64,000 nucleotides of DNA from Nitrospirales bacterium (lineage in GTDB: Bacteria > Nitrospirota > Nitrospiria > Nitrospirales > UBA8639). The DNA lies in the NCBI GenBank assembly GCA_963422365.1, contig OY729426.1, forward strand, positions 2,208,001 through 2,272,000. The letters are read 5' to 3'. Position 1 is the stretch's first letter. Every line of letters begins with the position of its first letter. Shown here piece after piece: positions 1 through 64,000 of the stretch. A model generated the notes under the pieces. That model was not told the origin of the DNA. It ran no database searches and worked only from the letters and a program-made list of their open reading frames with translations. The translations under genes and the position numbers were made by a program.

Positions 1-32
1 ACAAGAGGCACATCTTCGCAACCACGTCGCAC

Positions 33-1268
33 TCACTCCCCGACACGAATCATTCTAATGCCATCCTGATCCTGCAGGTAACGCCACGGATCAACGACAA
101 CGGAACCCTTCGGAAAACGCATGTTCCGAAAAAAAGCATGTTTGGTTCCAATAAGAAAAACAGAAGGCTGAAAATCCGGCACTCTCTCGCCGTCTATAAA
201 CGGATCATACATTTGTACGTCCACGTTTCGTTCAACGAGCAAATTCCGTAACAACATCGCCGGACTTCCGACCGTGATGTTTGATTCCGGCTTAAAGGAC
301 TTTCCAAAGATCACTTTCGGCAAATCGTACTCCATCATGACATCAGCCAACCACTCGGTTTGTTTTTCACGCGCAATCATAATCGCCTCAAAAAAGTCGT
401 AGCTCAAATTCAACTCGCGCGCCAACCAGGACAATGCGATATTATCACGCGGATGGCAGCCGCCCCCGTCCCCCATTCCGCCTCGCAAATACATCGGACT
501 GATAATGCGCGTTCCCGCCAGCGCAATCGATTCGGATATCGCGTCAATATTCGCTTCCGTTTTATGGCATATCTCCATGAATGTGTTGATAAACGCGATT
601 TTCATGCTGATATACGTGTTATACGCCACTTTCGCCAACTCAGCGCTGGGAATCGTCGTGGCAAAAACAGGAGCGCCGTGAATTGTCGCATAAAACTGTT
701 TCAAAACCTCCACAGCCTCTTCATCGTCAATGCCCATCAAAACGAATTCTGGATTCAGAAAATCCTCCATCGTTGTCCCCATAGCAATAAAAAACGGGTT
801 GTAGCACAACTTGACTGTGCCGTTCAGTAACGGACGAATTTCCCGTTCAATCGTCCCCGGCAAAACGGTTGAAATAATGACAATGATCTTCTCTTCTCTT
901 CTCTTCAAACACTGTTTGTCGATTTCCGCCGATAAGGTTTTCATGCCCGCTTTCAAATACCGGTAATCAAAATCCACTCTCTCCTCAGGCACTCGAGTCA
1001 CGCCTTCGTATTTTTCCTCGTGAGGAGTCTGTATCGCCACAAAAATAATATCGCTTCCAGACACCAGATCGGCAACATTCGTCAAGCGCAAATGGCTCTT
1101 CGCCAATGCCTCCTGCGCACCCTCTTCACGATAAGAAAGAACGCGCTTTCTAATGCCGTCAACGACGCTCTCATTCGTGTCGCAACCAATGACCTCATGC
1201 CCGCGTTGCTCAATGGCTAACGCACAAGGCAACCCCAATTTCCCCAGCCCCAGAAATCCGATTTTCAC
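33..1268 (-). CDS. UDP-glucose/GDP-mannose dehydrogenase family protein
   Basis: N-terminal Rossmann GLGKLG, YNPFF and AELAKVAYN motifs, catalytic GGGCHPRD, C-terminal GKSFKPES. Confidence 0.9.
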   Translation of the reverse strand: MKIGFLGLGKLGLPCALAIEQRGHEVIGCDTNESVVDGIRKRVLSYREEGAQEALAKSHLRLTNVADLVSGSDIIFVAIQTPHEEKYEGVTRVPEERVDFDYRYLKAGMKTLSAEIDKQCLKRREEKIIVIISTVLPGTIEREIRPLLNGTVKLCYNPFFIAMGTTMEDFLNPEFVLMGIDDEEAVEVLKQFYATIHGAPVFATTIPSAELAKVAYNTYISMKIAFINTFMEICHKTEANIDAISESIALAGTRIISPMYLRGGMGDGGGCHPRDNIALSWLARELNLSYDFFEAIMIAREKQTEWLADVMMEYDLPKVIFGKSFKPESNITVGSPAMLLRNLLVERNVDVQMYDPFIDGERVPDFQPSVFLIGTKHAFFRNMRFPKGSVVVDPWRYLQDQDGIRMIRVGE

Positions 1269-2203
1269 GCTATCTCCTTTGCTTTCAGGATGTTCAACGA
1301 GCGCCCGTGCTTGACAATGTGACCAGCCAGACGCAACACATCTTTTTTCCTCAAGTCTTTCTTTTTGACAAAAACTGGGTGAGTTATTGAATATGCCGCA
1401 GACGTCTCCGCGTACGTCTGATCCCTCGCCTCCTCCGTACCACGAATATGATCTATTTCAATCGACATCTCATCGCGTTGCATGAACAATTGGCCTGCAA
1501 CCGATTCAATCCATGAGTCAGAATGCGTATCGAGAGAATAGTGCCCCAATATTTCAAAAATTTTACGGTGTGCGGCGGGAAAGATGTTTTCCGAAGTACA
1601 AGTATTGAATCTCAAAACCACGAGTTGATTTCGCCAACCCTGAATCGCCGAAGGCCAGTTGCGTGAAAGAAATCTTGCGTCATCGTTAAACAACATCAAA
1701 AAGTCGCCACGTGCGACGGCAGCCAGTTCGTTCACAAACACATGAAAATTTCTATATCCTTCTCCCCGTGGTCCGACAATGATTTTCAGATCAACCGGCG
1801 AACAAGCCGCGTAAAACGATTCCCTTGCGGTTAGAGATTCGTCGTCATCCTCATCCAAACGAATCAAGACCTCAACCTTCGAAGGATCGTTCTCACAGGT
1901 ATTGGCGATATTTTGCAGGGTGTTTTTCAACATCTCCACACGACCACGCGAAGGCAACAAAAGAGACACCCCAATACCATGTGAGACCAATTCATTGCCG
2001 AAGTCGGGAACGTTTCCCGAATACCTTCGATGCATTGCCATTGCCAAGTACCATAACATGCGAAAATATCGGCGCACATAGCGCCGACTGTAGTAGAGAT
2101 CCAATCCTAATAACGCGCGAAAGTACCCACGCGCATGGCGCAACGGCTCTCTCATGAGAAGCCCGATCCATTGCGACAGCAAATTTTTATCTTTGCTTTT
2201 CAT
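1265..2203 (-). CDS. Glycosyltransferase (GT-A/GT2-like)
   Basis: VSLLLPSRGR strand, VLIRLDEDD, GDFLMLFNDD (DxD-like) motifs; 4-nt overlap with the dehydrogenase start. Confidence 0.7.
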   Translation of the reverse strand: MKSKDKNLLSQWIGLLMREPLRHARGYFRALLGLDLYYSRRYVRRYFRMLWYLAMAMHRRYSGNVPDFGNELVSHGIGVSLLLPSRGRVEMLKNTLQNIANTCENDPSKVEVLIRLDEDDDESLTARESFYAACSPVDLKIIVGPRGEGYRNFHVFVNELAAVARGDFLMLFNDDARFLSRNWPSAIQGWRNQLVVLRFNTCTSENIFPAAHRKIFEILGHYSLDTHSDSWIESVAGQLFMQRDEMSIEIDHIRGTEEARDQTYAETSAAYSITHPVFVKKKDLRKKDVLRLAGHIVKHGRSLNILKAKEIA

Positions 2204-2282
2204 TGATTGATATAGCTCTCGTCAGCAAAAAGGTAATCTGCAGATGTACAACGCCGCAAACGGTATTGGTGAATATGAAGCG

Positions 2283-3122
2283 TCAACCTCTATTCGCAAC
2301 ATGCCGTCTGTTGGCTTCGGGTGGTGCAGTCTCCTTGATTTCATAAGCCTTCGCATACTTTCCAAAGGTGTGAAAACCCGCAAACATCGCCGCAATCAAG
2401 CCAGGCAGTCCATCTTTCCATCCTTGTCGGAGGATCAAGGTCTTGATGATGATCCAAATATGATGGCCAAAAAGATTCATGAACGTGACTTCCCGAAGAG
2501 TTTTTAATTTTTCTCGAGCAGCCAATGACGTATATTGCATCATTTTTCGAACATGATGCGTAATCGTGGGCACAGAATGATGGTCTAAAAGCCCGCGAAG
2601 ATCCCCAATGTCTCCCTTAAGCTCTAGATTTTCATGCAGCAACGTATCATCATATCGACCCATGTCTTTTCGAAATAAGCGAACCTGAAGGTCAGGAAAC
2701 ATCCCTCCATGCTTCATCCACTGTCCGTAGAAAAAATTTCGTCGAGCAACTCGGTACCCTACGATATGTGGCTCTTGTCCGTTTTTTTTAAGGCCTTGAA
2801 TCTCGTCACGCAAACTATCGGTCACACGTTCATCCGCATCCACAATAAATATCCAATTGCCTCGAGCCCGTTGGATCGCAAAGTTTTTTTGAGGCCCAAA
2901 TCCTTTCCATGGCTCAATAAAAATTCGCTCCGTGAATTCTTGAGCCTTTTCCACGGTTGAATCGGTACTTTCGGAATCCACGATTATGATTTCATCGACC
3001 CACTTGAGGCTATCCAGACAGTTACGAATATTCTGTTCCTCATTTTTGGTGATGACGATACCAGTCAGAAAATTGGAATCTACACAACCCTTGTGTTCGA
3101 CGTCCATAGTTTGTGTGCTCAC
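2283..3122 (-). CDS. Glycosyltransferase family 2 (LPS core beta-glucosyltransferase WaaE/KdtX-like)
   Basis: IVITKNEE, VDSESTD, WIFIVDADE, GWKDGLPGL motifs; LPS cluster context. Confidence 0.88.
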   Translation of the reverse strand: MSTQTMDVEHKGCVDSNFLTGIVITKNEEQNIRNCLDSLKWVDEIIIVDSESTDSTVEKAQEFTERIFIEPWKGFGPQKNFAIQRARGNWIFIVDADERVTDSLRDEIQGLKKNGQEPHIVGYRVARRNFFYGQWMKHGGMFPDLQVRLFRKDMGRYDDTLLHENLELKGDIGDLRGLLDHHSVPTITHHVRKMMQYTSLAAREKLKTLREVTFMNLFGHHIWIIIKTLILRQGWKDGLPGLIAAMFAGFHTFGKYAKAYEIKETAPPEANRRHVANRG

Positions 3123-3729
3123 CCTTGAAACCCGTGAGTCAAAATTTCTTTATAAAATCTTGGATTGAACCACCGATTTCGTCTCGGACGAAGCGGAGTT
3201 TTTGATGCTATTCGGCTTTGCATGACCTGAGGATGCGTCCCTCTGTAGCCTTTAAGAATATCATATGTCGGACAATATCGGGAATGATTTGCCTCTTTCA
3301 ATGCAGTTTTCTGCATAGACAGTCTTCCCTCACCTTCGTGCCGACTCACTTGGTATTGCAATTTTTGTTGCAAGACCTTGGGATCTTTGACCCATCCGTC
3401 ATGAAACACCCTTGCCTTGATGAGTCGTCCATACAGACCAGATTTGATCATTCGCTGTCTCTTACCTTTGGGCAAAGAATCGCAGCCATCGGTCGCTGAA
3501 TACACCCCGCAATGATTACGGATAATCTGTGTGGCCTTTCTGTACATCCACGGGTCTATACTCCAATAGTCCCCCTTCAACTGGACCATTTTGAACACCA
3601 ATCCCAACACCTCTGGATGCCCCAGGTATCGCTCCATCGCATTCTGAATTTCCGGATAATTTTCTTCATGCAACACTTCGTCACCTTGCACGAATAAGGC
3701 CCAATCACCGGTGCAATGAGATAAGGCAC
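3119..3729 (-). pseudogene. 3' part of a GT2 glycosyltransferase split by the Mu-like element
   Basis: Reads ALSHCTGDWALFVQGDEVLHE... and joins in frame to the 5' part at 7928-8170 (QQDIA|LSHC) once the element and one TSD copy are removed. Confidence 0.9.
3725..3729 (+). repeat. Left target-site duplication copy (GGCAC)
   Basis: 4/5 match to GGCAA at 7928-7932; directly flanks the terminal TG. Confidence 0.8.
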
Positions 3730-3845
3730 TGACGGCGGATGAAAATAAATGGGAATGGGATGAAGCGGGACAGGGGTTAAACAAATCAAGGAGTTAGGAG
3801 GGTCTTTTTCTCCATCGTGCGGCGGCGGAAAATAATGAGGAATTT
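3730..3845 (+). repeat. Left end: putative transposase-binding sites L1 (GAAAATAAATGGGAAT, 3741) and L2 (GAAAATAATGAGGAAT, 3828)
   Basis: Shared CGGCGGnnGAAAATAAnnnGGAAT motif, 87 bp apart; the core recurs inverted at the right end. Confidence 0.75.
3784..3796 (+). promoter_or_regulatory. IHF-binding consensus between L1 and L2
   Basis: AATCAAGGAGTTA is an exact match to WATCAANNNNTTR. Confidence 0.6.
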
Positions 3846-3946
3846 TCGAACAGGTGGGCGAAACAGGGGAGAAATCGGACAATTTCCCCCCTCCACAGGG
3901 GTGTGGCACGTCGGGGGATTTTCGGGAGAGAGAGTCCCCCCTCTGG

Positions 3947-4117
3947 TCATTGAGAGGCTACCCAGAGGATCTCCGCCGGGCGCACCCAGAGCACCCGGGC
4001 CGTGTTGTCCATCACGACGACGCGCTGCGAGGGGAGCTGGAGGAGCCGACGCCACAGGGCGAGGATCTGCTTCTCGCCTCTCATCACATAACACGCTCGC
4101 CCTGTTCATCCGCTCAT
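3947..4117 (-). pseudogene. Small phage ORF (56 codons) with a nonsense codon at position 4
   Basis: Strong RBS AAAGGAGG 5 nt before ATG AGC GGA TGA; the frame continues open to MRGEKQILALWRRLLQ...WVASQ*. Confidence 0.4.
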
Positions 4118-4223
4118 GCTTCCCTCCTTTCAGACCCACAAACAAAAAACATAGAGAAATTACCAACGCCTCAGCCGACACTCAGCCAGTCCAGCCCGTC
4201 CCGCCGTCGGGCTCCCCCTTCCC

Positions 4224-4252
4224 TTGACAGGCGCCCGTCCCCCGGGTATGCT
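4224..4252 (+). promoter_or_regulatory. Sigma70-type promoter convergent to the MuF gene
   Basis: TTGACA (4224-4229), N17, TATGCT (4247-4252) in otherwise very GC-rich DNA; predicted +1 at about 4259. Confidence 0.8.
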
Positions 4253-4258
4253 CCTTGT

Positions 4259-4325
4259 GGGGCTGGAGCCAATTTCGCTTGTCCCGGTTTCGGCCGCGCG
4301 TGAGGGTAGCGACTCACCCAGCCCC
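4259..4325 (+). ncRNA. Candidate 67-nt pseudoknotted small RNA (putative antitoxin or tRNA mimic)
   Basis: P1 GGGGCTGG/CCAGCCCC; CGGT-TTCG-GCCG hairpin; GTGAG/CTCAC hairpin whose loop AGCGA pairs with TCGCT (4275-4279); starts at the predicted +1. Confidence 0.65.
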
Positions 4326-4326
4326 C

Positions 4327-5607
4327 TCAGTCTTCCCCGAGCCTCCTCGCCGGGTTGAGCCGCAAGCGCCGCAGGTCGCTCGGTTTGATCCTTCCCAGAC
4401 TCGTCAGATACGTCTCGTGCCAATCCTGCGTGACCTTCACGGCGACGCGCCACACACGCCCCTCCTCATTGAAGACCCCCACGAGCACCCGATCCAACCG
4501 TCGTCCGGTTTGGCGATTGACCCCAGAGAACCACTCCCCCTCATCCAGGATCTTCTGCACCCGGGCGTAATCCGTGGGTGCCACATCGGGGTGGCCGGGG
4601 ATCCCCGGGATGCGCCCGGCCTGTTTCTCTGCGGTCCAGGGGGAGAGCCGCACCGTCCGGGACAGGCCCCCGAGGGTCTGCTGCACCGCCGGCGGCAGCA
4701 CTGCCACGGGCCAATCGCCCATCGGCCCCGCCCCGGCGTCAGCCTCAGGCCGTCGGGTCCCTGAGGGCGGATGCAAGAATTGCCGGAACACCGCCCCGCC
4801 CCAGGGCTGCCCGATAGCCGCCTGCGCCAGGGCCGCGGGCGCCGCGTCCAACCGGCCGATAAACTGATCCGCCACCGCCCGATCCACCTGGGCCCGGCCC
4901 ACGTGATGCGCCCACCCGGGCTCAAGGCCCACGGGCACCTGCGTCACCCGGCCCGTGCGGCGATTCTGCCAGGGCACCCGGCGCTCGGAGCCCGCCGGGG
5001 GGCCGTCGGCCACCCGATAGCCGTGGCTCGCGAGGTCGGCCGCATCCAGTTGCTGGACCAGGCAGCGACAGTTCCAGCCGTTGGGCGGGTAATGGGTCTG
5101 CCACCAGGGATCGTCCACCGGCAGCACCGTGCCATGCCAGGCCGCGTGCGCGGGCCGGGTGCGGCCGTCCAACACCGCCACGTACCGGAGATACGGCAGC
5201 TCGGCTTTGACCCGGTCGATGCGAGCCCAGCGGCCGGCGCTATAGGCGGTGGCGAGATTGGTGCGGAAGATGGTGCGCAGGCGGGCGAGGCTGCCGAGTG
5301 TCACCCGCCGGGGCGTGCCCGTCAGGGGATCGGGCTGCCACTGCTGGCCCCACCAGCCCTTGCGCACTAGGAGCGGCTCGAGGGCGTCCTGGAAGTGAGA
5401 CAGCGTGGTGCCCTCTGCGAGCGCCGCGTCGACGGCCACGCGCACGTCCTGCAATAGATCGAGTTGCAGCATTTTCGCGACCGTAAAGCTGCGCACGTGC
5501 AGGGCCGCGTCGGTGTCCCGCCAGTCGAAGCCCACGTGAAAGCCCTTGGCCCGGAAATGGTCGACGGCCTCGGCGGCGGGCAGATTGAGAATCTCCGGGT
5601 CAGGCAT
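4327..5607 (-). CDS. Phage Mu F-like minor head protein with C-terminal BECR-type (PBECR2-like) nuclease extension
   Basis: MuF motifs RLRTIFRTNLATAYSAGRW, YVAVLDGRTRPAH, YPPNGWNCRC; C-terminal VRLS..T.EKQ...HPD...DY...VKVT...E.YLTS pattern; start placed at MPDPEIL. Confidence 0.85.
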   Translation of the reverse strand: MPDPEILNLPAAEAVDHFRAKGFHVGFDWRDTDAALHVRSFTVAKMLQLDLLQDVRVAVDAALAEGTTLSHFQDALEPLLVRKGWWGQQWQPDPLTGTPRRVTLGSLARLRTIFRTNLATAYSAGRWARIDRVKAELPYLRYVAVLDGRTRPAHAAWHGTVLPVDDPWWQTHYPPNGWNCRCLVQQLDAADLASHGYRVADGPPAGSERRVPWQNRRTGRVTQVPVGLEPGWAHHVGRAQVDRAVADQFIGRLDAAPAALAQAAIGQPWGGAVFRQFLHPPSGTRRPEADAGAGPMGDWPVAVLPPAVQQTLGGLSRTVRLSPWTAEKQAGRIPGIPGHPDVAPTDYARVQKILDEGEWFSGVNRQTGRRLDRVLVGVFNEEGRVWRVAVKVTQDWHETYLTSLGRIKPSDLRRLRLNPARRLGED

Positions 5608-5620
5608 CAGTCCGTTGGGT

Positions 5621-5657
5621 CCCTCACCCCCAGCCCCTCTCCCAGAGGGAGCGGGAG
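5621..5657. repeat. REP-like palindromic element (CCCTCACCCC...CCCTCTCCC-nnn-GGGAG family)
   Basis: Related copies at 5983-6017 and 10376-10410. Confidence 0.55.
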
Positions 5658-5725
5658 AAAGAAGGGGGACGCTGCCGCGGGTCGGCCGCGAGGCGGCAGC
5701 CCCCGTGCCCAGCCGGTGCAAGGGC

Positions 5726-7120
5726 TCATCCTGAGGCCTCCGGGGGGTCCGCGGCTCCCGACAGGTCGGCAGCAAATCCGGTCCGGTGCAGGCGCTGCGT
5801 CACAGGGTCGACGGCCGCCTCACCGCCCGGCCCCTGCTCCAGTGCGGCGCTCACCGCCGCCAGAGACGTGGCTTGGCCGACGACCTCGCGCACCGGGGCG
5901 ACCACGGGCTCCAGCAGCGGCTCCCAGTCATCCAGGATCGCGGAGGTGGCGGCCTCCAGGGTGGCGTCGGTGGCCCGGGCTGCCCTCACCCCGGGGCTCT
6001 CCCGTGAGGAGAGGGGGCGAAGAGGGAGCGAGTGGGCGGCGAGCGTCACCGGTGCGCCCGGAGCGGGCGCCGGAGTGCCGGCGTGGGCGGGCGTCTCCAC
6101 CCACTCGCCGCCGTAGACCGATTGCACGTGGGCGAGCGTCGGGCGCCGCCCGGCGGTGCGGGCCACGATCTCCTCGCGCACGGCCCGGGCATCGAGATCC
6201 TCCGGCGGGGCGGCATCGCGGTGCAGCCGCGGCACGGCCGCCCCCGGCCAATTCCAGGCCGCCCACCAGCGCACCACGGAGGTATTGAGGGCTGCGTCCA
6301 GTAGCCGGCAGTCGGCTTCGACGGTCTCGTCGCGTACATCTTTTTGGACCTCCGCGGTGCCCCGCCAGGGGCCTTGGTCGGTGGTCGAGGATTGGCCGAG
6401 GATGCGCCGGGTGATCGCCCGATCCCAATACTCGATATAGGCCAGGTGGCTGCCCTCCGAGCGCCGCACGGCCTCTAAGAGCTCGATCGATTGGTCCTCG
6501 GGGATGGCGACGCCGGAGGCCCCCGCCAGGTCGCGGAGTAGCCCCAGCAGCCGATCCACCTCGGCCTGGTCGGCCCCCCGGCGATACGTGGCCTTCGCCG
6601 TCGGGGTCCCAAATTTTTCAAGTGCCGTGGCCCAAAATTTGACCCCGAGGCGCTTGAGCTCCACGGGCCAATAGCACCAGCGGGCCAGGCCGACCCCGTG
6701 CGGCACGTCGCCGTGCTCCCCCGGGCGGGCGAGCAGGACAAATTTGTGCGGCGGCACGGGCACGCCCTGAGGCGCCGCTTCGGTGCGCAGAGCCAGGTCG
6801 CCCCGGGCATCCCAGCAGAAGCGATCCGGTGCGCGGACCCTCAGGGCGGCCAGATGCACGCCGGCGGCAGAGGGCTGCCAGACGGCCTCGGCCACGGCGT
6901 AGCCATACCAGACGGCGTAGAGCAGTCGCCGGCACACGAGATCGAGATCGAGCGCCTGGAGTTCGTCGCGCAGGGCCTCAGCGGCGCGCCGATCCCGCCG
7001 CCGCTCCCCCCCGGGCTCCACGGCCCAGGACTTGGCCACGGCGGCGTCGAGCCGCTGGTCCAGCGCACTCGCCACCCGCTCGTCCCGAAGTACCTCGCGG
7101 TACAGCCGCAGGGAGGCCAG
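5726..7120 (-). CDS. Mu gp29-like portal protein (DUF935), probably 5'-truncated
   Basis: YREVLRDERV..LDQR, LYAVWYGYAVAE, HGVGLARWCYWP, LEKFGTP, ILGQSSTT motifs; homology extends upstream of the GTG at 7075 with no in-frame start codon. Confidence 0.85.
   Translation of the reverse strand: MASLRLYREVLRDERVASALDQRLDAAVAKSWAVEPGGERRRDRRAAEALRDELQALDLDLVCRRLLYAVWYGYAVAEAVWQPSAAGVHLAALRVRAPDRFCWDARGDLALRTEAAPQGVPVPPHKFVLLARPGEHGDVPHGVGLARWCYWPVELKRLGVKFWATALEKFGTPTAKATYRRGADQAEVDRLLGLLRDLAGASGVAIPEDQSIELLEAVRRSEGSHLAYIEYWDRAITRRILGQSSTTDQGPWRGTAEVQKDVRDETVEADCRLLDAALNTSVVRWWAAWNWPGAAVPRLHRDAAPPEDLDARAVREEIVARTAGRRPTLAHVQSVYGGEWVETPAHAGTPAPAPGAPVTLAAHSLPLRPLSSRESPGVRAARATDATLEAATSAILDDWEPLLEPVVAPVREVVGQATSLAAVSAALEQGPGGEAAVDPVTQRLHRTGFAADLSGAADPPEASG
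5983..6017. repeat. REP-like element inside the portal coding sequence
   Basis: CCCTCACCCCGGGGCTCTCCCGTGAGGAGAGGGGG; the portal frame stays open through it. Confidence 0.5.
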
Positions 7121-7176
7121 GTCGTCTCGCGGCAGCGTCCTGGGGAAGGGAGAAGCCGTGATGATGAGCAGGGCGC

Positions 7177-7317
7177 CTAGAGCCAGAAGTAATCCAGCAG
7201 GAGGGTGAGCCCGGCGAGCACCGCCACCGGCACCAGCACCAGGCCGAGGGGGAGCATCACGCCGGCGAGGAGGACAAATTTCAGCAGATCCCAGAGGGTG
7301 TCTTCTTGAATATCCAT
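7177..7317 (-). CDS. 46-aa hydrophobic membrane peptide (moron-like)
   Basis: MDIQEDTLWDLLKFVLLAGVMLPLGLVLVPVAVLAGLTLLLDYFWL*; absent from the ORF track; possible TTGAGA-N18-TAGTCT promoter with TG extension upstream. Confidence 0.6.
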   Translation of the reverse strand: MDIQEDTLWDLLKFVLLAGVMLPLGLVLVPVAVLAGLTLLLDYFWL

Positions 7318-7337
7318 ACGTGAGCGGAGACTAGCAC

Positions 7338-7466
7338 ATGGCGGGGAGAGATCTCAAGCTCAGCCTGCGGATTGCCACGGAGCTCGGGCAGACGAGAGCC
7401 AAGCTCACTCGACTCGAGAGCGACCTGCGCGATCTCCGGCGGGTGAGGGTCAGTAGATGGTGTTGA
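7338..7466 (+). pseudogene. Tape-measure-like N-terminal stub, copy 1
   Basis: MAGRDLKLSLRIATELGQTRAKLTRLESDL, paralogous to the stub at 7628; GGAG RBS upstream. Confidence 0.55.
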
Positions 7467-7569
7467 TGAGGGCGACGAGGCCGGCCAGCAGCAGCCCACA
7501 GACGGCAGCGGGGCCGAAGATGCCCACCACAAAGAAGAGGACCCACTCTCGAAACGTCCCATGATCCAT
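7450..7569 (-). CDS. 39-aa hydrophobic membrane peptide (moron-like), probably leaderless
   Basis: MDHGTFREWVLFFVVGIFGPAAVCGLLLAGLVALINTIY*; ATG lies 7 nt after a -10 box. Confidence 0.65.
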   Translation of the reverse strand: MDHGTFREWVLFFVVGIFGPAAVCGLLLAGLVALINTIY

Positions 7570-7576
7570 ACCCAAC

Positions 7577-7605
7577 AGGATACCACGGCCGCGAGGGGGC
7601 GTCAA
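7577..7605 (-). promoter_or_regulatory. Sigma70-type promoter for the 39-aa peptide
   Basis: TTGACG-N17-TATCCT on the minus strand. Confidence 0.7.
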
Positions 7606-7627
7606 GCCCTCGGAGGAGATCGGAGCC

Positions 7628-7870
7628 ATGGCTAGAGACCTCAGGCTCGCGTTGCGGATCCAGGCCGACCTCGGGCAGACGCCCGAGCGGCTCAACAGGC
7701 TCAAAGGGCAGCTCGGAGGGGTGGCCGGTGGCGCCAACGCCATCAGACGGCAGAGCGGCCCGGCCGCGAGGGGGCTCCGGTCGCTCGGCACGGCCGCCCG
7801 TGACGCCGTCCTCCTCTTCGGGCGGGCTGGGGCCACCCTCTTCGTACCCCACAGCGCCACCCGCGGTCTC
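7628..7870 (+). pseudogene. Tape-measure-like N-terminal stub, copy 2, truncated at the element right end
   Basis: MARDLRLALRIQADLGQTPERLNRLKGQLGG..., Ala/Gly-rich helical; GGAGG/GGAG RBS; the frame runs into end DNA. Confidence 0.6.
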
Positions 7871-7878
7871 TACGTATT

Positions 7879-7927
7879 CACTCGTAAGACTTTTCTAGCC
7901 ATTCCTAATTATTTTCGTTCGGCTACA
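7879..7927 (-). repeat. Right end: putative binding sites R1 (GAAAATAATTAGGAATG) and R2 (GAAAAGTCTTACGAGTG), 21 bp apart
   Basis: R1 begins 11 bp inside the terminal TG, exactly as L1 does; R2 is 12/17 identical to R1. Confidence 0.75.
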
Positions 7928-7932
7928 GGCAA
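7928..7932 (+). repeat. Right target-site duplication copy (GGCAA)
   Basis: Restores GAT ATT GCC TTA TCT (D-I-A-L-S) in the host gene. Confidence 0.8.
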
Positions 7933-8170
7933 TATCCTGTTGTATGCTGAATATTTCTCCCTTTACGCACAAATCCTCATCTCATTCCGTCTCAATGATC
8001 CTAATCTTCTGTGACCCGATCGACCGAATACGTTCCAGGGTATCGTCTTCGGAGTGCCCGACGTTGACGATACACTCATCCACAAGTGGCAACGCTGACG
8101 TAATGGCTTCAACGATCGGAAAGTCGTATTGAATGGCATTCCGCATGAATGTCAACCCGCTGACGTTCAT
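7928..8170 (-). pseudogene. 5' part of the split GT2 glycosyltransferase, with an extra nonsense codon
   Basis: MNVSGLTFMRNAIQYDFPIVEAITSALPLVDE...IIETE*DEDLCVKGEIFSIQQDIA; TGA at 7982-7984 sits where a Trp is expected. Confidence 0.9.
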
Positions 8171-8234
8171 ACACTCAACTTCCTGATTTTGTTGAAAATC
8201 TGAAGACTCAACAATCTCTCTGAAATTCATTTGT

Positions 8235-9347
8235 CTAAGGCATAAGAAGATTCCGGTACACCAGATCGTTTTTTTTTACGGTATTTTCTGAGCTGAAGCA
8301 ATCCACAACCAACTTTCGCCCTTTTCGAGCCGTTTCCTTGGAAAGTTCCATATGACGCAATACGTCAACAATCTGGCTGGCTAAAGCGTGAGCATCCTTT
8401 GGGGGGACGAGAAATCCAGTTTCCTGGTGACAAACAATATCTGAAATGCCCCCCACGTTTGTTGCGACCACAGGCACCTCCATGGCCAAAGCTTGTGGAA
8501 TAGTTTGAGTCAAGGTTTCATCAGACGTGGAGGCAACCACAAAAACATCCAGAGCAGCCATGACCTCCGGGACATCATTTCGATGTCCAATGATTACAAT
8601 CCTTTTTTCCAGCCACATCCCAGTTATTTTTTTTAACAGCCGTTCTTTTTCAGGGCCATCGCCGACAAGGACAAAACGACAGTAAGGCATCTGCTCAAGA
8701 ACGATATGAGCCGCATCAATAAAATACTCAAGGCCTTTATAGCTTCGCAAAAAACACACCGCACCGACGAGAAATTCGTCTTTCTTCACGCCAATTTCTT
8801 CCCTGAATTTCCTGCCGTCGATCTTAGGGGAAAATTTGGAGATATCTGCACCAGTAGGTATAGTAACAACTTTGGCTTCATGGAATCCATGCTCTTCAAT
8901 GAGAGCTCTCCTTGTAGTTTCCCCTCCGGTTGTTACAATGGTATCCACAAGAGAATGATATAACAGGTTGTTCACAAAATTTTTGGCAATCGGAGTCGTT
9001 TTATGTCTCGTCAATACCATGCGCGGGCGTTGCGGAGACAATTTTGACGCCACCCCACCGATCCAACTATCACGTGATCCATGAGTATGAATAATGTCAA
9101 TTTGATGCTTGTGCAGGATGGTCACAAGTTTCAAAATCGCCCAGGGATACAGCGGCTTCCCCATGAGAAGAGTATAGTGAGGAATGTGGCGTTCCTGAGC
9201 AATGCGTGCCAATTGGCTATGCGGCCGAATGACCAACTGAACATAATACCCTCTTTTTCTCTGTCCCTCTGTCAAAGCTAGGGTGGCATATTCTTGCCCT
9301 CCCAGCGTCATTGATGAGTCGGTTTGAAGAATCCGTATTGGTTTCAC
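8235..9347 (-). CDS. Glycosyltransferase family 4
   Basis: GGQE, IIHTHGSRD, KGLEYFI, ETLTQTIPQALAMEVPVVATNVGG motifs. Confidence 0.9.
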   Translation of the reverse strand: MKPIRILQTDSSMTLGGQEYATLALTEGQRKRGYYVQLVIRPHSQLARIAQERHIPHYTLLMGKPLYPWAILKLVTILHKHQIDIIHTHGSRDSWIGGVASKLSPQRPRMVLTRHKTTPIAKNFVNNLLYHSLVDTIVTTGGETTRRALIEEHGFHEAKVVTIPTGADISKFSPKIDGRKFREEIGVKKDEFLVGAVCFLRSYKGLEYFIDAAHIVLEQMPYCRFVLVGDGPEKERLLKKITGMWLEKRIVIIGHRNDVPEVMAALDVFVVASTSDETLTQTIPQALAMEVPVVATNVGGISDIVCHQETGFLVPPKDAHALASQIVDVLRHMELSKETARKGRKLVVDCFSSENTVKKNDLVYRNLLMP

Positions 9348-9434
9348 GTGAACCCGTTCTGTGCAGCCTCAAGCGGGAGGTCCTTAACGCACCTTGATTT
9401 CCCTTCCTCACAGAAGGACATCAAAAAATATTGC

Positions 9435-10226
9435 TTAACGTTTAATTTCATTTACATGACTGTTTTGAGCGTCCATTAGAGGATTTTCAGTCATCTCCCA
9501 AAACTTAGCGTACTTTACAAAGGTATAGTAGGCATAGAGACCAGCCAGGATAAGCCCCGGCTTGCCGTCTAACCCCCCCCTTCGCAGCACGTACATTTTC
9601 ATAAAGGTAAACAGGGGATGAGAGAAAAGCTGATGAACATGAAACGCTCGGCCTCGCTTGACCATTTCTTCAGCCATGAGCGTGGAATACCGATCCATCT
9701 TCATAAGATAATGATCAATGTCCCGAAAAGGGTATTGATCAACAGGCGATTGCAAATATCCAAGTCGTCCATCCAGTTCATAGGATTCATGCACGAGGTC
9801 CGGCTTGTAGCGCAGACGGCCTTTATGAAAAAATTGAGGTTGACGGTAATCAGGATACCACCCGCTCCGTTTGATCCATCGGCCTAAAAAATAATTCCTG
9901 CGCGGGACAAGAAAGGCATCGGCTTCAGGGCCCTGTTCGAGTTGGTAGCGGACTTCTTCCTGTAACTCAACCGTCGCTCGTTCATCCGTATCCAGACTCA
10001 AGATCCAGTCATGAGTGGCGTGAGCAATCGCCTCATTTCGAAGTTTCCCGAATCCGGTGAATTCATGTTGAAACACGTTATCAGTATATTCGCGGCTAAT
10101 GGCTGCCGTGGCATCGGTACTATACGAATCCACGACAACCAATTCATCAGCCCATTTCACGCTCTCCAGGCACGGCCGCATATTCGGTTCATCGTTATAC
10201 GCAATGACGACTGCTGATATTTTCAA
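9435..10226 (-). CDS. Glycosyltransferase family 2 (WaaE/KdtX-like)
   Basis: VVIAYNDE, VDSYSTD, WILSLDTDE, GWYPDY motifs. Confidence 0.9.
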   Translation of the reverse strand: MKISAVVIAYNDEPNMRPCLESVKWADELVVVDSYSTDATAAISREYTDNVFQHEFTGFGKLRNEAIAHATHDWILSLDTDERATVELQEEVRYQLEQGPEADAFLVPRRNYFLGRWIKRSGWYPDYRQPQFFHKGRLRYKPDLVHESYELDGRLGYLQSPVDQYPFRDIDHYLMKMDRYSTLMAEEMVKRGRAFHVHQLFSHPLFTFMKMYVLRRGGLDGKPGLILAGLYAYYTFVKYAKFWEMTENPLMDAQNSHVNEIKR

Positions 10227-10234
10227 GATGCAAT

Positions 10235-10355
10235 TTCTTCCTTCGCTTCGGATGACAAATTCCTACATTCCCGCTAAGAGACGGCGGACATTGTAAATAT
10301 TCACTCATGCTTAGAATAGAACCCTGGATTCCCGATTAAAAATGTGGGGAATGAC
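10235..10355. repeat. Degenerate REP/RPE-like palindromic remnants
   Basis: CTGGATTCCC-N13-GGGAATGAC (10324-10355) and TTCTTCCTTCGCTTCGGATGACA (10235-10257) in the intergenic gap. Confidence 0.45.
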
Positions 10356-10375
10356 AGGAAGGAAAGAGCCTGTCC

Positions 10376-10410
10376 CTCTCACCCTAGCCTCTCCCGTCCA
10401 GGGAAAGGGG
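10376..10410. repeat. REP-like element forming the 3' end of the heptosyltransferase gene
   Basis: CTCTCACCCTAGCCTCTCCCGTCCAGGGAAAGGGG, similar to 5621-5657. Confidence 0.45.
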
Positions 10411-11461
10411 ATGTCATCGCTAACATTCTTTCGGCTTGACCTATGACTTCTTCAGCCGAAATAGATTCCAAACATTCCAGATGATACGAGTTTTGGCATT
10501 TCCGTAATCCACACGGGCGACAGGCTGTGGTATGACTGACCATACGAACATGGCCTATCCCATAAGGACCGGTCGCTTGGGGATTCGTAGGACCAAAACA
10601 CGCAATCACCGGCACCCGGCAAGCAGCCGCCATGTGAATCGGGCCTGAATCATTCGCAATACACAGTTGGACTTTATCAAAGACAAGGCTCAATTGGCGA
10701 ATCCGCGTTTTTCCAATCAGATTGATTAACGCGGGTCCCAGTACCTTGGAAAAACGCTGACTGATTTGGGATTCAGCTGGTGATCCGATCAGAACAATTT
10801 TAATGTCCTTTTGTTTTGCCAAAGACACGGCCACCTCAAGAAACCGCTCAAGTGGCCAGTTTTTCATGGTATGCTTGGAGGCCGGGGCTATGGCAATAAG
10901 CCGATCCTGAGGTTCCACCTCTCCTCCGGCGAACAACTGATGAATCACAGCTCGATCTTCCTGCCATCTCGGCAACCAAAACCGTGGATGTTCCGTGGAA
11001 GCACCAAAAAATTTTGCAATCTCGAGGTTTCGGTCGACCGCATGGATATCCAGTAAACGCCAGGGCTGTTTGCCATCATTTGGCAATCGAACACGATGGG
11101 TATAAAACCACGGACTTCCTTCCCGTCCTTGCGCAAACCCCACACGAACCGAAGATCCTGACAGCTTGGCAAGCAGGCCGGACCGGAATAAGCCTTGCAG
11201 ATCCACCACACAATCAAACGCCTGCTCGCGAACCATTGCGATGATCTTCCACCAAGAGCGAAGACGAAAGTCGACAGGGATGACTTCAGAGAGATCGGGA
11301 TGGCCTTCTAGCAATTCTGCCCATTCCGATTTGACCAACCAGGAAATTCGCGAATAAGGAAAAACTGCACGTAACGCACTCAAGGTCGGCAGGGCATGGA
11401 TGATATCCCCTAATGAGCTCGGCTTAATAATCAAAACATTCTTAGGTTGAAACGCAAGCAT
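10379..11461 (-). CDS. waaC: LPS heptosyltransferase I-like (GT9)
   Basis: IIKPSSLGDIIHALP, DLQGLFRS, NDSGPIHMAAA, FGPT motifs. Confidence 0.8.
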   Translation of the reverse strand: MLAFQPKNVLIIKPSSLGDIIHALPTLSALRAVFPYSRISWLVKSEWAELLEGHPDLSEVIPVDFRLRSWWKIIAMVREQAFDCVVDLQGLFRSGLLAKLSGSSVRVGFAQGREGSPWFYTHRVRLPNDGKQPWRLLDIHAVDRNLEIAKFFGASTEHPRFWLPRWQEDRAVIHQLFAGGEVEPQDRLIAIAPASKHTMKNWPLERFLEVAVSLAKQKDIKIVLIGSPAESQISQRFSKVLGPALINLIGKTRIRQLSLVFDKVQLCIANDSGPIHMAAACRVPVIACFGPTNPQATGPYGIGHVRMVSHTTACRPCGLRKCQNSYHLECLESISAEEVIGQAERMLAMTSPFPGRERLG

Positions 11462-11510
11462 ACCGCTATGGAACAAAGAGCGTCGAAATTGCCATCTCAG
11501 CAGACAGGTG

Positions 11511-12080
11511 TCAGCAACCTTGCCGACTCTGCCGCAGGATCCAGGAGACCGCATCAGTGAAACAGGGAGCGATGAAATCGACCGGCAATTTTTTCTTGTG
11601 ACAGATGGCGACAGAGTCATGACCGTCGGGACCTGTCATGACCAAAACGCCTTTGGCCCCTACCTGATGAGCCAACTCGATATCGAGATGCTGATCGCCC
11701 ACGACATAACTTTTTGACAAATCAATTGTATGGCGCACGACGGCTTGTTCGATCATTCCAGGATTCGGTTTTCGACACCGGCATCCGTCATCAGGATGAT
11801 GCGGACAAACGAACACGTCATCCAACCAAGCCTTTGCTTCGGCGAGACCATTTTCTAATTTTTTATGAATAGCTTCCAGGTTCTGAAGCGAAAAATAACC
11901 ACGTGCAATACCGGATTGGTTACTCACCAGAATGACTTTCAGGCCTGCGAGATTTAATTGCCGAATCGCCTCCGGCACCTTCGGGAACAATTCAAAGGCC
12001 TTGGAGGACGCAAGATACTGGGTGTCCGGATTCAGCGTCCCATCACGATCCAAAAATACAGCCACATGATTGGAGGTCAT
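11511..12080 (-). CDS. gmhB: D-glycero-D-manno-heptose 1,7-bisphosphate phosphatase
   Basis: FLDRDGT, SNQSGIARG, CPHHPDDGCRCRKP motifs. Confidence 0.93.
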   Translation of the reverse strand: MTSNHVAVFLDRDGTLNPDTQYLASSKAFELFPKVPEAIRQLNLAGLKVILVSNQSGIARGYFSLQNLEAIHKKLENGLAEAKAWLDDVFVCPHHPDDGCRCRKPNPGMIEQAVVRHTIDLSKSYVVGDQHLDIELAHQVGAKGVLVMTGPDGHDSVAICHKKKLPVDFIAPCFTDAVSWILRQSRQGC

Positions 12081-12111
12081 GGCCAGACATGCTCAGAGGT
12101 GACGCTGCCTA

Positions 12112-13194
12112 TCAGGATACCCCATGTCCTTCGAGGATCCCTTTCGCAGCTTGAACCACTTGATCGGTGGAGATTGAAGTCATACAACGATGATCAATGG
12201 GACATTCGCGAAGGAAACAGGGTGAACAGCCTACAGGATTTCTTGCAATCGTATGCAGGGCATTATAGGGTGCCGTGGTCGCAGGATCGGTTGGACCAAA
12301 AACAGCCACAACGGGAACGCCTAAGGCATTCGCCATATGCATCGGGCCTGTATCATTCGTCACAAAAAGATGACATCGTTGAAGAATTGCTTTTAACTCG
12401 CCTAATGAGGTTCTTCCCGAAAGGACCAGCGGGTTTGAACCCATCCGTTGGGCAACGGCCTCACCCAATACCTCCTCTCCCGAACCTCCGACGATCAAAC
12501 ATCGAACAGAACTTGGAACCTGCTGCCGCAACTCACCTATTAACCGATCAGCCACGGCAGCAAAACGTTCGGGCAACCAGCGCTTCGCCCCGCCATAAAC
12601 GGATCCTGGATTCAAACCAATGATAACTTCTGAAGCCTGGATGCCACCTTCTTGCAACAAGCGATCTGCCCGTGCCTGCTCTTCGGGAGACACATGGAGC
12701 ATCGGCTTCGGGGTGAATGTCTCTTGTCCAAGAGGACCAAGCAGGTCCATATAATAGTGAACCTGGTGTACCGTATGCATGCTATTCAGAGCGACAGGAT
12801 GCGTGAGCAACAACTTCCGACCATCCGTGGCATACCCGTATCGCAGAGGAATTCCAGCAAGCACGCCCAACAATGCCGCTTCAAAAGCATTTTGAAAGAA
12901 CAAAGCCAGATCATACCTTCCCTTACGAAGGCTTGCGGCCAACCTCAACTTTCCTCGCCATCCTGCATGGATCCCTTGGTGATCATACACGACAATGTGG
13001 TGCACACTGGGATGCCCAATAAATAACTCGCCAATCGCGGGACGAACTAAAAGGGAAATTTCCGAATCGGGAAACGCTTGACGAATCGCTTCTACGGCTG
13101 GGACGCACATCACGGCGTCACCGATCCAATTCGGCCCACGAACCAAAATTTTCTTTGCCTTGTCTGGTTGGATCTTGAACGCTTGTACAGCCAT
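12112..13194 (-). CDS. waaF: LPS heptosyltransferase II
   Basis: VRGPNWIGDAVM, NPGSVYGGAKRW, NDTGPMH, CSPCFLRECP motifs. Confidence 0.92.
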   Translation of the reverse strand: MAVQAFKIQPDKAKKILVRGPNWIGDAVMCVPAVEAIRQAFPDSEISLLVRPAIGELFIGHPSVHHIVVYDHQGIHAGWRGKLRLAASLRKGRYDLALFFQNAFEAALLGVLAGIPLRYGYATDGRKLLLTHPVALNSMHTVHQVHYYMDLLGPLGQETFTPKPMLHVSPEEQARADRLLQEGGIQASEVIIGLNPGSVYGGAKRWLPERFAAVADRLIGELRQQVPSSVRCLIVGGSGEEVLGEAVAQRMGSNPLVLSGRTSLGELKAILQRCHLFVTNDTGPMHMANALGVPVVAVFGPTDPATTAPYNALHTIARNPVGCSPCFLRECPIDHRCMTSISTDQVVQAAKGILEGHGVS

Positions 13195-13249
13195 GGCTAT
13201 TGCAAAATTCGCTGTCTTCTTTCAGCAAAATCAAAACAATGAACACCCG

Positions 13250-14281
13250 TTACAAAGCCAATAATGCTTTTTCTAATCGATGTTGGCCATTCAAAAACTC
13301 TACCTCAAGAGAAACAGCAAACACAGGAGTAGAGAGCGCCCAACTTGCTTGAACTTTCATGAGATCCTTTTCCGTTGTGAGCACCAAAGCCGGCTGACTC
13401 TGCTCAATACGTCGATAAATCTCTTTGATCTTAGAAGGGACATACGCTTCATGATCTGGAAAAACAAGTTCATCCGCCACGCGCACACCGAGTGCATTCA
13501 CTGTCCGACGAAACTGATTCGAATTGCCAACACCGCTGAAGATGAGCGATTTTTTCCCGCGGATATCGGAAAGAGTCTGATGCATGGATTCCGATGCACC
13601 AACTAATTTTTTGACCGTAAATCTTGTCGTGATGGGATTGATCATGCAACCCATGGCTGTCTCTAGGGGTTCGACTATCTTAGAAATCGCTGATTCATCT
13701 TCAACTCGCGTCAGAATAATATCTGAGGCTCTTCTTGCTTCACCAAGCAGTTCCCGAAGTTTGCCTATGGGAAGAAGCCCTTTGATCCCATTCAGATCGG
13801 AACTATCAACCAGCAACAAATTCACGTCACGATCAAGGCCTACATGTTGAAACCCATCATCTAAAATGAAACAGTCAAGGGGCATTTGTCTTAATACCCA
13901 ACGGCCCAGTTGATATCGATCAGCCCCAACCGCTACGACAACACCCTGACATCGTCGCGCCATCAAATAGGGTTCATCGCCTGCTTCATGGGGTCCGACA
14001 AGGATAGACCTGCCATCGGATACCAGCAAAAATTTTTGTCGGCTTTTTCGACGGTACCCTCGACTGAGGATACCCACCTTTTTCCCTTGTTCCAACAGCT
14101 TTTCGGCCACCCACATTGCTATAGGCGTTTTGCCCGTTCCACCAACTGTAAGATTCCCCACACTGATGACGGGGCAAGGCAACCGATGTCGCGTTAACCA
14201 CCCTTGCTCATACAGCCATATCCGAAAACGTGTCGCGCATTGATACGGGCCAGTAAGCAGCAACTTCCATCCATTCATCAT
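13250..14281 (-). CDS. lpxK: Tetraacyldisaccharide 4'-kinase
   Basis: SVGNLTVGGTGKTP, LSRGY, GDEP, LDDGFQH, TTEKD motifs. Confidence 0.96.
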   Translation of the reverse strand: MMNGWKLLLTGPYQCATRFRIWLYEQGWLTRHRLPCPVISVGNLTVGGTGKTPIAMWVAEKLLEQGKKVGILSRGYRRKSRQKFLLVSDGRSILVGPHEAGDEPYLMARRCQGVVVAVGADRYQLGRWVLRQMPLDCFILDDGFQHVGLDRDVNLLLVDSSDLNGIKGLLPIGKLRELLGEARRASDIILTRVEDESAISKIVEPLETAMGCMINPITTRFTVKKLVGASESMHQTLSDIRGKKSLIFSGVGNSNQFRRTVNALGVRVADELVFPDHEAYVPSKIKEIYRRIEQSQPALVLTTEKDLMKVQASWALSTPVFAVSLEVEFLNGQHRLEKALLAL

Positions 14282-14331
14282 GGGGTCATGAATGCTCGAT
14301 TGAGGGAATACCTCATAAGAAAAAGGGATGA

Positions 14332-15630
14332 TTATGTTTCGCGAAAGCCGATAACGTGCTCAACCATATTCAAATTTCTCTCGACCACGCCTTGATTGTC
14401 ATCAATGACCTTTCGCGCACGTTGACCTGCATGAGACACCCAATTCCGATTTTGAATTCCCTTGATGAATGTTTCTGTCAATTCCTGCCCGTTGCGCACT
14501 CGAGTTCCACCTCCGGCCTCAATCAATAAATCTGCGATTTCCCGACAATGATCGGTGTACGGACCAAAACACACCGGTTTTCCCCAGGCTGCCGGTTCCA
14601 AGAGATTGTGCCCTCCAACCGGAACCAATGTCCCTCCGACAAACGCGATAAACGCCAACCCGTACACTTGAGCTAATTCTCCTCGGGTATCAAGAAGAAT
14701 GACCCGGGGTCCCACGAGTTTTTCATCAAAATGAACCCCTTGCAGCAACTGGCTTCGTCTCACGACAGGAAGCCCAAACTCCTGAACGGTTTGAACCAGA
14801 ACAGCACTTCGTTCAATATGGCGTGGAGCTAACAGCAAGACCACATTGGGGAATGAACGGATCAAGGCGCGATAACTTTCCAAAAGGATTTCTTCTTCAG
14901 CGGGATGAGTGCTGCCTGCGATAATCAGCCGTTCGGTTTCCGACACACCAAATGCTGAACGTTCGACCGATTGCTGAGGAGAAAAACCTCCATTCATTGT
15001 CAGATCAAATTTCATATTCCCCGTACTGCACATCCGATCCGGCGAAGCCCCTAACTCGACAAACCGGCGTGCATCTCGGCCAGATTGCAGAAGCCCTAAC
15101 GATACGGTTGAGAGAATCTGTCGCATGAACGGCCGAATCCACTGATATCGGAAAAAGGAACGGGAGGACAATCGGCCATTCACAATAACAGAAGGAATGC
15201 CCAGGCGAGAGAGCATTCGCAATAAATTCGGCCAAAGCTCGGTTTCGACGACTAAAAACCCTATGGGGTTCAGGGATTGAATAAACCGGTTGACAATCCA
15301 AGGATAATCAAGCGGCAAAAAGCAGTGAGTTGCGATGCCGGCTAATCGTTGTTCCACGGCTTCTCGTCCGGTTTCCGTGATGGTCGATACGATGATCTTG
15401 ACTGCAGGATACCGGTGATGAAGGACGGTAACAAACGGCACAACAGCGGAAACTTCCCCCAATGACACGGCATGAACCCAGAGGACTTTATCCTGAGAAC
15501 CCCACCCTTGAGGGACAACCCATCCTATTCGTTGTCGCAGGCCGGCTCGACATCGTTTTTTGATCAGCAACCCACAAAGAATAAATGGAAAACCGAGAAG
15601 AAGGAGCAAATTATAAATACCATACCACAT
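14332..15630 (-). CDS. waaA: Kdo transferase
   Basis: WVHAVSLGE, ETELWPN, GSTH, APRH.ER, GGHNLLEPA motifs. Confidence 0.96.
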   Translation of the reverse strand: MWYGIYNLLLLLGFPFILCGLLIKKRCRAGLRQRIGWVVPQGWGSQDKVLWVHAVSLGEVSAVVPFVTVLHHRYPAVKIIVSTITETGREAVEQRLAGIATHCFLPLDYPWIVNRFIQSLNPIGFLVVETELWPNLLRMLSRLGIPSVIVNGRLSSRSFFRYQWIRPFMRQILSTVSLGLLQSGRDARRFVELGASPDRMCSTGNMKFDLTMNGGFSPQQSVERSAFGVSETERLIIAGSTHPAEEEILLESYRALIRSFPNVVLLLAPRHIERSAVLVQTVQEFGLPVVRRSQLLQGVHFDEKLVGPRVILLDTRGELAQVYGLAFIAFVGGTLVPVGGHNLLEPAAWGKPVCFGPYTDHCREIADLLIEAGGGTRVRNGQELTETFIKGIQNRNWVSHAGQRARKVIDDNQGVVERNLNMVEHVIGFRET

Positions 15631-15737
15631 CTCAGATCTAACCCTAAGAGGATCGAGAGGGAAATAACCGGATCTCCCGTTTTCAAGAAGGGGCATCAGG
15701 GATCGTCGCGTAGGACCTCAATCGGAGCAACGGCTGG

Positions 15738-16396
15738 CTATTCACTCGAGTCATGACGCATCGTTTCTGCTTCGGATGACATTGCCGAGAGGGTCGTTTC
15801 CAACTCCAACCGTATTCGTTCCATAGTCGCAGCATCGGCGTGGCGGGCAACCTGAATCGGGTTGCCCCACATAAAGATCCCGTGCGAAAACGGATACGGG
15901 ACGATAAAGCGATCCCAACTGAAAAAGACTTTTTTTTTGAACACGCAAACGTCAGAGGAATGATAGGCATGCCTGTGACTTTGGCGAGAGCAACGACACC
16001 TGATTGAACACGGTGCCTAGGCCCTTTGGGACCATCCGGCGTGATGACAAGATCAAGGCCTTGTCGTCCTGAGCGAATGAGCTGACGCAAGGCTCCTTGC
16101 CCACCCCTCGTGGTTGATCCGCGGATTGCTCCGAATCCAAATCGTTTGACGATTCGATAAATGAGTTCCCCATCTCGATGCTGACTAATCAGAATCCGAG
16201 CCTGCCGGCCACGGTAGGCTAACGGCATCATCAACTGTTGCCCGTGCCAAAATGCAATAATAATATTGCGGCCTTCCTGATAGAGACGATCGACTTGCTC
16301 GGATCCGTAAGCCGTCCATGCCATTGATTGACCGAGAAGCTGAATCGTCGCGGCGCCCCAAAATGACAAAATGTTCAATTGCAGCCGCTTCATCAT
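15738..16396 (-). CDS. DUF374 / LpxJ-like lysophospholipid acyltransferase, interrupted by a -1 frameshift at an A9 run
   Basis: AFWHG, LISQHRDGE, IRGST, TPDGPKGP in frame 0; SWDRFIVPYPFS in the -1 frame after TCA AAA AAA AAG (15930-15938). Confidence 0.88.
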
Positions 16397-16418
16397 AAAA
16401 GATATTGCCCTTCCTTGA

Positions 16419-18167
16419 CTACCGCAACGTGGATGCGGCCGGAACATCATGAAATTGGGTTTGATACAGTCGCGTGTAAATCCCATCTCGACGAAGCAAT
16501 TCATGATGGATGCCGGCTTCCACAATGCGCCCTTCATCCAGAACCACGATACGATCCGCATGCTGAACCGTAGACAGGCGGTGGGCAATGACTAACGTCG
16601 TCCGATTTTTCATCAATTCTGCCAAGGCCGCCTGGACTTTTCGTTCAGACTCAGTGTCCAATGCAGAGGTGGCTTCATCCAGAATAAGCAGAGGAGGATT
16701 GCGCAACATCGCGCGTGCGATGGCTAACCGTTGACGTTGCCCTCCGGAAAGTTTGACGCCATTCTCTCCAATCAACGTATCCAACCCCTCAGGCAATTCC
16801 TCAATAAATTCCCACGCGTATCCTGCCTGTGCCGCCTGGATAATTTCTTCTTCGCACGCCTCCGTGCGTCCGTACGCAATGTTAGCCCGTATGGTTTCAT
16901 CAAACAAGACCGTCTCTTGAGAGACAATGGCAAGCTGTGCTCGCAGAGAGGTCAACGTCACGTCCCTAATCTTTCGACCATCGATTAAAATGTGGCCTTC
17001 AGATGGATCATAAAACCTCGGAACCAAACTCACTAAGGTGGATTTACCGCTCCCGCTTTTCCCTACCAACGCCACTACTTCGCCACATTCAACAGTCAGG
17101 TGAATATGTTCAATTGCCGGTTTATCACCACCTTCATAACAAAAGCTCACGTTTCGAAACTCCAGGGAACGTGAGATGTTCGGCAACTTCGCATGACCAT
17201 GATCATGAACGAACTCATGCTCCTTATCCAGCATTTCAAAGACTCGATTCGCCGCAGCAAACGCTCGTTGAATCAGCACATTGGCACCGGCAAGTTTTCT
17301 CAACGGGGCATACGCCATAAACGTCGCCGCTAAAAGGGAAAAAAATTCGCCGGGTTTCATTTGATCATCAATGACTAAAGACCCACCGTACCAAATAATA
17401 ATAGCAATTCCGCCTATCCCGATCACCTCCAACAGCGGTGAAGTCAGCGCACCGAGTTGTGCCGACTTCATAGTCGCTCGCAAATAAGACGTATTTCCCT
17501 TGGCAAAACGTTGTTGTTCAATGTGTTCTCCCCCGTATGCTTTGACAATTCGAATGCCGGCAAAGGCTTCTTTCAGCGCAGAAGCCATATCCCCCATCGA
17601 CTCTTGCCCTCTCGTGGCCAATTTGCGTAACCGCTTGCCGATTTTGACTATGGTATAGGTTGACACCGGCATCACCAAAATCAACACCATGGTCAACTTC
17701 CAATTCTGATAAAACGCCACACTACTCAACGTCAGAAAGGTAAGCCCTTGTTGAAACAAATCCTTAATTACATTGGGAATGGCATTGGCCATTTCATTGA
17801 CGTCATTCATGATTCTCGCGACCAAACGGCCGCTGGAATGCCGATGATGAAACGCCAACGAAAGCCGGAGAAACTGTCCGAACAATTGTTGCCGAATTTC
17901 TGCCACAATACGATGCCCTACGTAACTCATCAAATAGGACTGCCCATACGCGAAGGCGCCTTTTAACGTAGCCGACCCGAGAATCACGAGGGGCAAGACC
18001 ATGAGAAGCATTTGATCTTTAGCAATAAAAATTTCATCTAAAACCGGTTGAACCAGCCAAGCATACAGTCCTGACATTCCTGCCACACCCGCTGCACACA
18101 AGCAGGCCACGACCAACCGAACACGGTACGCATGAAAGTAAGACAAAATCCTAAAAAAAATGGTCAT
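16419..18167 (-). CDS. msbA: Lipid A flippase ABC transporter
   Basis: Transmembrane domain plus GKSGSGKST, LSGGQRQR, ILDEATSALD; lipid A operon context. Confidence 0.92.
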   Translation of the reverse strand: MTIFFRILSYFHAYRVRLVVACLCAAGVAGMSGLYAWLVQPVLDEIFIAKDQMLLMVLPLVILGSATLKGAFAYGQSYLMSYVGHRIVAEIRQQLFGQFLRLSLAFHHRHSSGRLVARIMNDVNEMANAIPNVIKDLFQQGLTFLTLSSVAFYQNWKLTMVLILVMPVSTYTIVKIGKRLRKLATRGQESMGDMASALKEAFAGIRIVKAYGGEHIEQQRFAKGNTSYLRATMKSAQLGALTSPLLEVIGIGGIAIIIWYGGSLVIDDQMKPGEFFSLLAATFMAYAPLRKLAGANVLIQRAFAAANRVFEMLDKEHEFVHDHGHAKLPNISRSLEFRNVSFCYEGGDKPAIEHIHLTVECGEVVALVGKSGSGKSTLVSLVPRFYDPSEGHILIDGRKIRDVTLTSLRAQLAIVSQETVLFDETIRANIAYGRTEACEEEIIQAAQAGYAWEFIEELPEGLDTLIGENGVKLSGGQRQRLAIARAMLRNPPLLILDEATSALDTESERKVQAALAELMKNRTTLVIAHRLSTVQHADRIVVLDEGRIVEAGIHHELLRRDGIYTRLYQTQFHDVPAASTLR

Positions 18168-19300
18168 GTCTGACATTCGGCCAACACCACCTCCGCCGCT
18201 CTCAGCGAAGCCCCAGGAGTTCCAAGCCGAGCACGAATGCCATCCAAGGCTTCTCGCATTTGCTCATACTGCGTTCGATCGTTGAGAAGGCGAAGGCCCT
18301 CCTCGCTCAGCCGCTCTGCCGTCGCCTCCGATTGCAACAATTCCGGAACAATGCCACGCCCGGCCACCAGATTGACCAAACCGATCTGTTCGACGGCAAC
18401 CATCATTTTGGCAAAAAGATAGGTGAACCAAGAAACACGATACGTGAGGATCATGGGTGTACCGACCAGGGCTGCCTGCAAGGTGGCAGTCCCCGAGGCC
18501 ACCAACAGTAAATCAGCAGCCGCCATGACTTCAGTCGGCTGGTTCAGGACCACGGTCACGGGAAGCTTCTTTCGATCAATCACCTCGTTTATCCAGTCCT
18601 CGGTGACCGTGGGCGCTTGTCCAATGACACAATGGAGGTCGGGAAACGATTCTCTGATTCGTGCCACCGCCTCCATCATAGTCGGCAAAAGCGACTGAAC
18701 TTCGGACTGACGGCTCCCGGGAAAAATCCCAAGAAGTAATCCTTGAGCAGGGAGCCTCAATTCCTGTCGGAGACAAGCTGCATCATAGTGTTGTGCCATG
18801 TGATCGAGTAAAGGATGTCCCACAAAACTACAGGGCATGTCGGCGGCACGGTACATTGGTTCCTCAAATGGTAAAATCACGATCATCCGGCGTACCACGC
18901 GCTTCATCATATTGATCCGATGCCGGCCCCATGCCCAAATTTGCGGAGCAATATAATAGATCACACGGTGGCCAAGTTTAGTCGCAATCCTAGCCAATCG
19001 AAGATTCATCGACGGATTATCAACAAAGACCACGCCATCCAAGGATTCCCGTCGAAAAAAGCGTTTCAGGATCACAATGTTGGCAATGCCCTTCCAAATC
19101 GTGACGGGTCCTGGAATCCCGACGACGTCCAAACGATGTAATCCTTGCACCAGTTCTACCCCTGCGGCTCGCATGTGTTGCCCGCCTACCCCAACCAGTC
19201 TGATTTCAGGCTGGAGTTTCTTCAAGGCTTTTGCCAGATTTGCACCATGAAGATCTCCCGATGCCTCGCCAGTGACAATCATGATTGACAGACCAGCCAT
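18164..19300 (-). CDS. lpxB: Lipid A disaccharide synthase
   Basis: GEASGDLHG, YYIAPQIWAW, ILPFE, FVGHPL, PGSR, SGTATL motifs. Confidence 0.96.
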   Translation of the reverse strand: MAGLSIMIVTGEASGDLHGANLAKALKKLQPEIRLVGVGGQHMRAAGVELVQGLHRLDVVGIPGPVTIWKGIANIVILKRFFRRESLDGVVFVDNPSMNLRLARIATKLGHRVIYYIAPQIWAWGRHRINMMKRVVRRMIVILPFEEPMYRAADMPCSFVGHPLLDHMAQHYDAACLRQELRLPAQGLLLGIFPGSRQSEVQSLLPTMMEAVARIRESFPDLHCVIGQAPTVTEDWINEVIDRKKLPVTVVLNQPTEVMAAADLLLVASGTATLQAALVGTPMILTYRVSWFTYLFAKMMVAVEQIGLVNLVAGRGIVPELLQSEATAERLSEEGLRLLNDRTQYEQMREALDGIRARLGTPGASLRAAEVVLAECQT

Positions 19301-19315
19301 ACCCCACGAACACCA

Positions 19316-20293
19316 CTAAGAAAAGGAGGCTTCACTCTCTGAAAGCCCGGTTAGAGGATAAGGAGCTCCACGGATGGAATGAATAATCCTATGGACTAAC
19401 TCTAGGGCAGCCAAGCCTTCTTCACCAGAGACACCGACCGGAGCACCCGTTTGAATGGATTGCACAAAGGCTTGCAATTCCCGTTTAAGCGGTTCTTCAT
19501 CCCCTGCCTGAATCGGTTCCTCACTCACGGATGATTCAGCAGCCGTGAGCCCAGTTTGTCGATACACAATGCCTTGGCGAGAGGAAAAATCAACGGAAAG
19601 ATACAGCTTTTCCTGTAAGAGACGCATTTTTCGCAAACGGCCGGTCGATATTCGGCTAGCCGTAAAATTGACGATACACCCTTTGGAAAATTCGACTCGA
19701 GCATGCGCAAAATCAACCTGCGAAGAAAGAACCGTGGCTCCCACGGCTTTCACTTCCTTTACTTGCCCCAACCCAAAGGACAAAATAAGGTCAACGTCAT
19801 GAATCATCAAATCCAACGCCACGTCAATGTCTGTTCCCCGTGGTTGAAAAAGGGCGAGTCGATGGCATTCGATAAACCGAGGATTCGAAAGAAGATCCTG
19901 GACCAGATCCCTGACGGGATTAAACCGTTCAACGTGCCCTACGTGCAAAATCAGATTGTTCTGCTTCGCACAGTGGACCATCTGCAGCCCTTCTTCCGGC
20001 GTGGCCGCAATGGGCTTTTCAACCAGGACGTGCACACCGGCTTCGAGGCAGTTTCGCACCACCGTTTGGTGCTGCAAAGTAGGCACGGCGACGCTCACCG
20101 CATCGACTTGTGGTAACAAGTCTTGATAATCCCCAAGATGTGCCACGCCAAAACGATTGCCTATCTCGGTCCGTCTGGTTTGATCAAGATCAGCCACGCC
20201 CACTAAATGGGTCTGAGGCAATTCAGAATAGAGACGGGCATGATGTTGCCCGAAATATCCGACCCCGATGACGCCAACTTTGCTGACTTCCAT
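19316..20293 (-). CDS. gnnA: Gfo/Idh/MocA oxidoreductase, GnnA-like UDP-GlcNAc 3-dehydrogenase
   Basis: GVGYFG, VEKP, GHVERFNP, DLMIHD motifs; position between lpxA/lpxI and lpxB. Confidence 0.75.
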   Translation of the reverse strand: MEVSKVGVIGVGYFGQHHARLYSELPQTHLVGVADLDQTRRTEIGNRFGVAHLGDYQDLLPQVDAVSVAVPTLQHQTVVRNCLEAGVHVLVEKPIAATPEEGLQMVHCAKQNNLILHVGHVERFNPVRDLVQDLLSNPRFIECHRLALFQPRGTDIDVALDLMIHDVDLILSFGLGQVKEVKAVGATVLSSQVDFAHARVEFSKGCIVNFTASRISTGRLRKMRLLQEKLYLSVDFSSRQGIVYRQTGLTAAESSVSEEPIQAGDEEPLKRELQAFVQSIQTGAPVGVSGEEGLAALELVHRIIHSIRGAPYPLTGLSESEASFS

Positions 20294-20470
20294 ATTTCGT
20301 CTTCTTCCGATTGAATCACATGAGACGACAGAAGAAACCTGAAACCCCGGCGCAACGAGGTCTGCCAACCTGTCTAGTTAAAAAGGAAGTTGGGGAAGGG
20401 AGCCAAGGTATGGGGACCGTCAGAACACGACAAGGTGGTTGCGGAATCGTGCGAAATACCCACTCCTCAA

Positions 20471-21337
20471 TTATCCCGGGACACCAATGATTGCGATGTC
20501 GGCCTGATACGCTTTTTCCAGCATCTCTTCTCGATCAAGCATAATAGTTTTGGAGGCCTCTAGGGCTAACACCGAAGCCTTGACTTCATTCATCACGTCG
20601 ATGGTTTGGGAACCGACCGCAGGCAAATCAAAACGTAAATCTTGTTGAGGTTTGCAACACTTGACAACGACGGCCCCATTCCGAGCCAATCGGCCGGCGC
20701 GCCGGATGGTCTCATCCGTCCCTTCAACCGCTTCAACCGCGACAATCACACGATCTTTGACCACCACGCATTGGCCAATATCCATTTGGCCGACCTCTTT
20801 CGCAATACTCCATCCGTAGGACACATCCTCTTGCTCTTTCTTGGACAGCCGACGCCGAGTCAAGACCCCTTCCGGAACGACAATATTTGAAAGCCCAAAC
20901 GTGGACTCTCGAATCGTAATTCCTTCGTCTTCCAGGCCGTCGGCAATCGCCCTGAGAATATGATCATCCTTCCACGATTTCAGTTTGGTAAAGAACGCCA
21001 TGGCCCAGAAGTCCGGACGAACATCAGAAAAGAGATGCGTCTTTTTCATCCCCCCCAGCATCACGGCTTGCTGTACGCCGTCATGTTTGAGGGCTTGAAT
21101 GACTTTCCCAAATTGGCCAATGCGAACCCAATGCATCCGATCGACAACCTGCTCCAACTCGGGAGCCGTCTCACCCTGATGGGCAACGGCAGACACTCGA
21201 AACCCAAGTTTTCTGGCATTTTCAGCAAAAATGATGGGAAACCGACCGTTGCCTGCGATGAGACCCATCCATGCACCAGGGCAAGGAAGCGGGAGCATTG
21301 ATGACGACCGTTCCTGAGTCACAGCGGGTATGAACAC
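20471..21337 (-). CDS. lpxI: UDP-2,3-diacylglucosamine pyrophosphatase LpxI (start may be further downstream)
   Basis: GLIAGNGRFP, DIGQCVVV, AVEAVEGTD, QDLRFDLPAVG motifs. Confidence 0.93.
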   Translation of the reverse strand: MFIPAVTQERSSSMLPLPCPGAWMGLIAGNGRFPIIFAENARKLGFRVSAVAHQGETAPELEQVVDRMHWVRIGQFGKVIQALKHDGVQQAVMLGGMKKTHLFSDVRPDFWAMAFFTKLKSWKDDHILRAIADGLEDEGITIRESTFGLSNIVVPEGVLTRRRLSKKEQEDVSYGWSIAKEVGQMDIGQCVVVKDRVIVAVEAVEGTDETIRRAGRLARNGAVVVKCCKPQQDLRFDLPAVGSQTIDVMNEVKASVLALEASKTIMLDREEMLEKAYQADIAIIGVPG

Positions 21338-22153
21338 CTAACAGTCTTCCTGCCCGCCCTGACCTTTTCGCGCAGAGCGACACGTTCCACGAATCGAGGT
21401 TTCCAAAAATGTAAGCAGGGCTAAAACGTCCGGACTCTCTTGGAATTGATGACGCACCAGTTGAATAGAATCGGCCATGCGTTGGTTTTTTCGGAACAGC
21501 AAGCTGTAGGCCTGTTTCAACACGCGGATGCGCTCATCCGAAAACTTTTCCCGACGAAGACCAATGGCATTGACCCCATAGAGATTGGCTCGATTCCCAG
21601 ATGCACGCATAAACGGAGGCACGTCCTTTGCGACGGCAGAACACCCGCCAATCATGGCATAATCTCCGATTCGCACCCGTTGATGAACACCGACTAACCC
21701 ACCAATGACGGCAGAATTCCCAATCGAAATATGCCCGGCAAGCGTCGCGGCATTGGCTATGATCACAGAATTGCCGATATGACAATCATGCGCAATATGC
21801 ACATAGGCCATCAAAAAATTGTGCTGGCCAATCGTCGTGACACCTCCGCCCAATGCTGTCCCGCGATGAATCGTAACATACTCCCGTAAGATATTTTCAT
21901 CACCGATACTTAGACGAGTCGGTTCATCATGATATTCAAGGTGCTGGGGAGAAGCCCCTATCGAAACATACGAAAAGATTTTACACCGTTGCCCGATTTC
22001 TGTAATGCCCTCTATGCACACGTGCGAACACAGTTCAGTGCCTCGACCGATTTTCACATGCTCGCCAACCACGCAAAAGGGACCCACAATCACATCCTCA
22101 TCAAGTTCAGATTTCGGATGCACAATAGCTGTAGGATGAATAGACATGTCCAC
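21338..22153 (-). CDS. lpxA: Acyl-ACP--UDP-GlcNAc acyltransferase
   Basis: IHPTAIV, hexapeptide repeats, REYVTIHRGT, MAYVHIAHDC motifs. Confidence 0.96.
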   Translation of the reverse strand: MDMSIHPTAIVHPKSELDEDVIVGPFCVVGEHVKIGRGTELCSHVCIEGITEIGQRCKIFSYVSIGASPQHLEYHDEPTRLSIGDENILREYVTIHRGTALGGGVTTIGQHNFLMAYVHIAHDCHIGNSVIIANAATLAGHISIGNSAVIGGLVGVHQRVRIGDYAMIGGCSAVAKDVPPFMRASGNRANLYGVNAIGLRREKFSDERIRVLKQAYSLLFRKNQRMADSIQLVRHQFQESPDVLALLTFLETSIRGTCRSARKGQGGQEDC

Positions 22154-22183
22154 GACTCGCCAAAATTACCCTAAATTTTTTGG

Positions 22184-22663
22184 CTAACCCATCTCGGAAT
22201 TCGGCGATGCTGCAGCCTCTGGCGTCAGCATCGCCGTCGATTCAGCCTCACAAACAAGATCCGACCCGACAAAGGCCTTCCCTCGTATCTTCCAAAACGG
22301 TGGTCGGCGTTTCATCACTTCGACTTCCAACCGTATCTGATCCCCAGGAATCACAGGTTTACGAAACTTTGCTTTGTCAATTCCGGTCAGATACACGATC
22401 GGTGCTCCGTCAACGGATGACGATCGAATGGCCAACACTCCACCTAATTGAGCAAGGGCCTCTAAAATTAAGACACCGGGAAAGATAGGCCGCCCAGGAA
22501 AATGACCTTGGAAATATGGCTCATTGATCGTGACATTTTTCAGCCCTACCGCCCGTCGATTGCATTCAAACTCCACCACACGATCCACAAGCAAAAAAGG
22601 GTAACGATGAGGAAGGATGGATTGCACTTCAATAGTATCGATGACAGTCTCTCTTCCAGCCAT
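22184..22663 (-). CDS. fabZ: 3-hydroxyacyl-ACP dehydratase
   Basis: LPHRYPFLLVD, FQGHFP, PGVLILEALAQ motifs. Confidence 0.97.
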   Translation of the reverse strand: MAGRETVIDTIEVQSILPHRYPFLLVDRVVEFECNRRAVGLKNVTINEPYFQGHFPGRPIFPGVLILEALAQLGGVLAIRSSSVDGAPIVYLTGIDKAKFRKPVIPGDQIRLEVEVMKRRPPFWKIRGKAFVGSDLVCEAESTAMLTPEAAASPNSEMG

Positions 22664-22762
22664 ATGACCGCTCCTCCATCGTGCACACTCTCAAACAAAA
22701 AAGTTCGTAACATTTCCGCGTGGCGTCAATGATGTGAGGCATAGCACGGTGACTGATCTTCC

Positions 22763-23365
22763 TCAGTCGAACATTGTCTGATCTAACACGTCCAACACAT
22801 GGGACGAAAAATCCAAACTTGGGTCATAATACCGAGTCGAAGTATTCTTCCCTTTTTCCACGACTAAAACCAACCCCCGTTGTTGAGCAATGCGTTGGAC
22901 CACTAAATCAACTTGGTCACGGAATTCGCCAAACAGCTCGGCCTGTTTCGCTTGGAACTCTCGGTTCATATCACCGACTTTTTGTTGGTAGTCTAACATA
23001 CGTCGGCGCAATTGCTCTTCCTTCTGTTGCTTGGCCGAGGGACTTAAGACACTGCCCTGGCGTAAGACTTCATTTTCCAAATTCCGCAGTTCTTGTTGTT
23101 CGAGTTCAAGAAGCGTCTGCCGATCCTTCATGAACTGATTGAGGGCATCATTGACTTGACGGCCCAGCTTCGACTCCTTCAATAACCATTGCGTGTCGAC
23201 CACCCCAACAAGGACACCGGATACAGCTTGTCCTTCTGTTCCAGACGTTTCAGAAGCCGATGTGGTGCAACCAGTCCCAACAGACAACATGAGAGACATT
23301 CCTGCCAAGAGAACACCGACATAAAGAGGTAACGACACCCCATTTGAGCGACTTATTCTCAGCAT
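22763..23365 (-). CDS. skp: OmpH/Skp outer-membrane chaperone
   Basis: Signal peptide, VGVVD strand, long coiled coil; located between bamA and fabZ. Confidence 0.85.
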   Translation of the reverse strand: MLRISRSNGVSLPLYVGVLLAGMSLMLSVGTGCTTSASETSGTEGQAVSGVLVGVVDTQWLLKESKLGRQVNDALNQFMKDRQTLLELEQQELRNLENEVLRQGSVLSPSAKQQKEEQLRRRMLDYQQKVGDMNREFQAKQAELFGEFRDQVDLVVQRIAQQRGLVLVVEKGKNTSTRYYDPSLDFSSHVLDVLDQTMFD

Positions 23366-23375
23366 GACTTGATCG

Positions 23376-25709
23376 TCAAAATACGTTCCCAACGGAAAAC
23401 TCAAAGACGCTTTGCTGTTCTTGAGGCTTAGGATCCAATTTGAGACCCCACGCCGCACGTAAAGGCCCAAACGGCGAAATCCACCGCACCTCTAATCCCG
23501 TCGCAGCCCGCAACTGCAAATTCAAGTCTTCGTCTTGATGAAATCCTTTCCCATAATCAAAAAAGAGGACACCATTCAATTTCGCAGCAGGAAGTACGGG
23601 AAAAATCAACTCGGCATTAAAGATCAGTTGTTTATTCCCACCCGCCAATGTTCCAGAGGAAGTCACCGGCCCTGCCCGTCCATATTGAAACCCACGCATC
23701 GTATTAATCCCGCCAACAAAAAAGAGTTCCGTCAATGGAACGGCGTTCCCCCAATACCCTTCAGCCAAGCCAAACCGACCACGGAACGCTGTCCGGATGT
23801 CCCAAACAGGCCAAGGGATGTATTTCAACCCATCGAGACTGAACCGATAGAAATTGTTGGTCCCCCCCAACGCCTCGGTTCCAAAACCTATGCGCAGGCC
23901 CGTTCTGGATCCAGTGCGCGGATCTTGAAAAAAGTCGCGCGTATCCCGAAAAATACTCGAACGAAACCCCGTCGTGGATTGAGTGCCGAGTTGGTTCCGA
24001 ATGAAATCTGGTGCATCGCTTGCCGGGTTTTTAATGTTAATTGTCTCGCCGACCAAGGTCAAACTTCCCGAGATATATTCAGAAAAGGCTCGTCCCCATT
24101 GGATGGTTCCCCCTTTTCTTTCTTCTTCATACGTCAAAAAATTCGTTTCCGTGCTAAACCCATCGGCTTGAAAGGAAGTGGGGCCGTCAAACAGTGCCGG
24201 ATTTCTAAAAGTTAAGACCCCGATGGTTCGACGCGCACCGATTTGTCCACGAATTCGAACCATGTACCCTAAGCCAAACAAATTGCCTTCCGAGATATTG
24301 GCAATTGCCGTCAATCGATCGAGGGTGCTGAACCCACCACCAATACTGAACTGCCCTGTGGGCTTCTCTTTGACTCGTACTTCAACATCCACTTTATCTT
24401 CCTCTACCTGTTCAGGAAAAAGCTCGACCGTTTCAAAAAAATTCAAATTGTTGAGTCGCTGAAAACTTCGCTTCACGGCCACCGAATTCAGAACTTCCTG
24501 CTCATCCACTCGCAGCTCTCGGCGAATCACATTATCACGCGTCTTATCATTCCCAGTAATGTGAATCTCCCGCACGCGAATAAGCGATCCCTCTTTCATT
24601 GTAAAGGTAATCTCCGTCGTGAGCGTTTCAGGATTCGGGACTAAGCCAGGTATGACTTCGGCAAAGGAATACCCCTTTTTTCCATACAGGTCCGTAATGC
24701 GAGAAACCTCTTCTCGAACGATCGTCCGTTGAAACACATCATGAGGGTGGACAAACGAATTCCGCTCAAGTTCCTCGACTTCAAAGACGGTGTTCCCTTT
24801 ATAGCGAATCGTTTGAACCGTATAGGGCTGGCCTTCATGGATTTGAAATGTCAAGGTCACGGATTCTTTATCGTCGCTCAGTTCAAGAGTCGGCATACTG
24901 ACCTGGACATCAAGATACCCCCTATTCGAATAATATTCCTTTATCCGCTCTACATCGTTGGCGAGTTCTTCTTTGTGTAAAATGCCAGCGTCTGTCAGGA
25001 GAGAGAGGAACGACGTCCACTCTTGATTGGCCGTGACTCCTAACAAATCACTTCTACTGACGACGGTTGCACCGACGAAATGAATCGATTGAATTTTCGC
25101 TCGCGCGCCTTCTTGGATAAAAAAGGTCACACGATTGCGGCTCTCCTGTAACGCCTGAATAACAGGAATCACGTTGGCCTTATGATACCCATCCTTTTCA
25201 TATGCCGCCCGAATATTTTCCGCACTCAGTTTAATCTCTTGTTGATCAAGAAACACTTGATTCTTCAGCGTGAGCACCTCTTTCAATTTATCGTCTGATA
25301 ACGCAACGTTCCCATCAAAGACAATGTCCGTGACAAAGGGTTTTTCCTTTACCACGAAAATGACCTCCACCCCCTTTGGTCTTGTTTCGGTCTGGACTCG
25401 CACATCGTCAAAAAACCCCATGTCGTAAATCCGTTGAATGTGTTCCCGCGTGGCCTGAGTCGTAATCCGGTCTCCCGTTTTCAGAGTAATTTTTCCGAGA
25501 ATCGCTGATGCCTCAATTCGTAGATTTCCTTGAACGGTAATGCGTTCCACCACCAAATCTTGAAGTTGGCTCCAACTCGGTAACGGCACACTCATGAACA
25601 TGAGCCCATAACAAAAAATGACACCGAGCACTCTGCTGGTTCTTGATTTCTGCGGAGCCATGGGTGTGTGAACGGCGGAACGCTGCTCCTCGGCATTGAC
25701 TTTCATCAT
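23376..25709 (-). CDS. bamA: Outer membrane protein assembly factor BamA (start uncertain)
   Basis: POTRA repeats, GNDKTRDNVIRRE, GGINTMRGF, WISPFGPL, terminal Phe. Confidence 0.96.
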   Translation of the reverse strand: MMKVNAEEQRSAVHTPMAPQKSRTSRVLGVIFCYGLMFMSVPLPSWSQLQDLVVERITVQGNLRIEASAILGKITLKTGDRITTQATREHIQRIYDMGFFDDVRVQTETRPKGVEVIFVVKEKPFVTDIVFDGNVALSDDKLKEVLTLKNQVFLDQQEIKLSAENIRAAYEKDGYHKANVIPVIQALQESRNRVTFFIQEGARAKIQSIHFVGATVVSRSDLLGVTANQEWTSFLSLLTDAGILHKEELANDVERIKEYYSNRGYLDVQVSMPTLELSDDKESVTLTFQIHEGQPYTVQTIRYKGNTVFEVEELERNSFVHPHDVFQRTIVREEVSRITDLYGKKGYSFAEVIPGLVPNPETLTTEITFTMKEGSLIRVREIHITGNDKTRDNVIRRELRVDEQEVLNSVAVKRSFQRLNNLNFFETVELFPEQVEEDKVDVEVRVKEKPTGQFSIGGGFSTLDRLTAIANISEGNLFGLGYMVRIRGQIGARRTIGVLTFRNPALFDGPTSFQADGFSTETNFLTYEEERKGGTIQWGRAFSEYISGSLTLVGETINIKNPASDAPDFIRNQLGTQSTTGFRSSIFRDTRDFFQDPRTGSRTGLRIGFGTEALGGTNNFYRFSLDGLKYIPWPVWDIRTAFRGRFGLAEGYWGNAVPLTELFFVGGINTMRGFQYGRAGPVTSSGTLAGGNKQLIFNAELIFPVLPAAKLNGVLFFDYGKGFHQDEDLNLQLRAATGLEVRWISPFGPLRAAWGLKLDPKPQEQQSVFEFSVGNVF

Positions 25710-25936
25710 CGTCCGTTTGTGTTCAGGACAAAAACCTGCTCTCATGAGGCAGGCGGGAAAAAACAAAATCACAACTCACTTCCAGCAACGAACGATGAGG
25801 GGTATACGGTCTTTGTCTGGGGGGGATGCGTCAGACAATTCAAAACTTCAACCTGAAGAAAGCTAAGACAGGCCTCTATATTATAAAGAGATGTGCACTA
25901 CTTGTAAAGTGTTGGAATTTTATGGATTTTCCTTCC

Positions 25937-25966
25937 TTGACATTCATTTTTTCGTTCACTTACTAT
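25937..25966 (+). promoter_or_regulatory. Putative sigma70 promoter of lon
   Basis: TTGACA-N18-TACTAT. Confidence 0.5.
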
Positions 25967-26151
25967 CAATTGCTGTAGTCGAAACAGATGCTGAGACGAA
26001 GCATCTCGTCATAACCCGCATGGGTCAAAGACGAACGATTCATCTCTTGCCCCCGGTATTGCAACCCAAAAGAAGCCTTTTCTCGCTCTAGTTTTTTTGT
26101 TACCCGCACCAATTATCTTTCAAGACTCACTAATGTTGGAACACAGAATCG

Positions 26152-28611
26152 ATGGACCAAGAACTTCATCCCGCTCCTCAACATATTGACATTCCTGACA
26201 ATTTGCCGTTGATTCCCGTCCGGGATATCGTCGTGTTTCCTTACATGGTTCTGCCCCTGTTTGTCGGGCGAGAAATGTCAATCAAAGCAATTGAGACGGC
26301 CCTCGCCGGCAATAGAATGGTCCTGTTGGCGGCTCAGAAAGCCCACGATACTGAATCTCCAAAACCAGCAGACATTTTTAAAACCGGGACCGTTGGCATG
26401 ATCATGCGCATGCTGAAACTTCCCGATGAACGGATCAAAATTTTAGTGCAAGGTCTTGCCAAAGCTACAATCGTCGACTATCTCCAGTCTGAACCGTTTT
26501 ACTCCGTTCGCATTCAAACCGTATCGGCTTCTCAAGCACAATCACCGTCTCTCGAGATTGAAGCCGTCATTCGTACCGCAAAAGAGGGGATAGACCGGCT
26601 CACAAGTCTTGGGAAAGAGTTAATGCCGGACGTCATGGTGGTCATTGAAAACCTGGATGAACCGGGCCGACTAGCAGACATCATTGTGTCGAATCTCGGG
26701 TTGAAAGTGGAAAGAACCCAGGAAATTTTGGAAATCGAAAATCCGATGACCCGATTAAAGCGCGTGACGGAGATCCTCTCGAAAGAAATTGAAGTCTTGT
26801 CGATGCAACAAAAAATCCAGGCCGACGCCAAGGGTGAAATTGATAAAACCCAGCGTGAATATTTCCTGCGTGAGCAGTTGAAAGCCATTCAAAAAGAACT
26901 CGGAGAATTGGATGATCGGGCGGAAGAAGTGGCGGAATTCCGAAAGCGTATTGAAGAATGCCACATGCCAGAAAAGGTTATGAAGGAAGCAGAGAAGCAG
27001 CTGAAGCGGCTAGAAAAAATGCACCCTGATACGGCCGAAGCGGCGACAGTACGCACCTACATGGAATGGATGGTTGAGATTCCTTGGAGTCACACCTCCC
27101 CAGACAATCTGGATATTCAAGCTGCCCAAAAAGTCCTCAACGAGGACCACTATGATTTGGAAAAGGTCAAAGAACGCATCCTCGAATATTTGGCCGTACG
27201 CAAACTCACAGAAAAACACAAAGGCCCAATTCTTTGCTTTGTCGGTCCACCGGGTGTGGGAAAAACGTCGTTGGGGAAATCCATTGCGCGGGCCTTGGGT
27301 CGAGAATTTGTGCGCATGAGTCTGGGCGGCGTGCGAGACGAAGCCGAAATCAGAGGGCATCGCCGAACGTACGTTGGGGCTTTACCTGGACGTATCATGC
27401 AAGGAATCAAGCAGGCAGGAACGAATAATCCCGTGTTCATGCTGGATGAAGTCGATAAAGTGGGAATGGATTTTCGTGGCGATCCCTCAGCCGCGCTTTT
27501 GGAGGTTTTAGACCCCGAACAAAATCATGCGTTCACGGATCATTATTTAGGCGTCCCTTTCGACCTCAGCAATGTGATGTTCATCACGACCGCGAATCTC
27601 ATGGACCCCATTCTTTCCGCGCTCCGAGATCGAATGGAGATCATTGGAATTCAGGGATATACCGAAGAAGAAAAACTTGGGATTGCCCGTCGCTATTTAA
27701 TTCCTCGGCAACTGGAACAACATGGAATCTCGGAAAAATATTTTCGAATGACCGATCCCGCCGTTCAGAGAATCGTCACTCACTACACGCGGGAAGCCGG
27801 TGTCCGTAATCTGGAACGAGAACTCGCCAATGCCATGCGAAAAGTTGCCAGACGAGTCGCCGAAGGCAAACCGAAACGCTATTCCATCACACCACATTCT
27901 CTCCGCACCTATTTCGGTATTCCCAAATATCTCCCGGAAACCGAAAAGGAAAAAGATCAGGTGGGGTTGACCATCGGGCTCGCGTGGACGGAAACGGGCG
28001 GCGAGACGCTTCACGTCGAAGCCACCGGGATGCAGGGTAAAGGGAATCTGACCTTAACGGGCCATCTCGGTGATGTCATGAAGGAGTCCGCCCAAGCCGC
28101 ACTGAGTTATGTCCGTGCACAGGCCCGCACGCTAAACATCAAACAGGAGACCTTCGCTACGACCGACATCCATATTCATGTTCCCGCAGGCGCCATTCCT
28201 AAAGATGGGCCGTCAGCGGGGATTACCATAGCCACAGCACTTGCCTCGAGTTTAGCAAATATCCCCGCCAGACACGATGTCGCCATGACAGGAGAAATCA
28301 CGTTGCGTGGACGGATTCTCCCCATCGGCGGTTTGAAAGAGAAAATACTTGCGGCAAAGCGAGCCTCAATTCCTCGCATCATTCTTCCAAAACGAAATGA
28401 AAAAGATTTAGAAGACCTCCCGAAACATTTGCTGAAAGGCGTGAAGATGATTTTTGCGGAAACCGTGAGTCACGTGTTTGCCGCGGCACTTCAACGACCA
28501 GTTCACGCGCGCAGCACACCCAAAACGCCAAAACCCTCACACACCAAAACCGTCTCGCCGAACCGAAAAAAACGGGTGGACGCCTTGCCTGCAAAAAGGA
28601 CTCGGCGGTGA
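26152..28611 (+). CDS. lon: ATP-dependent protease La
   Basis: [33 protein letters not shown] motifs. Confidence 0.98.
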
Positions 28612-29720
28612 ACTGCTCGAAAGCTCTCCCTTCTACATTACGGACAAACAAATCCTCTAGCCGTGGCTCCCTCAAGACGATCGGAGAATTTGGCCTGATC
28701 CGACAACTGAAGCAGCAATGGGCCATCTCCTCTCCACGGGTGGTCAAAGGCATTGGCGATGACGCGGCAATTCTGAAGGCACCTCAAGGCCAACAGCTTC
28801 TGATGAGTACCGATGCCTTCATTGAGGGGGTGCATTTTGACCTCACCTATCAAACCCTGAAGGATGTGGGATTTCGCGCAGGGGTGGCCAACCTCAGTGA
28901 CATCGCGGCTATGGGAGGGAGACCGCTGTACCTGCTTGTGTCCATGGCTCTTCCTGCTCAGATTCCAACCCCAAAAATTCGAGAGTGCTATCGCGGGATC
29001 CAAGACTCCTGTGGCCCCTGCCACGTCGAATTGATCGGCGGAGATACCTCGTCGTCTCCATCTAATATTTTTCTGAGTCTGACCATCATGGGATCCATTC
29101 AAGCGAATCGTGCACTTACGAGAAATGGGGCTAAAGTGGGGGACTCTATTTATGTGACTGGGACATTGGGTGATTCCAATGCCGGCCTTCACATTTTGCA
29201 AACTCATTCAAAAAGCCACCGAAGTCCCAGACTATCGGCCGTTGAAAAATTTTTAACCCAGCGTCATTTACGACCCACCCCACGGATTCACATAGGACAA
29301 TGCCTGGCAAACCAAGGCGTTGCGCAGGCTGCCATCGACCTCTCTGATGGACTATCTTGCGACATTGGTCATATCTGTGAAGAAAGTGGGGTGGGTGCCG
29401 AGGTCTGGGGAAAGGCCCTTCCCCTCTCTTCCCAACTTCACGCATTTGCGCAACAACATAACGTGGACCCCATAGAGTTCGCTTTGAGAGGAGGCGAAGA
29501 TTATGAGATCCTGTTTACCGCCCCTACAAAAAATCACCAAAACGTGTTAAATGTTTCCAAACAAACCAAGGTGCCTATTTCCTGCATTGGCACAATAAAA
29601 CCAAAAAAATTTGGTCAACAACTTGAGTGTCCTGAAGGCCGCAAACAAAAACTTTTGAAGAAGAGTTTTAACCACTTTAGCGGGAGACACATCTCCCATT
29701 CCCCGATTCCATCATCGTGA
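28608..29720 (+). CDS. thiL: Thiamine-monophosphate kinase
   Basis: GEFGLI, GIGDDAA, NLSDIAAMGG, GGDT, DLSDGL, GGEDYE motifs. Confidence 0.96.
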   Translation: MNCSKALPSTLRTNKSSSRGSLKTIGEFGLIRQLKQQWAISSPRVVKGIGDDAAILKAPQGQQLLMSTDAFIEGVHFDLTYQTLKDVGFRAGVANLSDIAAMGGRPLYLLVSMALPAQIPTPKIRECYRGIQDSCGPCHVELIGGDTSSSPSNIFLSLTIMGSIQANRALTRNGAKVGDSIYVTGTLGDSNAGLHILQTHSKSHRSPRLSAVEKFLTQRHLRPTPRIHIGQCLANQGVAQAAIDLSDGLSCDIGHICEESGVGAEVWGKALPLSSQLHAFAQQHNVDPIEFALRGGEDYEILFTAPTKNHQNVLNVSKQTKVPISCIGTIKPKKFGQQLECPEGRKQKLLKKSFNHFSGRHISHSPIPSS

Positions 29721-30202
29721 CAGCCTTCAAACGCGTTCTCGCTAAAATACAGGAAGCCCTCCACCTTCAAGAAACACCCCAACGAACAGCCGTTGCTTTT
29801 TCTCTCGGGGTCTTCATCGCGTTCACTCCAACCTACGGACTTCATTGTGTCAGTGTGATTGTCTTAGCCTGGGCGTTCCGTCTGAATTTTCCCGCTCTCT
29901 TGGTCGGTGCATTCATTAATAATCCCTGGACCATCGCCCCGATTTTGGGAGCCACGATGTGGACGGGATTTTTTCTGTTAGGAATGCCGGAAGTCCCAGA
30001 TGTTTCCTGGAATAATCTTTCGATCACGACACTGTACGAATTCGTCCTTCCCTTCGTTCTTCCTTTTACCCTTGGAGCCCTTACCCTGAGTGTGTTTGGC
30101 GCCTTGCTGGCCTATCCCTTGGGCGTGCTCTTGGTTTCTTGGTATCGCAAACAATATGCAGCCCAACCAAGCCACCAACTGGCTCGAAAGAAACCAGCAT
30201 AA
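29717..30202 (+). CDS. DUF2062 family membrane protein
   Basis: TPQRTAVAFSLGVFIAFTP, NNPWT motifs; hydrophobic. Confidence 0.85.
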   Translation: MTAFKRVLAKIQEALHLQETPQRTAVAFSLGVFIAFTPTYGLHCVSVIVLAWAFRLNFPALLVGAFINNPWTIAPILGATMWTGFFLLGMPEVPDVSWNNLSITTLYEFVLPFVLPFTLGALTLSVFGALLAYPLGVLLVSWYRKQYAAQPSHQLARKKPA

Positions 30203-30407
30203 CGACACTTCCACGGAATGCGAAAATGCGATCGTTTCTTGAAAGGTTATGAATTCACATGTTCCTTTCCCTTACCTATCATCATCACATTGATGATGCC
30301 TCAGCTTCGCCCGATCCAGAAATGTGGTATTCTGTTTAGTTGTTCGTGCCATAACGCTACGTTAAGATTCACAGGAGATTGTTCCATCCCTTCTGACTCG
30401 ACACTTA

Positions 30408-31787
30408 ATGGCTCAACCAGCACCTCATGACATTTCGCTTATTGCCGATCCTATTCATCACTACATTCAATTTACGGTTCCTCATTCCTCATCCGACTCT
30501 GACGAAACAACGGAAAAAGATTTAATCGATTCTCCCTGGATCCAACGCCTTCGGTACATCTATCAACTGCAAAGCGCACGATGGGTCTATCCTGGAGCGG
30601 AACACAGTCGGTTCCAACATTCTCTAGGGGCCATGCATCTTGCCGGACAATATGCGAAGCATGTGTATCCCACCCTCGCCCAAACAGTTCGGGATGTTCC
30701 CACGCTCCCTTATATCGAAGCCTTACTCAGGGTCACCGCACTACTCCACGATGTCGGACATGGCCCCTTTTGTCATTTTTTTGATCACCACTTTCTTCAA
30801 CAATACGGTTTATCCCATGAACACGTGAGTCAAGCCATTATTCGTCATGAAGTAGGCCCTCTGATTCGACAAGTACGACGCAGTCCTTCAGGAAGGTTTG
30901 CGAACCATGAAACGCTCGATCCCGATTATCTTGCGTTTCTGATTTTGAAAGATCCCAACAAACAAAGTCGGCACTATCCTCGATGGCTTCAGCTCCTCCA
31001 GCCATTAATCGGCGGGCTTTTCACGGCAGACAACTTCGACTACGTCTTGCGCGATTCCTATATGTGTGGAGTCGCGATCGGGCCAGTGGATATTCCTCGA
31101 CTGATTCATTACACGTTGATCACCCCAAAGGGGTTAACACTCCATAAAAATGGCTTGCCCGCCCTTCAAATGTTTCTCAATGCCAGACTCTATCTCTATT
31201 CCAATGTGTATTATCATCGCACCTCACGAGCAATTGATCTTCACCTCTTGGAGATTTTCCATGAAACCATGGAATGTATTTTTCCCCATAACCCGCTTCA
31301 ACACATGCAGAAATATCTCCGGCTTACGGATTGGTCTCTCTTGGAAACGGTCCGCACCTGGGAATCGTCATCGAATCGTCAGAAACAGCGGATCGGGAAA
31401 GAATGGGCTCGCGTGTTGGAACGCCAAATAAAATGGAAAACAGCCTATAGCAAAGTCTTGACGATTCGAGACTGCCGTCCACGAGGGCCAGTGGCGACAC
31501 CTGCAAAGCTTGAATCTCGTATTCGTCAAAAATTGCCTCGCCGACTGCAGGGTCTTATCTTTCGAGTAGATATTGCCAGCAAAGATACGCGCCCCTTCAA
31601 CGTTCTCAACATGGGCCAGTTTCAGTTTTATCTCTATGACCCAGCAACCCAGTCCGTCGAAAAAGAAAAGCTGCAAGAACTTTTGGCCTTTTTGCCCTCG
31701 CATATCGTCCAACTTCGAATTTTTGCTGAAAATCATCATGCCGACTCAGCGTTAGCTAAGGCAGCCGAACAGGTACTTGATGGCTAG
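30408..31787 (+). CDS. HD-domain phosphohydrolase (dNTPase/SAMHD1-like)
   Basis: QRLR.IYQL, HSRFQHSLG, LLHDVGHGPF, ADNFDYVLRD, VYYHRT motifs. Confidence 0.9.
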   Translation: MAQPAPHDISLIADPIHHYIQFTVPHSSSDSDETTEKDLIDSPWIQRLRYIYQLQSARWVYPGAEHSRFQHSLGAMHLAGQYAKHVYPTLAQTVRDVPTLPYIEALLRVTALLHDVGHGPFCHFFDHHFLQQYGLSHEHVSQAIIRHEVGPLIRQVRRSPSGRFANHETLDPDYLAFLILKDPNKQSRHYPRWLQLLQPLIGGLFTADNFDYVLRDSYMCGVAIGPVDIPRLIHYTLITPKGLTLHKNGLPALQMFLNARLYLYSNVYYHRTSRAIDLHLLEIFHETMECIFPHNPLQHMQKYLRLTDWSLLETVRTWESSSNRQKQRIGKEWARVLERQIKWKTAYSKVLTIRDCRPRGPVATPAKLESRIRQKLPRRLQGLIFRVDIASKDTRPFNVLNMGQFQFYLYDPATQSVEKEKLQELLAFLPSHIVQLRIFAENHHADSALAKAAEQVLDG

Positions 31788-31850
31788 CGATGATGGGAGA
31801 AATGGGCTTTTCCCCCGGGGGATTGTGGAGAAGGAGCACGGATGCTTCAG

Positions 31851-34160
31851 TTAATTTGAAGCCCACGGCAGACTCTGTTCATCCCCAAGAAGAGGGCCTA
31901 AAATACTCTTGAGGATTTGGGTTCCTAATCCGGTCGTAGCCCCCACGCCACGTAACGTGAGGACAAAATTAAATTGATTTCGTTCGGGAAGATCCTCTCC
32001 GCCCGACAAGTGAATGTAATAAAGGCCAAGCGACCAACATTTGCAGGGATTTTGATACAATCCAACGACATCCCATTCAGGGGTCTGTCCCGTGACAAAA
32101 TTATGATAGGCCTTTGTCCCAACTGTCCACCCTAATGGTAGACGGACAGCACTACCTACTGTAAAGAAATTAATTTCTGGTTGAGCGGACAATACTTCGT
32201 TAAAGGACAACGGATTCCAGATGTCTCCACGGCGGGGGATCGTTCCTGATCGTGCATAGCGGTGTCCCAATTGCACATAAGCCTGTTGATGCGCCTGCAC
32301 CGTGACATTTGAATTAAACTGTGTAAATTCCTGGTCACTCGGATTATAGAACGTATCAACACTCAGGCTGAGTCGATTCAAAAACTCCGGCAATTGCGTC
32401 ACAGGAAGTTCGAGCGTTGCCTTTCCCCACAAATCAGAAAAAGTATTCGCTTGGCCAGAGATGTCACCAAGATGGTAACTTTGAGCAATCACAAAATCCA
32501 GTAACGTCATAGACCGTTTGCCGCTCCATTCATCTCGTAAGCGGGTTCTCAGGGAATAAGTCAGCAAGTGTTTTTTCAATAAATTATCAGTGGCATCGAT
32601 CTGCGGAAGATCGGATTGTGTGGAAGCCGGTACGTATTCGTAGAACAAGCGAGGTTCAATCGTATGACGCAGTCGATGCCTATTTCCTACTCGAAATCCA
32701 CGTGACACATTCGAGACCGCCTCCAAGCCAAGCCAAAACGTCCCCCGATCACGAGCATCATCGTGAGCGGTCGACCGTCCCCGAGAGTAGAGAACCTCTC
32801 TGATTTTGAACTGCGGACGAAGACCGATCATATGCCCGAGATGCAACCCCTGAACGGCAAGAGTCGGCATGATATCGAAACGGCTGACATGGAACCCTTG
32901 CTCACGAACAAAGTGCACAAATGTCGAATCCATTCCAATATCGAGATTGACCATTTCTCCTCCCACGGTCAATCGACGCCCATACCGATGCCCAATTTCG
33001 GGTAACCGTTGAAACGTCTCTCGTCCCCCCGAGTTTAATGGTTGTAAATATTGGGCCTTGAGATAGGCGATCCCACCCGGCAATCGATGCATCACATTCA
33101 GCACGGATTCCTGGCTCGGCAGCGCCCGAAAAATTCCAGACGCACTCAGATCCCGTAAGAGTGTCCGATCGGTCGCATAGTTAATGTTGGCTTGAATCAG
33201 AAGATCGTCATTCACTCGCTGAACATGGGCACCCGTAATTTGTGCACGAGATTGATCCTCTTCAGTATCATTAAACGCATTAATTAACCATTGTCCCCTC
33301 GAACGGCGATTCAGAATATAACGATATGACACATCTCCACCTTGTCCTCGTTTGGAGAGAATTTGTGGCGCGACGGTCAGGTCTTGACTCGGGGAAATGG
33401 CCCAATAGAACCCTTGGCGATATTGGAAACCTAGAATATTGTCGAACCCGACCGTAGGAATCAAAAATCCGGTTTTTCTGGCGCCCGGCATCGGATAGCG
33501 CAACACAGGAATCGGGACAATCGGGTGATTGCGAACATTCAGCCATACATTTTTGGCAAACACGCTATCGCCTTGTTCCACGTCCACATCGTGAAACGAA
33601 AAACTCCAATCGGGAATTTGCCCATCATCCGCTTCGCAATTCGTAAACATGCCATCCTTCGCACGATAATGCGTTTCAGAAAACCGTTGAAGGAGACGAC
33701 CTTGGAGCCACGTCTTGGTTTCTTTCAGAAAAACTTTCCCATTGACGATAAGAGCGAACTCCGTATTCACATTGATGGTCAGCTCTTCCGCCCACACATC
33801 AGTCACGTGATCCTTGAGATGAACATGGCCCGTAGCCGTTAAGCGGCCGGAAAGTTTATGAAGGATGGCTTGGTCGGCGGTCAACCGGACGTCACCCTGA
33901 GTCACCACCACTGAACCAAAGGCTTTGAATTCCTCTGTGACTTGATCGAACTCGGTTCGTTCAGCCGTGATGTTGAGAGGGGAAGAACTTTCTGATCCTG
34001 ATGACTTCGCCACGGGAAAAATGGGCTGCGCATGGACAACACTCGCCAAAGCGAGAACGGCCTGACTGACAACCAAGAGACCAACCACCAGTCTATTGAC
34101 CAACCAGCCGTAACGGGAATGACGGCCCAATCGGTTATCCCTGGACGGGCTCATAGGCAT
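31851..34160 (-). CDS. lptD: LPS assembly protein LptD
   Basis: OstA-like N-terminal domain, FTNC, RKTGFLIP, QRLPE, HTIEP, CKCW; beta-barrel character. Confidence 0.88.
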   Translation of the reverse strand: MPMSPSRDNRLGRHSRYGWLVNRLVVGLLVVSQAVLALASVVHAQPIFPVAKSSGSESSSPLNITAERTEFDQVTEEFKAFGSVVVTQGDVRLTADQAILHKLSGRLTATGHVHLKDHVTDVWAEELTINVNTEFALIVNGKVFLKETKTWLQGRLLQRFSETHYRAKDGMFTNCEADDGQIPDWSFSFHDVDVEQGDSVFAKNVWLNVRNHPIVPIPVLRYPMPGARKTGFLIPTVGFDNILGFQYRQGFYWAISPSQDLTVAPQILSKRGQGGDVSYRYILNRRSRGQWLINAFNDTEEDQSRAQITGAHVQRVNDDLLIQANINYATDRTLLRDLSASGIFRALPSQESVLNVMHRLPGGIAYLKAQYLQPLNSGGRETFQRLPEIGHRYGRRLTVGGEMVNLDIGMDSTFVHFVREQGFHVSRFDIMPTLAVQGLHLGHMIGLRPQFKIREVLYSRGRSTAHDDARDRGTFWLGLEAVSNVSRGFRVGNRHRLRHTIEPRLFYEYVPASTQSDLPQIDATDNLLKKHLLTYSLRTRLRDEWSGKRSMTLLDFVIAQSYHLGDISGQANTFSDLWGKATLELPVTQLPEFLNRLSLSVDTFYNPSDQEFTQFNSNVTVQAHQQAYVQLGHRYARSGTIPRRGDIWNPLSFNEVLSAQPEINFFTVGSAVRLPLGWTVGTKAYHNFVTGQTPEWDVVGLYQNPCKCWSLGLYYIHLSGGEDLPERNQFNFVLTLRGVGATTGLGTQILKSILGPLLGDEQSLPWASN

Positions 34161-35436
34161 TTCCTGTCATAAGGCTTTTCACAGACCCCACAAGAAACAA
34201 TGATCCTGTAATACAGATAAGATCGTTTTCACTCGCCAAACACATTGCCAAGTCAATTGCCGTTCGAGGCGAGTCGCGCTCATACAAGGGGGCATCAATG
34301 ACTGGCAGCGCCTCTTTTAAGGCCTGCACAGTGGCTGACCGAGGATAATTGATTTGCGTCAAAATTACCATATCGGCTAGCGGGGTCAACGTGTTCAAAT
34401 ATACAGTCAAGTTTTTGTCCTGCATCATCCCGACCACCAAAATAAGACGGCGACCTCGTTGTTCAGACATTTGCCGTTGCACATAGATCTTGAGGCATTC
34501 TGCCGCGGCTGGATTATGAGCTCCATCGCACAGGATCAAAGGATGACGCCGCAGTCGTTCAAGTCGACCCGGCCAAGAGACTTGCTCTAGGCCTTCTCGA
34601 ATGGCCCACTCAGGAATCGGCATGTGGGGCATCACACTGGATTCAAGGACAGCTAAGGCACAGGCAACATTGACCGATTGGTGTTGTCCTTCCAGAGCAC
34701 AGCGAAGATTCAGGTACTCTCGACCCATCCCGACAAAATCGAATTCTCCAGACGCATGAAAAACACTCACAAACTCGCGGCCAAATTTCAACAGTGGAAC
34801 CTGTTTGTGTCGTGCTTGCTCCTGCAAGACCCAGTCTATTGATTGTTCGACCGGTCCTATCACCATCGGAACATGACGCTTCATAATCCCCGCTTTCTCA
34901 ACCGCAATAGCCTGAAGGGAAAACCCCAGATATCTCTCATGATCGAATGAAATATTGGTCATGACCGTACCGATCGAATGGCAAACATTCGTCGCATCGA
35001 ATCTCCCGCCCATCCCAACTTCCACCACGGCGATTTCCACCTGTTCTTCAGCAAAATACTGAAAGGCCATGGCGGTGGCCACTTCAAAAAATGTCGGCGG
35101 CACAGCAAACGAAGGCAGCAATTGGATTCGGGTGAACAGTTCAACTACTCGATCTTCGGGAATGACCGCCCCTTGCACTTGGATTCGTTCACGAAAATCA
35201 AGAAGATGCGGAGAGGTATACAAACCAACGCGGACTCCAGCAGCCCGAAGAATCGAAGCTGTTATGGCGGCAACGGACCCCTTGCCATTGGTTCCAGCAA
35301 TGTGAAGAACTGGAAAACGCCGCTGGGGATCTCCCAGTTCTGACAATACCAAGGAAACCGTTTCAAGCCCCAGCTTGATTCCAAACCGTTGCAACTCGTA
35401 TAGGCGTTTTCGTGTAGTTTCGTAGGAATACTTCAT
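34135..35436 (-). CDS. folC: Folylpolyglutamate synthase / dihydrofolate synthase
   Basis: HIAGTNGKGS, YTSPHL, EVGMGGRFDATN, WPGRLE, DGAHNP motifs. Confidence 0.97.
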   Translation of the reverse strand: MKYSYETTRKRLYELQRFGIKLGLETVSLVLSELGDPQRRFPVLHIAGTNGKGSVAAITASILRAAGVRVGLYTSPHLLDFRERIQVQGAVIPEDRVVELFTRIQLLPSFAVPPTFFEVATAMAFQYFAEEQVEIAVVEVGMGGRFDATNVCHSIGTVMTNISFDHERYLGFSLQAIAVEKAGIMKRHVPMVIGPVEQSIDWVLQEQARHKQVPLLKFGREFVSVFHASGEFDFVGMGREYLNLRCALEGQHQSVNVACALAVLESSVMPHMPIPEWAIREGLEQVSWPGRLERLRRHPLILCDGAHNPAAAECLKIYVQRQMSEQRGRRLILVVGMMQDKNLTVYLNTLTPLADMVILTQINYPRSATVQALKEALPVIDAPLYERDSPRTAIDLAMCLASENDLICITGSLFLVGSVKSLMTGNAYEPVQG

Positions 35437-35682
35437 CAACAATCCCAAGGGGGGAGTGTATCAACATCGAAGCCCGGTAACTACCCAAAAAAATTGCAGA
35501 ACTCTCCTTCTCTGATGCCAGAATTCGATTGTCCGCATGAGAAAGGCCCAGCAAACGAGGGGGACATGACGGTATGTCGAGCCTCAAGCACCGCTCCTTG
35601 GCCGTTGTTCTCTTCTCGCAGCCCCTTTGCAAAACTCAGGGCTGGCGCAGGGTAGGCAGGACAGGGTTGCTTCAACATCCCG

Positions 35683-36528
35683 TTAAGCACTGGCACTCAG
35701 ATGCCGTAAAACAGTGTGGATCGTATCTCGAAGATCGGGTCGACTCACAATGGCATCAATCATACCATGTTCAAGTAAAAACTCTGCGCGTTGAAACCCG
35801 TCAGGCAAGCGCTGCTTGATGGTTTGTTCAATGACTCGTGGTCCTGCAAACCCGATCAGGGCTTTGGGTTCAGCTAGGATGATGTCCCCTAACATCGCTA
35901 CGCTCGCGGTGACTCCTCCGAAAGTTGGGTCTGTCAGGAGAGAAATGAACGGCACTCCGGCTTCATGAAGCTGCGCCAGTGCCGCCGAAGTCCTCGCCAT
36001 TTGCATGAGAGAAAGTATGCCTTCTTGCATTCTCGCTCCCCCTGACGTCGTCACGAGCAAAAACGGCCTGTTTCCCCCGGCAGCCCGATCAGCAGCACGA
36101 CAAATCTTTTCTCCAACCACAGACCCCATACTGCCCCCCATAAATGCAAAATCAAAAATCCCCACAATCACCCGACGATCATGAAGCCTCCCTTCGCCCG
36201 TGACGATGGCATCGTGTCTCCCCGTTTTCTTCTGATGGATCTCAAGGCGTCCAGGGTAGGGTTGGGTATCGACAAAAGTCAGAGGATCGCCAGGTGCGAA
36301 TTCGGTATCCCACTCTTGAAAGCTGTCTGGGTCGAGTAAGACTTCAATTCGCTCTGGGACCGATAAGGGAAAATGGTATCCACATTTGGGACAGAGTTTA
36401 AGATTTCGATTGACCTCTTTTCGATAGACAGCAGCACGGCAAAAGGCACATTTGACCCACATGCCCTCAACGATGTTCAGCTTACCCTTTTCCTGGTTTT
36501 TCGACGAGCTCTTTTTAAACCAACCCAT
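35683..36528 (-). CDS. accD: Acetyl-CoA carboxylase carboxyltransferase beta subunit
   Basis: C4 zinc finger, FMGGSMGSVVGEK, SGGARMQEG, FAGPRVIEQT motifs. Confidence 0.97.
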   Translation of the reverse strand: MGWFKKSSSKNQEKGKLNIVEGMWVKCAFCRAAVYRKEVNRNLKLCPKCGYHFPLSVPERIEVLLDPDSFQEWDTEFAPGDPLTFVDTQPYPGRLEIHQKKTGRHDAIVTGEGRLHDRRVIVGIFDFAFMGGSMGSVVGEKICRAADRAAGGNRPFLLVTTSGGARMQEGILSLMQMARTSAALAQLHEAGVPFISLLTDPTFGGVTASVAMLGDIILAEPKALIGFAGPRVIEQTIKQRLPDGFQRAEFLLEHGMIDAIVSRPDLRDTIHTVLRHLSASA

Positions 36529-36581
36529 CGAGATGTTTCCCTTAGAAAAGGAACCGAGAAAAACGCGAGCAGCAGGGGCCA

Positions 36582-37640
36582 TCAGCCACCGCGCGCATGC
36601 ATTTCCAAATGTGGATCCTGACGAAGCTCTTCGATCTGAATAAATTGGCCACGCCTACTTGAAGACTCGAGAGCTTTGCGTTCTTCAGCGCCATGGTCCA
36701 TTCGACTTTGCCAACCTGAACGAATACGTGCTCGCACGGTTGCTCCATCTTTCATCCGAAGGGGTTCTCTCAAGTCTAAGCCGTGTTTGGCATAAAGACA
36801 TAGATACCACACTCCGTCGGCCGTCAAACGGCTCCGATCACACGTGGCACAAAATGGCGTTGTCGTAGAGGGAATAATGCCAAAAGTGGTCTCATCGGCT
36901 AACCGAAACCGTTGCGCTGGGGCTGAACTATTTTCTCGAATTGGCTCAATTGGGCCATAGACCTGCTGTAGTCGCTGCAGGATTTCAGCCTGAGAAACGA
37001 CTTTTTCCATGCCCCACTCATTCGCGCCACCCACATCCATATACTCAATAAATCGGACCTCTCCTTTCACGCTTTTTCCATATTCAATTAATTCGACGAG
37101 TTCATCATCATTGAATCCTTTTATCACAACGGTGTCGATTTTGAGCCCCGTCAATCCGACTGTATTGACATGTGCAATTCCCCTTAACACTCGATCAAAC
37201 GTGTCACGTTTGGTCAGGGTCTTAAATCGATCCGGCTTTAAGGTATCAAGGCTCACCGTAATGCGATGCAAGCCGGCGTCATAGAGCGATTCAGCGTGCT
37301 CATCCAACAAGATTCCATTGGTGGTCAAGGCAATATCATGAATGGAAGCCTGTTGCCTCAACAGGTGAATCAGCGTGGGGAGGTCGCGACGAAGCAGAGG
37401 TTCTCCCCCAGTTAATCGAATTTTATCAACGCCAAATTCCGTAAAAATTCCTGCCAGCGTATTGATTTCTTCAAAACTCAGAAGGGTTTCACGGGGGAGC
37501 CAAGTATAGTCATCTTCCGGCATGCAATAGCTGCAACGCAGATTACATCGATCCGTGACCGACACGCGTAAACTTCGCAAGGGGCGACCAAACGTATCAA
37601 GAAGCTCAGAACTGACCGTTGGCGTGGGCACGGCATTCAT
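36582..37640 (-). CDS. moaA: GTP 3',8-cyclase
   Basis: LRVSVTDRCNLRCSYCMP, FCATCDRSRLTADG, C-terminal GG. Confidence 0.97.
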   Translation of the reverse strand: MNAVPTPTVSSELLDTFGRPLRSLRVSVTDRCNLRCSYCMPEDDYTWLPRETLLSFEEINTLAGIFTEFGVDKIRLTGGEPLLRRDLPTLIHLLRQQASIHDIALTTNGILLDEHAESLYDAGLHRITVSLDTLKPDRFKTLTKRDTFDRVLRGIAHVNTVGLTGLKIDTVVIKGFNDDELVELIEYGKSVKGEVRFIEYMDVGGANEWGMEKVVSQAEILQRLQQVYGPIEPIRENSSAPAQRFRLADETTFGIIPSTTTPFCATCDRSRLTADGVWYLCLYAKHGLDLREPLRMKDGATVRARIRSGWQSRMDHGAEERKALESSSRRGQFIQIEELRQDPHLEMHARGG

Positions 37641-38080
37641 GGATGTTGCTCGATCCACACGTCCCCGTCTGGCGTGTGCTCACATTTCCAGATTGGAGTG
37701 ATTTGCTTTAATTCATCGATACACCATTTGCAGGCCTTGAACGCATCCACTCGATGCATGGCGCCCACCACAATCAACACAATATTTTCTCCAATGTCGA
37801 TTTCTCCATACCGATGCAGAAGAAGCACTTCGATGACGTCAAAATCGTGCAGCGTGCGATCACGAATCTCTCGAAGTTTCTTTTGGGCCATCCCTTCGTA
37901 GTATTCAAACGTCATGCGACTGACATCCCGATCATCCGACCGATCTCGCGCCGTTCCGAGAAAGGTCGCAATTCCACCAATTCGCGTGGATCGATTCCGC
38001 ACGCGGTTGATTTCTTCATCAATCGAAAAATTTTCACGTTGGACTCGGACCAACATGGCTTCTGTATCAACGGTAGACAT
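37637..38080 (-). CDS. moaE: Molybdopterin synthase catalytic subunit
   Basis: GGIATFLGTAR, HRYG, HRVDAF, IDELKQITPIWK motifs. Confidence 0.95.
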   Translation of the reverse strand: MSTVDTEAMLVRVQRENFSIDEEINRVRNRSTRIGGIATFLGTARDRSDDRDVSRMTFEYYEGMAQKKLREIRDRTLHDFDVIEVLLLHRYGEIDIGENIVLIVVGAMHRVDAFKACKWCIDELKQITPIWKCEHTPDGDVWIEQHP

Positions 38081-38360
38081 AGAAACGCGTCCCCCTTGGC
38101 GTAGACGATCCACCGGAAAACGGCGGAAGCAACGCGATTTCATCAGAGCTTGCAAGTTCGGTCTCGCCATGAGCAATGTTGTGATTCACCGACACAAGAA
38201 CTTTCCGTTTGAGCAACAAATCCCCCACATCGGGATTCATTGACTGGATCGCCACGATCAAATCATTGACGTGGCAGCCCTGATCTAACCTCACCTTCAG
38301 TTCAGGTTCATTGTGAAGCTGAGTTTTCAACAGGCCAAACAATTTTACCGTGACGGTCAT
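38067..38360 (-). CDS. moaD: Molybdopterin synthase sulfur carrier with C-terminal extension
   Basis: VTVKLFG...VSVN...DEIALLPPFSGG followed by SSTPRGTRFYVYR. Confidence 0.9.
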   Translation of the reverse strand: MTVTVKLFGLLKTQLHNEPELKVRLDQGCHVNDLIVAIQSMNPDVGDLLLKRKVLVSVNHNIAHGETELASSDEIALLPPFSGGSSTPRGTRFYVYR

Positions 38361-38887
38361 GATTGGGGTCCATTCGCTGGCGTCAACACCTCGACGTCGG
38401 CTCGTTGATAGATCCCGGAATTCCCTCCGGATTTTGAGACCAAACACATTTCGCCGACACTCATGCCTTTATCGACGGCTTTGCACATGTCATAAATCGT
38501 TAATGCAGCAATCGACACTGCGGTCATTGCTTCCATTTCGACCCCAGTTTGACCGTTGGTTTTGACGGAGGCCTGAATCGTTAATGAACATTGCCCTTTC
38601 TCATTGGGCCTGGTATTTTCCTGAAAGTCAATATTCACACTCGTAATCATCAGTGGATGACACATAGGGACCAAATCCGGTGTCCGCTTGGCACCCATGA
38701 CACCAGCCACCTGAGCCACGGCCACGACGTCGCCTTTAGCAATTTTCCCTTCCTGAATACGGCGGAGGGTTTCCGGAAGCATAAACACCTGTCCCTGAGC
38801 CACCGCAATTCGTTCAGTCGAACCTTTGGCTGAAACATCAACCATCCTCGCATGTCCAGATTCATTGAAATGCGTAAAATCAGCCAC
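38357..38887 (-). CDS. moaC: Cyclic pyranopterin monophosphate synthase
   Basis: ARMVDVSAK, LVPMCHPL, TGVEMEA, TIYDMCKAVD motifs. Confidence 0.97.
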   Translation of the reverse strand: MADFTHFNESGHARMVDVSAKGSTERIAVAQGQVFMLPETLRRIQEGKIAKGDVVAVAQVAGVMGAKRTPDLVPMCHPLMITSVNIDFQENTRPNEKGQCSLTIQASVKTNGQTGVEMEAMTAVSIAALTIYDMCKAVDKGMSVGEMCLVSKSGGNSGIYQRADVEVLTPANGPQS

Positions 38888-38922
38888 TTGCTTTAATCTT
38901 CCTTCTTCAACAGTTCCACGCT

Positions 38923-38952
38923 ATTATAGGAGCCCTCCGAAAAGCGGGTCAA
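38923..38952 (-). promoter_or_regulatory. Putative sigma70 promoter of the moaCDEA-accD operon
   Basis: TTGACC-N18-TATAAT on the minus strand. Confidence 0.6.
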
Positions 38953-39016
38953 GCAACAGCAGCCGGTTTCCTAGCCCAGCGTTCTCATCCCTGGTCGTAG
39001 CAAGACGGGTTCAGGC

Positions 39017-39045
39017 TTGACACGTATTTCCCCCTTCCCGACAAT
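39017..39045 (+). promoter_or_regulatory. Putative sigma70 promoter of the folB fusion (leaderless)
   Basis: TTGACA-N17-GACAAT; ATG begins 6 nt downstream. Confidence 0.55.
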
Positions 39046-39051
39046 GCTTGC

Positions 39052-39996
39052 ATGCATGAAGCAATCATCATTGAAGGAATACGTTTTCAGGCAAGGTGTG
39101 GAGTCACGCTGGAAGAACGACAACGCCCTCAACCGCTGTTGGTGGATCTTGAAGTCGCCTGCTCAGCCGAAGATGCCATTCATTCCGATCACCTCGCCAA
39201 AACCGTGGATTATGCCCAAGTCATCCAACGGGTGGTTGATGTAGGGACAGCCAATGAAACCCTATTGATTGAACGATTGGCGAATCAGATTTCTCAAGTT
39301 CTCATGGTGGAATTTCCTATTCGGCGATTAACAATCTGGCTTCGAAAGGCCTCACCACCGCTCCCGGATGTGACAGGTTCAGTTGGCATACGCCTGACGT
39401 ACCCACGCATGAGAGCGAAAAATTCACATGCCTCACACCCTTCCCCTTTTCTGAGCACCACGGCCCATATGATCCCTCAAGGTAAAGTATTGGATGTGGC
39501 CACTGGAGAAGGACGGCATGCCCTGTACATGGCCGCTCAAGACTATGAAGTGATCGGTCTTGATCGAGACACTGTCGCACTCGATACTCTTGCACGTACA
39601 GCCAATGCGCGTCGCCTTTCAAATCTTTCGACGTGGAACGTAGACCTGGAAAGACAGCCTGAGACCCCACCCTCTCTTGGCAATCAAGAATATGAAGGCA
39701 TTTTGGTGTTTTTCTATCTTTTCCGACCACTCTTTCCATCCATCCTTCAAGCCCTTAAGCCTGGCGGAGTCCTCATCTATGAAACATTTTTGATTGATCA
39801 CCACCTCCAGTTTCGTCATCCCCGAAAGAAGGAATTCTGTTTAAGACATAATGAACTGCTTCAATTAACAAACCAACTGCGAGTTTTGTGCTATCAGGAA
39901 GGACCACAACCTTCCTCTTCCCATCAAAGCCCTGCCCTTACCGCACGGCTTGTCGCTCAAAAAGCTTGCCCCGGGCTTGACCCGGGGTCACGATGA
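39052..39996 (+). CDS. folB: Dihydroneopterin aldolase fused to a class I SAM methyltransferase (TehB-like)
   Basis: CGVTLEER, TVDYA, LIERLA, LRK in the N-terminal half; VLDVATGEGRHA, LKPGGVLIYETF in the C-terminal half. Confidence 0.85.
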   Translation: MHEAIIIEGIRFQARCGVTLEERQRPQPLLVDLEVACSAEDAIHSDHLAKTVDYAQVIQRVVDVGTANETLLIERLANQISQVLMVEFPIRRLTIWLRKASPPLPDVTGSVGIRLTYPRMRAKNSHASHPSPFLSTTAHMIPQGKVLDVATGEGRHALYMAAQDYEVIGLDRDTVALDTLARTANARRLSNLSTWNVDLERQPETPPSLGNQEYEGILVFFYLFRPLFPSILQALKPGGVLIYETFLIDHHLQFRHPRKKEFCLRHNELLQLTNQLRVLCYQEGPQPSSSHQSPALTARLVAQKACPGLDPGSR

Positions 39997-40024
39997 TTTT
40001 CTGGAGGCAATCGGGTTATCCTCA

Positions 40025-40867
40025 ATGGCACGAATCGATCTTCATCTTCATACCATCTACTCCGATGGCAGTTTGACACCGGCAGAAGTCGTTGCCTTGG
40101 CCCATCAAGTGGGAATCACAGCCATAGCGATTACGGATCACGACATCGTCGACGGCGTTCCTCACGCCTTGGAGGCTGCGACGAGACTCGGCATTGAAAT
40201 CATCCCCGGCGTCGAGTTAAGTTCACGCTTGAACGGACAGGAACTCCACATCCTCGGCTATTTTTTTGATTGGCAAGATCCAACCTTCCAAGATCATCTG
40301 GCTCAACAACGTCTTTCACGACATGCCAGGAATCCGCAGGCCATCGAACGGCTTCACAAATTAGGGCTTGACCTTTCCGAGGACGAAGTCAAGGCAAAAG
40401 CCAGCTCCGACTCCATTGGCCGTCCGCATATCGCTCAGGTGTTGGTTGACAAGGGCTACGTCCGCAATGTCCAAGAAGCATTTGATCGATATTTAGGCGA
40501 GGGAACCGTTGCCTATGTGCCTCGGACATTATCCGACACTCGTGAAGTCATCACTTGGATTCGCAACGCGAGAGGAGTCCCGGTCCTGGCTCACCCTACG
40601 TGGACACGATGTACAGGTGAACCCCTTTATCGATTGTGTGCGCATTTAAAGGAAGCAGGGCTTTTAGGGTTGGAAGTATTTTACAGCACACATAACCGGA
40701 AACAAACTTCACAGTATCTTGAATTGGCAAAACAGTTAGACCTGTTAGTCACTGGCGGAAGCGATTTTCACGGTGCGGCGAACCCGGCTATTCAGATAGG
40801 TCGAGGCAAGGGAGATTTAAAAGTCCCGAACGCTTTACTGGATCCATTACGACGGGCCGCTCAATAA
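40025..40867 (+). CDS. PHP-domain metallophosphoesterase (TrpH/YciV-like)
   Basis: DLHLHTIYSDG, AITDHD, GRPHIA, LAHP, TGGSDFHG motifs. Confidence 0.93.
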   Translation: MARIDLHLHTIYSDGSLTPAEVVALAHQVGITAIAITDHDIVDGVPHALEAATRLGIEIIPGVELSSRLNGQELHILGYFFDWQDPTFQDHLAQQRLSRHARNPQAIERLHKLGLDLSEDEVKAKASSDSIGRPHIAQVLVDKGYVRNVQEAFDRYLGEGTVAYVPRTLSDTREVITWIRNARGVPVLAHPTWTRCTGEPLYRLCAHLKEAGLLGLEVFYSTHNRKQTSQYLELAKQLDLLVTGGSDFHGAANPAIQIGRGKGDLKVPNALLDPLRRAAQ

Positions 40868-40884
40868 GCGTCTTATGTCACTTG

Positions 40885-41898
40885 CTAATTTTCTGGCGCT
40901 TCAACGATGTGATTTTCAAACCGAGTACAGCCCTCAGCCAGTAATCGGTTGGTCAGCATCTCACCAGGCCATTCAATCGGCAAGTCTGCCGTAAAGACCC
41001 AGACATCCGGCGAGGTCCAAATTGGGCCATGGTCTTCTGGTAAATCAGGGTCGAACAGGTCGGTCCAGACAGGCATATAGACCCCATTCCCACATTGAGT
41101 GTGCAAATGAACAATCGCTCGACTCCGAACCGGAGAATCGAGATCATGCCAGACCGCTGCCGTTTCATCAGCCAGCCGATGAAGTCTTACGGCATTCTGC
41201 GCATCAAACATTCCATACGCGGCATACACCGGCACCTCTAACATATTCGGCGCCAAGGCGATCTCAGGGCATTGATCCATAAGTCCCTGCAATAAGGTTT
41301 CCCGCTCCTTGTCAGGGATGGTCTCAGGGAGGGATGAATCACTCGCACCAATTAATTCAAACAGCAAAAATGCCGTCGATTCAACGGGAGGATGTAAGCG
41401 AGCGGTAATGGGCTGCCGACGCTGAGAACTGGCCATACATGACAAATGTTCGTGAAGTTTCTGAAGAGTTAAAAAATCCAGGGTCGTATCAGTGAGCAAG
41501 CGCGGTTCGACCGTCACCACCGTCCCAGGAGGGATTTGCAAACATTCTCGCAATAATTCCGCTGTTTTTTCCGGATTAAGCTTCAATCCAAGAGGCGCAG
41601 CCAAATTCGCCTGCAGAGATAACTCAATCGCGCCCAATATGGCATAGGCAGGGTCGTCATCATGATCGCCCTCAATCAAAACCGAGCACGCGGCCTCTGC
41701 TAACAGGTCAAACAGCCACTCGGCCATTTCTTCATCCAAGGCCGCGAGAACGGTGAGAACATCATGTTCTCGGTCTTGTTCAAGCAACGCCTGCAGGACT
41801 TCAATGGCGAGTTCGGAATCACCGTGATCATGACGGCGTGCATTGATCAGATGAATCAGGTCTCGGGTTAACGAGTCAGGGCGATACCAACTAGACAT
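40885..41898 (-). CDS. Hypothetical acidic protein
   Basis: 337-aa ORF with natural composition; no family recognised. Confidence 0.75.
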   Translation of the reverse strand: MSSWYRPDSLTRDLIHLINARRHDHGDSELAIEVLQALLEQDREHDVLTVLAALDEEMAEWLFDLLAEAACSVLIEGDHDDDPAYAILGAIELSLQANLAAPLGLKLNPEKTAELLRECLQIPPGTVVTVEPRLLTDTTLDFLTLQKLHEHLSCMASSQRRQPITARLHPPVESTAFLLFELIGASDSSLPETIPDKERETLLQGLMDQCPEIALAPNMLEVPVYAAYGMFDAQNAVRLHRLADETAAVWHDLDSPVRSRAIVHLHTQCGNGVYMPVWTDLFDPDLPEDHGPIWTSPDVWVFTADLPIEWPGEMLTNRLLAEGCTRFENHIVEAPEN

Positions 41899-42481
41899 GT
41901 GCGGAGTTCAAACTCGACGTACTCTAAAATTTGGTGTCCACCCATGGTCGGGTGTCGGGCCTTTTCGGTTTCCGTGACTAGCACAACAAGCCTTCACTCA
42001 CCAAGACTCTTAATCCAGACGCCTAACGCCTAGACACCGACAGCCATCCCATTCGCCATCGACACTTTGTTCCCAGGATCAAAACTTCAGTTGCCCATTG
42101 GGCATAACCACACCGCAATGGGCAGCATCAACTTAATGGGAATATTTCTGTTTCACCGCTTGCAAGATGCATTCTGCATACGGTGAATCCGATATGCAAG
42201 CCATTTAGAAGCCATGATGTTTCCATCGTTTTTCAACGAGCCGTAAGACGCTGTTTCTCCCTCATCCCTCCTTGAACTTGCAATACTCAATCCATACGTG
42301 CACCGACCTTCTCGTCCAAAACCTCATGAACCACTTCCTTGCCACGGTTTGACATACCTAAGGGCGAGTGGTATGAAGAAGTACTCTTGCGTAGCTCGTT
42401 ATCAGAAAAGATACGTCGACACACTTCATCCTCTGAGCCGTCTATGTTCCGAGCACTCTCCTCACACACCAGAGGGTACTC

Positions 42482-43045
42482 ATGACATCGACCATGCCTT
42501 TCCTTACCGTGTCCCCTTCCTCTTCTCCTCTCCTCTTTGCTCAAAACGATGATCAAGACCTCGATTTCGAAGACGGATTAGAAGACTTTGACGATTCTCG
42601 GCATAAACCTCCTCGCCGCCGATGGTTTGTAGTCATTCTGACTATCCTTTTGGTCGCAGGTCTCTGGTACGTCGTGACGAATCCAGAGATACGGTCCTCC
42701 CTCACCCAAGTGGTGACGGGAATAGTCCACACCGCACTCGATCTGCGTGCTGAAGATCCCGCTTCTCAACACGACCGAAACGTCCCTGGTCCATCGAATA
42801 TTCCTTCCATGCCCGCCTTTCACGAAGGACAACTTGTCGCCGTCGTGCTACAAGGAGACCCTCTTGATCCCTTCAGGTTAAGCAATGATGCCGAAGGGGA
42901 ACAGCGAGGCCCTTTAGTGAAAACCGGCGATGTACTCACCATCATCGATGGGAGTCTCATCAAGAAGAAGTGGGTCTATTTCGTACAGACGACGTTCGGA
43001 GATTCGGGGTGGATTAAAGAAGCGTACCTTCAAGCACAATCATAG
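42482..43045 (+). CDS. Single-pass membrane protein with SH3-like C-terminus
   Basis: Acidic N-terminus, RRR-flanked TM helix, C-terminal WVYFVQT..GDSGWI..L. Confidence 0.7.
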   Translation: MTSTMPFLTVSPSSSPLLFAQNDDQDLDFEDGLEDFDDSRHKPPRRRWFVVILTILLVAGLWYVVTNPEIRSSLTQVVTGIVHTALDLRAEDPASQHDRNVPGPSNIPSMPAFHEGQLVAVVLQGDPLDPFRLSNDAEGEQRGPLVKTGDVLTIIDGSLIKKKWVYFVQTTFGDSGWIKEAYLQAQS

Positions 43046-43242
43046 ATTGCAGCCATGTTCAGAAGAAACCTGCGATCTCTCAAGCTAAATTGCAGGCCTC
43101 CGAGTTTTCGGAGTTCGGTTTTTGCTCGGTCCTCCACAATGTTGCCTGACCTGTTCTCACCGAGACACGTTTATTGCAATTCGTATCAAATTCTTTTCAC
43201 CCACATCGTTCACCCTCGTTTTTTACATCGATACTAACGCAG

Positions 43243-44127
43243 ATGACCACCGTCACAGAAGCCCACTCCTATTGCATCCAAAAGACCAAAGACAGTGGGA
43301 GCAATTTTTACTATTCATTTCTTTTTTTACCCCATCCCTGCCGGGAAGCCATGTCGACCATTTACACATTCTGTCACGAGTTGGATGCTACCGTGGATCA
43401 CCCCGCTCAGGGCGTGGACCCATACGACCAACTTGCGCAATGGCGTCGAGAAATTGAGGCGACCTATCAAGGCACCCCGCAATACCCGGTGACCATGAGT
43501 CTGGCAGATCATGTTCGCACACTCGGCATTCCACAGGACTATTTTCAAGAACTCATGACTGGCATGGAAATGGATCTGACAATCAAGCGGTATGCGACCT
43601 TTGAAGATTTATATCTCTACTGCTATCGCGTGGCCTCGATTGTTGGATTGATCTGTTTAAAAGTATTCGGAACCACCGATCCACGTGCACAGAACTATGC
43701 CATCAACTTAGGGATGGCCTTTCAGCTGACCAATATCATTCGCGATATTGGAGCCGATGCTGAACGAGACCGGATTTATGTGCCACAAGAAGACTTGGCG
43801 AGGTTTGACTGTTCCGAGAACCAGTTTTTGGCCAAAACCTCTTCGCCTCAATTTATTCGGCTTATGGAATTCCAGGCCGCTCGGGCCCATGACTACTATC
43901 GAAAAGCACAAACCGTGTATGACACCCTTTCATCGGCCAATCGCCAATCTTTACTTTCGGCAGAAATCATGCGTGCAATATACCTTCGCCTTTTAACCCG
44001 TATTGAAAAAACGCGATTCGCCATTTTTTCTTCTCGCATTCGAGTTCCCCCAACCCTTCGACTAACCACAGCCCTCATGGCTTGGGTACGACGATCATTC
44101 CAAAATCGTTTTTCTCGCCGGACATGA
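43243..44127 (+). CDS. hpnD: Presqualene diphosphate synthase HpnD (squalene/phytoene synthase family)
   Basis: SGSNFYYSFLFLP, YCYRVASIVG, FQLTNIIRD, RIYVP motifs. Confidence 0.8.
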   Translation: MTTVTEAHSYCIQKTKDSGSNFYYSFLFLPHPCREAMSTIYTFCHELDATVDHPAQGVDPYDQLAQWRREIEATYQGTPQYPVTMSLADHVRTLGIPQDYFQELMTGMEMDLTIKRYATFEDLYLYCYRVASIVGLICLKVFGTTDPRAQNYAINLGMAFQLTNIIRDIGADAERDRIYVPQEDLARFDCSENQFLAKTSSPQFIRLMEFQAARAHDYYRKAQTVYDTLSSANRQSLLSAEIMRAIYLRLLTRIEKTRFAIFSSRIRVPPTLRLTTALMAWVRRSFQNRFSRRT

Positions 44128-44176
44128 CGCATCTCCGGTGATTGGAGGAATCCTTGCTCACCCTGTCACCACGCAA

Positions 44177-44205
44177 TTGACAACGAAGGGCCCCCTTTCT
44201 ATGAT
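44177..44205 (+). promoter_or_regulatory. Sigma70 promoter of udg (near-leaderless)
   Basis: TTGACA-N17-TATGAT; ATG begins 9 nt downstream. Confidence 0.7.
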
Positions 44206-44214
44206 GCCACTCGT

Positions 44215-44826
44215 ATGTCGCTCACTGACCTCTGCGAATCCTTACGCACCTGCCAGCAATGTCGTCTGGCTTCCGGACGGACCCATGTCGTATTCGGGAG
44301 TGGGAATCCGGAGGCCTCGATCATGTTTGTCGGAGAAGCCCCTGGGTTCCACGAGGACAAGCAAGGGGTTCCTTTTGTCGGCGCAGCAGGAAACCTCTTA
44401 ACGGAATTATTGGAATCGGTTAGGCTTTCCCGGTCAGATATTTATATTGCAAATGTTATTAAATGCCGCCCTCCTCATAACCGCGACCCCACACCGGATG
44501 AAGTTGAGACGTGCAAACCCTTCCTTCTTCAGCAAATCCACCTTATCAAACCACAGTTGGTCTGTTCCCTGGGCAATTTTGCCACCCAAACACTTTTGGG
44601 AAGAAAAGTTGGGATCACAAAGGTCCATGGTCAACCGTTTCTATTATCGGAGTTTCGATTGTTTCCGCTGTTCCATCCTGCCGCGGCTCTTCACCAAGAA
44701 CATCTCCTTCCGCTTCTTCGGGAAGATTTTCAAAAATTAAGGCAGCTCATGGAGACCATGGCGGATCCACGGCAGGAGGCAGCAGTTTCAGCCATTGCCA
44801 AACCCGTCCAAATGGATTTGTTTTAA
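44215..44826 (+). CDS. udg: Uracil-DNA glycosylase family 4
   Basis: CQQCRL, GEAPG, PFVG, NVIKCRPP.NR, FHPAA motifs. Confidence 0.95.
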   Translation: MSLTDLCESLRTCQQCRLASGRTHVVFGSGNPEASIMFVGEAPGFHEDKQGVPFVGAAGNLLTELLESVRLSRSDIYIANVIKCRPPHNRDPTPDEVETCKPFLLQQIHLIKPQLVCSLGNFATQTLLGRKVGITKVHGQPFLLSEFRLFPLFHPAAALHQEHLLPLLREDFQKLRQLMETMADPRQEAAVSAIAKPVQMDLF

Positions 44827-44987
44827 CGTATCTGAGGGGCGGTTCACTGCGAATGAGTACGTTCTCCGCAGCGACACGTTCGGGTTGCGCTAGGAGAAAA
44901 ACTGTATCGGTCACGATGGGGAAAAGGTCTGGAAAGGACTAACGAAAATACGGCATGATCACGGCAAGCAAGCCCTGCATGCTGTGA

Positions 44988-45539
44988 TCATGTCGGGTGT
45001 GCAGATGAGGGTTTGTCTTCCGTTACGACGATCCTTTCCTCCTGAACTGCTGAATCGCCGGAAATTTCTTGGTCTGTTTGATCCTGACTCGATGCCTCGA
45101 ATTCTTCGCGGTCTTCTTCCGGAGTCTCAAACCACTTGACCAACATTTCTTCCCACCACACTTCATCAACATCCGTACCCGGATCGACCCCCAAGAAAGA
45201 CACTTCGGCTTCCGTCATATTCGGATCAATCTCCGTAGGACGAACACGGGCGCGATCGACCACTTCTTTAGTCGCATACCCGCCAACAATCCAAGAAGGT
45301 GGATCAGCCCTTCGAGATTTATAGGCCTGAAGTTGAAGCTTGAGATAGACAAAAATTTTCCGCTGCCCATGATCCTCGAACCCGCTGGATGGGAGGCTTA
45401 ATGTTTTTTCAATCTTTTTTCTCCATTTCCGTTGATCATATCGTGAGGTCACCAACTGCAAGGCTTTTGTTCCATCCTCAACGTCAAGTGGCATAAGACC
45501 TCCTTCGGCTTCCGGAATACTCAACAGACACGCATTCAA
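44988..45539 (-). CDS. Hypothetical protein
   Basis: Overlaps the pmbA stop (ATGA-type coupling); acidic tail; start may be the later MPLDVED. Confidence 0.7.
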   Translation of the reverse strand: MNACLLSIPEAEGGLMPLDVEDGTKALQLVTSRYDQRKWRKKIEKTLSLPSSGFEDHGQRKIFVYLKLQLQAYKSRRADPPSWIVGGYATKEVVDRARVRPTEIDPNMTEAEVSFLGVDPGTDVDEVWWEEMLVKWFETPEEDREEFEASSQDQTDQEISGDSAVQEERIVVTEDKPSSAHPT

Positions 45540-46894
45540 TGGCCCCCCACCATCATGTCACGTATGTATATGGTGGGACTCGCAAGTCTCCCCCGAAATG
45601 TTAAATCATTCCCAATCGACTCAATAGCTTGGAACATGTGTTTCAAATTGCCGGCAATGGTCACTTCTTGAACAGGATAGGCCAACTCGCCATTTTCAAT
45701 CCAAAAGCCGGAAGCACCCCGAGAATAATCTCCCGTCACCATATTCACGCCAAATCCAATCAACTCGGTGACATACAACCCTTGCGTGACGGATCGAATG
45801 ATGTCGTCAGGCGAACTGTCACCGGGATGGAAGAATAAATTCGTCGGAGACACGGTGGGATTATCACCGATACTCCTGGAGGCGTTTCCCGTGGACGCCA
45901 TACCTAATTTTCTCCCGGAATACGTATCCAACAAATAACTGGAGAGTCCGCCACGTTCAACGATCATCGTTTTTCGGGTTGGCAACCCTTCTCCGTCAAA
46001 AGGGCGAGATCCTATCTTGCCGGGCATCCGACCGTTATCTTCAATATTCACATGTTTCGAGGCAATGGGCTTTCCCAATTGTCCCAGTAAAAATGAGGCA
46101 CCTTTATACAGTGAATAGCCGGAAACCGCACTCGAGAGATGCCCTAACAGACTTTGAGCTGTTTCCGGATCAAAAATCACAGGAACGCGTTGAGTCCCCA
46201 CCTTTCGGGCCCCCAAACGCCGAAGAGTCCGCTCCGCTGCTATCTGTCCAACTGACTCCGGATTCTCCAACTCATGACGTTTACGCGAGACCGTATACCA
46301 CAAGTCTCGTTGCATGCCCTGGTCGTCAGAGCCTTCGGCCACGGGTGTCACGGACAGGGAAAACCGGGAACTTCGATGGTACCCCAGAAAGCCATGTGTG
46401 TTAGCCAACACCACCGCGCCGTAGGCCGAAGCCGATTCGGCCCCCTCTGAATTGGTAATGCGAGGATCCGCATCCAGAGCAGCCTGTTCCGCACGTTGAG
46501 CTAAATGAATTTTTTCCTCCACGGGCATGGTGGTGGGATCATAGAGATCCAAATCGGGCATATCGGCCGCCAGAGCCGTTTGTTCGGGAAGTCCTGACGT
46601 CTCATCCTCAGCCACAGCCTTCGCAAGGGCACAGGTATCGACGACCAGCTGCTTGAGCGATACTTTAGAAAAATCCGAGGTGGACGCGCTGGCAGACCGT
46701 TTCCCGAAAAACACTCGAATTCCCAAACTTTTCTCCCGCGCCTTACTCAAACGATCGACAGCCGATAACCGCACCTGAACCGATACTGAATCCCCTTCTG
46801 CTACGAGGACGTCCGCTTCCGTGGCACCGTGGGCTTTGACCCGGTCAACCAATTCAGCGGCAAGGGTCTTCAGGACTTCTGGGGATTCATTCAT
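45536..46894 (-). CDS. pmbA: TldE/PmbA metalloprotease subunit
   Basis: RPFDGEG, TGNASR, GVNMVTGDYSRGASG, TIAGNL motifs. Confidence 0.95.
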   Translation of the reverse strand: MNESPEVLKTLAAELVDRVKAHGATEADVLVAEGDSVSVQVRLSAVDRLSKAREKSLGIRVFFGKRSASASTSDFSKVSLKQLVVDTCALAKAVAEDETSGLPEQTALAADMPDLDLYDPTTMPVEEKIHLAQRAEQAALDADPRITNSEGAESASAYGAVVLANTHGFLGYHRSSRFSLSVTPVAEGSDDQGMQRDLWYTVSRKRHELENPESVGQIAAERTLRRLGARKVGTQRVPVIFDPETAQSLLGHLSSAVSGYSLYKGASFLLGQLGKPIASKHVNIEDNGRMPGKIGSRPFDGEGLPTRKTMIVERGGLSSYLLDTYSGRKLGMASTGNASRSIGDNPTVSPTNLFFHPGDSSPDDIIRSVTQGLYVTELIGFGVNMVTGDYSRGASGFWIENGELAYPVQEVTIAGNLKHMFQAIESIGNDLTFRGRLASPTIYIRDMMVGGH

Positions 46895-46961
46895 GATGAA
46901 GGATGATGAAGTGACTGAATAAGCCTAAGGATAGGGTTCTGAATACTTCTGCGCGACAGTG

Positions 46962-48395
46962 CTAGGTCGAAGTCCCACCCACCGTAATCTCATCTATTCG
47001 AATCGTCGGCAGTCCGACGCCTACCGGAACGGATTGGCCTTCTTTCCCGCAGGTCCCGATACCCGAATCCAATTTCAAATCGTAGCCCACCATGGACACG
47101 TTCTTGAGGACATCAGGCCCGTTCCCGATGAGAGTCGCCCCTTTGACCGGTTTCGTCACCTTTCCATCCTCGATGAGATAGGCTTCACTCGCCGAAAATA
47201 CGAATTTGCCATTCGTGATATCCACTTGTCCGCCTCCAAACGAAACCGCATACAAGCCTTTTTTTACTGACTGAATGATATCCTTGGGCTCGGACGTGCC
47301 CGCCAGCATAAAGGTGTTCGTCATCCGAGGCAGGACAAGACTCCGAAAATCTTCGCGCCTGCCATTGCCGGTTAAGGGAAGGCCCATCAGCCGGGCATTG
47401 AGACGATCCGTAATATAGCCCCGCAAGATTCCCTTTTCGATCAAGACGGTCTCGGTCGTCGGCGTGCCTTCATCGTCAATATTGAGCGATCCTCGCCTGA
47501 AGGGCAACGTCCCATCATCAACGATCGTGCAGGCATCGGAAGCCACACGTTGACCGATGAGATTGCTAAACGCCGACGTTTTTCTCCGGTTAAAATCAGC
47601 CTCCAGGCCATGCCCAATGGCCTCATGTAACAAAATCCCTGGCCAGCCTCCCGCTAACACCACAGGCATGATTCCCGCCGGTGCGTCTACGGCACTGAGA
47701 TTCAGGATGGCCTGCCGGGCGGCTTCTCGAGCATAAGACCGCGCTCGATCCTGTTCATGGTAAAAAGAAAAGCCGACACGCCCCCCTCCGCCAAAAGTTC
47801 CGACCTGTCGATTCTTACCCTCTTCGGCAATACACGTCACCTGCAGTCGAGATAAAGGCTGCACGTCGCCGGCTCGTAACCCCTCGGTTGTCGCAACCAA
47901 CATCACTTTATGGTCGGTATTCAATGAAGCCATCACCTTCGTAATACGAGGATCATAGCGACGTGCTTCTTGATCGATTAGATTCAGCAGAGCGACGCGC
48001 TCTTGCGTGGCGATTTCTGTAAGGGATGGCTCAAGAGGATAGAGATTCTGTGTTCTGGCAGGACAGTGGGTCACGGGGACCGGAGCATCTCCTTTCGGGG
48101 AGTCGGCTATATAGCGTGCGGTATCTGCCGCAATTTCCAGGTCCCGTTGGGACAATTCGTCGGAATAGGCAAACCCTGTTTTTTCCCCAGAGGTCGCTCG
48201 AACCCCGGCACCTTGAGCAATACTTTTGACTGCTCGTTTGACGATTCCCTCCTCCATGGACACGGACTCGGAAATCGTCGATTCAAAGTAAATATCCGCA
48301 TAATCCACGGCACGGGCATTGACCCGTGCCAAGACCTGATCAACCTCACGTTCCTTAAGCGAAAAATGTTCGAATGCAACAATTTGCTGAGACAT
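46962..48395 (-). CDS. tldD: TldD metalloprotease
   Basis: GILLHEAIGHGLEADFNR, PRMTNT, GGGQVD, CGKEGQSVPVG motifs. Confidence 0.97.
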   Translation of the reverse strand: MSQQIVAFEHFSLKEREVDQVLARVNARAVDYADIYFESTISESVSMEEGIVKRAVKSIAQGAGVRATSGEKTGFAYSDELSQRDLEIAADTARYIADSPKGDAPVPVTHCPARTQNLYPLEPSLTEIATQERVALLNLIDQEARRYDPRITKVMASLNTDHKVMLVATTEGLRAGDVQPLSRLQVTCIAEEGKNRQVGTFGGGGRVGFSFYHEQDRARSYAREAARQAILNLSAVDAPAGIMPVVLAGGWPGILLHEAIGHGLEADFNRRKTSAFSNLIGQRVASDACTIVDDGTLPFRRGSLNIDDEGTPTTETVLIEKGILRGYITDRLNARLMGLPLTGNGRREDFRSLVLPRMTNTFMLAGTSEPKDIIQSVKKGLYAVSFGGGQVDITNGKFVFSASEAYLIEDGKVTKPVKGATLIGNGPDVLKNVSMVGYDLKLDSGIGTCGKEGQSVPVGVGLPTIRIDEITVGGTST

Positions 48396-48553
48396 GTTCT
48401 TTACACTTAACACGACCACTGAAATTTGCGCAAGAAATGAAAGCCGGATTCGCTACAGAACGATGGGAGCATTGACAACAGACATAGTGACAGAGGCGTC
48501 ATCCTTTCATGCAAGACCGCTCTTCAGGTCTCAATCTCTTGCTTGCACTCGGT

Positions 48554-48582
48554 TTGACAAGACCAGGGCTCATAATTATACT
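48554..48582 (+). promoter_or_regulatory. Sigma70 promoter of uppS-cdsA-dxr-rseP
   Basis: TTGACA-N17-TATACT. Confidence 0.75.
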
Positions 48583-48626
48583 AGTTCTTCGGTGAATCCC
48601 CCATTACGCAACCAACTCCTTTACAA

Positions 48627-49427
48627 ATGATGACACCCGATTTAACAGATCCCTTGACGGGACTGACAGAGGATGATTTCTTGTCACAGCTTGTTCATGA
48701 AACCCTGCCCCGTCATGTGGCCATCATTATGGATGGGAACGGTCGGTGGGCCTCTCATCGTGAGCTACCACGTATCGCAGGGCACAAGGAAGGGTTGCTT
48801 GCCCTCCATGAAGTGCTCAATGCCTGTTATCTGCTGGGAATTTCGATTCTAACAATTTATGCGTTCTCCCGGGAGAACTGGAAGCGGCCTCAAGCCGAGA
48901 TTGATTTGCTTATGACGCTCCTTGAAGAATTTCTTCATCAGGAACGGCAGACCTTCCATGAACGGAAAATACGGTTTTTCCCCATTGGTCTGCTGTATGA
49001 GCTTCCTTCTTCCACTCAAGACTTGGTGCGTGCCGTAGCCCAAGAGACCGAACATTTCACCGACAGAACCGTGACGGTCGCCCTCAGTTATGGAGGACGC
49101 TCCGAGATTATTGATGCCATAAATCACCTGATTGAAGATATTCAATACAAAAAACCGTCGAGGCGCATTCATGAAGCCCAATTTGAACAGTACCTGTCCA
49201 CAGCCGGTCTTCCAGACCCGGACCTCCTCATTCGAACGAGCGGGGAAGCGAGAATCAGCAATTTTCTGCTCTGGCAAATCGCCTATACGGAGTTGTATTT
49301 TACAAAAACCCTTTGGCCCGACTTCCGACGACGTGACCTGTTCCTGGCTCTGCTCGATTACCAAAAACGAGATCGTCGCTTCGGTCGTCTCTCGCAAGCA
49401 GTCTCTCCTCAAAGAAACAGGTTGTGA
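48627..49427 (+). CDS. uppS: Undecaprenyl diphosphate synthase
   Basis: HVAIIMDGNGRWA, AFSRENWKRP, LIRTSGEARISNFLLWQ motifs. Confidence 0.97.
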   Translation: MMTPDLTDPLTGLTEDDFLSQLVHETLPRHVAIIMDGNGRWASHRELPRIAGHKEGLLALHEVLNACYLLGISILTIYAFSRENWKRPQAEIDLLMTLLEEFLHQERQTFHERKIRFFPIGLLYELPSSTQDLVRAVAQETEHFTDRTVTVALSYGGRSEIIDAINHLIEDIQYKKPSRRIHEAQFEQYLSTAGLPDPDLLIRTSGEARISNFLLWQIAYTELYFTKTLWPDFRRRDLFLALLDYQKRDRRFGRLSQAVSPQRNRL

Positions 49428-50308
49428 GCACGAATAATGTGGTCGAGCCCGCCTCCAGGGGCCAATCGAATCATCCGGATCCCGTCGCATCCCAATCATC
49501 CACGTTAGGGTTTGACCCAAAACGAGTGTATTCCGCCCTGGTTTTGATTCCTCTCTTGTATTTCCTCACTCGATATCTGCCACCGGTGGCATTCTTTGCT
49601 TTGATCAGCACGACCGTTCTGCTCGCACAATGGGAATTCCTGGGAATGTTCACCGAGAAGAGCCATCTGTCTCACCATACCCTCGTTGGCTTTCTGGGAG
49701 CCTTTCTTCTCTTAATTGCGATGCAGTGGCCAACAGTTCTCAGTTTTCCTCTAGCCCTCTTGATTACCCTCACAGGCCTCCTGTGTTATCAAGTCAGCAT
49801 GGCTCCTTTGGAACCCCGCCATCTTCCTATGTTCATTGTCCTATTTGGGATCCTCTATATCGGGTATACCCTCGGACACTTTCTCTGGCTGAGAAATCAA
49901 AAAGATGGGACGTTCTTGGTTTTGTTTGTGCTGTTGGTCACATGGGCAGGTGACGCAGCCGCATATTATACCGGCAAACTTTGGGGATCACGGCCTCTGG
50001 CTCCCCGATTAAGCCCGAATAAAACCATCGAAGGGTTTCTAGGTGGCCTGATTGTGGCCCCACTCATTGCCTGGATCGGCCATATGTGGTTTCTCCCTAT
50101 TGTCACACCACTCGATTGTCTGATCTTAGGTTTGCTATTCACTGTGCTAGGAGTCGTAGGGGATCTCTCTGAGTCGGCCCTCAAACGATATGCCGGCGTC
50201 AAAGATTCCTGCTCCTTGATTCCTGGACACGGAGGGATTTTGGACCGAATTGATAGCCTGCTTCTTAGCGTGCCGGCTTTTTACTATTATATGATGTTTG
50301 TGAAATAG
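49424..50308 (+). CDS. cdsA: Phosphatidate cytidylyltransferase
   Basis: SPNKTIEG, GDLSESALKR, KDS..LIPGHGGILDRIDS motifs. Confidence 0.96.
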   Translation: MSTNNVVEPASRGQSNHPDPVASQSSTLGFDPKRVYSALVLIPLLYFLTRYLPPVAFFALISTTVLLAQWEFLGMFTEKSHLSHHTLVGFLGAFLLLIAMQWPTVLSFPLALLITLTGLLCYQVSMAPLEPRHLPMFIVLFGILYIGYTLGHFLWLRNQKDGTFLVLFVLLVTWAGDAAAYYTGKLWGSRPLAPRLSPNKTIEGFLGGLIVAPLIAWIGHMWFLPIVTPLDCLILGLLFTVLGVVGDLSESALKRYAGVKDSCSLIPGHGGILDRIDSLLLSVPAFYYYMMFVK

Positions 50309-50338
50309 TCTCTTATCAACCGACACTTCTTCCCTACG

Positions 50339-51496
50339 ATGAAACAGATCATTCTTCTTGGCTCAACAGGCTCCATCGGAGAGAGCACCCTCGACATCGT
50401 CGCCAAATTTCCAGATCAATTTTCGATTTTAGGGTTGGCTGCTCGACACAGTGACGAGAAGTTGGAAGAACAAATTCGCTCGTTTCGTCCCAAATTCGTG
50501 GCCCTTGCTAATTCTGCTGCTGCGCACCGACTCCGTTTTCGCATGAATGATCCAGCTCTTCACATCCTCGATGGCCCCAACGGCGTGACGGAAGTGGCTT
50601 CCCATCCAGAGAGTGATCTGGTCATCTCAGCCATCGTGGGGGGAGCAGGCCTAGTCCCAACCATGGCCGCCATTCGTGCAGGCCGTCGGGTGGCATTGGC
50701 CAACAAAGAGCCCATGGTCATGGCCGGACAACTGATGCAAGAAGAAGCTCACCGCCAAAGATTGCCTATTTTCCCCATCGATAGCGAACACAGTGCGATT
50801 TTTCAGTCGCTTGTTGGCCATCGACGCGAAGATGTCCGTCGCATCATTCTGACGGCCTCTGGCGGCCCATTTTGGGACTGTACGAAAGACTCTATGAAGA
50901 CCGTCACACCCGAACAAGCACTCCAACATCCGAACTGGCAAATGGGATCGAAAATTACCATTGATTCTGCGACGCTTATGAATAAAGGGCTGGAGGTCAT
51001 CGAAGCCCGTTGGCTCTTTGATTGCCCACCCGCTCAACTCGACATTGTTATTCACCGAGAAAGCATCATCCATTCTCTAGTAGAATATCGAGATGGGTCA
51101 GTAATCGCCCAATTGGGCTTGCCCGATATGCGAACCCCGATTAGTTATGCGATGCATTACCCTCAACGCGTGCCCCTGGATCCACCCTCTTTGGATCTAT
51201 GGAAATTTGGCAAATTGACTTTTCATCAGCCTGATCCTGTACGATTTCCCTGTCTGCGGCTAGCCTATGAGGCGTTAGAACACGGTGGAACCTGTCCGGC
51301 AATTCTCAATGCCGCGAATGAGGTCGCCGTGGATGCATTTTTGCATCATGGGCTCCCCTTTGGGGAAATTGCCAACATCATTGACCAAACCATACAATGT
51401 GCCGATCTTCAACCTCTCACATCATTGGACGATGCCTTGGAGGCCGATCGTTGGGCCAGGGAAAAATCCTCGGCGCTCATCCTCTGTTTAGCCTAA
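50339..51496 (+). CDS. dxr: 1-deoxy-D-xylulose 5-phosphate reductoisomerase
   Basis: LGSTGSIG, LANKE, PIDSEHSA, LTASGGPF, KITIDSATLMNKGLE motifs. Confidence 0.98.
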   Translation: MKQIILLGSTGSIGESTLDIVAKFPDQFSILGLAARHSDEKLEEQIRSFRPKFVALANSAAAHRLRFRMNDPALHILDGPNGVTEVASHPESDLVISAIVGGAGLVPTMAAIRAGRRVALANKEPMVMAGQLMQEEAHRQRLPIFPIDSEHSAIFQSLVGHRREDVRRIILTASGGPFWDCTKDSMKTVTPEQALQHPNWQMGSKITIDSATLMNKGLEVIEARWLFDCPPAQLDIVIHRESIIHSLVEYRDGSVIAQLGLPDMRTPISYAMHYPQRVPLDPPSLDLWKFGKLTFHQPDPVRFPCLRLAYEALEHGGTCPAILNAANEVAVDAFLHHGLPFGEIANIIDQTIQCADLQPLTSLDDALEADRWAREKSSALILCLA

Positions 51497-51535
51497 TATA
51501 AACATTCGCTCCTTCACATCCTCACGAGTTACGCA

Positions 51536-52900
51536 ATGTCTCCCGATATCATTTACGTCATCGTTCAAAAGATATGGTGGTTTTTAGTGGTGCTGGGTGT
51601 CCTCGTGACCTTTCATGAGTCTGGACACTTTATCGTGGCGCGTTGGGCAGGGGTAAAAGTCCTGAAATTTTCCTTAGGCTTTGGGCCAAAAGTGATCAGT
51701 CGTCAAGTCGGGGATACCGAATATCTCCTCTCGGCCATTCCCCTTGGTGGATACGTCAAAATGTTCGGAGAAGACATTGGCGAGACCGTCTCTCCAGAAG
51801 AACGGGAACGATCGTTTGCGCACAAACCCTTATGGAAACGTACCCTCATTGTGGCGGCAGGGCCAGGGTTCAATTTTTTCTTAAGCTACCTGATTTTTTC
51901 GGCCTGGCTGGCCGTGGGGTCTCCCCTGCCCATCCCAACCTTTGACGAGATCTTACCCACGATCGATGCCATCAGAGCAGACTCACCGGCCAGCCAAACC
52001 GGTCTTCAAGTCGGCGACCGGATTACAAGAATTGATGAACAAGAGATAACCACGAAAAATGACGTCTATGCCGCCATTGCCGAAAGCAGTGGGCGTTCGC
52101 TCACAGTAGAAGTTCGTCGAGGCGACACACTGAAAACGTTCCCCCTCACCCCTGAACTCTACGACCCGGACGACATCGAGCAACCAATCTATCTCATTGG
52201 CATCGAAGAAGCGGCTCCCATCGTGACGTCCGTCATGCCGGATATGCCCGCTGCCAAAGCAGGATTAGAGGAAGGAGATCGCATCCTTGAGATTCAAGGG
52301 GATCCGATTCAGACCTGGTCACAGATGACCAAAATTATCAGGGCCCATCCGAATGTCCCCCTCACGATGCAGGTTGAGCGTGAAGGCGCACCTCTCACGT
52401 TAACGATCATTCCCGAGCCCCATGAATTCACGGACAAGGGAACAAGCACCACGATTGGCAAAATCGGCATCATGGGGTCAGGACGATCGGTTCTCCGCGC
52501 GTCCTCACCTCTCATGGCCATGATTCAGGGGGTGAAAGCCACGTGGGGATGGTCCCAACTCACCGTCGTCGGCATCTACAAAATGTTGACGGGAGAAATA
52601 TCCTCCAAAAATATCGGGGGGCCTATCATGATTGCCAGTGCCTCCGGTACGGCTGCCGAACGAGGCCTCCCTGACATGATGTTTTTCGTGGCCATTTTGA
52701 GTATCAACCTGGGCATTCTGAATTTATTGCCTATTCCAATCTTAGACGGCGGCCATCTTTTCTTCTTTGCCTGTGAAGCGATTTTAGGCCGTCCGCTTGC
52801 CGAACGACAACGAGAATTTACCCAACAAGTGGGAATCGTGCTGCTTTTTGGGATTATGATTTTTGCGTTTTTCAACGACATCCAACGATTGCTTCAATAA
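51536..52900 (+). CDS. rseP: RIP metalloprotease RseP (two PDZ domains)
   Basis: HESGH, AIPLGGYVKM, NLLPIPILDGGH motifs. Confidence 0.96.
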   Translation: MSPDIIYVIVQKIWWFLVVLGVLVTFHESGHFIVARWAGVKVLKFSLGFGPKVISRQVGDTEYLLSAIPLGGYVKMFGEDIGETVSPEERERSFAHKPLWKRTLIVAAGPGFNFFLSYLIFSAWLAVGSPLPIPTFDEILPTIDAIRADSPASQTGLQVGDRITRIDEQEITTKNDVYAAIAESSGRSLTVEVRRGDTLKTFPLTPELYDPDDIEQPIYLIGIEEAAPIVTSVMPDMPAAKAGLEEGDRILEIQGDPIQTWSQMTKIIRAHPNVPLTMQVEREGAPLTLTIIPEPHEFTDKGTSTTIGKIGIMGSGRSVLRASSPLMAMIQGVKATWGWSQLTVVGIYKMLTGEISSKNIGGPIMIASASGTAAERGLPDMMFFVAILSINLGILNLLPIPILDGGHLFFFACEAILGRPLAERQREFTQQVGIVLLFGIMIFAFFNDIQRLLQ

Positions 52901-52996
52901 TCCTGAAATCCTATCCTCCACCTTCATTATTCATGAACCGGCTAGCACCTGAGACCACCACCCCGACTTCTGCTCTAGAAAAGGATCACCCCTCTT

Positions 52997-54718
52997 ATGC
53001 GGACGAGCCAACTGTTCATTCCGACACTTCGTCAGACCCCCAGTGAAGCTGAAGTCATCAGTCACCGGCTCATGTTGCGCGCCGGCATGATTCGAAAAGT
53101 TGCAGCCGGGATCTACACCTATCTCCCGCTGGGCCTGCGGGTCCTCAAAAAAATTGAATGTATTATTCGCCAAGAGATGAATCGTACCGGTGCGCAGGAA
53201 CTCTTGATGCCGATCCTTTCTCCCGCTGAGCTGTGGCGTGAAACAGGACGCTGGGATTTTTACGGGAAGGAATTACTTCGATGCCAAGATCGGCATGACC
53301 GCGATTTTTGCTTCGGCCCCACACATGAAGAAGTCATCACCGACCTCTTTCGCCGTGAGATACGGTCCTATCGTCAACTCCCCATGAACTGCTACCAAAT
53401 TCAAACCAAATTCCGCGATGAAATCCGCCCTCGCTTCGGCTTGATGCGCGGACGGGAATTTATCATGAAGGACGCCTACAGTTTCGATGCCAATCTGGAG
53501 AGTGCACGTCTCAGCTATCAAAAAATGTATGACGCCTACGAACAAATTTTCACACGATGCGGGCTTCATTTCCGTGCAGTCGAAGCAGACAATGGGATGA
53601 TTGGCGGCAGCATGTCACATGAATTTATGGTGTTGGCTGCTACGGGGGAAGAAACGATCGTGTATGACGAACATGGATCCTATGCCGCCAATGTTGAGCG
53701 AGCAGAAGTGCCGCCTCCCCCGGAAGAGAACGATGCGACGTCACTCCCTCTCGAAGCCGTGCACACCCCAGGGACAAAAACCGTCCAAGCCGTCTGTGCC
53801 TTTTTACAGATTTCGCCGGATCGACTTGTCAAAACCTTGCTCTACCAAACACCGACAAATGACATCATTGCGGTTTTGATTCGTGGCGATCACGAGGCGA
53901 ATGAAATCAAAATCAATCGTTTTTTAGAGACCACGGGAATAACGCTGGCGAGCATGGAAACCGTCAGCAACGTGTCGTCTGCCCCAGTAGGCTTTGCTGG
54001 TCCGGTTGGGCTCCGGGGTATCCGAATAGTCGCGGACCATGCGATCAAAGCCATGCGGAACTTCGTGGTCGGGGGGAATAAGCATGATACCCACCTGATA
54101 AATGCAAACTGGGAGCGAGACTTTACCGTCGAGGCGTTTCTTGACTTGCGCCAAGCCCAAGCCGGCGACCCCTCCCCCAGAAGTGATACCCGTTTACAAG
54201 AGGCCAAAGGCATTGAAGTGGGTCACGTCTTCTTATTGGGGACCAAGTATAGCGAAACCATGCATGCGACGTTCCTGGATCCGGAAGGACAAGAAACATC
54301 AGCCATTATGGGATGTTATGGCATTGGGGTGAGCCGAACCGCCGCCGCGGCAATTGAACAAAATCATGATAGCAAGGGTATGGTGTGGCCCGTGCCCATT
54401 GCGCCCTTTCATATTCATTTGTTGCCGGTGACAGCCTCGGAGCAGGTGCGTAAAACCGTCGGCAGGCTGTATGATTCGTGCATTGAAGCAGGCTTGGAAG
54501 TTTTATGGGACGACCGCGATGAGCGTGCAGGGGTGAAATTTAACGACGCGGACTTGATTGGGGCACCCTTTCATCTCACCATTGGCGATAAGGGCTTGGC
54601 ACAAGGCATACTCGAATTAAAACAGCGCAACACCGGAAAAGTAGTTCAACTACGGCCAACCGAGGTGCTTTCCCACGTGAAAGACCTGCTCTCCTCCTAT
54701 GATCTTCCGCATGGGTGA
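52997..54718 (+). CDS. proS: Proline--tRNA ligase
   Basis: GPTHEE, KFRDEIRPRFGLMRGREF, IEVGHVF, MGCYGIGVSR motifs. Confidence 0.98.
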   Translation: MRTSQLFIPTLRQTPSEAEVISHRLMLRAGMIRKVAAGIYTYLPLGLRVLKKIECIIRQEMNRTGAQELLMPILSPAELWRETGRWDFYGKELLRCQDRHDRDFCFGPTHEEVITDLFRREIRSYRQLPMNCYQIQTKFRDEIRPRFGLMRGREFIMKDAYSFDANLESARLSYQKMYDAYEQIFTRCGLHFRAVEADNGMIGGSMSHEFMVLAATGEETIVYDEHGSYAANVERAEVPPPPEENDATSLPLEAVHTPGTKTVQAVCAFLQISPDRLVKTLLYQTPTNDIIAVLIRGDHEANEIKINRFLETTGITLASMETVSNVSSAPVGFAGPVGLRGIRIVADHAIKAMRNFVVGGNKHDTHLINANWERDFTVEAFLDLRQAQAGDPSPRSDTRLQEAKGIEVGHVFLLGTKYSETMHATFLDPEGQETSAIMGCYGIGVSRTAAAAIEQNHDSKGMVWPVPIAPFHIHLLPVTASEQVRKTVGRLYDSCIEAGLEVLWDDRDERAGVKFNDADLIGAPFHLTIGDKGLAQGILELKQRNTGKVVQLRPTEVLSHVKDLLSSYDLPHG

Positions 54719-54881
54719 CGAGCCTCACCCTCAATGAGGAGAAGGCTTTCGCTTTCATAGGGAAGACGTGTAGGGCCGGCTCTCATGCGGCCTTCGTGCT
54801 TTGAATTGACAAAAGAAAGAACTGAATGATAGTTTGGACTTGATTAAGCGAAGCAGTGTAGGAATTGAGCAGCCTGTAGGT

Positions 54882-55337
54882 ATGATGACTCAAATGGATG
54901 TTCGGGGACTTTTGTTTGACCCCTATAATAATGCCTATATTATCATCCTTCGGGACGAACAAAACTCCGACTTGCTTCCGATTTGGGTTGGGAAATCCGA
55001 AGCAAGTGCCATCAGTTTTGCTTTGGAGAATATTTCCCCACCCCGTCCCATGACGCATGATTTGATGAAATCGATTTTGGACAATGTCGAGGCCAAAGTT
55101 TTAAGCGCCGTCGTCACTGACCTAAAAGAGAATACGTACTATGCCAAGATCCATCTATGGTATGGTGACTCAGAATACTCTATTGATTCAAGGCCCAGTG
55201 ACGCGATTGCACTGGCTTTGCGTGCCGAAGCCCCAATTTTTACCAGAGAGGAAGTCCTTCAAAAACAGAGTTCCGAGGAATTGGAGCGGTGGCTAGAAAA
55301 TTTAAAACCTGAAGATTTCGGCAAATTCGAGACCTAG
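54882..55337 (+). CDS. Bifunctional nuclease family protein (DUF151), copy 1
   Basis: [30 protein letters not shown] motifs. Confidence 0.92.
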   Translation: MMTQMDVRGLLFDPYNNAYIIILRDEQNSDLLPIWVGKSEASAISFALENISPPRPMTHDLMKSILDNVEAKVLSAVVTDLKENTYYAKIHLWYGDSEYSIDSRPSDAIALALRAEAPIFTREEVLQKQSSEELERWLENLKPEDFGKFET

Positions 55338-55399
55338 TGTTTAAGAACATGTTCTCGACTTTCTTGTAAACTGACCCATTGACATCCCTCACAATGTCC

Positions 55400-55876
55400 A
55401 TGAATGTAGAACAAAATATCGACCTCATCCCGTTAAAAGTTCATGAAGTCCTTGTTGATCCCAATACGGATACCCAGATTGTAATCCTCCGGGATGAAAT
55501 CAATGCCGATGTCCTTCCAATTTGGGTAGGCACGGCTGAGGGCACCTCGATTCGTCTAGCGTTGGAGGATGTCATTCCGCCTAGACCGATGAGTCATGAT
55601 TTAATGACAAGTCTCTCGACCCATCTCGGCATGAAGATTACCCAAGTCGTGGTGACGGATGTCCAAAACAACACCTACTATGCCACGGTTCACGTCTCTT
55701 TGAATGAACTCGAACTAACGGTAGATGCTCGGCCAAGCGATGCCATTGCCCTGGCCCTAAGAGCCAAGTGTCCGATTTACGTAACACAAGAGGTCCTCAA
55801 GAGACAATCTGGTGATAATTTAGAGGCTTGGCTGGCTAAACTCGATCCCAAAGAATTTGGCCAATCCGAAACCTGA
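55400..55876 (+). CDS. Bifunctional nuclease family protein (DUF151), copy 2
   Basis: [30 protein letters not shown] motifs. Confidence 0.92.
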
Positions 55877-55904
55877 TCTCAAACTAGAACATGGAGAATT
55901 TCTG

Positions 55905-56330
55905 ATGCGTACCTTCCAAGCAAAACCCCATGAGATCGATAGAAAATGGTATATTCTTGACGCCAAAGGGATTCCACTCGGTCGGTTGGCCACTCAAGCC
56001 GCCACACTTCTCCGCGGCAAGCATAAACCGACGTTTACGCCCCACGTCGATACAGGGGACCATGTCATTGTGATCAATGCCGAAGAGATTCGACTGACCG
56101 GAAAAAAGTTACAGGAGAAAACATATTATCATCACACCGGATATCCCGGTGGGCTGAAATCCATGACTGCCGAACGGCTCTTGAAAAAAACCCCCACGGA
56201 AATCGTGTCCAAAGCCATTCAAGGCATGCTTCCGCATAGTCCGTTAGGGAAAAAAATGGCGAAAAAGTTGCGAATCTATGTTGGGACGGATCACCCACAT
56301 GTCGCACAATGTCCAGAGCCCTGGTTATAA
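55905..56330 (+). CDS. rplM: 50S ribosomal protein L13
   Basis: [30 protein letters not shown] motifs. Confidence 0.98.
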
Positions 56331-56383
56331 AAATAGCATCTGCGTGTTTTACACATCATGTTTTAGAAGAAAGGCTCTTACCG

Positions 56384-56776
56384 ATGGCAAGTCAACGTCA
56401 TTATGCGACCGGAAAACGCAAATATGCGATCGCACGCGCCTGGGTCGAACCAGGCCCTCCGGAAATTACAGTCAATGGCCGAACACTTGAACATTACTTT
56501 ACCCTTCTTTCACAGCGCACTCAGGTAGAATCTCCCCTTGAAGTGACCAACACGATGGGGCAATTTCGCATTACAGCCTCGATTTGCGGTGGCGGCGGAA
56601 CCGGACAAGCTGGAGCTCTACGCCACGCGATTGCCAAAGCCTTGATGCAAGTGAACCCTGACTTTCGTGAGGCTCTTAAGAAAGACGGGTTACTGACACG
56701 TGACCCCCGTGTGAAAGAAAGAAAAAAATACGGGCAAAAAGGCGCACGAAGCCGATTTCAATATTCCAAGCGTTAA
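56384..56776 (+). CDS. rpsI: 30S ribosomal protein S9
   Basis: GQAGALRHAIAKAL, LLTRDPRVKERKKYG, FQYSKR. Confidence 0.98.
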   Translation: MASQRHYATGKRKYAIARAWVEPGPPEITVNGRTLEHYFTLLSQRTQVESPLEVTNTMGQFRITASICGGGGTGQAGALRHAIAKALMQVNPDFREALKKDGLLTRDPRVKERKKYGQKGARSRFQYSKR

Positions 56777-56790
56777 GCGCGCAGACGCTC

Positions 56791-56850
56791 AGGAAGAAGA
56801 CGAAAAAAGGGAAGGCATCGAAGCCTTCCCTTTTTTCGTCTTCTTCCTTT
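56791..56850. terminator. Intrinsic (bidirectional) terminator within a perfect 26-bp inverted repeat
   Basis: AAAAAAGGGAAGGC-ATCGAA-GCCTTCCCTTTTTT core; arms 56791-56816 and 56823-56848. Confidence 0.85.
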
Positions 56851-56874
56851 CTGACAAGTCGCAATGCATAATCA

Positions 56875-57951
56875 ATGCGGAAATCTCGATTAAAGGCGGC
56901 TGTCCTGGGAGCCAGTGGGTATACGGGTGGTGAACTTCTTCGCCTGTTAAGCTGTCACCCCCATATAACTCTCACTACCGTGACAGCAGACAAATCAGTT
57001 GGGCTTCTGGTCACTTCCCTTTTCCCACACCTCGACACGTTTCATGGGCTTCGTTTTGAGCCGCTGCGCATCAAGTCCATCCTGAAAAAAGTCGATCTGG
57101 TGTTTGCAGCGCTCCCGCATACGAAATCCATGGAACCGGTGACTGAATGCGTCCAAACCAAGAAACCTGTGATCGACCTGAGCGCCGACTTTCGTCTTAT
57201 GCAGGCCGAAACATATGAACACTGGTATGGCGCACCCCATACGTCACCTGCACTACTGAAAAAGGCAGTATACGGCCTGCCGGAACTGCACAGGGCACAG
57301 ATCCGGCAGGCTCAACTGGTTGCCGTGCCTGGCTGCTATCCAACAGCAGCCATTCTGCAATTGGCTCCATTGCTGGCCCATCAGATCATCCAAACAGACA
57401 CCATTGTTGTTGATTCGAAATCCGGCATTTCAGGAGCAGGCAGAAACCCAGCCTTGCCCTATCATTTTCCGGAAGCTCATGACTCGATGACGGCCTACAA
57501 CATTGCCCAACACCGTCACACCCCGGAAATCGAGCAAGAACTGGAACGTCTTGTTAATAAAAAAGGTTCTCAACGAAAATGGTCGACTGTGAAAATTGTG
57601 TTTACTCCTCATTTAACCCCGATGAATCGCGGCCTCCTGAGTACGGCCTACGCCAAACTCCGGGAACCAATAACAGACGACATGCTCACAACGCTGTACA
57701 AAGGTTTTTATACAAACGAACGATTTATCAGAATTCGAGAAGAATCAAACTCAATCACTCCCAACTACGTTCGAGGGTCGAATTTCTGCGATATCGGAGC
57801 TTTTGTGGATCGACGAACAAACCACGTCATCACCGTGTCGGCCCTGGATAATTTGGTCAAAGGGGCGGCCGGCCAAGCCATCCAATCCATGAATGTGATG
57901 ATGGGATTTCCCGAAGAGACCGCTTTGACATCTCCTGGTATTTTTCCTTAG
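56875..57951 (+). CDS. argC: N-acetyl-gamma-glutamyl-phosphate reductase
   Basis: GASGYTG, DLSADFR, PGCYPT, SGISGAG, DNLVKGAAGQA motifs. Confidence 0.98.
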   Translation: MRKSRLKAAVLGASGYTGGELLRLLSCHPHITLTTVTADKSVGLLVTSLFPHLDTFHGLRFEPLRIKSILKKVDLVFAALPHTKSMEPVTECVQTKKPVIDLSADFRLMQAETYEHWYGAPHTSPALLKKAVYGLPELHRAQIRQAQLVAVPGCYPTAAILQLAPLLAHQIIQTDTIVVDSKSGISGAGRNPALPYHFPEAHDSMTAYNIAQHRHTPEIEQELERLVNKKGSQRKWSTVKIVFTPHLTPMNRGLLSTAYAKLREPITDDMLTTLYKGFYTNERFIRIREESNSITPNYVRGSNFCDIGAFVDRRTNHVITVSALDNLVKGAAGQAIQSMNVMMGFPEETALTSPGIFP

Positions 57952-57999
57952 GCTGAGATCAACCATAACCGCGGCCCTCACCCATCGTCCGTCTTCCTT

Positions 58000-59211
58000 G
58001 TGAACAGAAAAAAAATCAACAGTGGCGTCACTGCCCCAATCGGCTTTCTTGCTGCCGGGATTCATGCAGGCCTCAAACCGTCGCCCCTGTTAGATCTCGC
58101 CCTTTTGACCTCCACGCACCCTGGGGTCATAGCGGGAGTCTTCACGCAAAATCGAATCATGGCGGCTCCAGTCCTTTTGGGTCGACGTCAACTCAAAAAA
58201 CACAGCGGACAAGCCATTCTTGTCAATAGTGGAAACGCGAATGCGTTGACAGGTCCGCAAGGGATAACGGATGCCCTGGAAATGCGGAAACTCGTGTCGA
58301 CAGCATTACGCCTTCCTGCACATTCAGTATTTGTGGGATCAACAGGAGTCATAAGCCGCCCCTTGCCGATGCCCACCATCCGTCAAGCCGTCCCGCCTCT
58401 CATTCATCTCCTGAGCCGATCCGGTCATACGCAAGCCGCACAAGCCATTATGACGACGGATACCAAACATAAAGAAATCGCTTTTCACGCCAAAATAGGG
58501 CAGCGGATTCTTACGATAGGAGGCATGGCCAAAGGCTCAGGAATGATTCATCCTCATATGGCCACCATGTTAGCCTATCTCACCACTGACGCCTTGATTA
58601 CCCCACAGGCGCTTCAAGCCGCGTTGACTCAAGCCGTCAACGAAACCTTTAATTGCATCTCTGTCGATGGAGATACCAGCACGAATGATACGGTTTTATG
58701 CCTCGCCAATGGACGAGCCGGCAATCCGACCATTCAGATGGGCACACCCCAATGGGAAAAATTTTATGCCCTTCTTTACGAAGCCTGCCTGTCGCTTTCG
58801 CTTCAAATTTGCCGGGATGGAGAAGGGGCTACCAAAATCGTAGAGATTATCGTCCGCGGAACAAAGAGCAATCACGAAGCGAAGAAGATTGCTCAAACCA
58901 TTGCAACTTCGTTGTTGGTGAAAACCGCCGTCTTTGGAGAAGACCCCAACTGGGGTCGCATCGTGGCTGCTGCTGGCAGGGCTGGAGTGAACTTTAATCC
59001 TTCCAAGCTTTCATTACAATTCGACGCAACTCGAGTGGTGGACAATGGCCAAGCTGTTAGAGGCCAGACAACCCGACAGGCGCAACGGATTATGCAAAAA
59101 AAAGAATATGTCATGACGCTCTCACTAGGAAATAGACCAGGTTCCGCCAGACTCTGGACGACCGATCTTTCCTACGATTACGTTAAAATCAACGCCTCCT
59201 ATACAACCTAG
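58000..59211 (+). CDS. argJ: Bifunctional ornithine acetyltransferase
   Basis: NSGNANA, IMTTDT, KGSGMIHPHMATML, DGDTSTND, RDGEGATK motifs. Confidence 0.98.
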   Translation: MNRKKINSGVTAPIGFLAAGIHAGLKPSPLLDLALLTSTHPGVIAGVFTQNRIMAAPVLLGRRQLKKHSGQAILVNSGNANALTGPQGITDALEMRKLVSTALRLPAHSVFVGSTGVISRPLPMPTIRQAVPPLIHLLSRSGHTQAAQAIMTTDTKHKEIAFHAKIGQRILTIGGMAKGSGMIHPHMATMLAYLTTDALITPQALQAALTQAVNETFNCISVDGDTSTNDTVLCLANGRAGNPTIQMGTPQWEKFYALLYEACLSLSLQICRDGEGATKIVEIIVRGTKSNHEAKKIAQTIATSLLVKTAVFGEDPNWGRIVAAAGRAGVNFNPSKLSLQFDATRVVDNGQAVRGQTTRQAQRIMQKKEYVMTLSLGNRPGSARLWTTDLSYDYVKINASYTT

Positions 59212-59429
59212 CCCATCTTTGTGTTGCACCCAAATCAATCATTGTTTCAAACAGTTCAGGAAGACACTGCCGTCAGATACCATTCCACGTACTTCGCTTA
59301 CATAGAACAACAGCAACCCGCAAGGTCCATTCAATCACATCAGGTTGAAACTGTTGAAAGAAACGTCCAATATCAAAAATGTTACAAATGTCTTGGAACG
59401 GTCTGAACCGTCACATCTCTCTGTCAAAA

Positions 59430-60125
59430 ATGAACCCATTGATTCCTTCACAACTACGGCTGATCCATCAAGGCCTGAGCGCTCTTTTCGTCCTAGCCCT
59501 GCTCCCCGGCTGTACGATCATAGAAACGACCTATGATGTTGTCGCCGGAACCGTCAAAGGGGTCTATAAACTGACCACCGGGACTGCCAAGGTTATCTAC
59601 CATATTGGGAAATTTACTTTTCAGGTCGTTCAGGCCCCGTTCAACTGGCCCCTGACTCATGATGAGATCGAAACGATCGATGGGTTACCGGTCAAAGAAG
59701 CCATTCGACAAGGTCGCGTCAAATGGGCCCCCTATGTGGTGAGAGGCAAACGCTACGTACCGATGAATGTGAGGCAAGCACAACGATATGAAGAAACAGG
59801 TATCGCGTCATGGTATGGGAAAGAAACCCTGCAGAAAAAAGGGGGGCATATGACCGCAAATGGCGAAGCGTTTGATCCTCTGGGCTTAACAGCCGCACAC
59901 AAATACCTGCCGTTACCGATCAATGTCAAAGTGACGAACCTGGAAAACGGTCGATCGGTTATTGTCCGGGTCAATGATCGTGGTCCATTCCCCAGCTCCA
60001 ATAACCCAAACTCCGGAACACGCATTATCGACTTGAGTTATGGATCTGCCCAAAAACTTGGATTCCACAAAAAGGGATTAGCCAGAGTCCACGTCAAAGT
60101 CATCCCTGTCAATGTCGGAACCTAA
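59430..60125 (+). CDS. rlpA: Septal ring lytic transglycosylase RlpA family lipoprotein
   Basis: Lipobox LPGC; GIASWYG, TAAHKYLP, VRVNDRGPF, RIIDLS motifs. Confidence 0.92.
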   Translation: MNPLIPSQLRLIHQGLSALFVLALLPGCTIIETTYDVVAGTVKGVYKLTTGTAKVIYHIGKFTFQVVQAPFNWPLTHDEIETIDGLPVKEAIRQGRVKWAPYVVRGKRYVPMNVRQAQRYEETGIASWYGKETLQKKGGHMTANGEAFDPLGLTAAHKYLPLPINVKVTNLENGRSVIVRVNDRGPFPSSNNPNSGTRIIDLSYGSAQKLGFHKKGLARVHVKVIPVNVGT

Positions 60126-60781
60126 CACAGGTTGGGCATCGGCAAAATGATCAAAGGCGTGACGTTCGGCTTGGTGGGCTGGAACAAAACGATGACCCAT
60201 CGTTCCAAATATCGGCACCGCAAAAAAAGGGGGCAGCCAAGACTGTGGCTGAACCAGCAAATCCAGCCAGATAACTGATTCGGGCAGCCAGCAATCCGCC
60301 TTGGCTCCATGGGATCGTCGTAAGCCAAAATCCATAACGGGTTTGCCGGCAGCGGCGAGCACGAATCGGGTGTCTTTGGATGCAATCAACATCTGATCGA
60401 TTCACGAACCGGGTCTCGATGAATTGCGCTTGGGGCAACGGGGCCGTAACTCGAACAATCGGGTATTCACAAAAAATACCGTACCTTCAGGGATAGCATG
60501 AAGATCCACGGCAAACCGAAACTGTTTCAGATATTCGACAAAGGAACGACTACACCGCCCACTATGAGCCACCCACCCCAACTCACTCGGGTGAAACGGA
60601 CATTCTCTGAAAATTCCAGAAGTTGTGCCAACCCCGCAGCCACGAAAAATCACCGTTGCGGGGGCATCGTCCTCACAGAATATTCAAAGATTGCGGTGTC
60701 TTCTCTGCCCTGTTCGAGATAGCCTTGAAGCATGGTGAGTTGATAGAGGTCTGTTCATCAAACACTTGATCAAATATCCAT
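60126..60781 (-). pseudogene. pncB: Nicotinate phosphoribosyltransferase pseudogene (N-terminal half only)
   Basis: TDLYQLTMLQGY, AAGL, AIPEGTVFF, PQAQFIETR, IASK, DFGLRRSHG, GTMGH motifs spread over three frames; TGA at 60650-60652. Confidence 0.9.
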
Positions 60782-60801
60782 GCCAAATGATCCACTCAAC
60801 A

Positions 60802-61158
60802 TCAGCAGGATTCGTCTCGGGACTCGAGCGCTTTACACGATCCCAACACGGTCATGAATATGATCCCTTGACGCGCGGCTTTTCGGCTACGATACCGTAA
60901 ACATCGGGAGACAGGATGCGTCAATCTCTCCCGGGCAACGACGGGTGAGGGTTCCATGGGCATCTCTCGCATCCCCACAGTCACCTCTTCGGACGGTACA
61001 TACCCGGACTCTAGAGAAGGCAGAAATTCATCGCGGGTATTGAATTCTTCTCGGGATTGTGAATATTGCTCAATTTGCTGACGCACCCAACTACCGATTG
61101 AGGCAACAAACCAAACCAAGAGCACGATTCCAAGAAAGACAAATGCTTCGATATTCAT
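60802..61158 (-). CDS. Hypothetical membrane protein (floA-associated)
   Basis: N-terminal TM helix; C-terminal ARQGIIFMTVLG motif; directly follows floA. Confidence 0.7.
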   Translation of the reverse strand: MNIEAFVFLGIVLLVWFVASIGSWVRQQIEQYSQSREEFNTRDEFLPSLESGYVPSEEVTVGMREMPMEPSPVVARERLTHPVSRCLRYRSRKAARQGIIFMTVLGSCKALESRDESC

Positions 61159-61186
61159 CCCATGACCTCACGTGGTTGCCGCGGTT

Positions 61187-62146
61187 TCAGGATTGCTCTT
61201 CATCATGCCCAATGGCCTCCCTCATGGCAGTATCGGCTTGCACATTCTTCATTCGATAATAATCCATAAGCCCGATATTGCCTTTCCGAAAAGCCTCGGC
61301 CATGGCACGAGGCACTTCCGCTTCGGCCTCGATCACCAGGGCTTGCATTTCCTGTTCCAACGCCACGGCCATGGCCCGACGTTCTTCGGCCTTGGCCTGG
61401 GCAATTTGCTTGTCGGCATTGGCCTGGTCAATTTGCAACTTCGCACCAATATTTTCGCCGACGTCTACGTCTGCGATATCAATGGATAAAATCTCAAAAG
61501 CGGTACCGGCATCCAACCCTTTTTGGAGAATATGTTTCGAGATTTCATCAGGGTTTTCCAACACATCCTTGTGCGTGTTCGACGAGCCAATGGTGCTCAC
61601 CATGCCTTCACCCACTCTGGCAATAACCGTCTCTTCCCCGGCGCCACCGACAAGCCGATCAATGTTCGCTCGAACGGTGACCCGGGACACGGCAATCAGT
61701 TGAATGCCATCTTTCGCCACCGCCGTAATTCTCGGGGTTTCAATCACCTTCGGCAGGACAGACATTTGTACGGCTTCCAACACGTCACGACCCGCAAGAT
61801 CAATAGCCGCGGCACGCTTGAAGGGCATGGGGATATTCGCTCGATTCGCAGAAATCATCGCATTCGCCACTTTCCCGACATCGCCGCCGGCAAGGAAATG
61901 CGCTTCGAGATCATTGATCGGGATCTCCAAGCCAGCCTTCACCGCGCTGATCCGCGCCGTGACCACGGTGCTGGGCGGCACTCGGCGAAGACGCATGCCG
62001 ATCAGCGTCAGAAGCCCCACATACGCATTCGAAGCCCAAGCCGCAATCCATAACGGAATGGGAATCAGGTACAAAAACCCTGCCAAGGCAATGCTCACGA
62101 CTAACACAATAGCGAGGGTGCCAAAGACCTGCATTTCTGCGCCCAT
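61187..62146 (-). CDS. floA: Flotillin-like protein FloA (YqfA)
   Basis: [56 protein letters not shown] motifs. Confidence 0.95.
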
Positions 62147-62351
62147 GAAGACCCCCTCCTTTCAGCCTATGTGAACTGGGGAAACGAATACCGGAACCCT
62201 ACCACAAATGGAGAAGGAATGGCTCAAAATTCAGAGCCTCTTCAAGTTTTGCTGGTCAAGAGAGAAGACGAACAGGAGGGAAATCGCGGTGTGGTTAAAA
62301 AGCAGGTTACCTCTTGAACAAAGGCACTTCGCCATCATCGGAAAAGAACGA

Positions 62352-63976
62352 TTAATGTATTTCCACAAGACCTTGCAGCAATTCCAGACATTGCGGTTGA
62401 CGCAATTTTTTGAGAGCAGACGCTTCAATTTGGCGGATGCGTTCTCGCGTCACGCCAAAATCCTCGCTGATTTCTTCCAAGGTGTGCCCTTTGGCAAATC
62501 CAATCCCGAATCGTTTTTTCATAATGTATTCTTCCCTTGGCGTTAACACACCCACGGCCTTGCCGACTGTGCGTTGCGTATCATACCGTAATGCAGCCGC
62601 ATAAGGAGGAGAGACCTTCTGATCCTCAAAAAGGTCGCCCAAGCGAGTCTCTTCACAATCACCAACAAGGGTTTCCAGCGACACAGGTTCCTTAAGCTAT
62701 TCCATAATTTCCTGGGTCTTCTCTTCAGACAAATCCACATGTTCGGCCAGATCCTGAACGGTAGGCGGGCGCCCGTAGTGTTGCACCAATCTTATCAACA
62801 TCTTATTCAATTTTTAAATGGATTCATGCATATGAATCCGGGCTCCGGATCGTATGGGCTTGATCGGCTAGGACACGCGTAATTCGTTGCCGAATCCACC
62901 ACGTCGCATAGGGGCTGAATTTCTATCCACATTGATACTCAAATTTATCAACGGCTTTCATCAACCCGATGGTTCCTTCTTGAACGAGGTCTGAAAATTG
63001 AAGCCCTCGTCCGATATAATGCTTGGCAAGATTCACCACCAAACGCAGATTGGCTTGAATGAGCCTATTTTTTCCGTCTTCAACGTTTCGCTCAGCTCGG
63101 TCAGTTCTGTTTAAGATTTCCAGGAACATGCTGACAGGCAGACACACGACATTTTGCTCAACATCTTGCAGACAGTCCCAGATCTTACCAATCGAATCCA
63201 CTAACTGTTCGATCTCTTCCAGGGGCAAATCGGTCTTGCCTTGAAGCGCCCTTTTGGCCAACCGTGGCTTGGCGACTTGTCGAACAAGATCCAGGGCCTC
63301 ATCCTTCTCCATGCCAAGCTGTTGACCGCGATCGAAAATCTGTTGACGGTAGACACGAAGATCCTTCCCCAAGGCTTTCACCTGGGACAGCAATTGGCCT
63401 TGATACGCGTCAGTGAAATTCAAGGCTTGGATCTGGGCAACGATTCGTTGTTGCGTAGACTCGACGTGTTTCACAATAGGAGAGGAGTTTTCCTTTTTGA
63501 TGCCAGCTTGGCACATTTTTCTTGGTAATACCGTTGCAGAAATTTTGAAGCCCATCGGATGGCCAACAGTCCGCTCAACGTTCGATTGAGTGTATCCTGG
63601 TCTGCCGGTTGTCTACCCGCAGATTCAACGCGTTCCTCACCGGCCACACGCTCAAAGCTCAGCTCAAAGCTCACGACCGTGGACACGGGAATTTCATCTC
63701 GCCGCAAAGACTCACGGAGTGTCTCCAACTGCTTGCGAATCAAGGGAGGCCATAGACAGCCCATGCTAATTCAGCACTTCCTGCTTCAATCTGTTTGGCA
63801 AGCTGGGCTTCCTCTTCACGAGTCAATAACGGAACCTTGCCCATCTCCTTCAAAAACACCTGGGTGGACCCACGTGGCCCCTCTTCCTTCTGAGGAAGGA
63901 TCACCCTTGCCAGGCGTGAAGAAGGTTGCGGAAGATGAGAAGATGGACCTGAGAAATCTTTGGTCGCCATAACCAA
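62352..63976 (-). pseudogene. Sigma70-family (RpoD-like) sigma factor pseudogene
   Basis: Region 1.2 FLKEMGKVPLLTREEE, region 2 ANLRLVV / DLVQEG / YATWWIRQ, region 4 TLEEI..DFGVTRERIRQIE; at least three frameshifts and three in-frame stops. Confidence 0.92.
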
Positions 63977-64000
63977 CGATGGTGTTTTTGGAGCAAGTTC

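Follow-up and report, generated by a model that had tools for sequence, protein, structure and literature searches.

A two-ended remnant of a Mu-like prophage in a Nitrospirales genome retains an intact MuF gene beside a predicted convergent RNA

An element of 4.2 kb in the genome of a Nitrospirales bacterium (UBA8639) carries Mu-type transposition ends and very few phage genes. This raises the question of whether it is a prophage that collapsed where it stands or a mini-element that was moved there, and of what its surviving genes may do. The DNA analyzed, called the window, is a stretch of 64,000 nt (GCA_963422365.1, contig OY729426.1, positions 2,208,001-2,272,000 of the forward strand). 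Coordinates are positions within this 64-kb window, and the host genome is designated G000.

A Mu-like insertion in a surface-sugar cluster

The element spans positions 3730-7927 and has TG...CA termini, as a first-pass annotation of this DNA had recognized. Its terminal inverted repeats are identical at 22/29 positions, a level that none of 200,000 random genomic 29-mers reached. Its GC content is 0.689, compared with 0.462 and 0.469 in the 3-kb flanks, confirming the annotated excess over the host. The proposed 5-bp target duplication was also found, with four of the five bases matching between the left copy, GGCAC (3725-3729, plus strand), and the right copy, GGCAA (7928-7932, plus strand). 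All six congener loci examined have an uninterrupted site and, because the empty site of the closest congener reads GGCAA once, the left copy is the one that carries a substitution. Shifting the boundaries by one base would make the repeat perfect (AGGCA) at the cost of the TG/CA termini found at sibling ends, so the 3730-7927 boundaries were retained.

The MuF-side end (3730-3843, plus strand) consists of the TG, a 22-bp site at 3735-3756 and a second site at 3822-3843, 87 bp apart; related prophages have their MuF-side sites spaced in the same manner. The tail-side end (7832-7927, minus strand) has the TG and a 22-bp site at 7901-7922 but lacks the second tandem 22-bp site of the sibling end with which it was compared (G000:1002737). 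Hence, the claim that both ends are intact holds for the TG and the 22-bp sites, and fails for this second site on the right.

The interrupted gene lies within an LPS/surface-sugar cluster. Its 5′ part, GT2-like glycosyltransferase sequence, is at 7928-8230 and its 3′ part at 3119-3729 (both minus strand); besides the insertion, its sole lesion is one nonsense change (Trp-to-stop near 7982). The intact congener version matches PF00535 with an E-value of 6.5e-4, which is below the cut-off, and from its sequence the gene likely encodes a sugar transferase.

About 2.7 of the 4.2 kb (two thirds) is phage head-gene sequence, namely portal and MuF (Portal_Mu, E 1.4e-81; Phage_Mu_F, E 4.8e-25; PF06074 and PF04233 both above cut-off). 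The MuF gene (gp30/gpF, a minor head protein; 4327-5607, minus strand) is intact and encodes 426 aa. The Mu-type portal gene (5726-7129, minus strand) is an open frame that has lost ~55 N-terminal residues together with its native start, the first usable start being a GTG at 7075. A short palindromic repeat separates the two (5620-5660, unstranded); it is also dispersed in congener genomes, and a similar repeat lies near 5983-6030. Two N-terminal stubs of tape-measure genes are found on the plus strand, the first at 7338-7466, paralogous to the start of the second at 7628-7840, which is cut by a deletion. The stretch 7584-7840 matches the tape-measure gene in another relic at 95% identity, and at the deletion joint ~9 nt (7832-7840) are microhomologous to the right-end sequence.

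The remaining ORFs, all on the minus strand, belong to no known family: two are hydrophobic and moron-like (46 aa, 7177-7317; 39 aa, 7450-7569), and the third, of 46 codons (3947-4087), is of uncertain gene status. The DNA at 4085-4157 resembles that of another relic, island A. Two sigma70-like promoters were found where 0.2 were expected, by consensus match only. The promoter of the 39-aa ORF (7577-7605, minus strand; likewise a consensus match only) is directed at portal and MuF, and MuF could still be transcribed from two moron promoters that precede the broken portal.

No transposase (MuA/MuB), terminase or capsid gene is present inside the element, in agreement with the first-pass annotation. 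As for the cargo it described, the small ORFs with promoters are indeed there, as is a protein-RNA pair, and the portal, MuF and tape-measure stubs had been overlooked. The insertion is genuine and, by its ends, target duplication and Mu-type head genes, the element is a defective Mu-like transposable prophage, which bears out the Mu-type DDE origin proposed earlier.

Collapse in place or transposition as a unit

The gene order of the element corresponds to both termini of a KS10-type transposable phage, an organization in which terminase, portal and MuF lie at one terminus, facing outward and opposing the tail genes; it fits both the element and its relatives. In one relative with 40.3 kb between its ends and with MuA/B present (G050:C82:137284-177626), tail and capsid genes facing one end are followed by the repressor, MuA/B, terminase, portal, MuF, the RNA described below and the other end.

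Elsewhere in G000 there are eight more ends of this type and three MuF copies that are broken, and the deletions in the relics all differ, save those of relics D and F. Genes at the termini survive central deletions for their position alone. A duplication-based partner search, run with every other tail-side end but the truncated one at 1673162 (seven of eight), convincingly recovered only the element's own pair among the G000 ends. Giant fn3/Ig/cadherin genes were considered as cargo and rejected: the island A end is an insertion upstream of one of these genes, and a host proteasome gene intervenes in F.

The element might have been deleted elsewhere and then moved to its present site as a non-autonomous mini-Mu, with a helper prophage, now gone, supplying the transposase. 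Both TG ends and the target duplication are present, several prophages of this group were once in the genome, and the insertion is not ancient, since the portal and MuF frames are open (those of the siblings are broken) and the host gene has a single nonsense change. Still, we regard this origin as unlikely. The tail-side end is short of one binding site, and there is one copy of the element in G000. Neither the portal family nor the end motif occurs in any of 37 congeners, and a DNA search of 30 relatives yielded no second copy beyond a 40-nt repeat. Run X5, from another study and nearly identical to the window sequence, has both junctions at the same site and with the same size (left contig 2165-4235, 0 differences), and no other flank of the element was among the loose ends listed for it.

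No helper was found either. Queries from related prophages (29, including 3 MuA and 2 MuB) gave no match in G000 for MuA, MuB, terminase, capsid, protease or repressor, and a Pfam search for a helper transposase, which ran without a working positive control, returned none. Finally, the genome G053, which holds MuA genes, contains two-ended collapses of 3,987 and 5,667 bp with perfect 5-bp duplications and their own deletion joints. Each is single, with no second copy across the joint, so that such minis were not amplified even there.

In-place decay is favored over a mobile mini-element because of the single copy, the same site in run X5, the microhomology at the joint, the lack of a helper and the single collapses of G053. 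Of the two alternatives in the first-pass annotation, reduction in place is thus the better fit, and mobility as a unit is not borne out. The annotation had also tied simple decay to a single copy together with relatives carrying a longer prophage at this site; the copy is single, and no longer prophage was found there among the relatives, the congeners having an empty site. The deletions probably occurred after insertion at the present site. A KS10-type Mu-like prophage would have inserted into the likely glycosyltransferase gene and then collapsed by two or more internal deletions that spared both ends, the start-less portal, the tape-measure stubs and the intact MuF.

The MuF tail and its predicted RNA neighbor

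Structure and profile comparison suggest that residues ~296-426 of MuF (4327-4722, minus strand) form a PBECR-like, predicted BECR-fold RNase domain. BECR RNases head the structural match list of this tail, with middling Z-scores of 5.4 or less, all under 8: CdiA-CT (Z 5.4, rmsd 3.4, 86 aligned), BrnT (Z 5.2, rmsd 3.0, 75 aligned) and colicin D (Z 4.6, rmsd 2.4, 77 aligned). A Foldseek search of the tail against the PDB gave no match at E 0.001. None of 50 members of the tail family, nor the tail of the element, directly matches a PBECR Pfam model, while one homologue, L153, passes the PBECR3 cut-off and is linked to the tail by a profile E-value of 2e-18 and a pairwise E-value of 7e-9. The candidate signature residues, His339 for the N-terminal helix region and Thr402/Ser403 for the C terminus, placed by motif and not by alignment to the figure of Iyer et al., are the majority residues in the family alignment. 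The Atlas score of the tail (0.86) was taken as a lead only. On balance, we predict from these models that the tail is an active RNase, with modest confidence.

Directly after the MuF stop, where a co-oriented immunity ORF is absent, lie a convergent promoter and RNA instead; the closest plausible ORF on the minus strand, which has no family, begins at a distance of 240 nt. The sigma70-like promoter (TTGACA-17-TATGCT; 4224-4252, plus strand; consensus match only) is aimed at a predicted structured RNA of ~72 nt (4257-4327, plus strand), the 3′ end of which abuts the MuF stop. The fold, drawn by eye from aligned sequences, has a 7-bp closing stem stacked on a 5-bp 3′ hairpin, a small middle hairpin and a possible loop-loop pairing. 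In the alignment, 87% of the cells are paired, 10/20 pairs, distributed over all four helices, show two-sided change, and the single-stranded motifs are conserved. The covariation score was reached by 0/500 shuffles, a control that ignores kinship. RNAalifold, applied to 8 copies, kept the closing stem and paired the interior differently.

A model built from this RNA gave four matches in G000, each beside one of the four MuF copies. Held-out matches (n=4, E<0.001) were all on the strand opposite to MuF and at most ~800 nt behind it. When other genomes were searched, with 150 candidates scored per genome, 13/14 matches were training sequences or identical to them, and none was found in G052 or G054; no significant match lies near Mu gp30, KS10 gp1 or B23 F.

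The closing stem combined with a -10 box was found behind 17/83 extended MuFs, 0/26 long and 0/23 short ones and at 4/484 controls, and in a second collection behind 12/42 extended, 0/6 long and 0/17 short MuFs and at 3/209 controls. Most extended MuFs (66/83 and 30/42) fail this strict test. A canonical T-arm lies behind 7/124 extended MuFs, as against 0/938 control positions. ARAGORN called a tRNA at the position of the RNA in 1/50 related loci (tRNA-Ala) and none in the window. The RNA of the element's family has no canonical T-loop or cloverleaf, and what it shares with a tRNA gene is the 7+5-bp stacked geometry only. Rfam matched neither the window region (E 1) nor L196/L197 (gathering) nor any of 10 distant loci (E 0.5).

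Alternatively, there could be no RNA gene behind MuF, just a GC-rich stem that resembles a terminator or arose by chance. The closing stem by itself occurs at 130/484 control positions. The element's own copy is not unusually stable (z -0.56), its minimum-energy fold departs from the drawing, and unusual stability was seen for the island F copy only (z -2.96). Against this, the RNA has its own promoter-like site, its single-stranded motifs are conserved, the two-sided changes reach all four helices, the held-out matches lie behind MuF and distant counterparts have T-arms. We consider the chance stem improbable and predict with good confidence that the RNA is transcribed and folded as drawn.

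The toxin-RNA idea of the first-pass annotation finds support in outline, through the PBECR-like tail and the linked structured RNA, but the pair is native to the parent phage as a terminal module and was not acquired as cargo. A convergent, predicted tRNA-shaped RNA stands opposite the predicted RNase tail, and this small RNA may bind and restrain the tail as a putative decoy or antitoxin, a proposal that we hold tentatively; if it does, losing the RNA before the tail would be disfavored.

The competing explanation has a chance just short of even: MuF and RNA would survive by their end position, and the RNA would serve the phage cycle, for example by being packaged, by acting as a substrate of the tail or by blocking read-through into the end, with nothing addictive involved. 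Useless pieces (portal and tape-measure stubs) are retained as well, and three of the four MuF copies in G000 are broken. Locus L040 keeps the tail, with an IS inserted at the stop, and has no RNA model match; the match is also absent from L038, where the tail is fused to an ART domain. The retention of MuF in related loci is circular, since those loci were found through MuF. The accessible text of Iyer et al. (PMC5512222) proposes host/phage mRNA or CRISPR RNA as PBECR targets.

Several points speak against such neutral decay, though they are suggestive only. The RNA occupies the usual immunity-gene position of MuF toxins and tracks extended MuFs, not short ones; relics F and D lost the MuF-side end yet keep the RNA. 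In phage Mu (NC_000929), whose tail is described as inactive, gp30 overlaps gp31, leaving no room for an RNA gene between them.

A domesticated defence island, in which the MuF tail, the RNA and the membrane ORFs would block phages while the broken glycosyltransferase removes a receptor, appears quite unlikely. The intact MuF, the two promoter-bearing membrane ORFs, the fixation of the element in the samples of two studies and its insertion within a surface-sugar cluster fit this idea, but the small ORFs have no family assignment, and the element is absent from the 37 congeners.

As a whole, the best explanation, which we find fairly likely, is the in-place collapse of a KS10-type prophage that left the MuF tail and a putative decoy or antitoxin RNA. 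Its extension is doubtful: virion MuF proteins with PBECR RNase tails might generally be controlled by convergent tRNA-derived mimic RNAs acting as putative decoy antitoxins. Such an arrangement would differ from type III, occur widely among transposable phages and be sufficiently addictive to influence what a prophage loses as it decays.

The element itself is an ordinary outcome, a prophage minus its middle, yet it offers a clean, natural example of a mini-Mu with both ends, and two-ended collapse of this type recurs in other hosts. What makes it valuable is chiefly the MuF tail with the neighboring RNA. According to the literature as far as accessible, MuF-PBECR targets have only been guessed since 2017, and proteobacterial MuF extensions have no known immunity genes. 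If the RNA is an antidote, it would represent an undescribed, RNA-mimic mode of toxin control.

Comparison with known systems

Among open papers, supplements aside, none was found that describes an RNA next to MuF/PBECR or natural mini-Mu relics with two ends and this layout; the accessible part of one preprint (bioRxiv 10.64898/2026.08.28.747851) does not mention small RNA.

The Burkholderia phage KS10 (Goudie et al. 2008, PMC2628397; EU822883) is described, in the text available, as a complete transposable phage of 37.6 kb, and that text reports no flanking direct repeat. Like the element, KS10 has MuF, portal and terminase at one (left) end, facing outward and separate from the other head genes and the tail genes, and A-rich repeated end sites. 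It differs in being a complete phage rather than a 4.2-kb remnant and in having no RNA model match near gp1, and a sibling relic of the element carries lambda-like tail genes.

Phage Mu and laboratory mini-Mu have TG...CA ends, a 5-bp duplication and 22-bp sites that are spaced at one end and in tandem at the other; laboratory mini-Mu carries an internal deletion that keeps both ends, and its mobilization in trans has been demonstrated. The element shares the termini, the duplication, the site layout and the internal deletion sparing both ends. Phage Mu differs in its gene order and has no RNA gene after gp30.

MuF proteins fused to a C-terminal BECR-fold domain with a His + Thr/Ser signature, beside the portal, were described by Iyer et al. 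2017 (PMC5512222), in whose accessible text no RNA partner is named. The element's MuF resembles them in its predicted BECR-fold C-terminus, His + Thr/Ser residues and portal neighbor, and differs in that its tail is not matched directly by any PBECR Pfam model. MuF toxins are usually accompanied by an immunity gene (89.4% of 191), and proteobacterial MuF extensions of unknown type (Ct_MAD) are noted, in the portions available of Jamet et al. 2017 (PMC5576092). These polymorphic toxins and the element have in common a MuF with a C-terminal extension downstream of the portal; their immunity is a small co-oriented ORF, whereas the element has a convergent RNA gene.

In type III toxin-antitoxin systems (ToxIN), an RNase is encoded beside a small structured RNA, the antitoxin RNA forming an upstream repeat array. 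The element likewise has a predicted RNase next to a structured RNA that may form a pseudoknot. In contrast, its RNA is without an Rfam match, single, downstream and convergent, with its own promoter in place of an upstream repeat array, and its putative toxin domain has a predicted BECR fold and is fused to a virion protein.

Boundaries and gene content of the element

The Mu-like element occupies window positions 3730–7927, and both of its termini start with TG, one on each strand. In a 29-mer comparison, the two ends were identical at 22 of 29 bases, a value equalled by none of 200,000 random genomic 29-mers, and the interior was more GC-rich than the host, as the first-pass annotation had stated (0.689 versus 0.462 and 0.469 in the flanking DNA). 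The element splits a host reading frame into a 5′ part (8230–7928) and a 3′ part (3729–3119), both of which align in one frame to intact proteins of 307–319 aa from related genomes (congeners), from which the split gene differs by a single Trp-to-stop change. LPS and sugar genes surround it, and the intact congener counterpart is a weak GT2 match in a protein domain search. The site was uninterrupted in all six congener loci examined. The insertion boundaries given earlier are upheld. Because the empty site of the closest congener has GGCAA once, the 5-bp target duplication, as read from the sequence, is GGCAA; the duplication reported earlier is thus present, with one substitution in its left copy. 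The description of both ends as intact fits the left end, which has two sites spaced by 87 bp, but not the right end, which lacks the second 22-bp site found at the end of relic B, another Mu-like remnant of the same genome (G000).

Portal and MuF (minor head protein) sequence, left unnamed in the first-pass annotation, makes up ~2.7 kb of the element. Pfam and PHROGs identified minus-strand matches to Portal_Mu (E 1.4e-81) and Phage_Mu_F (E 4.8e-25). The portal gene is an open frame without ~55 N-terminal residues or any upstream start, while MuF (4327–5607) is complete at 426 aa and 50–59% identical over its full length to 49 aligned homologues (the best 49 of 862). The right part contains two starts of tape-measure genes, together with two short ORFs that encode hydrophobic products of no assigned family. 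Positions 7584–7840 match the relic C tape-measure gene at 95% identity and 7832–7918 match the relic B end at 94%, the ~9-nt overlap of these similarities being a microhomology joint. Short palindromic repeats in the phage DNA (5620–5660 and about 5983–6030) have many copies in congener genomes.

Probable collapse in place versus transposition as a unit

The related prophages have terminase, portal, and MuF as their final phage genes before host DNA; the end, with two spaced sites, lies within 250–900 nt of these genes. A 40.3-kb element bounded by two ends in another genome (G050:C82) has tail and capsid genes aimed at one end, then repressor, transposase A and B, terminase, portal, and MuF, the split-head layout reported for the Burkholderia transposable phage KS10 (extracts of PMC2628397; KS10 sequence record). 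The window element is both termini of a KS10-type phage after at least two deletions, the first from the portal start through to the morons preceding the tape measure and the second from about codon 70 of the tape measure up to the element end.

The 4.2-kb unit is present once in G000 (98.6% complete), and neither the portal family nor the end motif was found in any of 37 congeners. In X5, a sequencing run from another study, the unit lies at the same site, with a left-junction contig without differences and another contig spanning the right junction; no empty-site joint was listed, and among the loose ends listed none fell at either boundary. Three MuA queries found no match in G000, a result that holds for these queries only, because each matched just one control viral locus; a query labelled MuB and an IstB query matched a locus near 720 kb. 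When 29 related-prophage proteins were compared with G000, its phage relics were matched only by tail J, minor tail protein, tape measure, and portal. With eight more tail-side ends and three broken MuF copies, G000 is a graveyard of several related prophages. Another genome, G053, has two-ended elements of 3,987 and 5,667 bp with perfect 5-bp duplications and interiors unlike each other, and neither deletion joint was spanned at a second place in G053, though MuA genes are present there; G051 has an 11-kb two-ended element with one damaged end.

Recurrent independent collapse explains the copy number, the X5 site, the lack of MuA matches, the graveyard, and the G053 and G051 two-ended elements, whereas the mobile mini-element proposed earlier is unsupported by the copy, X5, congener, and MuA results. 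Because a longer form was not found at this site, the element may instead have transposed as a unit after its deletions. Most probably, a full prophage inserted into the host gene and then collapsed through microhomology deletions that the terminal MuF-RNA module survived. The remnant itself is ordinary.

The 4.6-Mb G053 genome (L036, L195–L201, L214) has 17 MuF matches and 31 end-motif matches, and its two-ended elements of ~4.0, 5.7, 20, 27.5, and 40 kb form a series of decay stages. In G000, relics A and C have tail-side ends (G000:C1:889959–890759 and 1077382–1078181) with 99.75% identity across 801 bp and a common 5-bp flank on the outside, a pattern unaccounted for by simple independent insertion. 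An exact 4,054-bp duplication (G000:C1:1660473–1664526 and 1737266–1741319) ends ~110 bp before a Mu end at 1741431, and cas4 with a broken cas1 directly adjoins relic A (L001:211–1650). From G000:1002737 onwards (L002:6738–8630), the relic B end, for which no partner end was found, adjoins polA; beyond the end lie a 280-aa outer-membrane beta-barrel gene, surface-antigen-like and apparently intact, and a gene resembling those of tail-assembly chaperones. A 2,051-aa ORF (L007:7358–13513), in which numerous leucine-rich repeats are fused to an O-antigen ligase-like region, lies in an island that has a Mu-type end at G000:2196269. Other GC-rich islands (L001, L004, L005, L006, L008, L009, L012, L013, L014) contain giant GC-rich genes whose products reach 4,375 aa and carry fn3, Ig, cadherin, or PKD repeats, several of these genes having common 95–99% identical blocks and adjoining Mu relics; together with proteasome genes, their sequences suggest a possibly animal-associated Nitrospirota host. 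Near opposite contig ends, G000:C1:10997–24161 repeats 2448366–2461530 (14.2 kb at 100% for this pair) and 27959–45779 repeats 2465326–2483169; these repeats, which contain long tandem-repeat arrays with units of ~300 bp, are probably untrimmed circular overlap.

A predicted RNA behind MuF

A sigma70-like site (4224–4252) is aimed at the stretch that ends at the MuF stop, where a structured RNA of ~72 nt is predicted (4257–4327, plus strand, convergent with MuF). The same promoter-RNA arrangement lies behind all four MuF copies in G000 and behind related MuFs of other hosts. The structure, drawn by eye from 16 copies, has a closing stem of 7 bp on which a 5-bp 3′ hairpin stacks, a 3-bp middle hairpin, and a 5-bp loop-loop pairing; pairing holds in 87% of cells, and 10 of the 20 pairs show two-sided changes. 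The covariation score of this structure was reached by none of 500 shuffles and slid versions paired at 39–50%, in controls that ignore kinship and favour a data-derived structure. By itself, the window copy has unremarkable folding stability (z −0.56, compared with −2.96 for the island F copy), RNAalifold with eight copies agreed on the closing stem only, and Rfam gave no match for the RNA.

A model-free test (closing stem plus −10 box behind MuF; duplicates and edge loci removed) was positive for 17 of 83 MuFs of 365–445 aa, for none of the 26 longer, 23 shorter, or 3 other MuFs, and for 4 of 484 controls. Among 80 metagenome loci (66 usable, a few repeating loci of the first set), the counts were 12/42 extended, 0/6 longer, 0/17 shorter, and 0/1 other, with 3/209 controls. 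The covariance model gave five matches on these 80 loci, four with E <0.001, all behind MuF and on the opposite strand. As exceptions to the pairing, two loci with the tail, L040 and L038, had no RNA match. MuF tails that are more distant have a second conserved RNA type of 90–115 nt with its own motifs in this convergent position (L113, L233, L218, L062, L068, L124, L153, L181), and further types occur behind PBECR2- and MuF_C-bearing proteins.

The tRNA acceptor and T stem share the geometry of this 7+5-bp stack. A canonical T-arm lies behind 7 of 124 extended MuFs versus 0 of 938 control positions; ARAGORN called one T-arm RNA, which begins a single base away from the MuF stop, as tRNA-Ala, and of five T-arm loci scanned, four had MuF_C matches. 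Because the window RNA family is without a canonical T-loop, we infer its shared descent with the T-arm RNAs from position and shape.

The MuF tail and a possible decoy role

The structure model of MuF is confident over residues 300–420. Foldseek with the model of the tail, the C-terminal predicted RNase domain, returned no significant match; a wider structural aligner placed BECR RNases at the top (CdiA-CT, Z 5.4; BrnT, 5.2; colicin D, 4.6) and RelE-types lower, Z scores that would be weak if taken alone. Atlas neighbours were PBECR2 and MuF_C clusters (0.86), a lead only, and no member of the 50-row alignment matched the PBECR Pfam models. The L153 protein, which is above the PBECR3 cut-off, matches the tail profile of the family (E 2e-18; window tail, E 7e-9). 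His339 and Thr402/Ser403 agree with the signature of Iyer et al. as given in extracts of PMC5512222, and the predicted RNase tail is presumably active. In a lone 887-aa MuF amid host genes (L038:10001–12664), an ADP-ribosyltransferase-like domain comes after a tail of the window type.

In extracts of PMC5576092, an immunity ORF is reported at the corresponding position for 89.4% of 191 MuF toxin genes. Because the RNA sits in this position, tracks the extension, and is tRNA-shaped, we propose that it would act as a decoy binding the colicin-D-like tail. Such binding is a tentative proposal and the most likely single function of the module, against which neutral survival of the module, the RNA having another phage role, is at least as likely.

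No RNA partner of MuF-PBECR was found in a search of openly available main-text literature. Phage Mu differs in that its MuF tail is described as inactive (extracts of PMC5512222) and its sequence record has no room for such an RNA. Both the defective, two-ended type of Mu-like prophage and the fusion of MuF to PBECR belong to known kinds.
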